Below, one piece after another: positions 1 through 64,000 of a stretch of 64,000 bases of DNA. The notes below the pieces were generated by a model. It saw only the letters and a list, made by a program, of their open reading frames with translations. It was not told the DNA's origin and searched no databases. Every line of letters begins with the position of its first letter. Positions within the stretch are counted from its first letter, which is position 1. The position numbers were made by a program, and so were the translations under genes. The DNA is from a bacterium (GTDB taxonomy: Bacteria > Patescibacteriota > Minisyncoccia > Phycocordibacterales > UBA1550): NCBI GenBank assembly GCA_030649835.1, contig JAUSES010000060.1, positions 6,411 through 70,410 of the forward strand, read 5' to 3'.

Positions 1-11
1 AATGGAAGCCG

Positions 12-719
12 GTGATTGAGGAAATAAAGCAAGCTTATATTGAGCATTTCGGCGGAGACCTTCACTCGGTGTACATCAGAGGTTCTGTTGCCAAAGGAGA
101 GGCCGTTGATAATTTGTCAGATGTGGATACCATCGCAATAGTAAATTTACCTAAAGACAAAATTGACTTGAAGTGGAGCGAGAAGTTCAGTACGAAAATA
201 GATTCTAAATATCCATTTGTTAATGGGGTGGAAATAGTAGCAGGAACTCCAGAAGATGCAGTAAGTAAAAACCGTGGCGTACACATTATGTTAAAAACCC
301 AAGCGGTTTGTATTTACGGTGATGATATTTCAGAAAAAATTGGTCCACTGAAACCCGGGAAAGAGTCGGCTCAGCATTTTAGGGGAATTCAGAATGAATT
401 ACTAGATACAGTGGATTTTTTTGAAAATGGATGGGCGGAAAATAATGAAGAGCGAGAAGAAAGATGTTCGTGGATAATGAAGCGAATTTTAAGAACTGGG
501 TTTGAGCTAGTAATGGAGCGCGAGCAAAAATATACTCGGGACCTATATCCTAGTTATGTGAGTTTTGCTAAACATTATCCTTCTAAAAAATACGACATGT
601 ATGAGGCTCTTGAGCTGGCTATGAACCCGATACATGATTCTCGGGTACTTGTGCCGTTCCTCAGACTTTGGATTGGCTGGCTTCCCGGAGAAATAGAGCG
701 GGTTTTCAATTTTAAATAA
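12..719 (+). CDS. Nucleotidyltransferase-fold protein (ANT/AadA-like minimal NTase plus helical C-domain). The N-terminus may extend beyond the window edge.
   Basis: The N-terminal motif 'RGSVAKGEAVDNLSDVDTIAIV' matches the [GS]x(9-13)Dx[DE] polymerase-beta NTase signature. It is the long ORF on the + strand, ending before a strong hairpin. Confidence 0.55.
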   Translation: MIEEIKQAYIEHFGGDLHSVYIRGSVAKGEAVDNLSDVDTIAIVNLPKDKIDLKWSEKFSTKIDSKYPFVNGVEIVAGTPEDAVSKNRGVHIMLKTQAVCIYGDDISEKIGPLKPGKESAQHFRGIQNELLDTVDFFENGWAENNEEREERCSWIMKRILRTGFELVMEREQKYTRDLYPSYVSFAKHYPSKKYDMYEALELAMNPIHDSRVLVPFLRLWIGWLPGEIERVFNFK

Positions 720-758
720 AAATATTTAGTGATTCGTGACCAAATCTCTCCGCCCCCG

Positions 759-812
759 CCCCATCACAAAACAAAGTCCAAGTCATGACTTGGACTTTGT
801 TTTGTGATGGGG
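759..812. terminator. Long perfect hairpin (27-nt arms) between two convergent genes, probably a bidirectional intrinsic terminator.
   Basis: ccccatcacaaaacaaagtccaagtca|tgacttggactttgttttgtgatgggg is a perfect inverted repeat. It lies between the 3' ends of ORFs 12..719(+) and 855..1751(-). Confidence 0.6.
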
Positions 813-854
813 CAGTTCGTCACGTTTTACCGCGCGGAAACTTACTACGGACCG

Positions 855-1751
855 TTACTCTCTCATCCCCCTCAACACCGCAATACGCTCCTCTGCGGGT
901 GGGTGGGTTGAAAAAAGTTTGCTCATGAAGGACATTGCCTTGCCGTCTTTGAGCGGGTTTGAAATGTAGAGATGTGCAGTAGCAGTGCTCACACGCTGGA
1001 GTCCTGTGGGGTAGGAGGCGATTTTCTCAAGAGCGGATGCAAGCCCCTCGGGGTAGCGGGTAAGAAGAGCTCCGGAAGCATCGGCAAGGAATTCTCGTTT
1101 GCGGGAGATGGCGAGCTTGATCAGCTGTGCAACGATAGGTGCGAGAATTGCAAGAACAATGCCGACAATGGCAAGGATCGCACCAAGCCGTCCATCACGG
1201 TTATTCCCACCACCAAAAAATGACATTCTCAAAAACATATCGGAAACAATAGCGATGAATCCCACAAGCACCACCACGACTGTCCCCACCAGTGTGTCTC
1301 TGTTGCCAATGTGTGAAAGCTCGTGCGCAATGACTCCCTCAAGCTCGGTTTTGTTTAAAATCTGGAGAAGCCCTGTCGTGGCTGCGACTGCTGCATGGTC
1401 TTTGTCGCGCCCTGTTGCAAATGCGTTGGGAGATGGGTCGTCTATGACATAAAGCGCAGGCATGGGGAGCCCTGCAGTGATGGAGAGATTTTCTACTGCA
1501 TTCCAGAGGTCAAAGTAGTCCTCGCGTGAAGCTGGCTTTGCGCCAGACATTTTGATAACGAGCGAGTCTGAATACCAGTAGCTCCAAATATTCATCCCAA
1601 TAGCAAAGGCTACACCGACGTAGAGAATCATCGAGTTTTGCATCACCTGACTAAAAACAAAGGTAACTCCAATAACCAGCACCAAAAACGTAGTCATGAG
1701 TAACCACGTCTTCCGCACATTTCTGTCTTGTTGGGTGTATAGAGTTGCCAT
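855..1751 (-). CDS. htpX: Zinc metalloprotease HtpX (peptidase family M48).
   Basis: The protein has N-terminal TM helices and an HEXXH motif ('HELSHI'). The overall pattern is HtpX-like: 'GLPMPALYVIDDPSPNAFATG' ... 'FSTHPPAEERI'. Confidence 0.9.
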   Translation of the reverse strand: MATLYTQQDRNVRKTWLLMTTFLVLVIGVTFVFSQVMQNSMILYVGVAFAIGMNIWSYWYSDSLVIKMSGAKPASREDYFDLWNAVENLSITAGLPMPALYVIDDPSPNAFATGRDKDHAAVAATTGLLQILNKTELEGVIAHELSHIGNRDTLVGTVVVVLVGFIAIVSDMFLRMSFFGGGNNRDGRLGAILAIVGIVLAILAPIVAQLIKLAISRKREFLADASGALLTRYPEGLASALEKIASYPTGLQRVSTATAHLYISNPLKDGKAMSFMSKLFSTHPPAEERIAVLRGMRE

Positions 1752-1794
1752 GTGTAATGCAGGTTTTAGGTGTTAGTTTTTAGGTGTTAGCAGA

Positions 1795-2031
1795 TTATTT
1801 CTTAAATAACTTTAAAAACTGTTCTTTTGTTATCTCCGATTGAGTTAATATGCTGTTGACTATAAAAGGTGGGAGTTCAAATTTGTCATGCCGAGGTATC
1901 GTAACCCTCAAATGCTTTTTACTTAAATGACGAAGGTGTACGTGGCTTCCCGCCTGATGATGAACATAAAATCCCTCTTTCAAAAATACTTTAATTATTT
2001 TCTTTGCCTTCAGCGGAGGAATTTTAGGCAT
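1795..2031 (-). CDS. hicA: HicA-family type II toxin (mRNA interferase).
   Basis: 'KVFLKEGFYVHHQAGSHVHLRH...RVTIPRH...LPPFIVNSIL' matches the HicA/YcfA fold motif. It is immediately downstream of a HicB-like ORF. Confidence 0.8.
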   Translation of the reverse strand: MPKIPPLKAKKIIKVFLKEGFYVHHQAGSHVHLRHLSKKHLRVTIPRHDKFELPPFIVNSILTQSEITKEQFLKLFKK

Positions 2032-2037
2032 AGAAAA

Positions 2038-2304
2038 TTAGTGTGCAAAGGAACGACCCAAAGACACCGTAACACGTTCCTGAAGCATTGATTTTTCCAT
2101 TGGAATTTCTTCCTTGTCTTTTTTGAGAGCTTCCAAATGACACAAAATAGCATCACGAGACATTTCTTTTGCTTCCTCAAATGTCCTGCCATATGTAACA
2201 AGCCCAGAGAGCGACGGTACAATTGCCTGATAGCCACCTTCTTTTATCGGCTCATAAATCACTGTGAATGAATATTCCGTTGTTGAAATTTGCTTTGCTT
2301 TCAT
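2038..2304 (-). CDS. hicB: HicB-family antitoxin (UPF0150).
   Basis: 88 aa. 'YSFTVIYEPIKEGGYQAIVPSLSGLVTYGRTFEEAKEMSRDAI' is the typical HicB N-domain. Its stop is 6 nt before the hicA start. Confidence 0.8.
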   Translation of the reverse strand: MKAKQISTTEYSFTVIYEPIKEGGYQAIVPSLSGLVTYGRTFEEAKEMSRDAILCHLEALKKDKEEIPMEKSMLQERVTVSLGRSFAH

Positions 2305-2369
2305 ACCTATATATTATCAATTTTTCTGTTAAAAATCAATTTGTTTTATTATGGCCAAACGAGATTCTG

Positions 2370-2921
2370 CTATCTTAAATCGTACGACATATCGCCTATT
2401 TTTTCAAACTTAAATCTATCCAATTTCTCGCCCAATAAATCTTCAAGTGCTATTGCCATATTAAATTCTTTTTCTAATTTTTCAAAATTATTTGTAACAC
2501 CGTCGATAAAAATTATTATCTCTTGTTTAACAAGCTCGACATCGTAAGAGAAGCCACTGTCTAGTACTTTTGCGAACACATCAGGAGTAAATATTTCTAA
2601 AGCTTCTGTTTCGTATTTTCGCTGCGCTGACAAGACGAACTTTTTATCAAAATCTGAATGTATCGGAATTCTCTCCCCGGTATTTATGCTGTAGGAATTG
2701 TGCCTATTGTTCAAATATATATGCGGAAACGAACCGTTAAATTTAAAAGCAAAAACTGTGTATGGGTAAACTCTTTGATATTTACCCGAACCAACGGTAA
2801 ACATAAAATTGAACATTCTGAATTTCCTTCCATCTACCACTCCTTCAATATGTCTAGATATTGTTCCACTATGCCCCTGTCGAAACATTACTCCAACCTC
2901 ATCCTTGGGATTACGGCTCAT
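2370..2921 (-). CDS. Hypothetical protein, LemA-associated.
   Basis: Clean 183-aa ORF in the same operon and orientation as LemA. I recognise no domain. Confidence 0.5.
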   Translation of the reverse strand: MSRNPKDEVGVMFRQGHSGTISRHIEGVVDGRKFRMFNFMFTVGSGKYQRVYPYTVFAFKFNGSFPHIYLNNRHNSYSINTGERIPIHSDFDKKFVLSAQRKYETEALEIFTPDVFAKVLDSGFSYDVELVKQEIIIFIDGVTNNFEKLEKEFNMAIALEDLLGEKLDRFKFEKIGDMSYDLR

Positions 2922-2930
2922 TTCATATTC

Positions 2931-3209
2931 TCACCCATTAACCTCAGCAACTTTTATCCAAAATGAGGTCACCGCCTTACTCTGTAACCACAATAGATAT
3001 GTAAGAGGAAAAAGAATTGGCCAAAAATCAATTATAAAGAGCCCAAACTGATCCATTCTTTCAATCGAATCCACCGTTATCAATAACGATGCGAAAATGA
3101 AAAAAACCGAGATTAACAAAATAATCCAAAAAAGCCAGCTTACACTAGCTTTCGTCCAGACCTCATGCATCAAGCTTGCACCTTCCGGTTTTAGAATCCT
3201 ATAAGCCAT
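2931..3209 (-). CDS. Small membrane protein.
   Basis: 92 aa with two or three predicted TM helices. It sits between LemA and the 183-aa ORF. Confidence 0.4.
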   Translation of the reverse strand: MAYRILKPEGASLMHEVWTKASVSWLFWIILLISVFFIFASLLITVDSIERMDQFGLFIIDFWPILFPLTYLLWLQSKAVTSFWIKVAEVNG

Positions 3210-3232
3210 GAATATTGTTGGCTTAAATAAAC

Positions 3233-3790
3233 CTAGAAACTAACTTTTACTGGCTCTTTTGCGGCGGAGTTTTCGTCGAGGTCGAAGAATTCTTGTTTTG
3301 CGAAATTGAACATTGACGCAATGATATTGCCCGGGAATGACTCGATACTGGTGTTCAAATCGCGAACATTGCCGTTGTAGAAGCGACGTGCGGCTTGGAT
3401 TTTGTTTTCGGTGTCAGAAAGCTCTGCTTGAAGTGAGAGGAAGTTTTGATTTGCTTTCAAATCTGGGTACGCTTCGGAAACTGCAAAAAGGCTTTTCAAG
3501 GCTCCCGTGAGCATGTTTTCCGATGCAGCGTGTTCTGCGGGAGTTCCTGCCTGCATTGCTTGTGAGCGCGCTTTGGTTACATTTTCAAACACACTGCTCT
3601 CGTGCTTTGCGTATCCTTTTACTGCCTCCATGAGGTTGGGAATAAGGTCATAGCGACGCTTGAGCTGAACGTCAATATCCGCCCACGCCTCTTGTGTGCG
3701 ATTTACCAATGCAACAAAACCGTTGTAAGCAACAATAGCCCATAAAACGATAACTGCGAGAATGCCTAATATAATGTATGTAGTGGTCAT
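3233..3790 (-). CDS. lemA: LemA family protein.
   Basis: It has an N-terminal TM helix and the LemA pattern 'QLKRRYDLIPNL...AKHE...KANQNFLSLQAEL...ENKIQAARRFYN'. Confidence 0.9.
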   Translation of the reverse strand: MTTTYIILGILAVIVLWAIVAYNGFVALVNRTQEAWADIDVQLKRRYDLIPNLMEAVKGYAKHESSVFENVTKARSQAMQAGTPAEHAASENMLTGALKSLFAVSEAYPDLKANQNFLSLQAELSDTENKIQAARRFYNGNVRDLNTSIESFPGNIIASMFNFAKQEFFDLDENSAAKEPVKVSF

Positions 3791-4191
3791 GGTGAATATT
3801 TAAAAACTAATAATTTGATAGCTATATTATAGCACGTGTGGCGCACTAAAAACAAATGGTTGTCTAACCGCCACCCACTTTTGCAGTGACAAGGGAGGAG
3901 TTTGGATTTGTTGGTGGGGCACTTATTATTATTCATTTTTTCTTTTTTTGAGTTTGTGGTTCATCTGCGTTGGTATCCGTACTTCTTCCAGAATATCAGT
4001 ATTGTTGCCCGCTTTTGTGCTTATTCGGTAATCATATGCAAATAAGTTTACGGCCAAGCAGTGAATTTACTAATTCGCAGGCGGTCAGCAAGAATACCAG
4101 ACCCTCTAATTCCTTTTTTTGATTGAATATCCTCATTTCTTTGGTTTCCCAAAGACTGCAATATGTATGTGAGGTTATGCGGTGAACTTAT

Positions 4192-4461
4192 TCACTTATT
4201 CAAATATTGATCTTCGCCCGGAATTGATAATATTTTACCCGGGCTATGATGCCCCGAGATAATTCGTATTTGTTTTGAGTCGATTCTAAAATGAAGCGCT
4301 ACTAGCTCGAGAATTCGTCTGTTTGCTAGGTTTTGCAGAGCTGGCTCCTTTACCGACACAAAGAAGGAGTCTTTTGCGCTTTGCACAAATGTTTCCTTTT
4401 TCGCTCCAGCGGTTACTCGGACTCTGATATACATGTTTGTTATTTGTTCCCCCTGTCTCAA
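4192..4461 (-). CDS. DUF167/YggU family protein (UPF0235).
   Basis: 'IRVRVTAGAKKE...VKEPALQNLANRRILELVA...IISGHHSPGKIL' is typical of DUF167. Confidence 0.75.
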   Translation of the reverse strand: MRQGEQITNMYIRVRVTAGAKKETFVQSAKDSFFVSVKEPALQNLANRRILELVALHFRIDSKQIRIISGHHSPGKILSIPGEDQYLNK

Positions 4462-4468
4462 ATATTCC

Positions 4469-5902
4469 CTATATCACCTCCACCATGATCATATTTGTTC
4501 CTCCAATGTGCCCAAAGGGTACTCCCGCTGCAACCACCACCTTGTCGCCTTTTTTTGCAAGCTTGTGCTTGAGGACATACGTTCGCACTACCTTCATAAC
4601 ATCAAGTACATTCGAAAAATGATCAATGCGCACGGGGAAACATCCGAAAACAAGCTCTAGTTGTCGGACAATATACCCCTTTGGGCTCATAGCGATAACC
4701 GTCTGCGCAGGGCGGTATCGCGACACCATGCGTGCTGTGAGACCTGACTCAGAGAGTGCGATTATTACCTTTGCACCCACTGCAGACGCCGTACTCACCA
4801 CCGAAAAGGTTACCGCGTCTACCACATCTTTACGATGTGCACTCTCGTTGCTTTCATGAACGGGGGTATTTCCGTAGAGCGCCTCGCGGTGTGGATAATT
4901 TTTTTCAGCTATGTTTGCGACATCAGACATCATTTTTACGGTCTCAACGGGGTACTCACCGAGGGCACTTTCCTCAGAAAGCATCACAGCGTCAGCGCCG
5001 TCTAAAATGGAGTTTGCCACGTCAGACACTTCTGCGCGGGTCGGTACTGGAGATTTTATCATTGACTCCATCATTTGGGTCGCTACGATCACTGGTTTTC
5101 CCGCAATGTTACATTTCTCAATGATCATTTTCTGTAAAATCGGTACTTCTTGTGCGGGCACTTCCACCGCCAAATCCCCACGAGCAACCATCACTCCATC
5201 TGCCTCTCTAATAATTGCGTCAATGTTCTGAATGGCTTCGTCTGTTTCAATCTTTGCAATAATTTTTACTGTTGATCTTGCTTTTGTGAGAATTGCGCGA
5301 AGCTCACGAATATCAGAAGCGCGACGAACAAAAGAAAGTGCAATGTAGTCAACTCGATGCTCAACACCAAATACAATATCTTCTTTATCTTTTGGTGTGA
5401 GGCAACTAATCTTTAGCGAGACGCCGGGAAGGTTGACCCCCCTACGCCCTTTAGTTTCGCCACCTACTATCACCCGACATTTTATTTCACTACCCATGAC
5501 ACTGAGAACCTCCAAACGTTTTTTACCATCATCAAGAAGGATAGAGTCCCCCTCTTTTATCTCTTTTGTAAGCGCGGGATAATTCACAAATGCCCTTGTC
5601 TCATCTCCAACACATGCTTTTGTGGTGAGCGTAAAGGTGCTTCCCTTTTTAAGAATCACACTGTCCTTATAAAAACCCCCAATGCGAATTTTGGGGCCAG
5701 ACAGGTCCTGCAATATCGCAGTAGGTGTCCCGAGCTTCTCAGCAACTTTGCGAATGTTCCTTACTTTTTCAAAATGCTCCTCGTGTGTGCCATGGGAAAA
5801 GTTTAGTCTGCAGACATTCATCCCAGCCTTCACTAGCTTGGTAAGCATTATCTCACTGTCAGATGCTGGCCCTATGGTTGCGACGATTTTTGTCTTTTTC
5901 AT
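4469..5902 (-). CDS. pyk: Pyruvate kinase.
   Basis: 'KIVATIGPAS...NVCRLNFSHG' and 'MVARGDLAVEVP' are canonical pyruvate kinase motifs. The protein is 477 aa. Confidence 0.95.
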   Translation of the reverse strand: MKKTKIVATIGPASDSEIMLTKLVKAGMNVCRLNFSHGTHEEHFEKVRNIRKVAEKLGTPTAILQDLSGPKIRIGGFYKDSVILKKGSTFTLTTKACVGDETRAFVNYPALTKEIKEGDSILLDDGKKRLEVLSVMGSEIKCRVIVGGETKGRRGVNLPGVSLKISCLTPKDKEDIVFGVEHRVDYIALSFVRRASDIRELRAILTKARSTVKIIAKIETDEAIQNIDAIIREADGVMVARGDLAVEVPAQEVPILQKMIIEKCNIAGKPVIVATQMMESMIKSPVPTRAEVSDVANSILDGADAVMLSEESALGEYPVETVKMMSDVANIAEKNYPHREALYGNTPVHESNESAHRKDVVDAVTFSVVSTASAVGAKVIIALSESGLTARMVSRYRPAQTVIAMSPKGYIVRQLELVFGCFPVRIDHFSNVLDVMKVVRTYVLKHKLAKKGDKVVVAAGVPFGHIGGTNMIMVEVI

Positions 5903-6122
5903 CCCGTTAGAGGTAGGAAATTGATCCCGTTAGAAGTGGCGTCACGCTGCGTTACCTCGCGACTTCTAATGGGACAAGTTTCCGTAGTTAATTATTATCT
6001 AATAAGCATACAAACTTTATATTTTATTTACCCGCTAGATTCTCCTCAAAACTGAGTCCCACCCGCCATCACTTGAGCACAACTTTTTGCTGTGTTCTGG
6101 CGAAAGTGGGCGGGGACCTCTA
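5903..6122. repeat. MITE-like element, copy A, with 14-bp perfect terminal inverted repeats 'atcccgttagaggt'/'acctctaacgggat'. It abuts the pyk start codon.
   Basis: About 85 nt at 6040..6127 is an exact reverse complement of 21438..21520. The outer ends also match ('ttcatcccgttagaggtaggaaa' versus its RC at 21596..21622). Confidence 0.6.
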
Positions 6123-6311
6123 ACGGGATTCATTGTCGTGTTTGAATTTGAATTGTAAGAACGTATTATATCAAAATTTTGCATTTTCCCCAAGTTTTGC
6201 TATTATGCATTTTGTATTCTGCGTAGCCGAATCAGCTGATTCACATCTTGGATGAAAGCTTGGCCAAAATCGTGGCAATTCCAATCTGCTATTAGTAGAA
6301 TCAAAACATAT

Positions 6312-6386
6312 TCCGCGGTAGCTCAGTGGTAGAGCAAGCGACTGTTAATCGCTTGGTCGTAGGTTCGATCCCTACCCGCGGAGCCA
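6312..6386 (+). tRNA. tRNA-Asn (anticodon GTT).
   Basis: Manual cloverleaf: acceptor tccgcgg/ccgcgga; D-arm gctc-agtggta-gagc; anticodon stem agcga/tcgct with loop cuGUUaa; T-arm gtagg-ttcgatc-cctac; discriminator G; encoded CCA. Confidence 0.9.
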
Positions 6387-8129
6387 GTTAGGACGAGAGA
6401 GCTCGAAAGGGCTCTTTTGTCGTTTAAGGGCAACGCTATTTCTAGGTTCGAGCGCATCAATAAGTGCTTTTTGCTCTCTCATCTCATTTTCTATCAGTAA
6501 ATATGGATGAAGCTTATCAATAGTGAGTATTTTGTCCTTCAAAATTAGGTTCGAGCCAATCGTAGAAAATATCTCTCTTTTCTTTCGAAGATCCGGTTTA
6601 TTAAATTGATCTCTTGCGAAAGTGCAGAAATTAAACACGCGCTCGGCAATTTCAAGATCACCGTCGAGCTTCTCTTTGGTTCCTCCCATTTGTTTTTCTA
6701 TTGCTGTCCTTTGAGCAATAATCTCTTTTTTCTGCTCTTTGAATTCCTCAGGCGTGTATATTTCGTATTTTGAATTCAGTGGTGAGGAAAATTCTCTACT
6801 TATATTCACGAGCCGTGTCTGACAATCATCGTAAGAGGACTGCAAGGACATGCGAACCGCTTTTTCTTCCCCGCCAGAGTTCTTTTGTTTGTCTTGCAAA
6901 TATTCAAGCGCAAGCTCAAGATATTCTCGATCAATCGTAATATCCCCAAGAATCTTGTCGAACTGTGATTCAAGGTCTTCGAGCTTAATGTATTTTTGAG
7001 AACAGTTTTTATTCTTTTTCTTTGTGCAATGATAATACACATAGTTCAAAACCTTCGGGCTCTCCATGTCTGAAATATCAATCGCACATTTAGGGCACGC
7101 GGTACGATTCACATTAGAAAATTTATACTTGCATGCTGAGCAAATTATCTGATTCTTTTCTTCGGCGGTAATAGTAGAATCACACTCACCGCAACGCATA
7201 AGCCCCGTGAAAGCAAACTCTCGCGTTTGTGGTTGAGGCTTTCCATTTTTCCCAAGAAGAACTTGCGCTCTTTTATATTCTTTTTCTGTAATCATCGCCG
7301 GGTGATTCCCTTTAACCATCTTTACTTCACCCGTATCCGGGTCCGTCCATGGATAATAGCCATAGTAGAAAGTATCCTTAAAAATATTATACATATGGCT
7401 CATTGTCGGCGGATTACCTCCAATTTTTCTATGTTTTAAGGTTGTTAGACCCCATTCGGTAATTGCTATCTCGCGTATTTTTGAAACAGAATAAGTGCCC
7501 GTGAGGAATAGGTCCCACATTTTACGAACGAGCTCAAAACGCTCCGGATCTAGTGCAATAGTTTTATTTCCTTTTTCTGTACCTACATTCAAGTAACCTA
7601 TCGGGCCACCTGAGGGTCTCCATCCACGCATAGCTTTGCTATTTAATCCACGCTTCACATTCTTAGACAAGCGCATCACATAGTCAGTAGCACGCCCTCC
7701 TTCGATACTCATGAGCAATCCAGCATCTTCAGGATAGTAAGAGCGCCCGGGGGTCTTTATGACCTTAATGACTCCCTTCTGAAGCATCCACTGCAACCGT
7801 CCGTTGTCTATGGGGTTTCGAGAAAGACGGTCAATATCCCAACATAAAAGAGCGTTCGCTTCTCCTTTTTCAATTCTGTTTAACACATCATTGAAAATCG
7901 GTCGCCCTGGATCCTTCGCACTTTTTTCTTCAGTGAACGGGTCTCTCGCCAAGCTCAACTGCTCACGCTCTGCAACCTGCTTAAGCGCATTAGTTTGATC
8001 GCCAATAGAAGCAACTTGACGCTGAGAATCCTCAGAGCTCTTGCGACAGTATGCGAAGTACTTTAGCTTTTCATTTTTGTGCATAAAATAATCTACTTGT
8101 ACTATCCATTGTATCATCTTCGTAGCCAT
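6372..8129 (-). CDS. Large serine recombinase (resolvase domain, recombinase domain and zinc ribbon; phage-type integrase). The likely true start is an internal Met near 8084.
   Basis: 'YFAYCRKSSEDSQRQ' is the catalytic Ser motif of serine recombinases. A Cys cluster 'CGECD...CSAC..C' matches a zinc-ribbon insertion domain. The 3' end overlaps tRNA-Asn by 15 nt. Confidence 0.85.
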   Translation of the reverse strand: MATKMIQWIVQVDYFMHKNEKLKYFAYCRKSSEDSQRQVASIGDQTNALKQVAEREQLSLARDPFTEEKSAKDPGRPIFNDVLNRIEKGEANALLCWDIDRLSRNPIDNGRLQWMLQKGVIKVIKTPGRSYYPEDAGLLMSIEGGRATDYVMRLSKNVKRGLNSKAMRGWRPSGGPIGYLNVGTEKGNKTIALDPERFELVRKMWDLFLTGTYSVSKIREIAITEWGLTTLKHRKIGGNPPTMSHMYNIFKDTFYYGYYPWTDPDTGEVKMVKGNHPAMITEKEYKRAQVLLGKNGKPQPQTREFAFTGLMRCGECDSTITAEEKNQIICSACKYKFSNVNRTACPKCAIDISDMESPKVLNYVYYHCTKKKNKNCSQKYIKLEDLESQFDKILGDITIDREYLELALEYLQDKQKNSGGEEKAVRMSLQSSYDDCQTRLVNISREFSSPLNSKYEIYTPEEFKEQKKEIIAQRTAIEKQMGGTKEKLDGDLEIAERVFNFCTFARDQFNKPDLRKKREIFSTIGSNLILKDKILTIDKLHPYLLIENEMREQKALIDALEPRNSVALKRQKSPFELSRPNWLRG

Positions 8130-8364
8130 AAAGCATTGGTCTCAAATTTTGAGTTTCGCACTTTCTTACCAATCTTTTTACACTCATTAATTCCCTGAAT
8201 CTTTCTTTTCCAAATTCACCATGTTGCGCTTTTAACAACTGTTTAACAGATTTTTCACCTTCTTCACCCAAATATAATATTCTACATATTGCACATTCTA
8301 TTATTCCACTTTCATTAACTTTAGGATCATGAGTATGTTTGTCCCCTTCGCAATTTTTGACCAT
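8071..8364 (-). CDS. Hypothetical protein on the island.
   Basis: 97-aa ORF immediately upstream of the recombinase. I recognise no domain. Confidence 0.3.
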   Translation of the reverse strand: MVKNCEGDKHTHDPKVNESGIIECAICRILYLGEEGEKSVKQLLKAQHGEFGKERFRELMSVKRLVRKCETQNLRPMLYGYEDDTMDSTSRLFYAQK

Positions 8365-8542
8365 ATAAAGGTCAATGTCTTCGATTGAATTAATTGCCTT
8401 GATTATATTATTTTCATATGATTCGTACCTATTTTCTTGGTAATTTTCTTAATTAGTAATATACACTTGCCGAGTTACCGCCTTATAGCCAAGAAGACAC
8501 AAAGCTTACTCAGCAAAACGGCAACACATTTATTAACTGCTA

Positions 8543-8935
8543 CTAAAATGGTTCATCTTCATTTATCACTAAGGATTCCTGTGGCTCTTTGGGCATAAAG
8601 CAGAAGTTTTCTTTCCCATGTTTCGCTGTATCAATTTTCCCTTCATTAACTAGTTCCCTGAGAGCGACTTGAACATTCTTTGACCCAGCTACTTTCTTTA
8701 GTATTTCAGTCATTTCTCTCTTGGTTTTTCCGCCATCAGGAAGAATCTCAAGTATTCTCTCTTTTGCTTCCTCTTTTTTGTTTTCTTGGTCCTCAATTGC
8801 TCCACCATAACTAAGAATCGTTTGAACCCCATCGGACCCTTCCTGGTCTTTTATAATCGCCTTGAAGGGGTCTATTTCCTTCGTAAGGCGATTCTTTCGC
8901 TGGTATATGTCTATCTTCTTCTCCTCCTGGCTCAC
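8543..8935 (-). CDS. Hypothetical protein with a probable winged-helix. It may be the C-terminal part of the RepA-like protein after a frameshift.
   Basis: 'TKREMTEILKKVAGSKNVQVALRELVNEGKI' looks like a wHTH. It overlaps the upstream AAA_25 ORF by 125 nt in another frame. Confidence 0.4.
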   Translation of the reverse strand: MSQEEKKIDIYQRKNRLTKEIDPFKAIIKDQEGSDGVQTILSYGGAIEDQENKKEEAKERILEILPDGGKTKREMTEILKKVAGSKNVQVALRELVNEGKIDTAKHGKENFCFMPKEPQESLVINEDEPF

Positions 8936-9647
8936 TCTTCAGCATAAGCAATATTTCCACTGAGGCGGTTTTATCAGTTGAGCCAAACAAAAATTCCTTC
9001 TTTGGAACCTTGCCCTCGAAATTGCTTGGCTTGCGGAAGTGGTCCAAGAATACAACAGCGACACCTTTATCTTTGAGGACTTTGAGGCGGTTGAAGAAAG
9101 TTCTAATTTCATCTGCTTTTTCCTCCTTAATTCCACCCGACACTGCCCTAAAAGTATCTAGAAAAACAACTTTTATTTCGTAATACTCAATAACATTTAG
9201 AAGCCACTGCACCCCTTCGTTCGTATTGAGATTTAATTCTGTATCACTGTAAACTAAAATCTTTTTATTGCTCTCGTCAAAGCCTAGCTGTCTTCCTCTG
9301 CGCTGTGCCTCACTCTGAGACATTTCCATGTCAACATACAGAACATTGGACGCTTCGGTTTTGAACTCCTCGCGTCCAAGAAAATCAATTCCAAGGGCAA
9401 TACATCTAGCCATATCCATCGCAAGCCAGGTTTTCTTTTCTCCTGTAACAGAGGCTAGGATGACAAAACCTTCGCAAGGGATTAGGCCCTGAACCAACCA
9501 CCTTCTCTCTGGGAATTTTTTATTTCCTAGAGTTGTCCAGCTCATCGGCTCAAAGAACGGCTTCTCAATCTCTCTATCAATCTCCCTCATTTCTGAGCTT
9601 TCATTCCTTTCCTCCGCAAACTCCTTAAATGTTTTCTCTTCGTTCAT
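8811..9647 (-). CDS. RecA-like ATPase of the AAA_25 / RepA-like family, a probable mobile-element replication or mobilisation protein.
   Basis: 'GFVILASVTGEKKTWLAMDMARCIALG' is a P-loop of the RepA/AAA_25 type. 'VVFLDTFR' and 'VVFLDHFRK' are Walker B-like strands. Confidence 0.7.
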   Translation of the reverse strand: MNEEKTFKEFAEERNESSEMREIDREIEKPFFEPMSWTTLGNKKFPERRWLVQGLIPCEGFVILASVTGEKKTWLAMDMARCIALGIDFLGREEFKTEASNVLYVDMEMSQSEAQRRGRQLGFDESNKKILVYSDTELNLNTNEGVQWLLNVIEYYEIKVVFLDTFRAVSGGIKEEKADEIRTFFNRLKVLKDKGVAVVFLDHFRKPSNFEGKVPKKEFLFGSTDKTASVEILLMLKSEPGGEEDRHIPAKESPYEGNRPLQGDYKRPGRVRWGSNDS

Positions 9648-9870
9648 AACTTTTAGGCAATGTTATTTTATTAATATCAAGACTGCTTGTCACCGCCCCA
9701 ATAAGGCAAACAAGATTTTCGAAATACTCAAAAGCTTGTGCATCAGAGATGACCGTTTTGTTCTTAGCTTCGTAAAGCTCCTTGAATTTTTTGAGATAAG
9801 TATTTTTATCAACCATAAAATAAAACCCACTATTGAGGACCTGACTTCGCCTAGAAAGTCGGGACCTCAA
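9625..9870 (-). CDS. Hypothetical small protein.
   Basis: 81-aa ORF that heads the minus-strand island operon. Confidence 0.3.
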   Translation of the reverse strand: MRSRLSRRSQVLNSGFYFMVDKNTYLKKFKELYEAKNKTVISDAQAFEYFENLVCLIGAVTSSLDINKITLPKSYERRENI

Positions 9871-9892
9871 TAGTGGGTTCCTCTAGGCGAGC
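9835..9892 (-). terminator. Imperfect 22-bp hairpin followed by a U-tract (minus sense), a probable terminator after ORF 9981..10733.
   Basis: aacccactattgaggacctgac...gtcgggacctcaatagtgggtt is an inverted repeat. It is followed on the minus strand by 'tttattttat'. Confidence 0.5.
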
Positions 9893-9980
9893 GGATATAA
9901 AATATCCTGTGTCTAGCATAAAGAAACCCGTGTTTTTTCAACACGGGTCATGGATGGGTTTATTGTGGGTTACAGATGGG

Positions 9981-10733
9981 TTATTCTACAATTATCCTGA
10001 AACCAACTTTTTCAATATTGTGAAATATATCGGTGTTAACAGCACAGCCTTCAGGTAATATCTGCAAGTCTTCTTTAATTGTTTTAATTATTTGTCCTAT
10101 ATCAGAATATTCTGTTTTATTCAGCGGGAAGCCGAGCGCGTTGCAAAGGTCTTTATAGCTAGCTTGCTTTTCATTGGCATTCAATAATGTTTTCAACACA
10201 TTAAATTTTTGTTGATCTGCTTTAAAATTTACTTTTACTTTTCCAAGAGTTGTATCTCCAGTAATTGTATTGAAGGTAAGTTTATTTTTTCTACCAAGTG
10301 TAATTATACTTGGGTTGACGATTGTGGTTTTAGGTAGTTTCTTATTGAATACGTCGTCACCAGCCTCTTTCAAGAGGTTTAGGTGCTTGCTTGTTTCTGT
10401 GCGAATATTTTTTAGCAGGGTCTGAGATTCCTCACTTTGAATATTGCTGTATTCAATTCCTCCCTTTAAATTAGGAACGCTGTCTGCTTCGTAAAACTTA
10501 TAAAATTCGATATTATCCCTTTTTGCCATAGTGAGGAAATCTTTTATATCTGACTTCCAAATTTGATATCTAGAAAAAACTTCATCAAGTATATTTTTCT
10601 CTGCATATATAGCATCTCCTTCTTGGGCTTGGCGAGTAATATTTATACCCTCCAATATCAAGTCAGAAAATACTCTTTTGAGTTTACTAGGCGCCATGAT
10701 TGTAAATCCTACTCTTTTTTGACATAATGGCAA
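9981..10733 (-). CDS. Hypothetical protein on the island.
   Basis: Clean 250-aa ORF. I recognise no domain. Confidence 0.5.
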   Translation of the reverse strand: MPLCQKRVGFTIMAPSKLKRVFSDLILEGINITRQAQEGDAIYAEKNILDEVFSRYQIWKSDIKDFLTMAKRDNIEFYKFYEADSVPNLKGGIEYSNIQSEESQTLLKNIRTETSKHLNLLKEAGDDVFNKKLPKTTIVNPSIITLGRKNKLTFNTITGDTTLGKVKVNFKADQQKFNVLKTLLNANEKQASYKDLCNALGFPLNKTEYSDIGQIIKTIKEDLQILPEGCAVNTDIFHNIEKVGFRIIVE

Positions 10734-10939
10734 TACAACTGAATAGCAGTCGGCCTAACCCTTAGGAGTTTAAATGCTTAAGGTATGGTTGCGCAAATCC
10801 CATGGAAGGTACTGAACCCCGCGTTCAGCGACTCTTCCATGGGTCATATCGGGAAACTGGTATGTGGACGCAAGTCCTAGCTGGCGCGGGGTTCTGTGTT
10901 TATACCCCACGCTAGCTATATTATTGGCTAGCTATTTTT

Positions 10940-11206
10940 ATGAAAATTAACTCATCTTTATTAATATCAGGAATAACATTAATTATAGGTTTAACATTTA
11001 GTAAAACCGATCTTTTTTTACCTATTTCAGTATTAATTGCAAGTATCATTGGCCTCATTACTAGACAATGGGTTACATCAGACAGACTTGGAAGGGCTAC
11101 TAGGTTGAGCATCTTACTTAAATTCTTTTTATCTCTTATTGGTTTTTATGCAATGATAGGTCAACTCGTATGTATTTGGCTATTAGTAAGGTGGTTTATT
11201 CTATAA
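10940..11206 (+). CDS. Small membrane protein (3 TM helices).
   Basis: Hydrophobic 88-aa ORF. It is the first in a plus-strand run of small ORFs. Confidence 0.4.
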   Translation: MKINSSLLISGITLIIGLTFSKTDLFLPISVLIASIIGLITRQWVTSDRLGRATRLSILLKFFLSLIGFYAMIGQLVCIWLLVRWFIL

Positions 11207-11514
11207 AACATGAAAATATGTCCCAAATAATTACATATAGACACGACAGAGAATATGGATACTGTCATATAAAACTCGACTCTGGAGAAAGAATTCTGTT
11301 ATCAGAGGCGAGTGACTATATAAAAATCTTCAAATTACTTTTTGGTATCATTCCAATAAAAACAATTTGGAAATGGCATAGAACAAACGATCCAAAAGAA
11401 ACCGTACTTAAAATTATGGACAATCATCAAGATACTAGTTTCTTTGATTCATTTGTAAAAGAAATACAAAAATATCGCTCAACCGATGAGATTAAAAATA
11501 AATTCGGTAAATAA
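11170..11514 (+). CDS. Hypothetical protein. The probable start is the Met at 11218.
   Basis: Soluble ORF of 98-114 aa. I recognise no domain. Confidence 0.4.
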   Translation: MYLAISKVVYSIKHENMSQIITYRHDREYGYCHIKLDSGERILLSEASDYIKIFKLLFGIIPIKTIWKWHRTNDPKETVLKIMDNHQDTSFFDSFVKEIQKYRSTDEIKNKFGK

Positions 11515-11523
11515 AATAAATTT

Positions 11524-11835
11524 ATGGACAAAAATTATCAGAAATATTTATCGATAACAGCGGGAATAATGCTCCTCTTGGCTATCCCAGCAATCTGGCC
11601 TTATGGATATTTTCAGATTCTAAGGTGGATTGTTGCTGGAGTGGCCGTGTATAACGCATATTTCGCATACGAACTAAAGAAAAATGAATGGGTGCTTATT
11701 ATGATTGCCGTAGCAATACTATTTAACCCGATAGCTCCAATTTTTCTCCAAAAAGAAACTTGGGTAATTCTAGACCTGGTTGCCTCTGTTTTAATGTTTG
11801 TCTCAATTATAAAATTAAAAACTAAAAAATCATGA
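11524..11835 (+). CDS. Small membrane protein (3 TM helices).
   Basis: Hydrophobic 103-aa ORF. Its end overlaps the next ORF by 4 nt (ATGA). Confidence 0.5.
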   Translation: MDKNYQKYLSITAGIMLLLAIPAIWPYGYFQILRWIVAGVAVYNAYFAYELKKNEWVLIMIAVAILFNPIAPIFLQKETWVILDLVASVLMFVSIIKLKTKKS

Positions 11836-12365
11836 TAGAAAAAATTAAAAACATAGGGTGGACTGGGGCTGGCTTGCTCTTTATTCTATTGGTATTTATT
11901 CTAATAGGCTTTTTGGTGGTGGGAGGAGTTGGTTTTATTGAGAATCATCAAAACCTGATAGAATCAGTAAATAATGTAACTGCGGGTATTTTCGTATTAT
12001 TACTTCTTTTTTCTGTAATACCAAAATTACGAATTTTCACTGGAACTGGGATTGTATTTTTAACATACATCTGGATATTTTTGCTATGGTTAACTTGCTT
12101 AGTTATAACTTACGAATTCTGGGGCCTTATAGGAATCTTTATCGGTGTAATAATGTTTGGTGTGGGTTTATTTATTACCGCCCCTCTTGCTTTACTTTTT
12201 TCAGGCCAAGGGTTTGGCGCACTTCTGTTGCTTCTCTCTATTGGGCTTACTTACCTAATAAGAAATTTGGGGATCTGGATTGTCAGCAAGTATCCAGAGG
12301 CAGGTGTCTCTACTGAGATAAACACAAGCGACATAAATGAAGTAAATGATAAATTTGATAAATAA
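11832..12365 (+). CDS. Membrane protein (4-5 TM helices).
   Basis: 177 aa, very hydrophobic, with an acidic C-terminal tail. Confidence 0.5.
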   Translation: MIEKIKNIGWTGAGLLFILLVFILIGFLVVGGVGFIENHQNLIESVNNVTAGIFVLLLLFSVIPKLRIFTGTGIVFLTYIWIFLLWLTCLVITYEFWGLIGIFIGVIMFGVGLFITAPLALLFSGQGFGALLLLLSIGLTYLIRNLGIWIVSKYPEAGVSTEINTSDINEVNDKFDK

Positions 12366-12389
12366 ATTTTTTATAAAAACATTATTAAT

Positions 12390-12761
12390 ATGAGAATTTG
12401 TATCAAATGCAAAAAAAGAGAAGGTTCTTGGTGGGACCATTTGTGTCAGTATTGTCGCAAGATACCAGTATCTAAACCAGAAGCTCTTGCCTATGAAAAA
12501 TTAAATGAATCTAAAGATATTTTGAGTCAAGATAGGATTGAATATACCGTCAATCTAGAAAAAGCAACTAGTAGTTATTCCTCGAAGTTTGTTAATTTAA
12601 GTAAGGAACTTATTGAGAAGCTAGTAGGATTTTTGTTTCTTGTATTGTTTATGTTTTTAATTTATTTTGTAGCTAGTTGGTTTAAATTTGATACAAATAA
12701 TAATGCTGAAAATTACGAGCCATGCAAAACTTCTGGACACCAACTTTGGCAAGATTGCTGA
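12390..12761 (+). CDS. Zinc-ribbon protein with a C-terminal TM helix.
   Basis: The N-terminus 'CIKCKKREGSWWDHLCQYC' is a CxxC...CxxC motif. A hydrophobic segment follows at 'FLFLVLFMFLIYFVASWF'. Confidence 0.5.
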   Translation: MRICIKCKKREGSWWDHLCQYCRKIPVSKPEALAYEKLNESKDILSQDRIEYTVNLEKATSSYSSKFVNLSKELIEKLVGFLFLVLFMFLIYFVASWFKFDTNNNAENYEPCKTSGHQLWQDC

Positions 12762-12787
12762 TGTAAAAATGAGATATAATTACAAAT

Positions 12788-13069
12788 ATGAATGAAAAAG
12801 AAATATTAAAACTTAATGACGAAGTGCTAAAGATGAACAGTCTTGACTTCGCTAACTTTTTAGAAAAGAAAACGAAAACATACCAAGATGTTGAGCAGAC
12901 AGTATCTCAGGGTGGGGATGTTGCGTTTAAAACTATTCTTGCATTAAAGTATAAGGTATTTATTTTGGAAAACTCCAAGAAGAAACTGATTGTATATTCC
13001 TTCTTACTAACTATAATCATAGTACCTTTAATTATCCAAAGTCTTTCTTTTGTACTTCCAGAAATGTAA
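12788..13069 (+). CDS. Small protein with a C-terminal TM helix.
   Basis: 93-aa ORF. Confidence 0.4.
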   Translation: MNEKEILKLNDEVLKMNSLDFANFLEKKTKTYQDVEQTVSQGGDVAFKTILALKYKVFILENSKKKLIVYSFLLTIIIVPLIIQSLSFVLPEM

Positions 13070-13079
13070 AAATAAATGA

Positions 13080-13277
13080 TTGAGGTATCTTAAAGAAAAT
13101 CAAAATACTATGAAAAAATTAATAGGTCTTATCTCAACAAAAGGCAAGACCTCTGAGCAAGCAAGCAAGGAGGTTACGGACGCTTTCCACAAGTTCAACA
13201 AGATACAAAAGCAGGTTGAAATTGAAATGCGAGAGGAGGAGCTGTCACTCACACCCCAGCACGAGTGTCAGAAATGA
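13080..13277 (+). CDS. Small charged/coiled-coil protein.
   Basis: 65-aa ORF. Confidence 0.3.
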   Translation: MRYLKENQNTMKKLIGLISTKGKTSEQASKEVTDAFHKFNKIQKQVEIEMREEELSLTPQHECQK

Positions 13278-13301
13278 AAATAACAGCGGTAATATAAAAA
13301 T

Positions 13302-14063
13302 ATGCTTGGCGCAATTATTGGTGATTTTGTGGGGTCATACTATGAGTTTAACGCGGTCAAAACAAAAGACTTCGACCTTTTCCCCGTGGGCTCGAAATTT
13401 ACCGACGATACTATTCTTACCCTCGCTACAGCACACGCTATTCTAAATAAAGAAGATTACGGTAAATCTTACAAAAACTTTTTTTGGCAATACCCACTTA
13501 AAAACTACGGCGAGCGATTTTACGCATGGGGCAAAAGAGACGACTCTGAGCCATACAATAGTTTTGGTAACGGGTCTGCGATGAGGGTAGCTCCTGTCGG
13601 GTGGGCTTTCAATATCATTGAGCAGGTTCTTGAGGAGGCAAAGAAGAGCGCTGAAGTGACCCATAATCACCCAGAGGGGATAAAAGGCGCTCAAGCCGTA
13701 GCAAGCGCAATATTCCTCGCAAGAACTGGGGCAAGCAAAAAAACAATCAAGGAATACATAGAATTAAATTTTGAGTACGACCTAGATCGTTCCGTGGATG
13801 AGATACGGGAAACGGCCGTCTTTAACGAGACGTGTATGATAAGCGTTCCCGAGGCGATTATTTGTTTCCTTGATTCTGAATCATTTGAAGATGCCCTACG
13901 AAATGCAGTTTCTCTTGGGGCAGATGCTGACACCCAGGCATGCATCGCCGGAGCAATAGCAGAAGCATTTTACAAAGAGATACCGGATTTTATACGAGAG
14001 GAGGTATTGAAGCGCTTACCTAAGAAATTCCATGGGATGATTGATGAAATACTCACTGCATAA
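13302..14063 (+). CDS. ADP-ribosylglycohydrolase family protein (DraG/ARH-like).
   Basis: N-terminal 'GAIIGDFVGSYYEF', mid 'GNGSAMRVAPVG' and C-terminal 'GADADTQACIAGAIAEAF' match the binuclear-Mg ARH signature. Confidence 0.85.
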   Translation: MLGAIIGDFVGSYYEFNAVKTKDFDLFPVGSKFTDDTILTLATAHAILNKEDYGKSYKNFFWQYPLKNYGERFYAWGKRDDSEPYNSFGNGSAMRVAPVGWAFNIIEQVLEEAKKSAEVTHNHPEGIKGAQAVASAIFLARTGASKKTIKEYIELNFEYDLDRSVDEIRETAVFNETCMISVPEAIICFLDSESFEDALRNAVSLGADADTQACIAGAIAEAFYKEIPDFIREEVLKRLPKKFHGMIDEILTA

Positions 14064-14167
14064 GAAACGCTTCCAAATATCTCCCGTTTCCATGTGCTGA
14101 TTCTGCGCGATCAACCAGAATTCTGTAATTTTTTATTTCCATTTTTTAAATATAAATATGATGTACC

Positions 14168-16561
14168 CTACAGGCGAACTTGCTCTTGTACGTCTAGTTG
14201 AATCAGTTCTTGGAATTCATTCAATGTAATTACTTCCTCTCTAAAATTATCTGAATCAGATAAATCTCTTACCGTTAAAATAAAGGCGTAGGGTTGATTT
14301 TCTAAGTTTTCTTTTCCAAGAATTTTACTTTCATAAGATTGTGTTGCAGACAACTGTAAAAGTACCTCTAGCACAGTAGATGGTACTTTTTTCTTTATTT
14401 TTTTAAAATGAATCACATTGTGATTTGGGTTCCTGTAATGGTCCCATGTTGGAGTCTGGTTTAGAGACAGTGCTTTATTTTTTTCTTCAACCTCACCATT
14501 TTCATCAAGGATTGGGACCAAGAACCGAACTGCTGGTTCAACACTCATCATCTTATATTCTTTTGGGTAATTTTTATCAACGGGAGGGTTATAAGCAAGA
14601 GTGAATATAAACTCTACCTTTTTACCCAAGATACTTTCTGGGAGCTGTATTTGTAATTTGTGTTTCCTCTCAACGTAATTAATCTTATCTGCATACATTA
14701 ATGTTAGTTCATTTTCATTATCCTTTAAAGCAAGCTTGTGGTCGGGGACTCCAAAACCATATGCTCGTTTTATATGGTCATCCTCGATTTTTACTTGTGG
14801 AGCTTTTGCGGTTGAATGAATCAAAAGTGCCTTAACGAGATTAAGTTTATTGTTCTCTAAATCAACATAATCTGATGCTTTCGCTTTCTTTATAAAATCT
14901 AACAAAAACGCACATTATCTAGTGATTAAAGGCGCACTTAGGCTAGTGCCAATGTCTTTGTTGAGGCCATCCTTATTTATGCTCTCAACGCCAAAAACCT
15001 GATTTGAGGATATCATGTGAGCATTTCCATAACCAAAGCTTGGGTCTTTTTTTACATTACCTCCATTAGCAACCAATTCTGGTTTCTTAATATCTTTAGC
15101 GACACTGGAAGTACGCGTAAAAGGGGCTGGGAACCCTTGCTCAACATTTACACAACTAGCGTCAGCCTTACCCGAAATTGAGCCAACTGAAATTACATTA
15201 AGAGCATCACTTGGTGATGCAATAAGAGATTTTTCTTGTTTAAAAATAGTATTGTAATTTTCACTAGCGTAAACTTGATGGTTACCGACAGAACAAACAA
15301 ATATCACATCGTACTCCCTAGCTATATTATCCAAGAATTCGGTCAATTCACTCACGTCGTCTTTGTCTATCGGTTCATTTTCATTAATAGAGAGATTATA
15401 TATTGAAATATCTTCATACCTATTTACAACCTCAGAAATTGCACCCTTTAGTTCATCAAGGGAGACGCATTTTGAATCACTACCATCCAAATACAATACT
15501 TGTATGTCTAGAATATTACATGTTGGAGCAATAGAACCACCCCCTGTTAATTGCATAAAGAAGTTGTCACCAAACAAAATTCGGCTGGCCACAATAGTAC
15601 CGTGGTTCTTGTCCTCGACCTGATGTCGAGACAAATAATTATGGTGATGAGCCCTAAGCTGTTGGAGTATTGGATTATATATACCACTATCAATGAGACC
15701 CACTCTTTCTGCTGTTAGTGGAGCAAGGAGATTCAGTGCCCCAAGATTAATCTCTGGGATACACCTCTGTGAACTCAAAATTGGTTGCTCTCTTATTTTG
15801 CCGATAAAATTAAAATCTGCATCACTTAAAATACCAATAATTTCATTTGCTGTAAGGGTCGCCAAGAATGATATGTTACTAAAAAATAAGTTTATATTTC
15901 TCTTTTTCAATTTTCCACGAAAAACAAGTTGATCGTTCAAAGAATCAAAGAGTGTGTCGTATTTATCTTTGCCAATATTTGGGTAAATCTCAATAATGCA
16001 ATCAATTGTTTGATTTAAAATATTGCCATGAATAAGTGAGTAGATATAATTACTTACCCGGCCCTCAATGATTGTATTACGGTCTGTGACTGCCGACATG
16101 GCATACAATTCACGCAACAGATTCTTGTCTTTTTTTCTTGGTAAATCCTCCCCTGTGAGGGCAGCATCAAATGAGCCGCTATTGCTTATACTAACCAAAC
16201 GGTCAAAATCCTCTATTTTCCCACTAACGATAAATGTTTTGTCGTTTTTAGAACCAACAATTTCAAGCCCCGTCTCATTCCACACATCAGCAGGACTGTT
16301 AGATTTTGAGTTTGCCAGCTCATCTAATTCGACTTCGACATACAGTAATTTCCCGGCAGTTTTTGCTTCCGATTTTATTTTTTTAACAGTTGTATCAATC
16401 TGCCTTACGCGCTTTGAAAACACTCTGGCGTAATGTTCGCGGGTATCATCAGTAATTTTCTTTTCCCAAAACGACTTCCAAAAATCAGAACCTCCTCCAG
16501 GCTTTTTACCTTTATTTATCTTCTTTTTGGGTACAACAATTGAAAAGTTCATATATTTCAT
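14168..16561 (-). pseudogene. ietS: Subtilase (peptidase S8), IetS-like. It is split into ORFs 14915..16561 and 14168..14905 by a single in-frame TAA at 14915..14917.
   Basis: The Asp motif 'VGLIDSGI', the His motif 'NHGTIVASR' and the Ser motif 'GTSLSAPLITR*' are present. The downstream ORF is in the same frame and continues with a subtilase-like C-terminus ('LVKALLIHS', 'AYGFGVPD'). Confidence 0.6.
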
Positions 16562-17661
16562 TTTATATTGTCACGAAGCGTAGTGTACGCAATACCAGAA
16601 ACTTCAGATATGTCAATTAAATTGAAACTGCTATCTTTTAACACTTGCGCAATTTCATAAAGATTCTTTTTGTTAAGCCTCTGTTTTGATGTTAATTGGT
16701 GATTAAAAGAAATAATATGTTTTAAGCAAAAAATATTATCTAAGCTTATACCCTCTATTACCGATGCTCTTTTTATGTTTTGGCATATATCATTAATTAA
16801 AGAACCATTTAAACCAACAGTGACTCTTGCCATTAAATTATAGTCTAATGATTTATTTTTATTAAAATCACTTAAAAACAACTCAAACAATAGAGCCCTC
16901 GATTCCTCTTCTGGGGTATTAATTTCTAACCTTAGCCCGAATCGTCTCCATAGTGCCTTGTCCAACAACTCATCATGATTTGTTGCTCCAATTAGAATTG
17001 AAGTCACTGGGAATAAGTCAATATTTTGAAGTAACACAGTAACTACTCTCTTTAATTCCCCCAACTCCCTTGCATCATCTCGATGTTTAGCTACTGTATC
17101 AATTTCGTCAAAAAAGATGACTACTCGCTCCCTTTTTGCAATTTCAAAAACCTCGCTAATGTTTTTCCCTGTTTTACCTAAATACGATGAGACTAGTTCA
17201 TCTAATTTGACAATAATAAGTGGGAGGTTCAATTTATTCGCAAGAGCATAAGCTAATCTTGTTTTCCCTGTACCAGGTGGTCCATAGAAAAGAATTTTGT
17301 TTATAGGGGAAATATTATTTTTAAGTAACTTATCAAAAGCTTCCCAATGCTTTATAAACTCAATTATGGTTGTCCTTGTATTTGGATTAAGGACAACAGA
17401 ATCTAATTCGATGTTTGAGTAAATTTTTTCAAAAAGAGTATCGTTATTGTTTAGATTTATATTCCTAGAAGTTAACGACTGCCCAGATAAGGAATGCCCC
17501 CTAGACACATCTTTAATCAGATTTGACAATCTTTTGGCAACTAATATTTTTCCGTTAGCTCTTTGTTTTTTTATCTCCTTTTCTAGGACAGAAACAACCT
17601 CCTCGTTTTTACCTGAGGAAAAAGCCTTTACGATATCTTCTACGATATTTATAGTTGCCAT
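16558..17661 (-). CDS. ietA: AAA+ ATPase, IetA-like partner of the subtilase.
   Basis: Walker A 'GPPGTGKT', Walker B 'VIFFDEIDTV' and the classic AAA sensor region are present. Its stop overlaps the start of the S8 gene (ATGA). Confidence 0.8.
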   Translation of the reverse strand: MATINIVEDIVKAFSSGKNEEVVSVLEKEIKKQRANGKILVAKRLSNLIKDVSRGHSLSGQSLTSRNINLNNNDTLFEKIYSNIELDSVVLNPNTRTTIIEFIKHWEAFDKLLKNNISPINKILFYGPPGTGKTRLAYALANKLNLPLIIVKLDELVSSYLGKTGKNISEVFEIAKRERVVIFFDEIDTVAKHRDDARELGELKRVVTVLLQNIDLFPVTSILIGATNHDELLDKALWRRFGLRLEINTPEEESRALLFELFLSDFNKNKSLDYNLMARVTVGLNGSLINDICQNIKRASVIEGISLDNIFCLKHIISFNHQLTSKQRLNKKNLYEIAQVLKDSSFNLIDISEVSGIAYTTLRDNIK

Positions 17662-18041
17662 AAAATCCGTAATTTAAAAAAACCAACTAAATTAATACTC
17701 TTATTGTATCATATTACGAAAATTAATGTAAACCATATTTTCGTAATTATATTTGTACCCCCCTGATGAGCACTCCAAAGAATAGCTAAAAAATATAAAT
17801 GAGTTTTTGAGAATTAATTTTCCCCAAGAGCCTGGGGGTATGGGTATCCCCCCAGGCTCAAAATGGCTCTATGTTCACACAAACTACCCAACGCCGTATT
17901 TTCCATCACACGGGGGCCTACGTCGAGGGGTATGCACACCGCCCCTGCCCTATTGCACTGAGAGATTGGGAACATAAAAATCATCAGATCGAGTGGCTAT
18001 CCAAGTTCTAATAGCCTCGACTGTTCGGAGCAAATTAAAAC

Positions 18042-18066
18042 CCCTCGAAAGAGGGTGTTTTTATTT
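18042..18066 (+). terminator. Short GC hairpin plus T-tract (cccctc-gaaa-gagggtg-ttttt).
   Basis: Stem-loop followed by 'tgtttttatttg' inside the long noncoding tract. Confidence 0.4.
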
Positions 18067-18089
18067 GCTCCGCGGAGTAAAGCGAAGCT

Positions 18090-18460
18090 TTACGGTAGGG
18101 ATCGAACAGCGGAGCGATATTTTGTTAGCAAACAAAATCGCGAGCTGGTGCCCAGACAGAACTTTTTGACGAAAAAGTTTTAGTCGAGGGAGATATCCCT
18201 ATCCGCCCGGTAAGATCGAAGACCTTGAGTATATTTATGATGATGTACTCATCTGAAGAAATACAAAGGTGTACCGTTCCTGTAAGGAAAGATACCCCTA
18301 CCCTTAGGGATCGAACCGAAGACCCACCATTTTGGGAATGAGAGTATTCTCGAAGACCTACAAAATGGATGGTCTCGATCGCATGGAAGGGCGATCATGC
18401 ATACAATCAGCACAGCGACCTGGTAAATCGTGACCACTCCCTACTAGCAGAGTCAGTAAG
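18090..18460. repeat. Array of at least three related structured elements (about 110-150 nt each). Each is framed by 'gtagggatcgaa' ... 'ccctac(ccgc)' and contains paired hairpins.
   Basis: Similar cores occur at 18097, 18209 and 18303. 3' motifs 'gata[ct]ccctaccc' occur at about 18200, 18290 and 18447. Internal stems include 'aactttttg/caaaaagtt' and 'gacccaccattttg/caaaatggatggtc'. Confidence 0.45.
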
Positions 18461-18531
18461 GGCACAATAAAAATACCTATAGATACTTTAAAAGACTAGA
18501 ACTTGTTTTAAAAAAATGGTAATTTGAATTT

Positions 18532-19704
18532 ATGAGAAACATTATTTTAGGAATTACGGCCATTGTCATATTTATCGTAGGTTCTCTTGCGATTAGCCAT
18601 CCTTTTTTAAAAGATTCTGAAAATTATCTAGCTGTTATAGAAAAAAATGTTCAAGAGCAAATCACCAATGACGAGAGTCAAGGCGTGTATGAAAACAAAA
18701 CCGTAAAAAAGTGTGAGAACCCTGTGTTCACTTCGTATTTTATTGATCCGCAATATGTACAAAAAGTTGGACAAGTTGGTGTCGTCCATGGTTCCGGCTT
18801 ATACATAGTAGAAAGGTCATATATAAGTGTAAAGGAAAAATTTGCCGCGCAGAAAGTACCAGTATACGCTCCTTCTGACATTGAGCTCGTTGCAGGTAGT
18901 CATTATCGTGATCCTGCTGCTCCAAGTAATGCCCTACCCGATTATGCCCTGTGGTTTGACGCGGGATGTGATGTAGAAGTAAATCTAGCACACCTCAAAG
19001 AAGTTGCTCAACCGATTGCTTTACAATTACCAGATGTAAAAACAGACAGCAGGAATACACGACTAAAGCCTTTGCAATTTAAAGCTGGGGATCTCATAGG
19101 ATATTTTATTTATAGTCATGGGGATGTTGCAGGATTTGATTTTATCGTCAGAGACAAAAAGGTGTTAAATAAATTTATCAATCAAGAAAGATATTCCGAC
19201 CATAGAGCATCAAATCTTATCAATGGCGTTTGTCCTTATGATTATTATGAACCTAACAAGAAAAAAACATATTATAATTTGCTAGGCGGAGCCGGAGGAA
19301 CACTCTTCAAAACTAAAGACTGCGGAAAATCATCAAGAGATGTTGCTGGCACCATTTCGGGGATGTGGTTTTTGAGTCAAGAACCGCAGAATAACATCTA
19401 CGAAAGCTACAAGGAAGGACTGTATGGCAGTACTTTGTCTATAGTAGGAGACGAGGAAAGGATCACTATAGGTAACTTGGGAGAAAGTCGTATGTCTTGG
19501 ATATATAACAACAACCCCACCTACAAACTACCCGAACAGGTAAAGAGCGAGCACTGCTATAAGTTTGATGGGTTCACTCCAGGAGATAATAGGGGCTGGG
19601 TTTACTTTAAGTTCGTTTCAGATACACAGCTTGATGTCTTTTTTTCTCAAACAGGAACTTGCCCATACTCACTTCCGCCAAACGCCAAACGATATTATAA
19701 ATAG
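18532..19704 (+). CDS. Secreted or membrane-anchored hypothetical protein.
   Basis: It has an N-terminal TM/signal 'ILGITAIVIFIVGSLAI'. The ORF is 390 aa with no recognised domain. Confidence 0.6.
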   Translation: MRNIILGITAIVIFIVGSLAISHPFLKDSENYLAVIEKNVQEQITNDESQGVYENKTVKKCENPVFTSYFIDPQYVQKVGQVGVVHGSGLYIVERSYISVKEKFAAQKVPVYAPSDIELVAGSHYRDPAAPSNALPDYALWFDAGCDVEVNLAHLKEVAQPIALQLPDVKTDSRNTRLKPLQFKAGDLIGYFIYSHGDVAGFDFIVRDKKVLNKFINQERYSDHRASNLINGVCPYDYYEPNKKKTYYNLLGGAGGTLFKTKDCGKSSRDVAGTISGMWFLSQEPQNNIYESYKEGLYGSTLSIVGDEERITIGNLGESRMSWIYNNNPTYKLPEQVKSEHCYKFDGFTPGDNRGWVYFKFVSDTQLDVFFSQTGTCPYSLPPNAKRYYK

Positions 19705-19746
19705 ACCCTTTTAATGTAGTAAACAATGAGTGGAGCATAAAAGTAA

Positions 19747-19776
19747 GACCGTCCCCCTCGTGGACGGTTTTTACTT
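19747..19776 (+). terminator. Intrinsic terminator (gaccgtcc...ggacggt + TTTTT).
   Basis: Hairpin plus T-tract about 45 nt after the stop of ORF 18532..19704. Confidence 0.6.
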
Positions 19777-19786
19777 TTGTCATGCT

Positions 19787-19912
19787 TCCGCGCGTGTAGG
19801 GATCGAAGGGATTTTCGGTTTACGCTCGTAGCAACGAGTGCCGAAAATCCCCGTTTTCAATTTCAGTGAGTGGCGACGAACTGAAATTGAAAAAGATACC
19901 CCTACCCGCAAA
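19787..19912. repeat. Fourth copy of the structured element family: an outer 'gtaggg/ccctac' stem enclosing two hairpins. It is a possible small RNA or tRNA-derived repeat.
   Basis: tgtagggatcgaa | gggattttcgg..ccgaaaatccc | ttcaatttcag..ctgaaattgaa | gatacccctacccgc. It is homologous in layout to 18097..18205. Confidence 0.4.
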
Positions 19913-19938
19913 ACCTACAATATTTTCCAAAGAAAAAA

Positions 19939-19962
19939 GGTTGCCACGAGTGGCAACCTTTT
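19939..19962. terminator. Bidirectional hairpin terminator (ggttgccac-gag-tggcaacc), A/T-flanked.
   Basis: Perfect 9-bp stem, with 'aaaaaa' on the 5' side and 'tttt' on the 3' side. It is 20 nt beyond the stop of the minus-strand ORF 19983..20846. Confidence 0.6.
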
Positions 19963-19982
19963 AAATTAATTCAAATACCTAT

Positions 19983-20846
19983 TTACTTAATTGCCTCCAA
20001 ACAAAATGTTCCTTGTGGAGTACAGCGTTTTGGACCATCGAAGAATTTGAAGGCTACGTCAGGCACAGGATATTTGGTCTCTGTTTCATGAACGATATTG
20101 CCATCAAACATCCTGCCACACACCTCATGCGCTTTTTCGAGCGATCCTTGAATATCTTTGCAGGCATCATATTCAACTTTAAGCGCCGCTAATTTATCGC
20201 TAAAGTCTTTTATCCGCGCCACGAGCCTATTATATTTTTCGAAGTATTTGAGCCCCGCTTGATGTATTGCGTTTGCTTCACGATCGCTTTTTTCACCAAT
20301 CTGATTGAGGGTGTCAATGTTTTTAATCAACCGATCTCGGTTTGTATCGATTTCTCCCTTCCACGAATTTACCTTTTCGACAAGCGGATCTAAACGAGCT
20401 TTCTCGATCTGGCACCAATTGTATCTATTCTGATCAACAGTGCCATGGCAAACTCCATTATAAGAATCCGCTTGACCGTTTACGTTTTTTGCAAAGTCAT
20501 TTTGACTTATAATATTATCCTCATGCTTTGTATTCTCCTGCTCAAATGTAGCCCACGCATTGAAAAGAAGGTCTGCTGTCGCAAGCTGGTGTGCTTGTTT
20601 TCCTTCTAAAACTACGCCTTCTTTGTTTGCGATTTTTAAATCCCGAACAGTGCTACGAATAGAGCCAATATATAAGCTGGCTTTTGCATCCCGCGCGTGG
20701 CCTGTGTTTTCATCTGCTGGCACACCACTTGCCCCGCCCTCTGCGTGCGCAAATGCCGTCAGTGCCATCATTAAAACCAAAGTGATATACGTTTTCATTT
20801 TGAACTCCTTATGTTGAATATCTATTAAACCTACAGGCGAAATCAT
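19983..20846 (-). CDS. Secreted hypothetical protein (signal peptide). The probable start is the Met at 20798.
   Basis: 'MKTYITLVLMMALTAFAHA' is a Sec signal. The rest is Cys-containing and coiled-coil-like. Confidence 0.6.
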   Translation of the reverse strand: MISPVGLIDIQHKEFKMKTYITLVLMMALTAFAHAEGGASGVPADENTGHARDAKASLYIGSIRSTVRDLKIANKEGVVLEGKQAHQLATADLLFNAWATFEQENTKHEDNIISQNDFAKNVNGQADSYNGVCHGTVDQNRYNWCQIEKARLDPLVEKVNSWKGEIDTNRDRLIKNIDTLNQIGEKSDREANAIHQAGLKYFEKYNRLVARIKDFSDKLAALKVEYDACKDIQGSLEKAHEVCGRMFDGNIVHETETKYPVPDVAFKFFDGPKRCTPQGTFCLEAIK

Positions 20847-20889
20847 TTTACTCTGCAGGTATTCCTGACCTCAAAAAAATGATGCAAGT

Positions 20890-21243
20890 TTAATCAATCC
20901 ATATACGCCGTTCATCCAAAAAACATAAATCACTACGCGAAACCAACCTTCTTGCCTCTTCGCAATCAAGCCTTGAGGAAAAAGGGCCGCGAGTAGTGCC
21001 CACCTTGTAATAATAGGAAATAAAGTACCAATCTTCCCTTACTGGTTGAGCTGGTCTCACTTCTTTAAATATTAGTGGTACTGGCTTTTGTGTTTCCACT
21101 ACTACTGGCGCTTTTTCTATACCACATAGGGTGCAGGTGAGATCTGGCTTTAAGGTAAGTGGCAGTGGTGCCTCTGCAAAAGCGCCCGAAGTAATCAGCA
21201 AAGCGAAAAGCGAAACCAGCAACATAGCGCGTATTTTTCTCAT
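20890..21243 (-). CDS. Small secreted protein.
   Basis: Signal peptide 'MLLVSLFALLITSGAFA'. The ORF is 117 aa. Confidence 0.5.
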   Translation of the reverse strand: MRKIRAMLLVSLFALLITSGAFAEAPLPLTLKPDLTCTLCGIEKAPVVVETQKPVPLIFKEVRPAQPVREDWYFISYYYKVGTTRGPFSSRLDCEEARRLVSRSDLCFLDERRIWID

Positions 21244-21424
21244 TTCAATCTCCTTGGTTTGTAAATGTTAAGGTGCTCTGCAGGCAAAACTATTTTGCAC
21301 TGTCTGTCTGATACCATATAGATAATTATGTAGACTGTCAAGCGTACGTCCAGCTAGTGACTAGAATATGTAGAATAAACAGTTCCAAAAACCAAAAGTA
21401 AGGTAGTTGTATTCTTATGTTTAT

Positions 21425-21617
21425 GGTAAAATGAATATATGAATCCCGTTAGAGGTCCCCGCCCACTTTCGCCAGAACACAGCAAAAAGTTGTGCTCAAG
21501 TGATGGCGGGTGGGACTCAGTTTTTTAACCTGAGCCTACGGGAGTCTATATAAAAAGTTTATTTATTTACTAGATAATAATCAGCTACGGAAACGCCTAG
21601 CGTTTCCTACCTCTAAC
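21425..21617. repeat. MITE-like element, copy B, inverted relative to copy A. It abuts the start codon of the first M14 peptidase gene.
   Basis: Terminal inverted repeats 'atcccgttagaggt' (21443) and 'acctctaacgggat' (21603). The internal 85 nt are the exact RC of 6040..6127. 'tttcctacctctaacgggATGAAAAA' precedes this gene and also precedes pyk. Confidence 0.6.
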
Positions 21618-21620
21618 GGG

Positions 21621-22517
21621 ATGAAAAAAATAATTATTGCATTGGTTGTTATTGTTCTTATCGGCCTCGGTGTTTGGTTTTTTATGAATAAGAGTGCGGA
21701 GGCTCCGACTCCGGTAGTGACTGCTCCGACAACGACCACGACTGCTACAGTGGTGACAGAGGAGCCTGTTGACACCACAAGGACAGTTCTTGGAACGTCT
21801 GTTGAAAATCGCGACATCACCGCGTACCACTACGGCACCGGCGCAAAAGAAGTTTTGTTTGTTGGAGGAATTCACGGCGGTTACGAATGGAACACTGCGC
21901 TCGTGGCATATGAGCTCATGGACTACCTCACGGCAAATCCTAAGGTTATTCCAAGCAACGTAAGAGTGACTGTCATCCCCGTGCTCAACCCAGACGGTTT
22001 GAAAAAAGTTACAGGAAAAGAAGGGCGTTTTACAAAAGCTGATATCGCTACATCAGAGTCTGTCGTTGTATCTGGTCGCTTTAATGCAAGCGGTGTTGAC
22101 CTCAACCGCAACTTTGATTGTGATTGGCAGACAAAGGCAGTGTGGATGAACAAACCCGTAAGTGGCGGAAGCAAAGTATTTTCAGAACCTGAAAGTATGG
22201 CAATTAAAAACTACATAGAAACTCACAGCCCCGTAGCTACTGTCGTATGGTACAGCTCTGCAGGCGGTGTATTCTCTTCAAACTGTCACAACGGAATCCT
22301 TCCTGAAACAAAAACTCTTACAAATCTTTTTGCAAAAGCATCTGGGTACAAAGCCTACGAGACGTTTGATTTCTATGAGACTACCGGCGACATGGTAAAC
22401 TGGCTTGCAAAAAAGAACGTTCCTGCAATCAGCATTCTTCTCACCACCCACGACGATACGGAGTGGAGCAAAAACCTCGCAGGGATTAAAGCGACACTAA
22501 ACCACTACGCAAAGTAA
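21621..22517 (+). CDS. M14-family zinc carboxypeptidase (gamma-D-Glu-DAP / murein peptide carboxypeptidase-like), membrane-anchored.
   Basis: It has an N-terminal TM helix. 'FVGGIHGGYEWNTA', 'DLNRNFDCDW' and 'SEPES' are M14 zinc-binding and catalytic motifs. Confidence 0.85.
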   Translation: MKKIIIALVVIVLIGLGVWFFMNKSAEAPTPVVTAPTTTTTATVVTEEPVDTTRTVLGTSVENRDITAYHYGTGAKEVLFVGGIHGGYEWNTALVAYELMDYLTANPKVIPSNVRVTVIPVLNPDGLKKVTGKEGRFTKADIATSESVVVSGRFNASGVDLNRNFDCDWQTKAVWMNKPVSGGSKVFSEPESMAIKNYIETHSPVATVVWYSSAGGVFSSNCHNGILPETKTLTNLFAKASGYKAYETFDFYETTGDMVNWLAKKNVPAISILLTTHDDTEWSKNLAGIKATLNHYAK

Positions 22518-23408
22518 ATGAAGTTTCTTGTTTCTAAACAAGCGCTCATAATCATCAGTATTCTTGTTCTTGTTGGACTTGGGTTTTTGTTATCACTATC
22601 TCTAAAAGGCAAACCCAGCGTTCCACAACCTTTGGAAGTGTCTCCTACCCCAACTCCCCTTGTCCTTCATAAAATAATTGGAAAATCCGTACAGGGGCGC
22701 ACGATAAATGCGTACGTCTACGGAAATGGAGCTACACACCTCTTGTTTGTAGGTGGCATTCACGGCGGATACGAGTGGAACAGCGTACTTTTGGCCTATG
22801 AGGCGATGGACTATCTGAAAAAAAATCCTGACGCTGTGCCAAAAAAAATCACTGTGGCAATAATCCCCTCTGCAAATCCTGATGGACTTTTTAAGGTTGT
22901 TCAAAAAGAGGGACGCTTCTCTGTCGCGGATATTCCGACTACAAAACTGATTGAAGGTACGGGGCGTTTCAATGCGCACAATGTTGACCTCAATCGTAAT
23001 TTTGATTGCAACTGGAAACCAAAAAGCACATGGAAAAATAACGTGGTCAGTGCAGGTACAAGTGCTTTTTCTGAACCTGAAGCGCAAGCCATTAGAGATT
23101 TTGTTTTTGACTTCTCTCCCGATGCAGTGGTCTTTTGGCACAGCAAAGCAAATGCCGTATATGCGTCAGAGTGTAACAACGGTGTCCTCCCAAAAACACT
23201 AGACATCATGAATACATACGCAGGTGCATCAGGATACACTCCAATAAAGTCATTTGATGCGTACAAAGTCTCTGGTGACGCTGAAGGATGGCTTGCTTCA
23301 ATAAATATTTCTGCTATAACCGTTGAGCTAAGTACTCACGAGACGGTTGAATTGGCGCAAAACATACGCGGGATGCGAGCTCTAATTGAAAGTTATACTC
23401 ACCAATAA
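22518..23408 (+). CDS. M14-family zinc carboxypeptidase, a tandem paralog.
   Basis: 'FVGGIHGGYEWNSV', 'DLNRNFDCNW' and 'SEPEAQAI' match the upstream gene. Its start overlaps the upstream stop (TAAATG). Confidence 0.85.
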   Translation: MKFLVSKQALIIISILVLVGLGFLLSLSLKGKPSVPQPLEVSPTPTPLVLHKIIGKSVQGRTINAYVYGNGATHLLFVGGIHGGYEWNSVLLAYEAMDYLKKNPDAVPKKITVAIIPSANPDGLFKVVQKEGRFSVADIPTTKLIEGTGRFNAHNVDLNRNFDCNWKPKSTWKNNVVSAGTSAFSEPEAQAIRDFVFDFSPDAVVFWHSKANAVYASECNNGVLPKTLDIMNTYAGASGYTPIKSFDAYKVSGDAEGWLASINISAITVELSTHETVELAQNIRGMRALIESYTHQ

Positions 23409-24153
23409 TCGACCGAGATTAAAACCACATGGATACATTCTCGATGCCCTCCCTTAGAGCTACTATTACATTTGCAGCAATCAACACCCTCTGTTACACA
23501 ATCCAGGGGGTGTTGATTGCCTTCATTACTCGTATTATTGGTTCTTTTTTCCTCTTTCGAGAAGTAACACATATCCACACACTAAACACCATTGGTCACA
23601 GTGATCTGCTCCCTACTTACAAAAATATACACATAAAAGCTTCGCGTGATTACTCAGACTCATCTTCGTCTGTGGACACTTCAGACTTGCCACCTGAGGG
23701 ACTCGCGTTTCCATTATTGTCTTTAGTGGTTGGATGATCATGACTCTGTTGTTTACCATTCTTTTCGTTGGCATGATCGTTATTGTTGTCGCTCCTTGCA
23801 TCTATTGCCTTTTTATTATCATGTGTATGTATCATAATTTTTTCAAATTAAACGAATAAAAAAGTACGACCTTTCAACAATACTGCCGACAATGTATCGA
23901 AATTATTACACATCTATATCAGATTCTGGAGAACAACCATCACCTCAAGCAGGTGGTTTTGTGTTAACAATTCAAAAATAATGATTGCACTATTTGACTC
24001 TTACCACAAACGATGAGTTACGAATTTTTTTAATGACAGTAAAACGGTAAATTCAGAAAAAACCGTACCAACACCTTGTAACGATTTCCAATTAGCGACG
24101 GCTTCCTTGGTACTGGTCGAATGAAAAAATAACTAAATGAATAATTTAAAAAT

Positions 24154-24396
24154 ATGTCAACAATTATAAACACACCACAGCGCACTGATGATTCGAGTTC
24201 CAGCCTAGGGCTGCTCATTGGTATAATTTTTGCAATTGCAATCATTAGCCTATTTTTCTTTTATGCTGTTCCTGCGATAAGAAATAACACGATACCCGCT
24301 AGCCAACAACCATCGCAAAGTAGCACACTAGACGTTAATGTAAAACTCCCCGCATCAAGCGAAGGAAAAACAACACAGACAAGTCAGCCTCAATAG
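24154..24396 (+). CDS. Small membrane protein (one TM helix, Ser/Gln-rich tail).
   Basis: 80-aa ORF before a strong terminator. There is no clear RBS. Confidence 0.35.
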   Translation: MSTIINTPQRTDDSSSSLGLLIGIIFAIAIISLFFFYAVPAIRNNTIPASQQPSQSSTLDVNVKLPASSEGKTTQTSQPQ

Positions 24397-24476
24397 GCAC
24401 AGAAGTTTTTAAAGAACTTTAATGCTTTAAATTACTTCGTCCGAGACACCACTCTGATTGCCTGCGTCTCTTATAA

Positions 24477-24532
24477 AACTGGGGGTATGCAGTGTGAAAG
24501 ATAATATCTTTCACACTGCATACCCCCAGTTT
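24477..24532. terminator. Long perfect hairpin (about 24-bp arms) plus T-tract, a bidirectional terminator.
   Basis: ctgggggtatgcagtgtgaaagat-aat-atctttcacactgcatacccccag followed by tttt. It lies between convergent ORFs. Confidence 0.65.
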
Positions 24533-24610
24533 TATTAGCCGTCAAACCATACCATGATGGAGCGACACCTTTTGTTGCAGAAAAATTAGATTAATTTTTG
24601 CCTTTTAGAT

Positions 24611-25363
24611 CTAGAAGTCGTAGCGATTTAAAAGCATATTCACGCGGATATTTATTAGCTCCATAAAGGAATGGGCGTATGAAAATGTCGTAACCTTTGA
24701 GCCTGCTGGATTTATCCATGTTACAGCAATTTCCTTGATACGATAATTTAACATGCGCGCAAGAAAAAGGAGTTCCATATCAAAACCGAACCGATTCACT
24801 CGTTGCAACGAGAACAGTTTTTGAGCTGCTTTTGCAGAAAATAATTTAAATCCCCGTTGCGTATCATGTATATCTATATTTATAATCATCGATCTAACAA
24901 ATTTTGTTATTTTTCTCAGAAACTTCCTGTGCAACCCGCTATTATCAATCACTCTATCGGTGACGGGGAGCATAATTGATCCGATAACGATGTCATATCC
25001 GGATTCTGCATACAATAAAAATTTTGAGACATGATCAATAGTCACCGAGTTATCAGCATCCATAAAAAGTCGATACTCCCCGATCGCGGACGTCATCCCT
25101 ACCTTTACAGCGTACCCTTTTCCGCGATTTTCAGGATAACTAATAATCCTAATATTTGGGAATTGTTCTACATATTTTCTAACCACGTGAATAAGGGAGT
25201 CCGTAGAACCGTCATCAACAACAATAATCTCACTTGTGTATAATTGCTGTTTTAAAAATACCGTAACATTGTAAAGCGTCACGCCAATTCGCCTCGACTC
25301 ATTGTATGCAGGAATAACGACAGATAAATACACTCCGTGTTTCTGAGTCGTAAATTTTTTCAT
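24611..25363 (-). CDS. GT2 family glycosyltransferase (polyprenyl-phosphate sugar transferase, DPM1-like).
   Basis: 'LSVVIPAYNE...IIVVDDGSTD' and the 'DAD' motif are present. Confidence 0.85.
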   Translation of the reverse strand: MKKFTTQKHGVYLSVVIPAYNESRRIGVTLYNVTVFLKQQLYTSEIIVVDDGSTDSLIHVVRKYVEQFPNIRIISYPENRGKGYAVKVGMTSAIGEYRLFMDADNSVTIDHVSKFLLYAESGYDIVIGSIMLPVTDRVIDNSGLHRKFLRKITKFVRSMIINIDIHDTQRGFKLFSAKAAQKLFSLQRVNRFGFDMELLFLARMLNYRIKEIAVTWINPAGSKVTTFSYAHSFMELINIRVNMLLNRYDF

Positions 25364-25377
25364 AGTAGAATGTGAAA

Positions 25378-25863
25378 TTAAGCAGTGCTCGCGGTAGGAT
25401 TTTCCTCTATCTTAAATACAAGATACTTGTAGGCAACGTAGTTCCACCAAAGGCAGACCGCAGTTCCCAAGAGTGCACCTAGGTTTCCCGCAACCAACAG
25501 TGAAATGTCTGGATAGGTGCTTACCAGCCATGCAAAAACCACTGTGGACACCAAGACATTTACACCCAAACTGACGAGGCATGAAAAAATAAAATTTACT
25601 TTTTCACTAATTACCTTCTTTCCACTACTCAGCGACTTAAAAACATAATATTTATTGAGAAAGTAGCTATTTGTTGAAGCAGCACTAAAGGCAATAATTT
25701 TGTATGCCATGTACACGAGTGATGATGGTGCAGGCGCGATAAACAGTAAAATACTAATAATCGAAAAATCCACGGCTGTGTTACTACAACCTGTAATCAA
25801 GAATTTTCCAACTTGCCCGATTTTCCTTTCGCTCAATATTGTAGGTTGATAATTGGAATTCAT
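25378..25863 (-). CDS. GtrA-family membrane protein (putative lipid-linked sugar flippase component).
   Basis: 161 aa with 4 TM helices. 'GKFLITGCSNTAVDFSI' is the GtrA motif. It is directly upstream of the GT2 gene. Confidence 0.8.
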   Translation of the reverse strand: MNSNYQPTILSERKIGQVGKFLITGCSNTAVDFSIISILLFIAPAPSSLVYMAYKIIAFSAASTNSYFLNKYYVFKSLSSGKKVISEKVNFIFSCLVSLGVNVLVSTVVFAWLVSTYPDISLLVAGNLGALLGTAVCLWWNYVAYKYLVFKIEENPTASTA

Positions 25864-26055
25864 AAAATTGAAATAAAATAAAAAAATTTTAAAGCACGGT
25901 CGGCGTTATACAATTCCTATGTTCAATCATTCTGAGCTGTTACCCAATGTGTAATGTTACTGCCGACCTCGCGTCTTAGATATTACAGAAAAAATATTAC
26001 AAGCTCCCCTTTCCTTTATTAATAAAAATAACTACATACTAATTTACGATTTATC

Positions 26056-27504
26056 ATGGGGACATCTATCCTTGCTTTCAATATCGCGCAGGCATCAGAA
26101 CACAACATATATGACAGCATTGCGATGAACCATCCGTTTGATGCGGTTTTCAGCATGCTTGGGGAAACGAGTCTTTTGATAGGCATCATTCTCCTTGTTC
26201 CGCTCCTCTATCGAAAATCCCGTGCTCTCTACAATAAAACCAGTGATGAGAAAATTGCCCAACAAGATAGAATAGGTGAGTCACATTTTCGCATCATTGC
26301 ATTTTTTCTCATTTGTATTGGTGTGCTATTTATTCTTCTTTCTACATATCTACGAAGTAGTGCCTCACGAATTCCACTCACTTTTTCAACACGGGCAATG
26401 TCAGAGGCGCTTTGGGAAACATACAAGAAAACATACATTGATCACGAGACACAACGAACTTTCGATCCAAGTCGTGAAAATATTACAACTTCAGAGGCAC
26501 AGAGCTACACGATGTTCAGAGCAGTATTGCTTGACGACAAAGAAACCTTTGATAAAAGCTGGAAGTGGACAAAAGAAAACCTGTCTCGCAAGGACGATGC
26601 ACTATTTGCTTGGAAATTTGAAGAGGGTGCAGACGGCACATACGGAATACAAGAGCATGAGGGCGGGCAAAATACTGCCTCAGATGCTGATACTGATATT
26701 GCGCTATCGCTTATCTTTGCATACGCACGGTGGCATGAACCACACTACATTAAAAGCGCAGAAGCAATAGTACGTGCAATATGGGAGCACGAGGTAGTAA
26801 CGGTAAGCGGTAAGCCATACCTTACTGCAAACAACATAGAGAAGGATTCTGGAAAAAATTTTGTAATCCTGAATCCATCATATTTTGCACCCTATGCATA
26901 TCGTACCTTTTCAAAAATAGATCCGGACCATCCATGGCTTGATCTCGTAGACAGCTCCTATGCGGTGATAGAGCAGTCTCTGCTATCGACACTAAACAAA
27001 CAAGCGAGCGTCGAGTTGATCCCAGACTGGATAATACTTGACACGATTACTGGAAAAATATCAGCAACAAATTCAGATCATCTTACTACGGACTATAGTT
27101 ATGACGCGATGCGCTTACCATGGAGGCTCGCCGTTGACTGGAAATGGAACCGAGAAGAGCGCGCTCAAAACATTTTATCTAAAAACGCATTTCTACTAGA
27201 CCGTTGGCAAAGCGACAAAAAATTATACAGTGCGTATGGACATGACGGTACTTTAAATTACAAATACGAGGCTCCTGCGATCTACGGAGGTACACTAGGA
27301 TACTTTGTTGTAACAAATGAGGAGGTCGCAGAGGCTATGTATAGAGAGAAGCTACTTATTCTGTTTGACCCAGACAACAATACATGGCGCGAACCACTAA
27401 GCTACTATGATGATAATTGGGTTTGGCTTGGTATGGCTCTCTATAATGATCATGTCCCAAACCTCGCTGAGAGACTCTCTTATGTAACTATCGATGTTAA
27501 TTAA
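26056..27504 (+). CDS. Glycoside hydrolase family 8 (BcsZ-like endo-beta-1,4-glucanase) with an N-terminal TM helix.
   Basis: The GH8 signature 'ASDADTDIALSLIFAYARW' is present, plus 'TSEAQSYTMF'. Confidence 0.8.
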   Translation: MGTSILAFNIAQASEHNIYDSIAMNHPFDAVFSMLGETSLLIGIILLVPLLYRKSRALYNKTSDEKIAQQDRIGESHFRIIAFFLICIGVLFILLSTYLRSSASRIPLTFSTRAMSEALWETYKKTYIDHETQRTFDPSRENITTSEAQSYTMFRAVLLDDKETFDKSWKWTKENLSRKDDALFAWKFEEGADGTYGIQEHEGGQNTASDADTDIALSLIFAYARWHEPHYIKSAEAIVRAIWEHEVVTVSGKPYLTANNIEKDSGKNFVILNPSYFAPYAYRTFSKIDPDHPWLDLVDSSYAVIEQSLLSTLNKQASVELIPDWIILDTITGKISATNSDHLTTDYSYDAMRLPWRLAVDWKWNREERAQNILSKNAFLLDRWQSDKKLYSAYGHDGTLNYKYEAPAIYGGTLGYFVVTNEEVAEAMYREKLLILFDPDNNTWREPLSYYDDNWVWLGMALYNDHVPNLAERLSYVTIDVN

Positions 27505-27509
27505 CAATC

Positions 27510-29070
27510 ATGACAAAACTACAACCTCAGGCATTGTTTAAAGACACACAAGTGTCACGTCACATTTTACTCATTGGGATAGTGTTTGCATTCTTCTATC
27601 TCTACGTTATCGCATTCTGGTTTCAGTCTGGAAATCTGTATTTATTCACTGCGCTACTGGTTGGTCAAATATTCTCAGTGTGGCAAGTAACAACCTACAT
27701 CTTTACTGTTTGGAACACAGAGAAGACCTTTCCTAAGAACATGTCCTCCTTACCACGCGTAGATGTCTATATCACTGTGGCGGGTGAGCCCATAGAAATA
27801 GTTGAAGAAACTGTTCGTGCCGCTCTTGCAATGAACTATCCGAAATTTTCTGTGTATCTTCTTAATGATGGTTTCGTTGCAAAAAAGGAGAATTGGCGAG
27901 AAGCAAGAAATCTCTGCCGTGCGCTCGGTATCCCCTGCATAACAAGAAGGATACCACATGGTGCTAAAGCAGGAAATATAAACAATGCCCTTACACAAAC
28001 ATATGGTGAAGTAATTTGCGTATTTGATGCCGACCATGCACCCTATAAAAATTTTTTGTTGGAAACTATTCCTTTTCTTTCTGATCCAAAGGTTGCCTTT
28101 GTGCAAACGCCACAATACTATAAAAACAAATCGAAAAATGCGGTTACGCAGGGTGCGTGGGAACAGCAAGAACTATTCTTTGGTCCTATTTGTAAAGGGA
28201 AAAATAATTATAATGCTGCGACAATGTGCGGTACAAATATGGTAATTCGGAGGAGTGCCCTCCTTGAAGTAGGAGGCATGTGTGAAGAAAGTGTCGCCGA
28301 AGATTTTGTAACTGGTCTCCTCATGCACTCAAAAGGATGGAAATCAATTTATCTGCCTATTGTACTTGCGGAAGGACTTGCGCCGGAAGACTTTAATTCC
28401 TATTTTAAACAGCAACTCAGATGGGCGCGTGGGGCTCTTGATATTATCTTCCATTACAAAATCCTAACTAGGGTGGGTTACGTTGGCGCAACGTATTCAA
28501 TATCTATCATCAGCATCACATTTTATTTCGGGAATTGTAATAATCATGAATGCTCTTTTTCCAATTGTTTTTCTTCTTACAGGCGCGCAACCTTTTAAGA
28601 TCACGACAATGGAGCTTGCAGCGGTCTTTCTCCCGTACATCTTCGTCGTCCTCTACATCCTTCGCGCTTCAAGCGGAAACACCCTTACTTTCAAGGCACT
28701 TGCGTTTTCCATGAGCGGATTCAATATACACCTGCAAGCACTTATTGAAGTCCTGAGTGGAAAAAAGGCGACGTTCACCATAACTTCAAAACGTGCACTT
28801 TCGGGAAATTTTATGCACCTCGTCTCACCCCATATTTTCTATGCCTTCTTGTTTCTTGCTGCACTCGCCATTGCATTAGCTCGCGAAGGATTGTCTCCGG
28901 CAGTTGCAAACAATATGGCGTGGGCACTCATTAACTGTGCTGTATTTACCCCGTTCATAATAGCAGCACTGCCCAAAAAACAGATATCAGAGAAGCAAGT
29001 GGGGGCTACCATTCGTCACGAAAGTGGCCACAAAACACAAATTACAAACTTATCAATTACACAATCGTGA
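27510..29070 (+). pseudogene. Cellulose-synthase-like GT2 (BcsA/CesA-like catalytic subunit). It is split by a +1 frameshift near 28470..28485 into ORFs 27510..28598 and 28483..29070.
   Basis: Frame 1 carries 'DAD', 'AED' and 'QQLRWARG' (QxxRW). The second frame starts 'AQRIQYLSSAS...FLLTG', which is the conserved segment that normally follows QxxRW in cellulose synthases, and continues with TM helices. Confidence 0.7.
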
Positions 29071-30622
29071 ATCCATCTCTTTCTCAAAAAAATTATTTTT
29101 CCTCGTAATACTGCTGATGATTGTAGTCGTGTGTATATCGTTGGTGTTATTCGCAACACAAAGCATACGGTTAGATGAAGCACAGACACTCTGGCAAACA
29201 AACCGCTTTCCAGCTGGAATACTACATGTAGTTGCACAGGATGTTCATGTTCCGCTCTACCACCTTGCAGTTCATTTCTGGCAACTAGTTTTTGGAAATT
29301 CAATTGAGAGTGTGCGTAATTTTTCATTACTATTTTTCTTGATTAGTATTCCGCTCGTGTATCGCCTAGGAAAGGAAACATTTGTTTCGACGCGCGTTGC
29401 ACTCATGGGTTGTATGATTTTTTCACTGTCTCCTTTTATGAACTGGTATGCAAATGAGGCCCGTATGTACAGTCTTCTCGTATTTATTTCTCTACTCAAC
29501 CATTATCTCTTTATCCGACTACGAAAAAGTGGCTCCCCGATGCTTTGGTATGCATATACTCTCTCCGCAATCGCGGGAATGTATACGCACTACTTCTTCG
29601 TACTTATTCTTGTAACTCAGATTATCTTCTTTTTACTTAACTATCGAAACTTTCCAAAGGGAGCCTTTGTCCGCTTCGTCCTATCAGCAATTAGCGTTGG
29701 CTTCGCTTTGTTACCATGGATACTCTACGTTCGCTCGCTCGGATCAATGAGTAATTCTCGACCACTTCTTCATTCACCTACTGTTGTCGATATCTTTACT
29801 ACCCTTACTCAGTATTTGTTTGGTACGCAAAGCGTTCCTATAAACTCATTTATTGTTGCGTTATGGCCGCTCATTATGCTTGTGTGGTTTTTCACTTTAC
29901 ACAAGGCCCAGGCAAAAAATATCGACTCAAACTATCTAATAATGCTAATCATACTTCCAATCATGATCACCTTTTTCTTGAGCCTACTTATACGACCTGT
30001 TTTTGAAGCTCGCTATTTAGCATATATCTTTCCCGCTATAGGTCTTTTAATTGCGTCTACGATCGGCAACCTTGGGATAGGACTGCGTCGAATAATTAAT
30101 GTCGCAATTGTCGCGTCCTTATCGATTGCTTTGGTTGTATTGGCAGAAAACCCCAATACCCCAATAAAAGAAAATTATAGGGGAGCAACGGAGTATCTTA
30201 AAATTCATGCGACGCCAAGTGATGTGATTATTGTTTCTGCACCATTTACTATTTACCCACTGGACTATTACTATCAGGGGAGCACAAGAATAACAACACT
30301 TCCGCTTTGGGATCGCTATGCCACCGGACCAATTCCACCACTACAAACAGCAGATATAGAGCGTCAAGTAAAGGAAATTACTGGCACTTATGAGCGCGTG
30401 TGGCTACTTTTAAGCTACGATCAGGGATACGAGTCTGAAATACGTAACTATTTTAATAACCATTACGAAATGCTGGAGAAAAAGGAGCTCTCACCAAATA
30501 TGTCGCTAGCACTTTATAAATTACGCTATGACACTAGTAATATAGTCACTTTAACAACAAACCCATTGCCTATCGATAATCCAGGTAATAAGTTGGGGAA
30601 ACGAACGGCAAAGAAGAGGTAG
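29024..30622 (+). CDS. GT-C family glycosyltransferase (ArnT/PMT_2 / GT39-like) membrane protein. The exact start is uncertain.
   Basis: Multi-TM protein. 'RLDEAQTLW' is the DE motif in the first loop. 'HVPLYHLAVHFW' is ArnT/PMT-like. Confidence 0.75.
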   Translation: MATKHKLQTYQLHNRESISFSKKLFFLVILLMIVVVCISLVLFATQSIRLDEAQTLWQTNRFPAGILHVVAQDVHVPLYHLAVHFWQLVFGNSIESVRNFSLLFFLISIPLVYRLGKETFVSTRVALMGCMIFSLSPFMNWYANEARMYSLLVFISLLNHYLFIRLRKSGSPMLWYAYTLSAIAGMYTHYFFVLILVTQIIFFLLNYRNFPKGAFVRFVLSAISVGFALLPWILYVRSLGSMSNSRPLLHSPTVVDIFTTLTQYLFGTQSVPINSFIVALWPLIMLVWFFTLHKAQAKNIDSNYLIMLIILPIMITFFLSLLIRPVFEARYLAYIFPAIGLLIASTIGNLGIGLRRIINVAIVASLSIALVVLAENPNTPIKENYRGATEYLKIHATPSDVIIVSAPFTIYPLDYYYQGSTRITTLPLWDRYATGPIPPLQTADIERQVKEITGTYERVWLLLSYDQGYESEIRNYFNNHYEMLEKKELSPNMSLALYKLRYDTSNIVTLTTNPLPIDNPGNKLGKRTAKKR

Positions 30623-30671
30623 GGATGGCATGTATTACCAATATACCAGCATATTTAAGAACAAATAGCTG

Positions 30672-32198
30672 ATGAATCTCTTTATTATTGTACAAACAGA
30701 CAATTTGGCAAATATTTTTTGTGCAACAGAGCTTTTTATGCGAAACATTATGACTCAATCCACACTACAACTACACACCACAAGAAGAAACTCATTTTTG
30801 ATGGGGCTTTTGTTTGTGCTGGTGAGCTCATTATTTACATTTACCATACCGCTTTCCGCGTTTGAAACAGAGTATCTTACATTAAATACGTTTAGTGGTC
30901 CTGTCGGAACAGAGCTTACTGTTTCTGGAGGTGGCTTCACCGCAAATCATCCGCTTCAAATATATTTGGGCGGAAGTTCAACGTCGACTAAAACAATCTC
31001 GACAGATGAGCATGCAAACTTTTCAACACAGATTGTTGTTCCAATAACAACTGGGACAGGTAGGCTCTCCGTAGTGGCAAAAAGTTCCAGTCCCAATATT
31101 AGTGCAGAGAACTTTTTCTATGTAGTTCCCTTTAACCCTACTGCAACATTTAACGCAACATCCCACACGCCACTATCTACGATCACCGTATCGGGCTCAG
31201 GGTTTGCGCCTCGCGAAAGAATCAATTTTGAACTCGCAGGAGGAACAAGTTATACGGTAGCAGATCAAAATGGTAGTTTCACTGATGGAGAAATAATTAT
31301 TCCGAACGTAGCGGAGGGACTCTACCATCTCAATGTCGCGGGATCCTCAAGTGGAGCCTCTGTGCCACAGTGGCAGAACTATTTTTGGATTGATAAATTT
31401 TATCCAAGTGTATCGCCCTCGTCATATTATCTAACACCGGGGTCAACGCTTACTTTCTCGGGCTCTGGCTTCTCTGAGCACGAAGTAGTATCTATCTACG
31501 CAAATGGAGGAAGTGTACCGGTCGCAGAATTCGTCACCTGCTCTTGTGAAAAGTTTGAGAACAGAGGAGAGATAGTTATTCCTTTCAGTCTCCAAGACAC
31601 AAAAGCAACCTATGAGCTCCGTGGTTCGCAAAGTGGTGCGACAACATCCACGACCGTCACGATAGGAAAATTGTATGTTTCTATTTCTCCATCGTCCTAC
31701 TATGTGACACCAAACAATGATGTTGTCATTACAGGTAGTGGCTTTGCGCCAGGAGAAACAGTCATCGTCGACATCATGAAAGACGGTACTCGAAACCACG
31801 CCACCTCTACAGCTGATACAAACGGTAGTTTCTCGGCGACTCTTCTCGTTCCCTTTGGTGATGGGTTATCACCCGTGTCTGCCCGCGGTGCATCAAGTGG
31901 CGAAATAGCTACAGTCAACCTTACCCTAGCGCGATTTTACCCGAGTGTTACCCCGAGTATATATTACCTGTCTCTCCATAGCACAGTATCATTCGTAGGC
32001 AGAGGTTATGCCGCACGTGAACAGGTTGTAATATCTTCGCCAAGTTTTGTGACTACCAGTGTCACTGCGGATGCATCAGGAAGCTTCGTCACCGAACCAA
32101 TAACTACCATTAGTCGGTCTTCTTCAAGCACTCCTGTGACTCTCTTTGGTGTGCTGAGTCAAGCCGAGGTAATAGTTAATCTTGCTCTACAAATTTAG
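30672..32198 (+). CDS. Secreted surface protein with five Ig-like repeats of about 90 aa.
   Basis: Repeated 'YPSVSPSSYYLTPGSTLTFSGSGF' / 'YVSISPSSYYVTPNNDVVITGSGF' units. A hydrophobic signal lies near 'LLFVLVSSLFTFTIPLSA'. Confidence 0.6.
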   Translation: MNLFIIVQTDNLANIFCATELFMRNIMTQSTLQLHTTRRNSFLMGLLFVLVSSLFTFTIPLSAFETEYLTLNTFSGPVGTELTVSGGGFTANHPLQIYLGGSSTSTKTISTDEHANFSTQIVVPITTGTGRLSVVAKSSSPNISAENFFYVVPFNPTATFNATSHTPLSTITVSGSGFAPRERINFELAGGTSYTVADQNGSFTDGEIIIPNVAEGLYHLNVAGSSSGASVPQWQNYFWIDKFYPSVSPSSYYLTPGSTLTFSGSGFSEHEVVSIYANGGSVPVAEFVTCSCEKFENRGEIVIPFSLQDTKATYELRGSQSGATTSTTVTIGKLYVSISPSSYYVTPNNDVVITGSGFAPGETVIVDIMKDGTRNHATSTADTNGSFSATLLVPFGDGLSPVSARGASSGEIATVNLTLARFYPSVTPSIYYLSLHSTVSFVGRGYAAREQVVISSPSFVTTSVTADASGSFVTEPITTISRSSSSTPVTLFGVLSQAEVIVNLALQI

Positions 32199-32209
32199 CA
32201 ATATCACCT

Positions 32210-32246
32210 AGACAAAAATCCTCACATCCGTGAGGATTTTTGTCTA
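32210..32246. terminator. Bidirectional hairpin terminator.
   Basis: agacaaaaatcctcac-atcc-gtgaggatttttgtct lies between convergent genes. Confidence 0.6.
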
Positions 32247-32299
32247 TGCTTGTCAGGCACAATCTCTCTACTTAATAGCTGTACCATCCAACATTACCA

Positions 32300-34498
32300 T
32301 TAGTGTTGCACATGAATAGTAATACTCTTTGTGGCAATCACTGCGCCCGCATTGTCTCGTGCGGTGAACGTAAGTGTATAGGGCCCACTTCCCTTCCATT
32401 TCCATCCAGAAAGATCCACCCATGTTTCCTTGTGAGGATAATCCTGGGGAGTACTATACATCCAGTTGTCCTGTCCGGTGTCCACACGCCAGTACATTTC
32501 ATATTGATCAACAGAAAGATTCTCTACTACGGCCTTAAAGGGTAAGGTACCGCCAATAGTTGAATCTGTTGTAGGCCACCACACATTGATAGCTCGAGAT
32601 GTACTCACTGGTGTTGGCGCGGGAGCTACGGGAGTAGGTACAATCACCGGAGCGGGTGGAGGTACAGGAGCTGGTGTGGGTGCGGGAACCACAGGAGTAG
32701 GTACTGGAGCAATAAGTTTCTCTACCTTAAATGTCGCCGTAGAATCCCTCCATATATAGTTCTGAGACCAACCACTCGCAAATATCCCAACAGCCACACG
32801 ATATGCATCTGGCACATCTGTTTGCCATGACACTTGATATTGTTTTTTCTCACCACTTCCGAACGACTGTGACTCTGTGAATTCCTGGAACACTTTTTGA
32901 TTGGCACTATTGTAGATTTCAATATCCACAATTGAGCTACCAACTGCTGTTCCATTATTCGTCACGTCAACCGCTATAGACTGATTCGTATTTGTGTTTA
33001 CTGTCGGCAAAGCAACATTGCTTTGTACCGAGAATCCAACTGCAGATGGTGTAGGAGTAGCTACATCAGCAATCTTAAATGTCGCTGCTGGTCCGCTCCA
33101 ATCATACATAAGGCTCCAGTCGAATTTGAATACACCAACTTTTACTGTGTAGTCGCCTCTGATATCTGTATTCCATACTACAGGATATTTCTGAGCTGTG
33201 TTTGCAGAAATATTTTGCTTCTCGAAGTATTTCTGATACACCTTCGTTCCTGCTGTGTCATAAACTTCCACATCAATGATACCGTTTATGAGATCCCCAC
33301 CCGTGTTCGCAATACTTGCAGTAATGCTAACCTCCTGACCTGGAGTATATGTTCCATTTGATACTACAGCAGTAGCTTTCACCTGCGGAGCGTTTTGCAA
33401 CTCGAGTGGTACTACTGGTGCAACCACCGGAGCGCTACCGTTCCCACTAAACCAGTTGGTAATCACACTCTGCGCAAGTTTATTTTGCGGAGTATAGTCA
33501 CGGTTACCATCACCTCCGTCGAGTGGCGAGGGTTTCCATTCCCAGAAGTAAATTCCTTTCATGAAGCTAACATCGTTCCAATAGGAGAACAGTGCTTCGT
33601 AAGCATTTGCCTGTTCCTCGGCATTAAAGCCGTTATCGATCATATAGTTGCCTGGCTCCAAGTGAGTACCTGAGGTACTCTTATAACCAATCTCAGTAAA
33701 GATAATGGGTTTATTTATTCTCTGCTGAAATGGCGTTATGTCATTTCTATTCCATTCATCCCAATATGCACGATATGCATCTGCGGACGTTTCATTGAAG
33801 TTACTTCCCAATGTGTAATACGCGTCGATACCTGCATAGTCAAGCACATCCCAAAACGCTACTTGGTTTTTTTCATCTGCCCATCCGGTTCCCCAGTTGG
33901 CAGCATACGAAAGCTTGCCACTATATACTGTTCTCACATTAGCAATAAGTGCTTTCCAGTTTTCAGTGTTTGTAGAATTATGGGTGTCAGAGCTCACCTC
34001 AATCATTTCTGTCCCGAGAATCAAAAGCTCGACACCGTTTGTCTCTGCAAGGCGCGCGTAGTGCTCAAGATGTTTCCCATACGCAGCAAACCATGCATTT
34101 CTATCGCTTGGGTCTACGTACGCACGCCACTCCCCTGTCTTTGGGTCTGAGTGAAACTTCACCGCAACTGACATTCCCAATGAATGTGCTTTCTGTATTG
34201 CGTGTATAAGAGACTCATCAGTAGGGGTATTCCATCCCGGCCCAATATCTGAACTCTTTGTTGTCGACTGATACAACTGAACAATGAAACTCACTGAGTT
34301 TGCATTAGTTGCTTTTAAATTTGTAATTGACTCGTCAAATGACGCAGTCCCATATTCCGTAGTATTCGTAGGAGTAATATTCGCACCTCTATTCCATGCA
34401 GACATATCTGCATGTACATATACAGGTATTCCAACACTTAAAATCACGACTGTTGATAATACTGCCACAACCTTCGATATAATTTTTTTAATGTTCAT
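32300..34498 (-). CDS. Secreted glycoside hydrolase (TIM-barrel, GH5/GH113-like) with Ig-like/CARDB-type domains and a Pro/Thr-rich linker.
   Basis: There is a signal peptide. 'IIFTEIGY' is a candidate nucleophile and 'ELLILGTEM' a candidate acid/base Glu. The C-terminus carries 'PVPTPVVPAPTPAPVPPPAP'. Confidence 0.65.
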   Translation of the reverse strand: MNIKKIISKVVAVLSTVVILSVGIPVYVHADMSAWNRGANITPTNTTEYGTASFDESITNLKATNANSVSFIVQLYQSTTKSSDIGPGWNTPTDESLIHAIQKAHSLGMSVAVKFHSDPKTGEWRAYVDPSDRNAWFAAYGKHLEHYARLAETNGVELLILGTEMIEVSSDTHNSTNTENWKALIANVRTVYSGKLSYAANWGTGWADEKNQVAFWDVLDYAGIDAYYTLGSNFNETSADAYRAYWDEWNRNDITPFQQRINKPIIFTEIGYKSTSGTHLEPGNYMIDNGFNAEEQANAYEALFSYWNDVSFMKGIYFWEWKPSPLDGGDGNRDYTPQNKLAQSVITNWFSGNGSAPVVAPVVPLELQNAPQVKATAVVSNGTYTPGQEVSITASIANTGGDLINGIIDVEVYDTAGTKVYQKYFEKQNISANTAQKYPVVWNTDIRGDYTVKVGVFKFDWSLMYDWSGPAATFKIADVATPTPSAVGFSVQSNVALPTVNTNTNQSIAVDVTNNGTAVGSSIVDIEIYNSANQKVFQEFTESQSFGSGEKKQYQVSWQTDVPDAYRVAVGIFASGWSQNYIWRDSTATFKVEKLIAPVPTPVVPAPTPAPVPPPAPVIVPTPVAPAPTPVSTSRAINVWWPTTDSTIGGTLPFKAVVENLSVDQYEMYWRVDTGQDNWMYSTPQDYPHKETWVDLSGWKWKGSGPYTLTFTARDNAGAVIATKSITIHVQH

Positions 34499-34633
34499 AA
34501 CGCCTCGAAGTGTAGCATTGCGGACTTCTCTGTCAACGAGAATCTTTTGTGAAAAATTTCATATTTTTTTAAACCCCTACGGTTAAGCGGTGCTAAAATA
34601 ATTTGCTAATAAGGAATCTTTGTTGCGTAGATT

Positions 34634-35227
34634 TTGACTCGTGTCCCTAGACTCTTTTGTGATATCATTGTCATACAGTTGATCTATAGAAACAACATAA
34701 TGGTACACCGTATACGCGAAAAACCCCATATATTACTTGAAAATCCCTCGGAAAAGGTAGGTATTGTTGCCTTTTCTTTTGGCCTCAGGGCCACGGACGA
34801 AGAACCGAATCCGTGCAATAGAAGGCTCGCTGAAGAAACTTTTCGTATAGCAACATCCCTCTCCTTTCCGGTATACATAGTATCGCAATGGGAGATTACG
34901 CGAGCGCTCAATGAGCTCGGCATGCCACCATCGCTCAGTGTTGAAATGACGCCAGAAAAGTACCTCGATAGCGAGGGAGTCATGGATGTTGCCGCTACAT
35001 TTTTCAAATCAAACGGAATTACCAGCGTGATTCCTATCGCACATCCTTTCCTTCATGGTACCAAGTGTCGAAGGCTCGTTGTAGAACACGGCTTCAAGCT
35101 CATCAAGCGAGATATTCGGAAAATTGGCTTCGATAGAAAATCTCTGCAACCCTACACCCGTGGCCCTCTCCAGCTTCTTCTTTACGCAATCAGACAAAAA
35201 CTTTTTGGACATCGTGGCACAAAATAA
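34634..35227 (+). CDS. Hypothetical protein. The probable start is the Met at about 34700.
   Basis: ORF with no confidently recognised domain. Confidence 0.45.
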   Translation: MTRVPRLFCDIIVIQLIYRNNIMVHRIREKPHILLENPSEKVGIVAFSFGLRATDEEPNPCNRRLAEETFRIATSLSFPVYIVSQWEITRALNELGMPPSLSVEMTPEKYLDSEGVMDVAATFFKSNGITSVIPIAHPFLHGTKCRRLVVEHGFKLIKRDIRKIGFDRKSLQPYTRGPLQLLLYAIRQKLFGHRGTK

Positions 35228-35268
35228 AACGCTAATTTAGTATTAAATATAATGTTAAGTAGTTCCTT

Positions 35269-35619
35269 CTATACCAGAGCAAACGACGCATACTTAGCAC
35301 TACGAAGTACGTTTGGTTTTACGAGACACACCTCGATCTGCCTTTCCCCACACACTGAGAGAACGGTGTTTTTTATCTCATTGGCTAGTCGCTCAATCAG
35401 TTTGAAGGGTTTTTCCACTACAAGCGATTCAATGGCGCGCATAACTTCAACATAATCAACCGTATCCTTAATATCATCACTTTGTGATGGTAGGTCAAAG
35501 TTTCCATATATTTTAAGACTCACGTAGATTTTTTGCGGATGAGCGCGTTCCAAATCAGTTACCCCAAGATGACAGAGAAGTGAAAGATCCTTTATTTCAA
35601 TGTAGCTTTGTTTGTTCAT
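35269..35619 (-). CDS. folB: Dihydroneopterin aldolase family protein (FolB-like).
   Basis: 'IEIKDLSLLCHLGVTDLERAHPQKIYVSLKI...SDDIKDTVDYVEV...FKLIERLANEI' matches the FolB pattern. Confidence 0.75.
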   Translation of the reverse strand: MNKQSYIEIKDLSLLCHLGVTDLERAHPQKIYVSLKIYGNFDLPSQSDDIKDTVDYVEVMRAIESLVVEKPFKLIERLANEIKNTVLSVCGERQIEVCLVKPNVLRSAKYASFALV

Positions 35620-35963
35620 TTTATTTTAATTACTTGACCCCCACACCTATCTTCGCATTATTCTGCTTTCACATGATTATTCATACTCATCAAAAAATCT
35701 TAATTTCTCCAGAAAACCTTATAATTACTATGTAGCACAACAAAAGCTCCGCGAGGATAGGTGTGGGGGTTGACTTTTTTGAGGGGTTATGCTAGACTTG
35801 AGTCACAAAAGTAGTAGGAAGGGTTGGGCTAAATAATTTTGCTCGCAAAATTATCGCCCGAACATTTGTAACCAAATGTTTTAGGGGGGAAGAGTCGATT
35901 TTCTCAAACTAGTCTGTAGCTATATTTTTGTATATTAGTAGATTAAGTAAATAAAAAGATTTT

Positions 35964-36161
35964 ATGAAAGGAACAATTAAGAAAGTTACTGACAAGGGTT
36001 TTGGTTTTATCACTGCAGAAGGTATGGAGAAGGATCTCTTCTTCCACGCTAACTCACTCGTAGGTACCACATTTGATGATATTCGCGAGGGTGACGAAGT
36101 TACATTCGAGACTGAAGATTCCGCAAAAGGAATGAGCGCAGTAAACGTAGAGCGTGCATAA
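35964..36161 (+). CDS. csp: Cold-shock protein (CspA family).
   Basis: '[18 protein letters not shown]...DLFFHANSL' contains the RNP1 and RNP2 motifs. Confidence 0.9.
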
Positions 36162-36174
36162 TGTACGCTATGAC

Positions 36175-36207
36175 AAAACCCCATCAGCCTACGGCTGATG
36201 GGGTTTT
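36175..36207. terminator. Bidirectional hairpin terminator.
   Basis: aaaaccccatcagcc-tac-ggctgatggggtttt lies between csp(+) and the SET gene(-). Confidence 0.65.
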
Positions 36208-36209
36208 GT

Positions 36210-36626
36210 TTATTTCTTTTCCTTTGATTTGCAAGACTCACACCGACACCCAAAAGGTTTTATATACTCATCAAAATGTTCCTCGCCGTAATCATACGTA
36301 AATTCCTCCCCCTCCTCGATACGTTTAATCGCTTTAATAAAAACCCGCCCACCAATAATTTCTACTTCACAGTTTGGCTTACAGGAATGGTTTATGTACC
36401 GAGCTGTGTTTGAGCGCGCTCTTCCGTCTATCATTCTTGTTTTGCTGGTCTCAAAAAGGTACATATTCCCTCCGGGATGTGCGGCAACATCTTTACCAGA
36501 GATTATTGTCCCTACGTATTCGATAATCCACGTTCCTCTTTTAATCGGCTCCGTAGCAAAAAGTCCGAGGCCAGCGCCTGACTTCTTTACCTTATATTTT
36601 TTATCAGTAATTTTTGGAATTGGCAT
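36210..36626 (-). CDS. SET-domain protein (protein-lysine methyltransferase-like).
   Basis: 'RYINHSCKPNCE', 'EEGEEFTYDYGEEHF' and the C-terminal 'CRCESCKS' post-SET Cys cluster are present. Confidence 0.85.
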   Translation of the reverse strand: MPIPKITDKKYKVKKSGAGLGLFATEPIKRGTWIIEYVGTIISGKDVAAHPGGNMYLFETSKTRMIDGRARSNTARYINHSCKPNCEVEIIGGRVFIKAIKRIEEGEEFTYDYGEEHFDEYIKPFGCRCESCKSKEKK

Positions 36627-36782
36627 GATTGATTTTAAAAGAGTGAAGCGATTATTAAAATCATCACCCGGTTAAATGATTTTTTTAATAAAAATCCCTG
36701 CTTTGCAGGATTTAACTGGGTCTGGGAGATTACCATCTTCAACTCAATCGTTAGTATACGCAAAATAGTGTAGAATGCAACA

Positions 36783-38078
36783 ATGCAAAAAGAAGTTGAG
36801 GAAGAAAAAAATAGACTAACCTATGATGTTGCGATAATCGGAGGCGGGCCCGCAGGAATGATAGCGGCTATTCATGCTAGAAAGGAGGGTGCCTCTGTTA
36901 TTCTCGTAGAGAAAAATGGTTCTCTCGGAAAAAAACTTTTAATTACAGGTGGCGGGAGATGTAATGTAACCAATGCAACTTTTGATAATCGCGCGCTCGC
37001 AGAAAAGTACGGGAAAAAGGGGAAATTCCTTCTCTCTCCTTTTTCGAAGTGGGGGGCACAAAAAACAATAGATTTCTTTGAGGCGCACGATATGCCAACA
37101 AAAGTTGAAGCTGAGGCTCGTGTTTTTCCTATGAGTAATTCGGCACAAAGTGTCTGGGAGGTTTTGGTGGAGGAGCTCGAGGACTCAAAGGTTACCATTC
37201 TTAAGGGTGCGCCAGTATTGAAGGTTAATTCCAAAGATGGCGCTATTGTAAGTATTGAAACCGCAGATCATATAATCTCTGCGCGATCATTTATAATCAC
37301 GACTGGAGGAACGGCACGTCCGGAGACTGGCTCCTCGGGTGATGGGTTTAAGTGGCTAAAGAAACTTGGGCACACCATAGCTACGCCGAGTGTTGCGCTC
37401 GTGCCTGTAAAAATAAAAGAGTCGTGGGTTCATCGACTTCAAGGCCTCTCTCTACCCGAAGTAAAAGTTAGCCTTGTTGAGGGAAAAGTATTAACTGAAA
37501 CAAAAGTTGGGAAAATATTATTTACGCATTTTGGGCTCTCTGGTCCGCTTGTCCTTGGCATGAGCCAAATTATAGGTGAAGCAGTGCGTGAGGGAAACAT
37601 TGGGCTTTCATTAGACCTCTATCCTGAATTAGACCACAGCTCTCTCGACGAGAAACTACGCGATCATTTGAAAAAAGTACAAAACAAAAAATGGGCAAAT
37701 GCACTCGCGGGATTTGTCTCACCACTCCTCGCGCCAGTTCTTGTTGAGCTTTCAGGAATAAATGCGACCATGCTCGTAAACAAAATCCCGAGGATAGAGC
37801 GCATCGCTTTTGTAAAGAAATTGAAGGGATTAGTGATAACACCCACTGGACTCCTTGGCACAGAGAAGGCAATCACCACATCTGGTGGTGTCGCGCTTAC
37901 GGAGGTCGACTTCAAGACAATGCGTTCACAAAAAATAGAAAATTTGCACCTTGCAGGCGACATCCTTGACTTCGATCGCCCCTCCGGTGGGTTTAGCCTT
38001 CAGATATGTTGGGCGACCGGTGCGATTGCAGGAGAAAATGCAGGCAAAGTTTCATCGACGAGGAAAGAAGTGGTATAA
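36783..38078 (+). CDS. HI0933/BaiN-family FAD-dependent oxidoreductase (aminoacetone oxidase-like flavoprotein).
   Basis: 'YDVAIIGGGPAGMIAA' is the FAD-binding GxGxxG. 'LLITGGGRCNVTN' is typical of the HI0933 family. Confidence 0.85.
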   Translation: MQKEVEEEKNRLTYDVAIIGGGPAGMIAAIHARKEGASVILVEKNGSLGKKLLITGGGRCNVTNATFDNRALAEKYGKKGKFLLSPFSKWGAQKTIDFFEAHDMPTKVEAEARVFPMSNSAQSVWEVLVEELEDSKVTILKGAPVLKVNSKDGAIVSIETADHIISARSFIITTGGTARPETGSSGDGFKWLKKLGHTIATPSVALVPVKIKESWVHRLQGLSLPEVKVSLVEGKVLTETKVGKILFTHFGLSGPLVLGMSQIIGEAVREGNIGLSLDLYPELDHSSLDEKLRDHLKKVQNKKWANALAGFVSPLLAPVLVELSGINATMLVNKIPRIERIAFVKKLKGLVITPTGLLGTEKAITTSGGVALTEVDFKTMRSQKIENLHLAGDILDFDRPSGGFSLQICWATGAIAGENAGKVSSTRKEVV

Positions 38079-38085
38079 TATACAG

Positions 38086-39339
38086 ATGAAAACGCTCACA
38101 AAAAGTATGAGTTTTTTGAGATCTATCTTTCCAAAAACTTTCTCGAGTATTGGAACAGTAGCCGTCATCATTGTGACTGTTGTTGTATCCGCTGGTAGCA
38201 TTTCGTACTTTTTTTCACAAACAATCAAGCAATACATCATTGAGGAAGAAACGAATATAGTTTTTGAACTTATTGCAAAGCAGGCAGAAAAACACCTGGA
38301 ACACGTTGGAATTACCTCAACTTTCCTCGTGGAAGAAAATGACGAATCCAAAGAAATATTTAGTGATCTTAACTTTGAGCTTTCCCAATCATTGAAGTCG
38401 ATATCTGCAATGAAACTATTTACGCCTCAAGGAAAACTTATCTGGGCAAGTCTCCCAACTGATGAAATCGGTAAGTACAGCGAAACAGAGGAAATCGCTG
38501 GGGCAATAAGCAAAGGACGGCTTGTTAAAAATGCTGATTATACATCCGCTGACGACTCCGCACTACAGGAAACACTTAATCTTTTTGTACCAATAAAAGA
38601 CGTGAGTGGGAACCCTATCGCAGTAGTTGAGGTATATTTTGATACAAGCAGTGTTGCATCATACACAGACAGTGTTGGAAAATTTCTTTGGAGCATTACG
38701 ATTGTAACGGTCGTCGTTATATACCTAATTTTACACTATACACTTAGACGACAAGATGAGAAGTTGGTTGCTCAATCAACTGAACTTCAAAGAATAATCG
38801 ATAAATCGCCAATAGGTATTTACACTATAAACAAACGAGGTAATATCGAGACATACAACCCTGCGATGATGCAAATATCTGGTATCAATGACGCAAAGGA
38901 AACAATTGGAAAAAACGTTTTTGATGCTGAGGCATACAAAAAATGCGGTCTGGATGTGCTTCTTCATGGGAGTACAGAGGGGATACCCTTTGAAACTGAA
39001 GTTGAGATTGAGTCCTCACTGAGAGACCACAAAAAAACGTGGCGACACTACTACGGTGTACCAATTAAAAATCAAGGTGGTGATCTTGAGCGCGTACTCG
39101 TTATGGTTGAGGATGTGACGAAACAAAAAGACCTAGAAAAACAAGTGCGCGAGGATGAGGAAGGCCTCGAGAATAAAATAAAAAGTCGCACAAGAGAGCT
39201 GGGCGAGAAACTTGATGAGCTTCAGCGCTTTCATCGACTAACCGTTGACCGTGAACTTAGGATGGTAGAGCTTAAAAAACAAATGGAAAAAATGCGCATC
39301 AAAATTAAAGAACTCGAAGACAATAGAAACCTACCATAA
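38086..39339 (+). CDS. Membrane sensor protein with a PAS domain and a C-terminal coiled coil. No kinase domain was seen.
   Basis: The N-terminus has a TM helix. 'SPIGIYTINKRGNIETYNPAMMQISG' is PAS-like. The C-terminus is a heptad-rich coiled coil. The ORF track extends it 5' to 37951, overlapping the preceding gene. Confidence 0.55.
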   Translation: MKTLTKSMSFLRSIFPKTFSSIGTVAVIIVTVVVSAGSISYFFSQTIKQYIIEEETNIVFELIAKQAEKHLEHVGITSTFLVEENDESKEIFSDLNFELSQSLKSISAMKLFTPQGKLIWASLPTDEIGKYSETEEIAGAISKGRLVKNADYTSADDSALQETLNLFVPIKDVSGNPIAVVEVYFDTSSVASYTDSVGKFLWSITIVTVVVIYLILHYTLRRQDEKLVAQSTELQRIIDKSPIGIYTINKRGNIETYNPAMMQISGINDAKETIGKNVFDAEAYKKCGLDVLLHGSTEGIPFETEVEIESSLRDHKKTWRHYYGVPIKNQGGDLERVLVMVEDVTKQKDLEKQVREDEEGLENKIKSRTRELGEKLDELQRFHRLTVDRELRMVELKKQMEKMRIKIKELEDNRNLP

Positions 39340-39350
39340 CGGCCCAAACG

Positions 39351-42074
39351 ATGAGCAACAAAACAGAAAAAATACTCCATGAAAACTCACCTGAGCGTGC
39401 TGGCAATAATACTAATGAAGGCCTAGCATCAGATACAGTCAATCTACTATTACTTTTGGGGAAAAGTGAGGGAGATTTTGCTCTCCAAACAATGGGGACC
39501 ACAAGCGATGGTTTACCAATAAATGAGGTAGCGAGTCGTCTAAGTACCTATGGGAAAAATGAAGTAGCACATAAAATGCCTCCACCCTGGTGGGCTCAGT
39601 TTCTCAAAGCGTTTGTAAATCCATTTATCATTATACTTTTTGTTATTGGTATAACATCTTTTATTACAGATATTTTCCTTGCTCACGGAGAAAGTGATTG
39701 GACAAAAATTATTCTCATCTCCATAATGATACTCCTCAGCGGATCCCTCCGTTTTTGGCAAGAATTTCGGTCAGAAAAGGAAGCACAGAAGCTTAAGGCG
39801 CTCGTACAAAACAAGGCGCTGGTTCAAAGAACATCCTGGGGGGACAATGTGGACGAAAAAAAGAGGGAGATTGTCGTTTCAAATCTTGTCCCCGGAGATA
39901 TCGTTCATCTTTCTGCAGGAGATATGGTTCCGGCAGACATGCGTCTCATTTCCTCGGATGATTTTTTTGTGAGTCAATCTGCTCTCACAGGAGAATCCAA
40001 CCCTGTTGAAAAGTTTTCAATCCCACACACAGATCGTGAATGGGCTGAGGCACAAAAAGACTATGATGCAAATAACCCCCTTGAGCTCAACACGCTCTGT
40101 TTTTTAGGAACGAGTGTGGTAAGTGGATATGCGTCAGGCGTCGTCATCACCACGGGTGATCAAACATATTTTGGGTCACTTTCAAAAAATATTACCGGGG
40201 AGCGAGCACTCACCAGCTTTGACAAGGGGGTGAGCAAGGTAAGCTACGTGCTCATTTCTTTCATGCTTGTCATGGTGCCACTTGTTTTTATTTTAAATAT
40301 ATTCACAAAAAACAACTGGCATGATGCTTTTTTCTTTGCGCTTGCGGTGGCAGTTGGTCTAACACCCGAAATGCTCCCTTTAGTGATTACGACCAACCTC
40401 GCAAAGGGTGCGTTCAACATGAGCAAAAAGCGTGTAATTGTTAAAAAACTTAATGCAATTCAAAATTTTGGCGCTATGGATGTTTTTTGTACAGACAAAA
40501 CAGGTACGATAACTGAAAATAGAGTAGTTTTGGTCCGTTACCTAGACTCCGTGGGCAAAGAGAGTGGGCGTGTACTTGGTATCGCTTATCTTAACAGCTA
40601 CTTTCAAACAGGACTCAAAAACCTCGTAGACCAGGCAGTAATAGAGCGAATGGAAAACGAACATCGCGGTAAGGAAGCGCTCGAGTATCACAAAATAGAC
40701 GAGATTCCTTTTGATTTTACGAGGCGAAGAATTTCGTTAGTTGTAGAAAAAGATAAGGAGCGACTCTTCATATGCAAGGGGGCCGTTGAAGAAGTTCTAA
40801 AACTTTGTACAAAAGTTGAACAGGACGGAAAAATAATTGACATTAGCGACCTCACCCGCGACAACGCCTCTCTTTTTACAAGAAACCTAAACTCAGATGG
40901 ACTTCGCGTCATTGCGGTGGCATATAAAAAAGTATCCGCTGAAAAGAATATTTACTCTACGAATGACGAGAGGGATCTGATCTTGGTTGGATATGTAGGT
41001 TTTCTTGATCCACCAAAAGCATCAGCAAAAGATTCACTCAGGCTTCTCAAAGACAGTGGTATTCAGGTTAAAATTATAACAGGCGACAATGAAGTAGTGA
41101 CCACCCGTGTCTGTAAAGACGTTGACCTTGGGGATGGTGAAATGCTATTGGGAAGTGACCTCTCAAAATTGACCGACGCAGAGCTCGCCCTAAAGGTTGA
41201 TGCGACGAATATTTTTGCAAAAATTGATCCGCTTCAAAAAGCGCGTATTATTCGCGCTTTAAAAAGCAATGGTCATACCGTCGGCTTTATGGGTGACGGT
41301 ATCAACGATGCCGCAGCGATGCGTGCCGCTGATGTTGGTATCTCCGTTGACACTGCGGTCGATATTGCGAAGGAAGCCGCGGATATTATTTTACTTGAAA
41401 ATGATCTGCATGTATTGAGCGGAGGGGTACTAGAGGGTCGTATGGTATTTGGAAATATTATGAAGTACATTAAGATGACTTCGAGTTCTAACTTTGGTAA
41501 CGTCATCAGCATCCTCGTTGCGAGCGCATTTCTTCCTTTCCTCCCGATGCTCCCTGTTCAACTTCTAATCCAAAATCTTCTGTATGATTTCTCTCAAATG
41601 TCACTCCCGTGGGACCGGATGGATGCGGAGTTTCTTGAGAAACCCAGAAAATGGGACGCAGGGGGCATAGTTCGGTTTATGTTTTTTGTTGGCCCGGTAA
41701 GCTCCGTCTTTGACATCATCACCTTCCTAACCCTCTGGTTTGTATTTAGCGCAAATGCACCTGAGGTGCAGTCCTTGTTCCAATCTGGCTGGTTCATAGA
41801 GGGGCTCATTTCACAGACACTCATCATTCATATGATACGTACACAAAAGATTCCTTTCTTGCAAAGCACGGCTACCCGCCCCGTAGTCCTCTCCACACTT
41901 GCTATTATCCTTGCGGGGGCGATCCTCCCCTTCACATCCATAGGAGGAAGCGTGGGATTTCAAGGATTACCTATGGTCTACTTTGTATTTCTTGGAGCGG
42001 TGCTTCTTGCCTACTGTATCGCTATACAATTAGTTAAAACATTATATATACGGAAGTTCAAAATTTGGTTATAA
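39351..42074 (+). CDS. mgtA: Magnesium-translocating P-type ATPase (MgtA/MgtB-like).
   Basis: 'CTDKTGTITEN' is the phosphorylation site. 'GDGINDAAAMRAADVGISV' is the hinge motif. The protein is 907 aa with about 10 TM helices. Confidence 0.85.
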   Translation: MSNKTEKILHENSPERAGNNTNEGLASDTVNLLLLLGKSEGDFALQTMGTTSDGLPINEVASRLSTYGKNEVAHKMPPPWWAQFLKAFVNPFIIILFVIGITSFITDIFLAHGESDWTKIILISIMILLSGSLRFWQEFRSEKEAQKLKALVQNKALVQRTSWGDNVDEKKREIVVSNLVPGDIVHLSAGDMVPADMRLISSDDFFVSQSALTGESNPVEKFSIPHTDREWAEAQKDYDANNPLELNTLCFLGTSVVSGYASGVVITTGDQTYFGSLSKNITGERALTSFDKGVSKVSYVLISFMLVMVPLVFILNIFTKNNWHDAFFFALAVAVGLTPEMLPLVITTNLAKGAFNMSKKRVIVKKLNAIQNFGAMDVFCTDKTGTITENRVVLVRYLDSVGKESGRVLGIAYLNSYFQTGLKNLVDQAVIERMENEHRGKEALEYHKIDEIPFDFTRRRISLVVEKDKERLFICKGAVEEVLKLCTKVEQDGKIIDISDLTRDNASLFTRNLNSDGLRVIAVAYKKVSAEKNIYSTNDERDLILVGYVGFLDPPKASAKDSLRLLKDSGIQVKIITGDNEVVTTRVCKDVDLGDGEMLLGSDLSKLTDAELALKVDATNIFAKIDPLQKARIIRALKSNGHTVGFMGDGINDAAAMRAADVGISVDTAVDIAKEAADIILLENDLHVLSGGVLEGRMVFGNIMKYIKMTSSSNFGNVISILVASAFLPFLPMLPVQLLIQNLLYDFSQMSLPWDRMDAEFLEKPRKWDAGGIVRFMFFVGPVSSVFDIITFLTLWFVFSANAPEVQSLFQSGWFIEGLISQTLIIHMIRTQKIPFLQSTATRPVVLSTLAIILAGAILPFTSIGGSVGFQGLPMVYFVFLGAVLLAYCIAIQLVKTLYIRKFKIWL

Positions 42075-43597
42075 TGACATATCTATATATGAAATTTTCA
42101 AATAAACAAATTGTCTGGGGTGCCATTATATTTATGATTATCATTGTAGGTTTTTTTTCATTTACAAACAAAAAAACCGTTGTGCTCCAAGCCACGGTAG
42201 CGGTGAAACGAGGCGCAGTCGTTCAGGAAGTTAGTGTTACTGGGCGTGTAAAACCCACACGTGCAGTTGACCTTGGTTTTGAAAAAAGTGGACGGGTGTC
42301 GAGGGTTTATGTACATGTGGGAAATTATATAGACCAGGGAGCTGTGCTTGCTGAAATAAATTCTTCTGACGCAGAAGGAGGGTTGCTCGAAGCTGAGGCT
42401 CGTCTCACCGAGCTAAAGCGCGGATCCCGCCCCGAGGAGATTGCAGTAAAGGAAGCGGAGCTTAAGAAATATATTCAAGATTTGAATAATAGTTTTGTGG
42501 GTATTTCTGACATTATCAATGATGCAAGCAACAAAGCTGATGATGCGCTTCATTCAAAAACAGCAGGTGTGTTTTCCGGATTTAAAACATCATCATATAA
42601 ATATGCTTTCTCGGTATGTGATAGTCAGCTTGCGATAAGTGGCGAGTGGCTCCGTCTCACTGAAGAAACAAATCTTGATCTATGGCGTAGTGAGATTGCT
42701 TCCCTCCCTATATCCCCCTCAAACGTAGATCTCGAGGCATCTCTTGATCGCGCGGGAAAACACCTTGAGTCTTTGAAATTATTTCTTGAAAATGTGAATC
42801 GCGCGCTCACCCTAGACTGCACCATTGCCAACACTGCTCTTGATACCTATCGCACCAATATCAGCACCGCACGCACAAACATCACTACTGCACTTTTGAA
42901 CGTGAATACGAGAAAGCAGTCCATAGCGACACTTTCGCTCGCTGTTTCCAAGGTGCGCGATGAACTTTCACTTCTCAAAGCAGGTACCGCAAGTGAAGTA
43001 GTGGCTGCCCAGGAAGCCCGAGTACTTTCTGCTCGAGGCGAGCTTACAAAATATCGCATCACTGCACCTATTGCCGGCATCGTGACAAAAATAGACATAA
43101 AAGCTGGTGAAATGTCTTCAGCGGGTAAAATAGTATTCTCTATCATCTCTAATGCTTCATTCCAAATTGAGGCAAATGTTCCTGAAGCAGATATTGCAAA
43201 GATAAAAATTGGAGACCGTGCATCGATCACCCTCGATGCATACGGGTCAGATGAACATTTTGAAGCACGTGTCTCAGCTATTGACCCCGCAGAGACAGTT
43301 ATTGATAATGTTCCTACTTATAAAGTTACGCTTCATTTTTCAAAAAACGATGCACGAATAAAGTCGGGGATGACCGCAAATATTGATATATCGACAGCTT
43401 CCAGAGAACAGGTGCTCCTTATCCCCGAGCGGTCTGTCATTGTCAAAGACGGCGCAAGGTTTGTTCGCAAAACGCTTCCCGACGGTGCAACAAGCGATGT
43501 CCCGATAGCTGTCGGGCTCAAAGGATCAGATGGATCTATAGAAATACTTTCGGGAATCGAAGAAGGCACATCCATAATAATGGCACCAAAGGACTAG
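42065..43597 (+). CDS. Periplasmic adaptor subunit (HlyD/MacA-like) with a long coiled coil.
   Basis: It has an N-terminal TM helix, a biotinyl-lipoyl-like hairpin halves, a long alpha-helical region and a C-terminal beta-barrel with 'TSIIMAPKD'. Confidence 0.7.
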   Translation: MVIMTYLYMKFSNKQIVWGAIIFMIIIVGFFSFTNKKTVVLQATVAVKRGAVVQEVSVTGRVKPTRAVDLGFEKSGRVSRVYVHVGNYIDQGAVLAEINSSDAEGGLLEAEARLTELKRGSRPEEIAVKEAELKKYIQDLNNSFVGISDIINDASNKADDALHSKTAGVFSGFKTSSYKYAFSVCDSQLAISGEWLRLTEETNLDLWRSEIASLPISPSNVDLEASLDRAGKHLESLKLFLENVNRALTLDCTIANTALDTYRTNISTARTNITTALLNVNTRKQSIATLSLAVSKVRDELSLLKAGTASEVVAAQEARVLSARGELTKYRITAPIAGIVTKIDIKAGEMSSAGKIVFSIISNASFQIEANVPEADIAKIKIGDRASITLDAYGSDEHFEARVSAIDPAETVIDNVPTYKVTLHFSKNDARIKSGMTANIDISTASREQVLLIPERSVIVKDGARFVRKTLPDGATSDVPIAVGLKGSDGSIEILSGIEEGTSIIMAPKD

Positions 43598-43658
43598 CTC
43601 CCTGTGGCAAAGCCACCCACCTAAATTCTAAATTCAAAATTCTATATCCTATTCTTGT

Positions 43659-44381
43659 ATGCCCCTCATAGAAGTAACAAATCTCGAAAAAACATACGTA
43701 AACGATGACGTAGAAACGCCCGTGCTTCATGGTGTTTCATTTAATATAGAACGTGGAGAGTTTGTGGCTCTTATGGGGCCTTCTGGTTCTGGAAAATCCA
43801 CCCTGCTTCACGTGCTTGGTTTTCTTGATGGGTATACGAGTGGTTCATATCGCTTTGATGGAAAGGAAGCAAGCACATACGAGGGTGACGCCACAGCTTT
43901 GATACGTAATAAAAAGTTGGGTTTTATTTTTCAGTCCTTCAATCTTCTTCCTCATGCAAGTGTGAGCGAAAACGTTGCCCTTCCCCTTCTCTATTCAGAT
44001 GTCCCTGAAAATGAGTGGGCGAAGCGTACGATAGATGCGATCGAAATAGTAGGTCTTACGCACCGCAGGGACTACGACACGACGCGCCTTTCTGGTGGAG
44101 AGAAACAACGAGTGGCTATTGCTCGAGCGCTTGTCTGTAACCCCGAGGTGATATTTGCCGATGAGCCAACAGGAAATCTTGACTCAAAATCAGGTGGAGC
44201 GATAATGGAGACCTTACAAAATCTCAACGAAAAGCACGGACACACTATTATCCTTATCACCCACGAAACATACACAGCGGAACATGCAGGACGTATTATT
44301 CGTATCAAAGATGGATTAATTGAGAGCGATACTATTGTTACCAAAAGACGACATACTGATGGTGGTGTTCTAAAAAAATAA
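43659..44381 (+). CDS. ABC transporter ATP-binding protein (MacB/LolD-like).
   Basis: Walker A 'GPSGSGKST', signature '[15 protein letters not shown]' and Walker B '[11 protein letters not shown]'. Confidence 0.9.
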
Positions 44382-44385
44382 GGTC

Positions 44386-45621
44386 ATGCGCTTAAAACAC
44401 AGCATCAAAACTGCATACAACGGGCTTGCGCAAAATGCTGCGCGCTCTTTGCTTACCATTCTTGGTATCGTTATCGGTGTTACGGCAATTATTCTTGTCA
44501 TGTCTTTGGGGCAAGGCGCGCAGAACCTTATCCTAGACCAGGTAAAAGGCATGGGGACACGCACGGTTATTGTCGGTGGGGGTCGGGAGCCGACGGGCCC
44601 ATCTGACGCAGGACAGATATTTAACGACTCACTTAAGAAACGAGACTTAGAATTTTTGGAGCGTCGTGAAAATACGCCAAGCCTCAAATATGTCATGCCA
44701 CTTGTGTTTGGCGCGTCGGGTGCTTCATATCAGAGCGATACGTTTAATCTCACCATTTTTGGCGCATCACCCCTCATGGAAAAGATTTTTGATATGCCTA
44801 TTAAAGATGGGGTGTTTTTCACCGATGAGGATGTTCGCGCGCGTGCAAAGTATGTAATCATTGGAAACAAGGTAAAAAAAGAGCTTTTTGGGAGCGACAC
44901 CGCCGTAGGAAAAATAATAAAGATGAAAGGCAATAATTTCCGAGTTATTGGCGTGCTCGCTGAGCGAGGTCAGGATTTTTTCAACTTTGATGAAGCGGCA
45001 ATAATCCCCTACACGACAGCGCAGGACTATGTGCTTGGCATCAAACATTTTACGCGCTTCATCACTGAGGCACAAAGCGAGGCGCTCATTAGCTCTGCCG
45101 CAGAAGAAATCAAAATCACTCTTCGTGAAGCACACGATCTCACTGGTGACGAAAAGGATGATTTTTTTGTCATTACACAAGTAGACCTTGCTAGTCGCCT
45201 TTCTTCTATCACCTCCGTCCTTACGATTTTCCTCGCGGCAGTAGCTGCTATATCCCTCGTCGTTGGGGGTATTGGCATCATGAATATCATGCTTGTCTCG
45301 GTAACCGAACGCACAAAGGAAATTGGGCTTCGTAAGGCTCTCGGAGCAACTCAAAAAAATATCCTCACGCAGTTTCTGCTTGAGGCAGTGATGCTTACGG
45401 GTATTGGAGGGGTAGTAGGAATACTTTTGGGCGCATTTCTTTCATGGGGAGTCTCTCTCGCTATCAGAACATTTACTTCCATTGTGTGGACATTTAGCTT
45501 CCCTGTTTCAGCAGCACTTCTTGGAATTGGTGTTTCTGCCTTGATTGGCTTAATTTTTGGCCTCTACCCCGCACGCAATGCCGCACAAAAAAACCCTATT
45601 GACGCATTGCGATATGAGTAG
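44386..45621 (+). CDS. ABC transporter permease (MacB_PCD plus FtsX domain).
   Basis: It has an N-terminal TM helix, a periplasmic domain and a C-terminal 4-TM FtsX-like region with 'ISLVVGGIGIMNIMLVSVTERTKEIG'. Confidence 0.85.
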   Translation: MRLKHSIKTAYNGLAQNAARSLLTILGIVIGVTAIILVMSLGQGAQNLILDQVKGMGTRTVIVGGGREPTGPSDAGQIFNDSLKKRDLEFLERRENTPSLKYVMPLVFGASGASYQSDTFNLTIFGASPLMEKIFDMPIKDGVFFTDEDVRARAKYVIIGNKVKKELFGSDTAVGKIIKMKGNNFRVIGVLAERGQDFFNFDEAAIIPYTTAQDYVLGIKHFTRFITEAQSEALISSAAEEIKITLREAHDLTGDEKDDFFVITQVDLASRLSSITSVLTIFLAAVAAISLVVGGIGIMNIMLVSVTERTKEIGLRKALGATQKNILTQFLLEAVMLTGIGGVVGILLGAFLSWGVSLAIRTFTSIVWTFSFPVSAALLGIGVSALIGLIFGLYPARNAAQKNPIDALRYE

Positions 45622-45632
45622 GTAGCAACTAA

Positions 45633-46172
45633 CTAATTTGTAATCTCGCTCCACACCGCAGACGTTACTTCGCCATTGCCCGCGACTCCATTGTCTAAAG
45701 TGACACTGACACTGAGGGACCTTTTGCTTCCTTTCATAATACCTTTTGCTGTAATAATTTTTGGGTCACCAGTAATCCCAGATCCTGCGCTCACAGAAAC
45801 TTTTGCACAGTCGTTATTTAATGCGCATCCATTTGCGCTAAAATCAATAGTATAACAATCAGCGCTAGCGCATGTATAATTTTTGTTACGCGCTATTCGG
45901 ATAAGTGCGTCTCGAGCACCAGCTTCTGCATAAAATTGCGCGCGGGAGGATTGTGCTCCTCCTTGAGATACAAAAAGCTCCGTAAGCGAAAGCGTGGTGA
46001 TGCTCACAGTAACAACAAGCGCGAGCACTCCTAAAATCATCACTGTTGGTAATGTTGCCACTCCACGGGAAAAACGAGGGGGAACGAGGGGGAACGAGGG
46101 GGAACGAAAGAACACAAAAAAGATGCGGTCGCGGTTTGATTTTTTTATGAAATTTTTTTTGTCCATGGTCAT
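45633..46172 (-). CDS. PilX-like / minor pilin-like protein.
   Basis: 'SRG|VATLPTVMILGVLALVVTV' is a prepilin-like hydrophobic N-terminus. The leader is Pro/Ser-rich ('SPSFPLVPPRFSRG') and is encoded by 'gggggaacga' repeats. Confidence 0.5.
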   Translation of the reverse strand: MTMDKKNFIKKSNRDRIFFVFFRSPSFPLVPPRFSRGVATLPTVMILGVLALVVTVSITTLSLTELFVSQGGAQSSRAQFYAEAGARDALIRIARNKNYTCASADCYTIDFSANGCALNNDCAKVSVSAGSGITGDPKIITAKGIMKGSKRSLSVSVTLDNGVAGNGEVTSAVWSEITN

Positions 46173-46208
46173 TTGTTAATTGTTTCCATTGTTCTCGCTG
46201 TTGACCTG

Positions 46209-46790
46209 TTATCTAAGTGTTATGGTTGTTCGCGATGTGTCAGAATATGTCCAGTCAGTACTTGACGCATTATAGCGCATTGTCATTTCAATGAGTACCG
46301 CTGTTGTGGTGGCATTTAGAATAGAATTATAATTTTCAAAACGAGTAAACACGGGCATTTCCGCCCACACGCTACTTCCGTTTATTGGCTCAGGGGTGCC
46401 CGCGTTTACCGTACGGCGAAGTACTCCACCTACAACGTCGTACATAACTATGTTTCCTGAAACAGTAACACTCAAAGTACTCGCAGGTGTTCCAAGGAGT
46501 GGTGTTGTTACGGTCTGTGCGTTTTTAATATCCTGCTTGATAACCTGATTAGCAAAACGTACTGCACTATTGACCTCGCTCCGCGCTTCTGACTGTCCAC
46601 GACCTTTTGCGAGTGAAATGAAGGCATTTGCTACAATCACTACCAACACAGAGAGAATAGCAACGTAAATTAGGAGTTCAAGTAGCGAGACCCCTCTCTG
46701 GGGAGAATGGGGAATGGAGAATGGGGAATTTTCATTCTCTATTTTCTTTTCTCCACTATTCATTCCTATTTTAGATGTTTTGTATTTCAT
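46209..46790 (-). CDS. Prepilin-type N-terminal cleavage/methylation domain protein (minor pilin/pseudopilin).
   Basis: '...SPFSIPHSPQRG|VSLLELLIYVAILSVLVVIV' is a class III signal with Glu at +5. Confidence 0.65.
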   Translation of the reverse strand: MKYKTSKIGMNSGEKKIENENSPFSIPHSPQRGVSLLELLIYVAILSVLVVIVANAFISLAKGRGQSEARSEVNSAVRFANQVIKQDIKNAQTVTTPLLGTPASTLSVTVSGNIVMYDVVGGVLRRTVNAGTPEPINGSSVWAEMPVFTRFENYNSILNATTTAVLIEMTMRYNASSTDWTYSDTSRTTITLR

Positions 46791-46878
46791 ATTTATTGTT
46801 TCCCTTCCCCCATCTGCCCATTCCCTCCCTTTCCCCCTCTCTCCCCATTCACCATTCTCTCTTCCTTTCCCTGTATTT

Positions 46879-48177
46879 TTACGGTGCCCAGTTTACTACC
46901 ACGTCACTCACCTTAGGACTTGCGCCCCCGCTCGCAGTGCAGTCTGCTGAGCAAATTTGTATTCTATAGCGAAAATATCTTTTGTTGTTTTGCGACTGAC
47001 GAGCCGAACAAGCTATTTCAACAGGTTTACCGGGCCCACCACCGAGGCCTGAGGTGCCCGTGTCATACCATGACGAAGTATTGCACGTTGCTCCACCATC
47101 GCTACTGCCATAAAAAGTCCACGGCCCCGTATCACTATCTGAAGTAGCAACTTGAAATTGGACTTTTCCTGTTCCTTCTGTCCCCTTCCACATGATTGAG
47201 TTATACGCTGGACCTTGGTCGGCTCCTACGGTCACAAACGTATCAAGTACAGCCGAGGAGAGCTCTCCCGTAGGAGGAAGTCCTGTACAAACTGCAGGTT
47301 TGTATTTATGAGTTTCTTCCAACTTTATTCCTAATCCATAAATCGTAATATCAGTGGGATTGAAATTGAGCACATGGGGGTAGGATCCTGCTGAGGTTGG
47401 GTTTATTGTATCTACGGGGTCCTTATAGTCGATCTCAAATGGTGTGGGAACACCTCCTGTACTAGGCAGAGTAAACGTTTTTTCGGTAGCAGGAATGTTA
47501 TCGATCATAAAAGTTATTGTTCCGCTAGTGACACTTTCATATACCCCGGACGCAGTAAAGCGAAGCGATTTTATTGCTGGAGTAATTCCTGAAAGATTGT
47601 CTCCAATAAAAAGTGTAAACGGAAACTCTGTATTTACTGAAAGTGGAGCATCTGAATCACCAATCATTGATTCTGTCGTTTTGACCTTAAGGTTAGTTGG
47701 CCAGCCGTCTGCACATGTGGGAGGCACGTATCGGTGAGTTTCTTCCATCTTAATACTCATGCCGTACATAGTAACACCGGAATTTATATCAAACGTATAG
47801 GTATACGAGCCGGGAGTAGAGGGGTTAATTTTGCCTGAGTGATCTTTATAGTTAATCTCAAACGGCGTTGGTGTCCCCCCTACGTTGGGGAGCGTAACTA
47901 TTTTTGAGGTGCCAGAGTCATTGTCTATCATCGCCTCTACGGTGCCAACACCTGTGTAAACACCCGACACAGTGAAGTGGATTGATTTTAGCGGGTTTAC
48001 CACACCCGAAAGATCGTCCCCAATATAGAGCGTGAATAGGTATGACTGCGAGCCTATAAAAGTAGCATCTTCGCTCGCTATAAGTGTCTCTGTGGTTTTG
48101 ACTTGGTCAACGGCGAAAACAGAGTGCGCAATGATTCCAAAGCTGATTATAAAGAGTGTTGTGCGAAATATCTTCAT
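46879..48177 (-). CDS. Secreted protein with a two-fold internal repeat, a possible pilus-associated protein.
   Basis: It has a signal peptide. The units 'TFTLPNVGGTPTPFEINYKDHSG...' and 'TFTLPSTGGVPTPFEIDYKDPVD...' are duplicated. Confidence 0.5.
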   Translation of the reverse strand: MKIFRTTLFIISFGIIAHSVFAVDQVKTTETLIASEDATFIGSQSYLFTLYIGDDLSGVVNPLKSIHFTVSGVYTGVGTVEAMIDNDSGTSKIVTLPNVGGTPTPFEINYKDHSGKINPSTPGSYTYTFDINSGVTMYGMSIKMEETHRYVPPTCADGWPTNLKVKTTESMIGDSDAPLSVNTEFPFTLFIGDNLSGITPAIKSLRFTASGVYESVTSGTITFMIDNIPATEKTFTLPSTGGVPTPFEIDYKDPVDTINPTSAGSYPHVLNFNPTDITIYGLGIKLEETHKYKPAVCTGLPPTGELSSAVLDTFVTVGADQGPAYNSIMWKGTEGTGKVQFQVATSDSDTGPWTFYGSSDGGATCNTSSWYDTGTSGLGGGPGKPVEIACSARQSQNNKRYFRYRIQICSADCTASGGASPKVSDVVVNWAP

Positions 48178-48183
48178 AATAAA

Positions 48184-48852
48184 TTAGCGAACAAGCATAG
48201 TTGTGTTGCCCAGTGAAGTAGAAAGACCATATTGCCAAATTTTTCCATCCTCACTATAGAAAAAAATGAGTGAATTTAATGCTGCATCAGAAAACTGTGA
48301 CAGAGCCTGTATGGAAATAATTGCATCCCTTGAATCATACCAATTCCTAGGAAGAATGTACCCAGTCGATGTAGTTTCAGTTTCCCTTTGTACAGTGATT
48401 GAGTTACCCTGAATAATTATCTCATACCCTTTCTTTTTCAATTTCGATCCAAAAGCAAACTGCCATGCACTACTTTTCCCTTGAAGTGTTACAGTCCCGA
48501 GAGACTTAACAAAGATAAGACTTGCATCATTTGACCATTTTTTTGCATCAACAACCGCTACATCAAAGGCATTTTTCAATGTAAATATAGCGTCTGGAAC
48601 TACAATCTCGTCACCTTTCATCTTTGGGACAAGAGGTACATTGTAACCACTTAATACAAACGTTCGCCCACCACCTACCGTAATCTTTTCGGTTTCTGGG
48701 ACGACAATTTTATCATTAACAACTTTCGGCTTTTCAAAAAAATTCACCGCTTTTTTAAACGAGGGTGATTTGCTCGAGAGAAATTCACCAGTTGCTAAGG
48801 CAACGATGATAATTATGGATGCAATAATAATTTTTATATATTTATTTATCAT
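48184..48852 (-). CDS. Membrane-anchored hypothetical protein.
   Basis: It has an N-terminal TM helix. The ORF is 222 aa. Confidence 0.45.
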   Translation of the reverse strand: MINKYIKIIIASIIIIVALATGEFLSSKSPSFKKAVNFFEKPKVVNDKIVVPETEKITVGGGRTFVLSGYNVPLVPKMKGDEIVVPDAIFTLKNAFDVAVVDAKKWSNDASLIFVKSLGTVTLQGKSSAWQFAFGSKLKKKGYEIIIQGNSITVQRETETTSTGYILPRNWYDSRDAIISIQALSQFSDAALNSLIFFYSEDGKIWQYGLSTSLGNTTMLVR

Positions 48853-48857
48853 ATTTC

Positions 48858-50741
48858 TTATTTAATGCCCACCAACGCTTTAATCTCTTGCCCACTATCA
48901 AGTATCGCCTTAATTTGCCACGTACCCGTGGACATGTTGTCGGTAGAGAGATTATAGTTGTAAAGTTTCTGCCCATCAATTCTGAACTGATTCCCTGTAT
49001 CTGCAACGACAGCAGAAAATGGAATACTATCGCTTCCTATCACATTATTGCTAATCTTTGCAATATAAAGATGTGCAGTTGCTTGCGTAGCAAAATTACC
49101 ATTTGCATCTGAAAGGGCAAATTTCACTGGGAGCGTTCTTCCTAGATTATATACTGCGCTGCCATCAGATTTTATGGGGGGGAGGAAGCCAGTTGTATTA
49201 TAGTTTACAGTAAACGTCTTTGTCAGCGTTGTAACATTACCATTATTGTCTGTTGCAATAATCATAAGAACATTACTGCCAAGCTTGTCTAATGTGACAA
49301 TTTGATTATTGCTGACACTTACACCATTTACAGTTGCAAAAATATTTGCGGTGCCAAAAATATTATCGATGGCCTGAAATTGTATTTCAAGATTAGAATT
49401 TAAAAGATACAGTGAACCAATATCCGAGGTAATAATTTTTATTGGGATAATTCTCTCAATGACACACCCGTTTGTACGAATAATGTAAGATGTATCAGGA
49501 ATATATTTTACCGGTGTATTTTCAGATAACGACACAGTGTTACCGCACACCGTGGTTTTAATTGTGTACACATCATCTGGTTGTGCACCGGACTCAGGAA
49601 CAACTCTAATCGCATAGTCACCACTTTTAAGCTGATCAACTGAAGCTATTTCGTATTCTAAAGTATAGTCTCCATCGGATTCTGTGAGTTCAAAATAATC
49701 TGCGTTTGCTCCAAAATCATTTTGGGTCTTACTTAGTATCAATCCATCTGGATCGGTAATAATTACATCAACGGGGCTATATACTGAAACAGAAAACGCA
49801 GATTTAACGTAATTAAAAAAGAGAAGTGGGTCAAGTGCAGTTGTTAATCGATAGTCCAAATTAACTGGAATATCTCCTTGTCTTACTTCGAAATGAAGAT
49901 GTGGAGCAGTACTCACCCCAGTGGTGCCAACAGTACCAAGAATTTCTCCTTGTTCAACTGGTTTCCCGACATAAGTGCTGGTAGCTATTGTGTCCATATG
50001 TAAATATCTTGTTGATATTTTTTCCGCAATGGTACCATCCTTCCTTGTGACACTTCCATGAGAAACCCATACCCATTTACCGGCGGGGCTATCATTGATA
50101 CTATCTATTCTTACAATCGTTCCCTTCGCCGTGGATTTTACCGGCTTCTGGTTGAGCGTCTTGTCTATATCTATTCCATAATGATTACGAGCGGGATCAA
50201 GTTCCTGTTTGAGAATGCCGCTGTCTGTTGGATTTATCATTTGTGGTGACAATGGCTGGGCTCCAATTGCTATTTTACTAACAGTGTTGGAGCCAGAATT
50301 TGTTACCCAAACCGAATTAGTGACATTGTCGAATGCAATTCCATGAGGGAATACGCCAGTAGAATAATCAACCATGGCTCCTGTATTAATGTTCACCTTA
50401 CTTACAGTATTAATGGAACCGTTTGCTACCCACACAGAATTTGTCACATTGTCAAATGCAACACCCAATAGTCTTCCACGAACATCAAAATCAACTCTAG
50501 CGCCTGTATTAATATCTACTTTGCTTACAGTATTAGAGTAATAATTTGTTACCCACACAGAGTTAGTAACATTGTCAAATGCAACACCCCATGGCTCACT
50601 ACCAACAGGATACTCAACCCTTGTCCCCGCAGGTGGAGCAACTTGCGCGAAGATAGTATTGGTATTAACAAAAACTGAACACACGATGACAATGTTAGCT
50701 ATAACGAATTTAAAAAACTTTTGGGTAAAATATTTTTTCAT
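48858..50741 (-). CDS. M23/LytM-family metallopeptidase carrying three YVTN-type repeats and C-terminal Ig-like domains.
   Basis: There are three repeats of 'AFDNVTNSVWVTN..NTVSKV'. The M23 motifs are 'HYGIDID' and 'GTTGVSTAPHLHFEV'. Confidence 0.8.
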   Translation of the reverse strand: MKKYFTQKFFKFVIANIVIVCSVFVNTNTIFAQVAPPAGTRVEYPVGSEPWGVAFDNVTNSVWVTNYYSNTVSKVDINTGARVDFDVRGRLLGVAFDNVTNSVWVANGSINTVSKVNINTGAMVDYSTGVFPHGIAFDNVTNSVWVTNSGSNTVSKIAIGAQPLSPQMINPTDSGILKQELDPARNHYGIDIDKTLNQKPVKSTAKGTIVRIDSINDSPAGKWVWVSHGSVTRKDGTIAEKISTRYLHMDTIATSTYVGKPVEQGEILGTVGTTGVSTAPHLHFEVRQGDIPVNLDYRLTTALDPLLFFNYVKSAFSVSVYSPVDVIITDPDGLILSKTQNDFGANADYFELTESDGDYTLEYEIASVDQLKSGDYAIRVVPESGAQPDDVYTIKTTVCGNTVSLSENTPVKYIPDTSYIIRTNGCVIERIIPIKIITSDIGSLYLLNSNLEIQFQAIDNIFGTANIFATVNGVSVSNNQIVTLDKLGSNVLMIIATDNNGNVTTLTKTFTVNYNTTGFLPPIKSDGSAVYNLGRTLPVKFALSDANGNFATQATAHLYIAKISNNVIGSDSIPFSAVVADTGNQFRIDGQKLYNYNLSTDNMSTGTWQIKAILDSGQEIKALVGIK

Positions 50742-50756
50742 AGATTTTTTATTAAT

Positions 50757-53700
50757 TTACGGCGTATATGAATACGTCATAACAAGGGATGCGGAATTAA
50801 CGTATAGCGTTGTTGCGGCATCAGGTCTAACAGTAAATGTGTTTTGTGTTACTGTGTTTACTGTATTAACTTTGCGAATTATTTTGAAATAATTTCTGAA
50901 CGTACCAGACGGACCTCCCGGCAAAACATAGGTAACCGGCGATTCAGATTCATACTGAACAGTGACTGATGAATTTGTAGGTGAGACATTAGTGGTCTCA
51001 TAAATACCAGTAAGAGTAATGAACGAACTTTTAGCAGTAATGTTCGCCTCCGTTGTTGTAGCATAAAACTGATATATACCGGGGCTTGCGTTTGTTACAG
51101 GACTTGTTCCTCCTGCAACATAAAATTTTGTCGTCTTTGCGGGATTGTTTACGGTTGCTGTTAAGAATGTACTTATTCCGCTTACGGTTTCATTGCCTGC
51201 GGCATCCATGGAACGCACACGATAAGAATAAGTTGTGCCAGAGTTCAGATTTGAAAGAGCGATGCTGTGTAAATTCACTCTCGTCGGTAATACATCTGTG
51301 AGTGCGGTACATTCTGTCGTTCCTGCGCAATTGTACCCACCAGCGAACATACCACCGATGTTATACTCAATTCGACTAGTTGATACCTCGTCAGTAGTAT
51401 CCCATGTGATGGTTGCGCTGTTGCTACCTGGTAGTCCCGACGAAATATTTGTTACTGGAGGAGCGGTTGTGTCAATCTGGAAATCGGTCGAAGTTTCTGG
51501 AGATGCAGAATCAAACGATACCCAACTGCTATAATAATCCGATCCACTTTTATTATACCTCACGCGTGCTTGCCAGTGGTAAATATCGCCAGGTGGTGTT
51601 GATGTGGTTAAAAGATTAATAGTCCCGCCTCCATATGCTGTGCCAGTGCCCTCAAAACAATATGAATTCGCAGAACATGTTGAAGTAAAGTTTCTATTGG
51701 TTCCAAGAACAGGGCGCACCTCCACCTGTGAGTACATTGTTCCACCAGTTATAGCAGAAGATGTATCAAGAGTGTAACGAACCGGCGTTGAGGAAGCGGT
51801 TCCTCCAATAGAAATGGTGGCAAGACTAGCATCTCTTTGGGTAAGGTTTAGCGGATTATCTGGTACTAGCGAGAGAAGTGAAAAAATTACCGCATTTGAC
51901 TTATATATATTTGATGTTATAACCACGTTGCCAGACATGGCACTGGTGGGAACCTGTGTATTTACAGCTGTATCAGTCCATCCACCAATTCCCCACACCG
52001 TTGATGTCGCATACGAGTTAAAAACAATAACATTGTCGATTATACCAAAAGCTAGGGGGCACGTTCCACCTTGGCACAAATGATTGCCGGTTATCGTTAT
52101 GGGGTCTCCAACACTTGCAGATGGAGGAGAAATGATGCGTGGGAAAACACGGAAATTTGTCATTGTATAGGAATGCATTTTGTTGTTTGATCCTAACCCT
52201 TGTTTCATAATAAGACTTCCTGTGTTTATTGTGTCATCAATAACTGGTGGGACTTGCACTTGAATGAGCTCGTTCCCCCATGAATCAACATTCACCGTGC
52301 CAGTTGGAGAGGCACATGTTGTCACATCGCACCCCAAAATACGCACATATCCACCAGTTACGGCAGTACCAAACCTTGTACCATTTAATCTGACCTGCCC
52401 ATCTTTAAGGCCGTTTAAACATACGGAATCGGTGCCGTCGTGTTCGCGTCCGCCATCACCAACAGGAAATTCCGCTTTATTACACATTGTGAGAGAAATC
52501 ACTTGTGGAAATATGTAGAAATCAAGCCCTCCGCTTGCTGCCCCGCCAGCTGTTACTGCCAGAGCACCTACCCCTCCAAATTCGGAGCCCCAATCCGTAT
52601 CCGTGTCTCCAACATTTAATGTGTCAGTCTGAAAAGTAATCGATGTAGACGACCATGTGATTACATTTGCATCAGTAATCTGATGCGTTCCAATTTTTAT
52701 GTTGTCACTTATTGTAGAACAATTACCCGTACCACATGTGCGTACTCCAAAACCAAACCCCGTAATTACAACAGATTGCTTAAAGCCTACACCTCCTCCG
52801 ATACGCGCGCCACAACCAGTCCCTGCACAATTTGAATAGTCAAGTGCTGGCTCAGTGCTGTTGGTATAGCTTGTAATTTTTGGTTTTACTGTAGTGGTGC
52901 CAGCAAGAGACACGGGTGCGCCAGATTTAGCAGACAGTGCAGAGGTTACAACATCGGCAGGGAGGGCAATTTGAAAATTGATAGTCTCCCCTCCCTTGGG
53001 GTCACTTGCGCCATTTATCATATCTGCTCGAACATAAAAATAATATGTTGTTCCCGCCACAAGCGCGAGTGAGCCCGATACCGTCGCTGCTTCTGAAGTC
53101 AAGGACGCGACTGTCGTCCCGTACTGCCCTGTCACTCCATTTGCAAAATTGCCATCAGTGTCATAAAAGACCGCGAGGTTTGAAAGATTATTTGTCGCAT
53201 TGGTCGTTCCTGTTTCAGTGATTTTTGTAGAAGTAAGTGTCTCTCCCGCAGATGACACGAGAGTAAATGCGGAACAGGAAGCAGGGCTATTACAAGTCAC
53301 ATCATTTGCATACTGTGCGGTTGATCCAGAGTTCAGGCTTGCTACTTTATTGCCTGAGGTCGCACCAATGGCTAAGGTAAGGGGCGGTTTAAGGGCTATC
53401 GTCATCCTCGCTTGAATAGATGAGTTGAGGAGAGTTGCGGTACTGTTGCCCGTTGCTCCTGTGGTGAGTCTTGGCCCCACTGCTACGCCGAACCCTCCCC
53501 CACGTCCGGCATTTGTGTTAGCGTCGGCATTGAGTACCTCAGTCAAACTTGAAAGACCCCCGTTCGCCCATCCAGATGTCTGCGGAGTATTGTTTACATC
53601 TGTGTCATTTGCAACCACCGCAACCACGAGTGTTTCTGTGGATGTGGTAGTAACTCCCGGTATAGTCACTGCAGTTGATGCTGTTGCTAAAATGTCTCCC

Positions 53701-54173
53701 GCCGTCACATCCCACGGGTTCCCCGTAGCAATAACTCCTCTAAACGCGATGATCTGTGCAAACTGATGGTCTCCCGAGTCGGAAGTGGTTGGTGCGCCTT
53801 GTGTGCCATTGTACCTACTCCAAAATACGGTGAGTCGCGTTGCCCCTGCAATACCCGCAGTACCGGTGCCTTGTGGTGAATTCGTTACCTGCGCCCACAC
53901 ACCTCCGTTTGGTGTTGGGATGGTGATGGCCTGATTTGCGGTCTCAACAAAAAGAAGCAGGATGTCGTCCACCGCGAGCCCTGCTGGAAGAGGTGGTGTA
54001 ACTGCGGTTATTGCAGAGGCTTTTGCCCCCGCCGCAACGAGGGTGGGGGTAGCAGCATGTGCGTTGTTTATTTCAAAAAATGATGTTACTCCGGAAAAAC
54101 CAAAAAATAAGGCAACAGCAAAGACTGTAAAAATCCTAGAAAGCGTATTGAAAATAGTTCTCTTTTTTTTCAT
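50757..54173 (-). CDS. Very large secreted Thr/Gly/Ser-rich beta-repeat protein with a C-terminal FN3-like domain, a candidate pilus-associated adhesin.
   Basis: 1138 aa with a signal peptide. The composition is T/G/S/N-rich. 'TTYSYRVRSMDAAGNET' is FN3-like. Confidence 0.55.
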   Translation of the reverse strand: MKKKRTIFNTLSRIFTVFAVALFFGFSGVTSFFEINNAHAATPTLVAAGAKASAITAVTPPLPAGLAVDDILLLFVETANQAITIPTPNGGVWAQVTNSPQGTGTAGIAGATRLTVFWSRYNGTQGAPTTSDSGDHQFAQIIAFRGVIATGNPWDVTAGDILATASTAVTIPGVTTTSTETLVVAVVANDTDVNNTPQTSGWANGGLSSLTEVLNADANTNAGRGGGFGVAVGPRLTTGATGNSTATLLNSSIQARMTIALKPPLTLAIGATSGNKVASLNSGSTAQYANDVTCNSPASCSAFTLVSSAGETLTSTKITETGTTNATNNLSNLAVFYDTDGNFANGVTGQYGTTVASLTSEAATVSGSLALVAGTTYYFYVRADMINGASDPKGGETINFQIALPADVVTSALSAKSGAPVSLAGTTTVKPKITSYTNSTEPALDYSNCAGTGCGARIGGGVGFKQSVVITGFGFGVRTCGTGNCSTISDNIKIGTHQITDANVITWSSTSITFQTDTLNVGDTDTDWGSEFGGVGALAVTAGGAASGGLDFYIFPQVISLTMCNKAEFPVGDGGREHDGTDSVCLNGLKDGQVRLNGTRFGTAVTGGYVRILGCDVTTCASPTGTVNVDSWGNELIQVQVPPVIDDTINTGSLIMKQGLGSNNKMHSYTMTNFRVFPRIISPPSASVGDPITITGNHLCQGGTCPLAFGIIDNVIVFNSYATSTVWGIGGWTDTAVNTQVPTSAMSGNVVITSNIYKSNAVIFSLLSLVPDNPLNLTQRDASLATISIGGTASSTPVRYTLDTSSAITGGTMYSQVEVRPVLGTNRNFTSTCSANSYCFEGTGTAYGGGTINLLTTSTPPGDIYHWQARVRYNKSGSDYYSSWVSFDSASPETSTDFQIDTTAPPVTNISSGLPGSNSATITWDTTDEVSTSRIEYNIGGMFAGGYNCAGTTECTALTDVLPTRVNLHSIALSNLNSGTTYSYRVRSMDAAGNETVSGISTFLTATVNNPAKTTKFYVAGGTSPVTNASPGIYQFYATTTEANITAKSSFITLTGIYETTNVSPTNSSVTVQYESESPVTYVLPGGPSGTFRNYFKIIRKVNTVNTVTQNTFTVRPDAATTLYVNSASLVMTYSYTP

Positions 54174-54221
54174 TTAGTATGCTCCAAAACTACAAATAGT
54201 ATACCACACCAACTAAATTGT

Positions 54222-54890
54222 TTAACTCTGAAGTTCTAGTGTTGTACCACTCGTATTTATGTTTCCGTCCTGCGCTTCATACGTGTTGTTAGAGCAGGTT
54301 TTTACACCCGTTGCCACACCACCTGACCAATCAGCTTGATTACAAATCTTATTCTTCCACCGAAATAAATAATTATTTATCGTAAGAGGGCTCCCCGCGC
54401 CCTGCCACGAAACCACCACGGACACCTTCTGTGTACTCGGGTCATTAAAATAATTATTTACTGGTGTACAGATAGTACTGCTTGCGATACTTCTACTACT
54501 ATCATTGCACCTGCTTACATTGTCTACAATAAAATACCGCGTGTAACTCGCATTGTTAAGCAAGATTGTCTCATCACCAGATGTAACGGTTAGGAGGCCA
54601 CTAGAGGGTGCCGTTTTATAATGTGTGATTCCCTTCCCTGTTAGGTTATAGATATTCTGCCACTTTTCATCGGCTACTGCGCGCACCGCTTCCAGTGTTT
54701 CATTTGCAAGGCCCATCGCTACGTCATTTTCACCAGAGGTTTTTCCACTTTGCATGCTTACATACACTGCCTGAGAACCAATAGACAAAATAATCGCAAG
54801 GATGGATATCGCCACAAGTAGCTCCAAAAGAAGAGCTCCACGAACGAGGGAGTAACGAGGGATGGGGAATGGGGAATGTTTATTTCTCAT
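54222..54890 (-). CDS. Pseudopilin / minor pilin (prepilin-type N-terminus).
   Basis: 'MRNKHSPFPIPRYSLVRG|ALLLELLVAISILAIIL' has an 18-aa leader that ends in Gly, with Glu at +5. Confidence 0.7.
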   Translation of the reverse strand: MRNKHSPFPIPRYSLVRGALLLELLVAISILAIILSIGSQAVYVSMQSGKTSGENDVAMGLANETLEAVRAVADEKWQNIYNLTGKGITHYKTAPSSGLLTVTSGDETILLNNASYTRYFIVDNVSRCNDSSRSIASSTICTPVNNYFNDPSTQKVSVVVSWQGAGSPLTINNYLFRWKNKICNQADWSGGVATGVKTCSNNTYEAQDGNINTSGTTLELQS

Positions 54891-54891
54891 G

Positions 54892-55515
54892 CTAGTTTAT
54901 TGTACCGATACTTGAAATGGTTATGGTCTCCATTGTGTTCCCTGACAAGATGCTAATTGTGGTTGAAGTTGTCGTGCCGGAAATTCTCGAAAAAATAATA
55001 TCCTTACTCGTTCCTGCGCTCGGGTCAGAAAACGTCACTCCACTTGAAAGTGTTGTTGTTCCTGTTATTGTTCCTCCTGCATACCCGGTAGCTGTTGAAA
55101 AAATCTCATAGTAGTGGGGCCCGCCGTTTGTGTTAACTACGTGCACTCCCCACTTTAGTTCCGCCTCCCCCGACATAGATTTAGAGCGCATATGCTTTAA
55201 ATCACTGGCAATTGCTCTCGAAACGGACTGAACTTCTATCTTCGTTACAGCGCCATGATAAAAACCCGATCCCGCAGCTCCTAAAATAGCTACAATAGCA
55301 ACAACAATAAGGAGCTCCAAGAGGCTAAAACCACGGGGGGAACGAGTGGGAACGAGTGGGAACGAGGGGGAACGAGAATGCACATTTGGGACAGAGAGAA
55401 CAGTGGGGACAGAAACGCACAGTCGCTCCGTGACTGTGCGTTTCTTTTGTCCCCCGGTTCTTACCGTTCCCCTTGTGTATTTTTCGTTCCCCCCGTTGTT
55501 GTTCTTTATAATCAT
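54892..55515 (-). CDS. Pseudopilin / minor pilin. The likely true start is the in-frame GTG at 55383, giving the leader MHSRSPSFPLVPTRSPRG.
   Basis: 'RSPRG|FSLLELLIVVAIVAILGAAG'. The 5' part of the annotated ORF lies inside a palindromic G-rich repeat. Confidence 0.7.
   Translation of the reverse strand: MIIKNNNGGNEKYTRGTVRTGGQKKRTVTERLCVSVPTVLSVPNVHSRSPSFPLVPTRSPRGFSLLELLIVVAIVAILGAAGSGFYHGAVTKIEVQSVSRAIASDLKHMRSKSMSGEAELKWGVHVVNTNGGPHYYEIFSTATGYAGGTITGTTTLSSGVTFSDPSAGTSKDIIFSRISGTTTSTTISILSGNTMETITISSIGTIN
55322..55510. repeat. Imperfect palindromic repeat element. It has 'gggaacgag' tandem repeats, a central hairpin (gaaacgcacagtc..gactgtgcgtttc) and 'cgttcccc' repeats.
   Basis: Left arm 'ggggggaacgagtgggaacgagtgggaacgagggggaacgag'. 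Centre hairpin at 55412..55444. The right arm is the approximate reverse complement. Confidence 0.55.
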
Positions 55516-55517
55516 GA

Positions 55518-55904
55518 TTATTTTTTTGGAGTCCGTAAAATCGAATTACGAAAAGAGATTAGTTGATGAGCAAGAAACTCCGCATTTTTAAGCAATTCAT
55601 TGTGTTCATCTATGGAAAAATACTTACTATCAAAAGCAACATCGAAGCAAGCAACAACCTCGTTAAGCGAAGTATGTGCTATGTTCAAAAAATGAGCAAA
55701 ATCCTTATCTGTCCCTCTGTCAGCCCCCTCTGCAATATTAAGCAATACAGAATCGAGTGCACGACATAATTGCTGTTGTAAAGAAAATTGTTCACGTTTA
55801 GGAAATTTTGCATAGGATATCTTTTTTGCAGAGGAAATAAAAGCTCGCACATCTGCGTATACAGGAAATTCTCGGAACCTAAATATTCTATGCGTGTTTG
55901 TCAT
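55518..55904 (-). CDS. Four-helix-bundle protein (23S rRNA intervening-sequence protein family).
   Basis: 'LNIAEGADR...FAHFLNIAHTSLNEV' matches the family signature. Confidence 0.75.
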   Translation of the reverse strand: MTNTHRIFRFREFPVYADVRAFISSAKKISYAKFPKREQFSLQQQLCRALDSVLLNIAEGADRGTDKDFAHFLNIAHTSLNEVVACFDVAFDSKYFSIDEHNELLKNAEFLAHQLISFRNSILRTPKK

Positions 55905-55924
55905 TTTTTATAGTATCCTAACTC

Positions 55925-56035
55925 TTTAGTCCTTTATGTTCTATCGTTCCCCCTCCTTCCCCTTGTGGGTTACTGTCCCAAGTGTGCATTTCTGTTCCCC
56001 CTGTTCCCCTCGTCCCAAACGTTCCTTCCCTCCCC
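55925..56035. repeat. Half-copy (C-rich arm) of the same palindromic repeat family.
   Basis: Its reverse complement reads 'ggggaacagggggaacagaaatgcacacttgggacag', which matches 59860..59925. Confidence 0.5.
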
Positions 56036-57253
56036 CTATGTAAAATGTCCTACAAGCTGATAAATAGGAAGGATAATAGAAACAGCAATGGATCCAACAA
56101 GGAGGCCCATAATGAGCAGGAGTGCAGGCTCCAGAACTGCAGTGAGGTCCTTGAGCTTGTTGTCCACATCTTCTTCGTAAAAATCTGAAAATGTAATCAG
56201 GATTTCAGATAGTGTACCTGTGCGCTCCCCTACTACAGAGAGACTCACAAGAAGTCGTGGAAAAAGTTCCGGAAACTTTAGGAGCGCATCTGAAATAGAA
56301 ATTCCATTTTTTACATCATCAACAACAGCAGAGATCGCTCTCTGATAGTTAAGGTTTCCCACAGAATCTCCTGCAGACTGGAGAGAATCCACGGCAGAAA
56401 GCCCACTTGACATCAGGTTGCCAAGTGTGCGGGTAAACCTCACCAAGGCAATCTTTCTTACCAACTCATTTGCAACAGGCGTATGTGAAATAACCCAGAA
56501 AAAAACCTTCTTACCTGTTCGTGTTGTCCTAAAATAGATAAAAAACCATACAATAAATGCGAAGGCAAAAATATCAAGGAAAAAATTATAGGTAAGAGCG
56601 TTTGAAATAGCGAGAAAAAACTTTGTGAACCATGGGAGCGCAACGCCACTTGAAGCGAATGCTTTCGTGAGCTTTGGAAGAACAAAAATAAGAAGGAGGG
56701 AAACAACACCAAGTGAGGCAACGAGCAAAATAACTGGGTAGGTTAATGCAGATTTGACTCTTGCGCGTAGTGCATATTCCTTTGAAAGATATTTACCGAG
56801 CTCAGCAAAGGTACGATCAAGCTGACCCGATGCCTCGCCCGAACGAAGCATCCCTAAAAATACTGGAGGAAATGACTCTGCGTAATTTTCAAATCCCATA
56901 GAAAGTGGCTGTCCGTTTTTTACGATTGCCTGAATCTCTTGCAACATATTCTTTACCACTTTTTTTTCTGTATCTTGTATAAGGATGTCTAGCGCCTCTA
57001 CTACAGACAGTCCTGCTTTAATTGTCGCGGACAAGTTGCGTACCAGAAACAAAATATCCACTGAGTTAATTTTTTCAAAAAGGGACATGGAGAGGTTTAT
57101 CCCCTTTTTCCCTCCACCGAGGAGCTTTACTGTTATGGGAGTAAGATCGCGTCGAAGTAGGTACCCCACAGCCTCATCACGTGTGTCCGCCTCGTACTCC
57201 CCGCGCACAATCGCTCCGTCACGGTTATATGTTTCGTAAAGATATATTGCCAT
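56036..57253 (-). CDS. pilC: Type IV pilus assembly platform protein PilC (GspF family).
   Basis: 405 aa with two T2SF repeats and 3 TM helices. Confidence 0.9.
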   Translation of the reverse strand: MAIYLYETYNRDGAIVRGEYEADTRDEAVGYLLRRDLTPITVKLLGGGKKGINLSMSLFEKINSVDILFLVRNLSATIKAGLSVVEALDILIQDTEKKVVKNMLQEIQAIVKNGQPLSMGFENYAESFPPVFLGMLRSGEASGQLDRTFAELGKYLSKEYALRARVKSALTYPVILLVASLGVVSLLLIFVLPKLTKAFASSGVALPWFTKFFLAISNALTYNFFLDIFAFAFIVWFFIYFRTTRTGKKVFFWVISHTPVANELVRKIALVRFTRTLGNLMSSGLSAVDSLQSAGDSVGNLNYQRAISAVVDDVKNGISISDALLKFPELFPRLLVSLSVVGERTGTLSEILITFSDFYEEDVDNKLKDLTAVLEPALLLIMGLLVGSIAVSIILPIYQLVGHFT

Positions 57254-57258
57254 AATAA

Positions 57259-58977
57259 TTATTCCTTAACTACTCTTAAAATTTCCTCTATGGTTGTCGT
57301 CCCGCGCTCCACCTTGTTTAAACCATCAGCAAACATGCTGGTCATACCATCTTCAATTGCGCGCTTGCGAATCTCATTAACATTTGCCTCGCGAAGAATA
57401 AATTCTCGTATGGTATCAGTAATTATAAAAAATTCAAATATACCAATTTGACCCTGAAACCCAGAATTCCCACAAACTTTGCACCCCTTTCCTCTGTATA
57501 ACGTAGTAGGAACATTATGAGAAACATTTCCCGAAAGCTCCATCTGCGCTTTTATCAACCGCACAATTTCAGGACTTGCGGAGTATGACTCAGTGCACGA
57601 AGCACAAATGCGGCGCACCAAACGCTGAGCAATAACCAGGTTTACGGTGGAAGAAAGAAGAAATGCCTGTGCTCCCATGTCAAGCAACCGTGGAAGCGCT
57701 GATGTCGCGTCGTTAGTATGAAGTGACGATAACACAAGGTGCCCCGTCAGTGCTGCATGCACAGCAATTTCAGCTGTTTCGTTATCACGAATCTCTCCGA
57801 TCATAATGATATCAGGATTCTGACGAAGAAGCGCGCGAAGTCCATTTGCGAAGGTTATTCCTGATTTTAGATTTACCTGCGTCTGGTTTACACGAGGAAA
57901 TTCATATTCGATAGGGTCCTCGATTGTGGTAATGTTAACTGTTGGGGTATTAAGAATTTGCAGTATCGCGTAGAGCGTGGTTGTTTTTCCATGTCCTGTT
58001 GGACCTGTAACAAGAACCATTCCGTGTGGTTTTCTAATTTCATTAAAAAGGATTTCTATACCCTCGTCTGAAACACCCAAATCTTTTAGTGTAAGTGGTC
58101 GTGCAGATCCTTTCAAAATACGCATTTCAACTTTTTCACCATGGAAAACAGGCATTATATTTACACGTATATCAATAGATGCTCCGTCGTCCATGTCAAA
58201 ATGAAAACGTCCGTCTTGGGGGGTGCGGTGCTCGTCTATTTGCATTCCAGCTAGAATTTTTACTCGCGCGACGAGCACAGGGGCTATCGCTTTTGGGAGA
58301 CTCACTATTTCCTGCATGATACCATCAATACGAAATCGTACTAAAAGCTCCTTATCCAATGGTTCAAAATGAATGTCCGAGCTATTCAAACTCGCGGCAT
58401 GATCAATGATATTGTCCAGAATACTTACGATGGGGACGGCTGTTGCACCTTTTGTTACATCGCCTTCACCGGTAATTGCTAGAGACTGCTCTACGTTTTC
58501 TGAAATAATCTGATCAAAATTTATACCAACTTTTTTCTTGTATTGTTTTAGTCCAAAACGAAGGCTTGGAAATGCGGTTAAATACACATCCACCCATCCC
58601 CCCACGCGCGCCCGCACGTATTCAATGGTTTCGTAGTCAAAAGGATCAAGCATCGCGAGCTTTGCACGATTTTCTACCTTGTCATAGGCAAACAAAACAA
58701 TGTTTTTAGATTTTGCATACACCTCAGGAATAAGTTCTAGGACTTCCGGGTCTATCGGTTCTCCCTCTTTTTTTAGATTTATAATCGGTACTCCATAATA
58801 TGGTGAAAGAAGCTCTGCGAAATAATCCTCAGGGATTTTCCCTCTCCCAATGAGTACATTTTGAATGGTGTGTCCCGAGCGTCGAGCTTCCTCTACGGCA
58901 ACTGCAAACTCGTCGTCAGTTACTAAGCCTGACTCAACTACAATAGATTTTAATTTGTCTGGCGTGATGTGCATCAT
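57259..58977 (-). CDS. pilB: Type IV pilus assembly ATPase PilB (GspE family).
   Basis: It has a GSPII_E N-terminal domain, Walker A 'GPTGHGKTTTL', Asp/His boxes and a tetracysteine 'CASC...CKVC'. Confidence 0.9.
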   Translation of the reverse strand: MMHITPDKLKSIVVESGLVTDDEFAVAVEEARRSGHTIQNVLIGRGKIPEDYFAELLSPYYGVPIINLKKEGEPIDPEVLELIPEVYAKSKNIVLFAYDKVENRAKLAMLDPFDYETIEYVRARVGGWVDVYLTAFPSLRFGLKQYKKKVGINFDQIISENVEQSLAITGEGDVTKGATAVPIVSILDNIIDHAASLNSSDIHFEPLDKELLVRFRIDGIMQEIVSLPKAIAPVLVARVKILAGMQIDEHRTPQDGRFHFDMDDGASIDIRVNIMPVFHGEKVEMRILKGSARPLTLKDLGVSDEGIEILFNEIRKPHGMVLVTGPTGHGKTTTLYAILQILNTPTVNITTIEDPIEYEFPRVNQTQVNLKSGITFANGLRALLRQNPDIIMIGEIRDNETAEIAVHAALTGHLVLSSLHTNDATSALPRLLDMGAQAFLLSSTVNLVIAQRLVRRICASCTESYSASPEIVRLIKAQMELSGNVSHNVPTTLYRGKGCKVCGNSGFQGQIGIFEFFIITDTIREFILREANVNEIRKRAIEDGMTSMFADGLNKVERGTTTIEEILRVVKE

Positions 58978-59118
58978 AAATAGTATACTCCTGAGCCTTA
59001 CTTTTTCATAGTATATACTATGAAAAAGTAAGGCTCAGGAGTATAAGGAGATTTTAATATGCAAAACAAAAGCGCCTCGCGGCGCTTTTGTTTTGTGAAC
59101 TACTAATCGAGAGATTGA

Positions 59119-59658
59119 CTAGAGTGCTAGATTTGTTCCCACCTCATAGCGAGTGTCGTCAGTTCCGCCATCCGTTGCATTTAACATACGTGGGCTATAT
59201 TCAGAACTTTCAAGTACTGCGCTAACCTCAAAGGTTTTAGCAGTATTGTTACACTTATAAGCGTATCCCATTGCGCCGCTGTTTACTGGATCAACAGGAA
59301 GACTTGAGATTGGAGATCCACTTGTAAGGGAGTTAAGATTGATTGGTAACCAACCCGTTCCGTCTGTAAGCACGCTTAGGGTCGTTGTGCTACTGCTCCA
59401 TGGAGCACAAGCGACATCTGTATTCCCATTCATCCATGGTGTAGATGTACTTGTAAGGTAGAGTCCAAGCGCAGTCTTGATAGTATTCAAATCAGAAATA
59501 CGCTGAGTGTCGCGAGATTTCTTCAGAGTTTCCGCTGGGTTCAAGATGAGCACGAGTGCGACTGATAAAATTGCGATGATCGAAATAACGATCAAAAGTT
59601 CAAGGAGAGTAAAGCCCTTTGCGTGACCTGCTCCTTTTTTCATATTCATTGAAATCAT
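59119..59658 (-). CDS. pilA: Type IVa major pilin (PilA-like).
   Basis: 'MKKGAGHAKG|FTLLELLIVISIIAILSVALV' is a class III signal. The size is pilin-like and there are C-terminal Cys residues. Confidence 0.85.
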   Translation of the reverse strand: MISMNMKKGAGHAKGFTLLELLIVISIIAILSVALVLILNPAETLKKSRDTQRISDLNTIKTALGLYLTSTSTPWMNGNTDVACAPWSSSTTTLSVLTDGTGWLPINLNSLTSGSPISSLPVDPVNSGAMGYAYKCNNTAKTFEVSAVLESSEYSPRMLNATDGGTDDTRYEVGTNLAL

Positions 59659-59710
59659 ATTCTTTAAAAATTAATTAATTACTACCACAATATTATACCA
59701 AGGTGTTTCG

Positions 59711-60015
59711 GGAAAAGGAAATAGGGCTGTGGATAACTCGGAAGGGGGAACGGGGGTGCACAGGGGGAACGTTTGGGACAATGGCCCACAAGGGGAACGC
59801 GTGGGGACTTGGGAGGGGCACACACGGGACAGGAACCCACAAGGGGAACGAGGACTCACTGAGGGAACAGGGATACACATTGGGGACAGGGGGAACGGAA
59901 ATGCACACTTGGGACGGGGGGAACAAATAACGCACAGTCGCGTAGCGTCTGTGCGTTATTCGTTCCCCCTGTTCCCCCTGTCCCAAGTGTGCCCCTCCCA
60001 AGTTCCCTCTGTTCT
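59711..60015. repeat. Large imperfect palindrome of about 300 nt built from 'ggggaacg'-cored repeats with about 27-nt period, then a central hairpin (59926..59960), then the C-rich mirror arm. It sits upstream of pilA.
   Basis: 'gggggaacg' recurs at least seven times at roughly regular spacing. The centre is 'aataacgcacagtcgcgtagcgtctgtgcgttatt'. The mirror arm is 'cgttccccctgttccccctgtccc...'. Confidence 0.6.
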
Positions 60016-60022
60016 CGCGTTG

Positions 60023-60397
60023 CTACGCGAGATACCCCTTTACCTTATCTATAATCTCCTGTATTGGGTAGTCCACCTTTACCAGATATTCCTTTGCGCC
60101 AAGTGCGAGCGCGCGGTCCTGGTCCACCTGTTGCCCTAGGTTCGAAAGAACGACGACAGGAATATTGGCAATATCAGGGTTTTTTTGAAGGTCTTCAAGT
60201 ACGCTAAATCCATCCTTTTTGGGGAGCATGATATCAAGGAGAATGAGATCTGGTCTTTCACTAATAATTTTTGGAATCGCTTCCTCCCCACTACGCACAA
60301 GACACGAGGCTATCCCCTCTTTGGCAAACTTAATTTCATACACCTTTGAAATATGCTCATCGTCCTCCACTATTAAAACTTTTTTCATGATGTCCAT
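60023..60397 (-). CDS. Single-domain response regulator (CheY-like receiver).
   Basis: 'VLIVEDDE', 'LILLDIMLP' and 'VVVLSN...K' are receiver motifs. Confidence 0.85.
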   Translation of the reverse strand: MDIMKKVLIVEDDEHISKVYEIKFAKEGIASCLVRSGEEAIPKIISERPDLILLDIMLPKKDGFSVLEDLQKNPDIANIPVVVLSNLGQQVDQDRALALGAKEYLVKVDYPIQEIIDKVKGYLA

Positions 60398-60403
60398 AAA
60401 ATA

Positions 60404-60787
60404 TTATGCGTAACTCAGCATCTTGTCTGCAAGTGTATTAATATCGTAGTCGCTTTTTACCAAATAATCAACAACGCCAAGTTCAAGTGCAGTACCTTTT
60501 GATTCTTCTCCCCCCGAGACGGAGCAAATAGCTACCTTCAAATCCCTATACTCTTCATTTTTGCGAACCTTCTCAAGAAACTCTATTCCATTCATCCCAG
60601 GAAGAAGGAGGTCGAGCCACACAATATCTATATGAGGATGCTCAGAATCAAGCACACGAAGTGCGTCCTCCGCGCGCATTGTTGATATAACGCGATGACC
60701 CTTTTGCTCAAGTTTAAGCACAATAGCGTGATTGAGCGCAATATCGTCTTCTAGGAGAAGGACTGTCTTTGGAAATTGTTCATTCAT
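60404..60787 (-). CDS. Single-domain response regulator (CheY-like receiver).
   Basis: 'VLLLEDDIAL', 'IVWLDLLLPGMNG' and 'VAICS' are receiver motifs. Confidence 0.85.
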   Translation of the reverse strand: MNEQFPKTVLLLEDDIALNHAIVLKLEQKGHRVISTMRAEDALRVLDSEHPHIDIVWLDLLLPGMNGIEFLEKVRKNEEYRDLKVAICSVSGGEESKGTALELGVVDYLVKSDYDINTLADKMLSYA

Positions 60788-60860
60788 ATTCTGAAATTAC
60801 TTTAACTATAGTAACATTCCTATCGCGTTATGCAACCTTGTAGTGAACCCCCACACCTAC

Positions 60861-61118
60861 TTATCTATTGCAGACATTCAGCGACACGTTTTTAAGCTGA
60901 GAAAGCGCGCGACCATCTCTCTTAAGCGACGCTTCTCTTTTGCGAGCATCGCTCTCACTTATATATGCTTCATAATATCTAATTTCAAATGGTCGCCTAC
61001 TCATTGTAGATTGTACTTTACCAGAATTATGGTCTGCAAGTCTGCGTCGTAAATCATTAGTAGAACCGATGTACAAAAGTTCATCTTTTCGACTTTTTAG
61101 TACATATAGGTAATACAT
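60861..61118 (-). CDS. GIY-YIG nuclease-domain protein (small, stand-alone).
   Basis: 'YYLYVLKSRKDELLYIGSTNDLRRRLADH' matches the GIY-YIG signature. Confidence 0.8.
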   Translation of the reverse strand: MYYLYVLKSRKDELLYIGSTNDLRRRLADHNSGKVQSTMSRRPFEIRYYEAYISESDARKREASLKRDGRALSQLKNVSLNVCNR

Positions 61119-61121
61119 TTT

Positions 61122-63566
61122 TTACGACGATAGATAAGTAGGTGTGGAGGTGAACGGCACGGTAAAGAAGAATGTCGTTCCCTTACCCTCCTCGCTTTCA
61201 AACCATACTCTTCCACCCCACGAGTCCACGAGATCCTTCACGAGTGCCAATCCGAGCCCTGTGCCGTCGGGGATTTGCGCGCGCGCATTCTCTGCACGGA
61301 AAAATTTGGAAAAAATGCGAGAGCGTTGTGCTTCAGGGATACCGATACCATTGTCACTCACAGATACCACTGCTTCCTTTCCGCTGTCTTCCACCCACCA
61401 TTTTATCTCGATTATACCATCCTTGTTTGTATACGAAATAGCATTTGAGATTAAATTGAGAATAACCTGACGCAAAATAATTGAGTCTAGCCAGACAACT
61501 ACAGGATCTCTCTCCGGTGGCGATACCTTTAAAGTAAGCTTTTTATCCTCAAGTTGTGGTCCAATCTCTTTAGCAACTTCGCTTGTAAACATACTCATAT
61601 CTATCGGTGTTCTATCTGCTTTAATTTTTCCACTCTCAATGCGCGAAATTCCCAGAAGTAGGTCCACTGTCTGATACAAACGTTCTGCCCCCCCATGGAT
61701 TTCCTTCATAAAATCCCTTTGTGAATCGTTGAGCGTCCCCGCATCCTCGGACAAAAGCATTTCCGAATACCAACGAATAGAGGTAAGGGGGGTACGAAGC
61801 TGATGCGATGCCACTGAAATAAACCCTGACTTTGCTTCATCGAGCGCATAATCTCCCGCGATATCACGAATAACAATAACTGCACCGTGAAATCTCCCAC
61901 TAAGTGGTGCGATCGAAAGCGCTACAGGAAGCTCTGCTTCTCGTCCATCTGTCGTAATACAAAAGCTATCCTCAAGAGATGTCGTAACCGCTCGCTTGGT
62001 ACGAAACATTTCCTCAGTTGGCCAATCCTTTACATCAAGAATTTCCTTCTTTTTGAAAAACTTTACAACACTACGCAGGTCTCTCCCCGCAAGCTCCTCC
62101 TCTTTCATTGCAAATATTTCAAGTGCTTTTGTGTTTACTAGAACGATTTTATATTCCGGATCAATGAGTACAAGTCCGTCCCCAATAGAGGAAAGAATTG
62201 TTTGCAGTTTCGTTCCCTCCTCCTCAAGCCTCTCCTTTGCCTTCCATGAATCCTCAAGGAGGTTTAAGGTTGCGATCTTTGATTCTTCGAGGAACCTCTC
62301 TTGTTCCTCATGCGCGTGAATATCTTTTTCGAGAGCCAGTGCTTTCTCTTCAATCTCTGCTTTAGACTTCACGAGCTCACCTTGTGTTGTGCGAATGGAC
62401 TGCACCATTGTGTTAAACATTCCTGCGAGCTTTCCTATTTCGTCCTTTGTGTGCACTATTGCCTGTGCGGTGAGATCCCCTTTCATCACGCGCTCGAGAG
62501 CTGATACAACTTCCTCAATACGTTTAAGTGGAAGTCGTACAAAAAATATTATTATAAATATTCCAAAAATCAGTACTATCTCACCGGTAAAAATAGTTGT
62601 TCGAGCAAGGGATGCAAGCGCCGAGAAGGCTTCTTCTTTGCTTACCTCAACAAGAAGGACTAGATCATCAGACGCGAGACATCGCGAAACGCCAAAAACC
62701 CGAATTCCATGATAATCATCGTATTCCATACTTGTGTCAATGCCTTTTTCCAAGCATTCACGTACTGGAGGGACGTCAGCTTTCTGCTTTTTGTTTATGT
62801 CAGCAATATGCCGAGATGGGGTAACGATTAACTTATGACTATTTACTATATATATGTCTGAGGTCTTATAATTTGTATTGAGCACACTTCTTGATAATCC
62901 GACTTCTTTATTTTTAATTTCCCCAGAAATTGTTTCAGCTATTTCGTTGATACTCAAAAAATGTATTAGAAGAACTGCATCCAATGGTACAAATTTACCC
63001 GAAGCGCTCGTTTTAAAAAAACGTGCAGTTACGTGAACCATAGGCTCTGTCGACTCGTCTGTCTCAAAAACAATGCTTCTTACAAATGTCTCTCCAAAAT
63101 TGGCTCCAATTGTTTTGCTAAAATAGTGCGCCTTTAACTCTACTTCTTCCTTGAGCTCGTCAGTTCCTAGACGTTCTGGTCGAGTGGATGCAATAACTAT
63201 TCCATTCTTGTCGAGAATCTCCGCCATCATAACCGACTTATCATACGGTATTCTTTTTTCTATAATATGTTTAGCAAAATCGCTTTCTGCTGTCTTGCGT
63301 GCAGTGCTTCCCTCTTTTGTCTCTAGAAGTCTTGTTACAACATCCTGTAGTGTCGCAGAAGCTGTCCATTCGAGCGCCTCTCTACGGAGTGACTTCAAAA
63401 ATGTATAGTAGGATCCCTCGGCCTGACCAGCACTAATACGGAGAGTATCTGTAATCTGACTCTTAAATGCTACGCTCACAACATGCTGTGCATAAAAAAC
63501 AACCACAAATACGGTAACGAGAAGAAATGATCCAAAAAATATAATCGCCTTTGTACGAAGTTTCAT
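61122..63566 (-). CDS. Sensor histidine kinase (TM helix, extracellular sensor, HAMP, PAS, HisKA, HATPase_c).
   Basis: 'HQLRTPLTSI' is the H-box. 'DNGIGIP' and 'GTGLGLALVK' are the G1 and G2 boxes. A PAS-like region precedes them. Confidence 0.85.
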   Translation of the reverse strand: MKLRTKAIIFFGSFLLVTVFVVVFYAQHVVSVAFKSQITDTLRISAGQAEGSYYTFLKSLRREALEWTASATLQDVVTRLLETKEGSTARKTAESDFAKHIIEKRIPYDKSVMMAEILDKNGIVIASTRPERLGTDELKEEVELKAHYFSKTIGANFGETFVRSIVFETDESTEPMVHVTARFFKTSASGKFVPLDAVLLIHFLSINEIAETISGEIKNKEVGLSRSVLNTNYKTSDIYIVNSHKLIVTPSRHIADINKKQKADVPPVRECLEKGIDTSMEYDDYHGIRVFGVSRCLASDDLVLLVEVSKEEAFSALASLARTTIFTGEIVLIFGIFIIIFFVRLPLKRIEEVVSALERVMKGDLTAQAIVHTKDEIGKLAGMFNTMVQSIRTTQGELVKSKAEIEEKALALEKDIHAHEEQERFLEESKIATLNLLEDSWKAKERLEEEGTKLQTILSSIGDGLVLIDPEYKIVLVNTKALEIFAMKEEELAGRDLRSVVKFFKKKEILDVKDWPTEEMFRTKRAVTTSLEDSFCITTDGREAELPVALSIAPLSGRFHGAVIVIRDIAGDYALDEAKSGFISVASHQLRTPLTSIRWYSEMLLSEDAGTLNDSQRDFMKEIHGGAERLYQTVDLLLGISRIESGKIKADRTPIDMSMFTSEVAKEIGPQLEDKKLTLKVSPPERDPVVVWLDSIILRQVILNLISNAISYTNKDGIIEIKWWVEDSGKEAVVSVSDNGIGIPEAQRSRIFSKFFRAENARAQIPDGTGLGLALVKDLVDSWGGRVWFESEEGKGTTFFFTVPFTSTPTYLSS

Positions 63567-63762
63567 TTAGTTAGAATGTAGGATATGGAATTTAGAATTT
63601 AGGAACAGGGCTGGTGGGCCTTCGGCAACTAGCCTCCACACTCCATTTTATTGTAGCATGCGTTTCTGAAACTTGATATACTTAAATGATAGGATTTAGT
63701 AGATAGAAATTTGAATATAGGAAAATCAGATTCAGGATCCTAAATTCTATATTCTATATTCC

Positions 63763-64000
63763 ATCTGTATGAACCTACTTCGTATTTTTACAAAAGAAAA
63801 ACGTGTTGCGGGGATAGAGATTAGCGACTCGGTTATTCGTATCGCTTTTTGGAGACCCCACAAGCATATTAAGGATTACGGTGACTCAAGCCACGGAGAT
63901 GAGCTCGTACTCATAGAGGAGCCTATCCCCTCAAACCTTATTGTGGGGGGAGTTGTAACCGATATTGATTTTCTTGGTAAAATATTGAGAGGTATTTGGA
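63763..64000 (+). CDS. pilM: Type IV pilus assembly protein PilM (N-terminal fragment, runs off the window end).
   Basis: Manual translation gives 'MNLLRIFTKEKRVAGIEISDSVIRIAF...GGVVTDIDFLGKIL', which is a PilM-like actin-fold N-terminus. Confidence 0.6.
   Translation, partial: MCMNLLRIFTKEKRVAGIEISDSVIRIAFWRPHKHIKDYGDSSHGDELVLIEEPIPSNLIVGGVVTDIDFLGKILRGIW

Follow-up and report, generated by a model that had tools for sequence, protein, structure and literature searches.

The window analysed here, that is, the whole stretch of 64,000 nucleotides, carries between 45.6 and 63.6 kb a type IV pilus cluster in which every gene lies on the minus strand. The gene order is a histidine kinase (61122-63566), a small GIY-YIG gene, two CheY-like receiver genes (60404-60787 and 60023-60397), the repeat element that is the subject of this analysis, pilA, pilB, pilC, a gene encoding a PF05635 four-helix-bundle protein, and four pilin-like genes accompanied by large accessory proteins. 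The major-pilin candidate PilA (59119-59658, minus strand) matches PF07963 (E = 2.3e-7) and displays the leader and cleavage site MISMNMKKGAGHAKG, followed by FTLLELL in the processed part. Judging by its PilB homologues, the organism belongs to the Parcubacteria/Paceibacteria, near Candidatus Yonathbacteria. Both receivers are bare domains of 124 and 127 aa, with PF00072 as their sole match and no output domain; the stop codon of the second one (RR2, 60023-60397, minus strand) adjoins the element.

An asymmetric palindrome between the receiver genes and pilA

An earlier note on this DNA had described, between the receiver genes and pilA, a G-rich imperfect palindrome of about 300 nt. Both the structure and its location are confirmed: the element occupies positions 59743-60012, the receiver gene ends at it on one side, and pilA starts 85 nt beyond it on the other. 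It is composed of a G-rich arm of 183 nt (59743-59925, plus strand), a central hairpin of 35 nt (59926-59960) and a C-rich arm of 52 nt (59961-60012, plus strand). The mirror-image C-rich arm mentioned earlier is thus present, but with 52 nt against 183 nt the palindrome is strongly asymmetric. The long arm, which is C-rich when read on the transcribed minus strand, consists of GGGRAC units and of GGGGGAAC-N-AAATGCACA modules with super-periods of 19 and 28 nt. The short arm, G-rich on the transcribed strand, mirrors parts of the long one and pairs with two separate stretches of it (inverted repeats I1, I3 and I4).

At least seven units with the core 'ggggaacg', repeated every 25-30 nt, had been reported from the plus strand. 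The repeats exist, and their numbers are corrected to five exact copies of GGGGAACG, six of GGGGAAC and seven of GGGAAC, to which GGGGAC and GGGGCAC variants are added. The heptamer GGGGAAC is found 22 times in the 64-kb window, compared with 4.6 expected occurrences, and none out of 100 shuffled sequences reached that number. The autocorrelation of the long arm peaks at lag 28 (0.497) and at lag 19 (0.463), with a 95% null maximum of 0.434; the periodicity of the G-rich arm is composite, with a sub-spacing of the G tracts of approximately 7-20 nt. The unit length in the pilA copy is 9-10 nt, and the recurring arm module can be written as GGGGGAAC-N2-5-AAATGCACA.

The central hairpin displays an outer stem of 12 bp (AATAACGCACAG/CTGTGCGTTATT) and an inner stem of 3 bp (CGC/GCG). 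It had been called perfect on the basis of a string that corresponds to positions 59930-59956 of 59926-59960, a description that applies to the outer stem but not to the inner one, which contains one mismatch. A further small hairpin (CTCGCG-TTGCTA-CGCGAG, 60014-60031) follows the short arm and carries in its loop the TAG stop codon of the receiver gene (60023-60025). As the earlier note had anticipated, the element is predicted to fold into a very long imperfect hairpin when transcribed from either strand, with a folding energy of -159.7 kcal/mol for the minus-strand RNA (z = -9.2 versus shuffled controls) and of -165.1 kcal/mol for the plus-strand RNA (z = -9.6 versus shuffled controls). Its distinction from a CRISPR array also holds, based on the degenerate units, their irregular spacing of 5-22 nt and the inverted arm that comes after them.

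An assembly artefact is an unlikely source of the element, since its arms are imperfect and unequal, and since a homologous element was found at the same site in the independent assembly of another species (L134, see below). A Logan contig from the same sample is identical to the window across 11.7 kb; it neither supports nor contradicts the pilA element, since it ends at the centre of another palindrome (59013). The Rfam search of the whole window at gathering thresholds gave no match to the element, and a permissive search of the region 55.2-60.2 kb resulted only in sub-threshold microRNA-precursor look-alikes, as are obtained from any long hairpin. Elsewhere in the window, a tRNA and a LOOT RNA were identified by Rfam at gathering thresholds.

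The same site in related genomes

The syntenic locus was retrieved via PilB from ten other genomes or strains. In nine genomes an invariant GTTATCCACA box, found in the window at 59728-59737 (minus strand) where it forms the promoter-side limit of the element, is located about 30 nt upstream of an extended -10 sequence (TGGTATAAT or a close variant), which is itself located about 30 nt before the pilA ATG. The corresponding extended -10-like sequence of the window is TTGGTATAAT (59692-59701, minus strand), whose position is conserved in the relatives; a two-hexamer promoter scan did not flag it. From these sequence features we infer that the conserved region between the element and pilA is the pilA promoter, and if this promoter is the one used, the element lies outside the pilA leader. 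In relative L142, the receiver stop codon is separated from the GTTATCCACA box by 17 nt, and this site contains no element and no hairpin. The attenuator in the pilA leader that had been suggested earlier is at odds with both observations, the promoter-like region between element and gene and the absence of the element from L142. A pilA promoter downstream of the element had been named in the earlier note as evidence against its own regulatory proposal, and it is comparison between genomes, rather than transcript mapping, that would place the promoter there.

The distance that separates the box from the receiver stop codon varies from 17 to 285 nt, the window having the longest spacer. Eight out of nine genomes, with spacers of 96-285 nt, possess a strong central GC-rich hairpin in this spacer, the empty site being that of L142. 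The spacer of L002 displays a plain canonical terminator with a U tract, and that of L132 a canonical terminator with a U tract and with inverted heptamer arrays on both sides. Inverted arrays around the hairpin were found in L003, L004, L132, L133 and L134. In three of them (L003, L004 and L133) the arms are built from other units, e.g. TAGAATA, GAATATT and GACAATT/GTCAAAT; the small CTCGCG-TTGCTA-CGCGAG hairpin of the window is also present in L133.

In L134, both the arms and the hairpin belong to the GGGGAAC family of the window, and they are located at the same site. The L134 element extends from inside the last codons of the receiver gene to the GTTATCCACA box and folds with -104.9 kcal/mol (z = -8.2). 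When the central hairpins of the two full copies in the window (see below for the second) and of L134 are compared, 93.8% of the 16 pairs are paired and four pairs are changed on both sides, a result equalled by 6 out of 500 shuffles, arm-to-arm correction at the DNA level being an alternative source of compensatory changes in a palindrome. L134 has no closer relationship to the window at this locus than the rest of the relatives have, and the proteins of the two are only 46-85% identical to each other.

The speed at which the site changes is illustrated by six assemblies of one relative, which encode identical PilB proteins and are near-identical over 8.6 kb. Only two segments diverge: the spacer between the receiver gene and pilA, which occurs in two versions, of 179 and 223 nt, that cannot be aligned with each other (a canonical terminator in one, TAGAATA arms in the other), and a repeat-bearing spacer upstream of pilB, whose differences include an indel of one 7-nt unit. 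No other DNA in the locus of this relative thus changes as fast as the modules, and both the unit indel and the replacement of a whole allele are situated in spacers, not in ORFs. For the pilins of the window and their neighbouring proteins, a look-up of exact clusters returned single-member clusters, with no repeat-number or length variant on record.

These comparisons bear directly on the suggestion that the repeats constitute an array of operator sites, to which the two adjacent response regulators or another pilus regulator would bind, or else an attenuator in the pilA leader. Many short motifs at regular spacing upstream of a pilin gene are what such an array would look like. The receivers, however, have no DNA-binding domain, the motifs are not conserved among relatives, even among strains with the same proteins, the array is absent from L142, and the conserved promoter region is situated between the element and pilA. 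We therefore consider regulation of this kind very improbable.

Further copies and arrays within the pilus cluster

Clusters of GGGRAC units are found at four places only in the 64-kb window, all of them between 46 and 60 kb and all in the pilus cluster. The second full palindromic copy (copy B, 55328-55500, plus strand) aligns with the inner part of the pilA copy at approximately 78% identity, and its central hairpin (55411-55445) is homologous to those at 59926-59960 and at L134:6558-6592. Copy B sits within the 5' end of a 207-aa minor-pilin ORF (54892-55515, minus strand), where its C-rich strand is translated as leader codons that end in HSRSPSFPLVPTRSPRG, directly before FSLLELL. A half-copy consisting of one arm (copy C, 55944-56030, minus strand) follows right after the pilC stop codon. 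The other arrays are 3.5 perfect units of 10 nt (AACGAGGGGG) at 46073-46107 (plus strand), within the leader codons of the pilin-like ORF 45633-46172 (minus strand); an inverted pair of GGGGAAT heptamers (46702-46864) that straddles the start codon of the pilin ORF 46209-46790 (minus strand); and a mixed array (54840-54880) in the leader of ORF 54222-54890 (minus strand). True heptamers are limited in the window to 46702-46864 and 54862-54878.

The arm profile GGGGGAAC-N2-5-AAATGCACA was searched against the window, L134 and ten other related loci. Its matches in the window are confined to 55357-56010 and 59743-60013, with no copy in positions 1-45,600, and those in L134 are located at 6523-6653, 17352-17407 and 19806-20003; the ten other related loci contain none. 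In L134, the orthologue of ORF 45633-46172 also has the family on both sides of its start codon, the ATG lying in the loop of a hairpin. In the DNA covered, 64 kb from the genome of the window and 22 kb from that of L134, the GGGGAAC family is thus confined to pilus clusters. That it might be a generic repeat with no relation to pilin loci, a concern voiced in the earlier note, is not the case within the DNA examined, where every copy lies in a pilus cluster.

Copies B and C are inverted repeats of each other: 55944-56030 (arm to 56028) is approximately 80% complementary to 55328-55421, and the pair encloses the PF05635/TIGR02436 gene (55518-55904). Intervening sequences of 23S rRNA carry PF05635 ORFs, and the long stems predicted here are likely RNase III substrates. 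The family could accordingly be viewed as an RNase III processing module of the rRNA intervening sequence or Correia type, whose stem is excised and thereby uncouples the stability of neighbouring cistrons, the version around the PF05635 gene being its ORF-bearing form. Correia elements located in mRNAs are cut by RNase III (PMC10969869), and in L002, L003 and L004 a PF05635 gene is placed between pilB and pilC with heptamer arrays alongside, inverted in L003, which was read in detail. Against this, L132, L133 and L134 possess arrays while the PF05635 gene is absent from their locus, the pilA copy contains no ORF, and the setting is a pilus operon in a window that contains no rRNA; an RNase III module is in our judgement improbable.

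The position of the arrays in leader codons is a second particularity of the family. In the coding cases, the C-rich strand is translated into SPSFPLVP, SPFSIP and SPFPIP immediately before the RG cleavage site, and the prepilin leaders of the repeat-bearing ORFs, as called, have approximately 18-61 residues, those of some orthologues in relatives approximately 5-20. In all two-armed cases (5/5) the G arm is at the 5' side and the C arm at the 3' side of the sense strand.

Units of 10 and 7 nt are not multiples of three, and their presence in minor-pilin leader codons, most clearly at 46073-46107, together with the 7-nt unit indel between strains of a relative, is what slipped-strand phase-variation switches would produce. 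All five canonical G-quadruplex motifs of the 64-kb window are located in these repeats, including G3+N1-7 x4 motifs at 59744-59777, 59792-59828 and, on the minus strand, 59965-60007, so that recombination started by a G-quadruplex, as at Neisseria pilE, can be envisaged as a second route to pilus variation. The likeness to pilE, a G-quadruplex-capable sequence upstream of a type IV pilin gene, is at the level of the motif only: the G-rich tract here is hundreds of nt long and largely paired to the C-rich arm. A recombination element that affects pilin expression had also been proposed in the earlier note; this is conceivable, but the window contains no silent pilin cassettes, as a tblastn search with PilA matched no more of the other pilins than their conserved N-terminal helix. 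The relatives use AT-rich units, incapable of forming G-quadruplexes, in the same architecture, and a G-quadruplex is therefore not the conserved role, while a function of this kind in the lineage of the window is possible, judging by its motifs. As to slippage, the copy numbers are low (2-4 units) and no length variants of the proteins of the window are on record. Phase variation of the pilA copy is implausible: it is degenerate and located upstream of the promoter box, where the number of units affects neither a reading frame nor the spacing between -35 and -10, and it thus lacks the perfect tandem units, of a length not divisible by three and placed inside an ORF or between promoter hexamers, that are expected of a contingency locus. 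Such units are present in the array of 3.5 units of 10 nt in the leader of ORF 45633-46172, and phase variation is conceivable for the 10-nt and 7-nt arrays inside leader codons. A device for pilus variation, in either form, has in our view little probability.

A simpler possibility is that the repeats are selfish or mutational by-products without function, which pile up wherever slippage-prone repeats and palindrome-driven template switching are tolerated, as in intergenic spacers and in the cleavable leader codons of pilins; the hairpin would then be no more than the usual appearance of such DNA. The empty site of L142, the unalignable alleles of closely related strains, the free variation of unit sequences among species and the insertions in leader peptides, which the prepilin peptidase removes, are all in line with this view. 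It accounts less well for the strong central hairpin that is kept at the site in eight out of nine genomes, the compensatory changes in this hairpin, the consensus of the family retained in two species whose proteins at the locus are only 46-85% identical, and the constant orientation of the arms. We regard this explanation as unlikely, though it deserves serious consideration.

Interpretation and comparison with known repeat families

The reading that we favour, with moderate confidence, is that of a lineage-specific, hypervariable palindromic repeat family that has expanded around the terminator of the receiver operon and whose function, if any, would be that of a terminator or insulator. 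Termination or insulation is the best-supported function because what stays invariant at the site is the hairpin that closes the receiver operon, to which the arms are lineage-specific, slippage-prone additions. The pilA copy is a locally and unusually expanded member of the family, with a unique GC-rich hairpin between inverted arms of short G-rich units (GGGGAAC / AAATGCACA); this hairpin occupies the terminator position of the histidine-kinase/receiver/receiver operon, and the entire module lies upstream of the putative, conserved promoter of pilA. At approximately 65 nt past the receiver stop codon, the hairpin at 59926-59960 is a GC-rich stem-loop downstream of a stop codon, as expected for a terminator. 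The sense-strand tail that follows it (UUAUUUGUU) is a weak U tract, and a terminator scan flags both strands; among the relatives the U tract is clear in L002 and L132, and weaker than that of the window in L133 and L134.

In the minus-strand RNA transcribed from this operon, the 5' arm (G-rich) and the 3' arm (C-rich) would fold together with the hairpin into a long stem, which may stop or block read-through into the pilA promoter and may protect the 3' end of the upstream mRNA. The 3' arm on the sense strand has 43% C and 19% G over 183 nt, of which only about 55 nt can pair with the 5' arm. The remaining approximately 130 nt of C-rich, G-poor RNA could provide a loading site for Rho, a role that this composition would suit. 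The arms presumably lengthen, shorten and get replaced through slippage and recombination, and the family may spread inside the pilus cluster, including into the cleavable leader codons of minor pilins, where insertions would be tolerated. Against this reading stand the weak U tract and the dispensability of the module, since L142 does without any hairpin at this site. Two further observations weigh against it: copy B, with the same hairpin, lies inside an operon or ORF, where a terminator would seem harmful, and the two species that retain the consensus of the family are not nearest to one another at the locus, a pattern that plain termination would not explain. This retained consensus in the window and L134 hints at active spread or at a sequence-specific partner.

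A more ambitious interpretation is a dedicated pilus-locus system of lineage-specific palindromic modules in this clade of Parcubacteria, which would mark gene boundaries, be translated in long prepilin leaders, change faster than any other DNA of the locus, and tune or switch pilins via frame-shifting 7- and 10-nt units and via hairpins with the start codon in their loop. Such a system would be maintained by a sequence-specific partner, e.g. a Y1/RayT-like enzyme or the PF05635 Avd-like protein. We consider it quite unlikely. As regards the RAYT (Y1 HUH) transposase that accompanies REP/REPIN, no such gene was found in the window by tblastn; the pilus cluster of L134 contains a Y1_Tnp gene (PF01797, 28.6 bits), which scores 32 bits with the RayT model versus a cutoff of 80 and is not flanked by the family.

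Among known systems, the element is best filed as a variant of the bacterial interspersed palindromic repeats, seated on a terminator. The REP and BIME sequences of the enterobacteria are palindromic repeats located after stop codons, which may act as terminators or as mRNA stabilisers. A comparable organization is found in the SPRITE of Streptococcus pneumoniae, multi-copy non-coding imperfect palindromes that follow stop codons, form stable stem-loops and can likewise terminate transcription or stabilise mRNA (PMC10969869). In contrast to both, each arm of the present element is itself made of 7-10-nt units in tandem, with a unique hairpin between the two arms, a foldback-like arrangement; the copies are few and all in the pilus cluster, and no sequence similarity was found. 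It is likewise distinct from REP/REPIN, which have 20-40 nt and hundreds of extragenic copies across the genome, with its four sites in 64 kb and modules of 150-280 nt. The arms are inverted as in a MITE, but comparison with the empty site of L142 revealed no direct duplication at the boundaries, and the window contains no transposase.

Short G-rich heptamers, GGGNATC and GGGGA(C/T)T, were described in Xanthomonas and Nostoc (Rehm et al. 2015, PMC4692102). The present family shares with these heptamers and with the cyanobacterial STRR repeats the short G-rich units, the G-quadruplex potential, the strong variation between close relatives and the inverted pairs that result in stem-loops (PMC4692102). 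The heptamers, too, show a preference in position and strand (PMC4692102), which here takes the form of sense G-rich sequence after the receiver stop codon and antisense G-rich sequence upstream of pilA. The pilA copy differs from the heptamers and STRR by its 9-10-nt units, its 19- and 28-nt modules and its conserved unique hairpin, and whereas the heptamers of Xanthomonas and Nostoc are genome-wide, positions 1-45,600 of the 64-kb window contain no copies of the present family. Rickettsia palindromic elements are inserted in frame in coding genes, to which they add peptide segments (PMC10969869), and copy B, the 46073 array and the 54840 array do the same in pilin leader codons, but the Rickettsia elements belong to another phylum and have another sequence, and the insertions described here affect only the cleaved leader, not the mature protein.

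Several other candidates were rejected. For a replication origin with a DnaA box and iteron-like repeats, the 64 kb contain one perfect DnaA box, the box is kept upstream of pilA even without the repeats, and there is no switch in gene strand or GC skew at 59.7 kb. A DNA-uptake sequence was discarded with a motif that is not dispersed through the window. The attC sites of integrons have the core consensus RYYYAAC/GTTRRRY, to which, by inspection, the GGGGAAC unit does not conform.

Database searches with the core motif GGGAACN5TGCACANTTGGGAC resulted in no match among 185,579 GTDB species genomes. Four matches to it in JGI metagenomes are attributed to chance, all being on contigs of 65-69% GC without other similarity, and the matches listed for a three-unit pattern in GTDB came from GC-rich genomes such as Streptomyces and were considered noise. 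In the papers searched, no account of such repeats in Candidate Phyla Radiation genomes was found. The family differs from the closest published analogues in its foldback-like arms, which are built of tandem units and enclose a conserved unique hairpin, in being apparently limited to pilus clusters, and in the share that the repeats have in prepilin leaders.

Repeat insertions may account for the long leaders of the pilins as called here, which is a reason for caution in genome annotation. Should the repeats be only selfish DNA, they represent an ordinary new repeat family; their interest would rise if pilin expression were switched by the arrays embedded in leaders or if an enzyme dedicated to their maintenance exists. 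Type IV pili are central to attachment, movement and DNA uptake in these ultrasmall episymbiotic bacteria. Within the DNA examined, a structured repeat family is found in the pilus locus only, with one member at a terminator position ahead of the pilA promoter, and it provides testable hypotheses for bacteria that are uncultivated: insulation, differential expression and possible on/off switching of their pilins.

Allelic variation at the repeat-bearing spacers

Among the strains with identical PilB whose pilus loci were compared (L135-L140), only two hypervariable segments were found in 8.6 kb, and both are repeat-bearing spacers (coordinates 1750-2010 and 4250-4500 of L136): one lies between the receiver gene and pilA, one upstream of pilB. 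At the first spacer one allele is common to L136 and L137, whereas at the second L137 alone deviates and L136 joins the other strains. The spacer alleles of L135-L140 are thus a mosaic, and the switch in grouping of L136 and L137 between spacers suggests recombination. In L141, the first spacer is interrupted by an assembly gap of Ns. The relative L142 displays an empty site (L142:8330-8460), with only 17 nt separating the receiver stop codon from the conserved GTTATCCACA box upstream of pilA; heptamer arrays are sparse across its whole locus, and its pilin leaders are short.

A putative cassette and mobile-element genes

A gene encoding a PF05635/TIGR02436 four-helix-bundle (Avd-like) protein is located at 55518-55904 of the window and at L002:11745-12140, L003:11769-12155 and L004:11747-12124 in related pilus loci. 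Its position in the operon varies, being between pilB and pilC in the relatives versus between pilC and a minor pilin gene in the window, and in every case repeat arrays are present on both sides (inverted in the window and L003, the two loci in which orientation was checked). Based on these differing positions and flanking arrays, the gene looks like a mobile cassette. Pilus clusters of relatives also carry insertions of mobile-element-type genes (L134:9137-9796; L005:6999-7856 and 9282-9833; L134:20593-21168), comprising a Y1_Tnp (IS200/RayT-like) gene, an rve integrase gene and PaaX_M/Cas2-like genes; duplicated promoter-like sequence flanks the Y1_Tnp gene.

Other palindromic elements

A second inverted-repeat family, carrying CCCCCACACCTAC, is found in the window and L003. 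The members of one pair (60835-60868 and 61130-61163) stand on either side of the 85-aa GIY-YIG gene that separates the kinase gene from the receiver genes. A further pair (35637-35656 and 35751-35770) occupies an unrelated spacer, and the L003 copy (L003:6505-6625) is inserted in the pilA promoter, with duplication of the GGTATAC -10 region. An AT-rich inverted pair of TTAGAAT heptamers (63571-63602 and 63740-63761), a type of unit also seen in L004, encloses the divergent spacer that separates the kinase gene from the start of pilM.

Inside the minor-pilin leaders of several relatives (L003:13462-13600; L132:20791-21560; L133:21012-21130; L134:13002-13130 and 14053-14170), a conserved hairpin, CAGATTTTCGC-N3-GCGAAAATCTG, is followed by GTCAGTT-type heptamers. 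Together they read as the peptide IFAxRKSAVSCQLSVVSC, and constitute a second leader-codon palindromic element, kept between species and paralogues.

Directly 5' of the pilB start codon, behind the canonical pilA terminator (59065-59092), lies a perfect zero-loop palindrome of 62 nt (58984-59045); a Logan contig assembled from the same sample ends at its exact centre (59013). Outside the pilus cluster, three intergenic near-perfect palindromes with 24-34-nt arms (758-813, 9824-9879 and 24470-24538) are unrelated in sequence to the GGGGAAC-type family, and a LOOT RNA was matched at 10752-10878 (73 bits).

The conserved box upstream of pilA

The GTTATCCACA box (59728-59737, minus strand), whose only perfect copy in the window this is, occupies the same position in L002-L005, L132, L134 and L135-L142. 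It is unchanged in nine genomes, approximately 30 nt 5' of the pilA -10, and contains the DnaA-box consensus TTATCCACA. The box might serve as a site for a pilA regulator.
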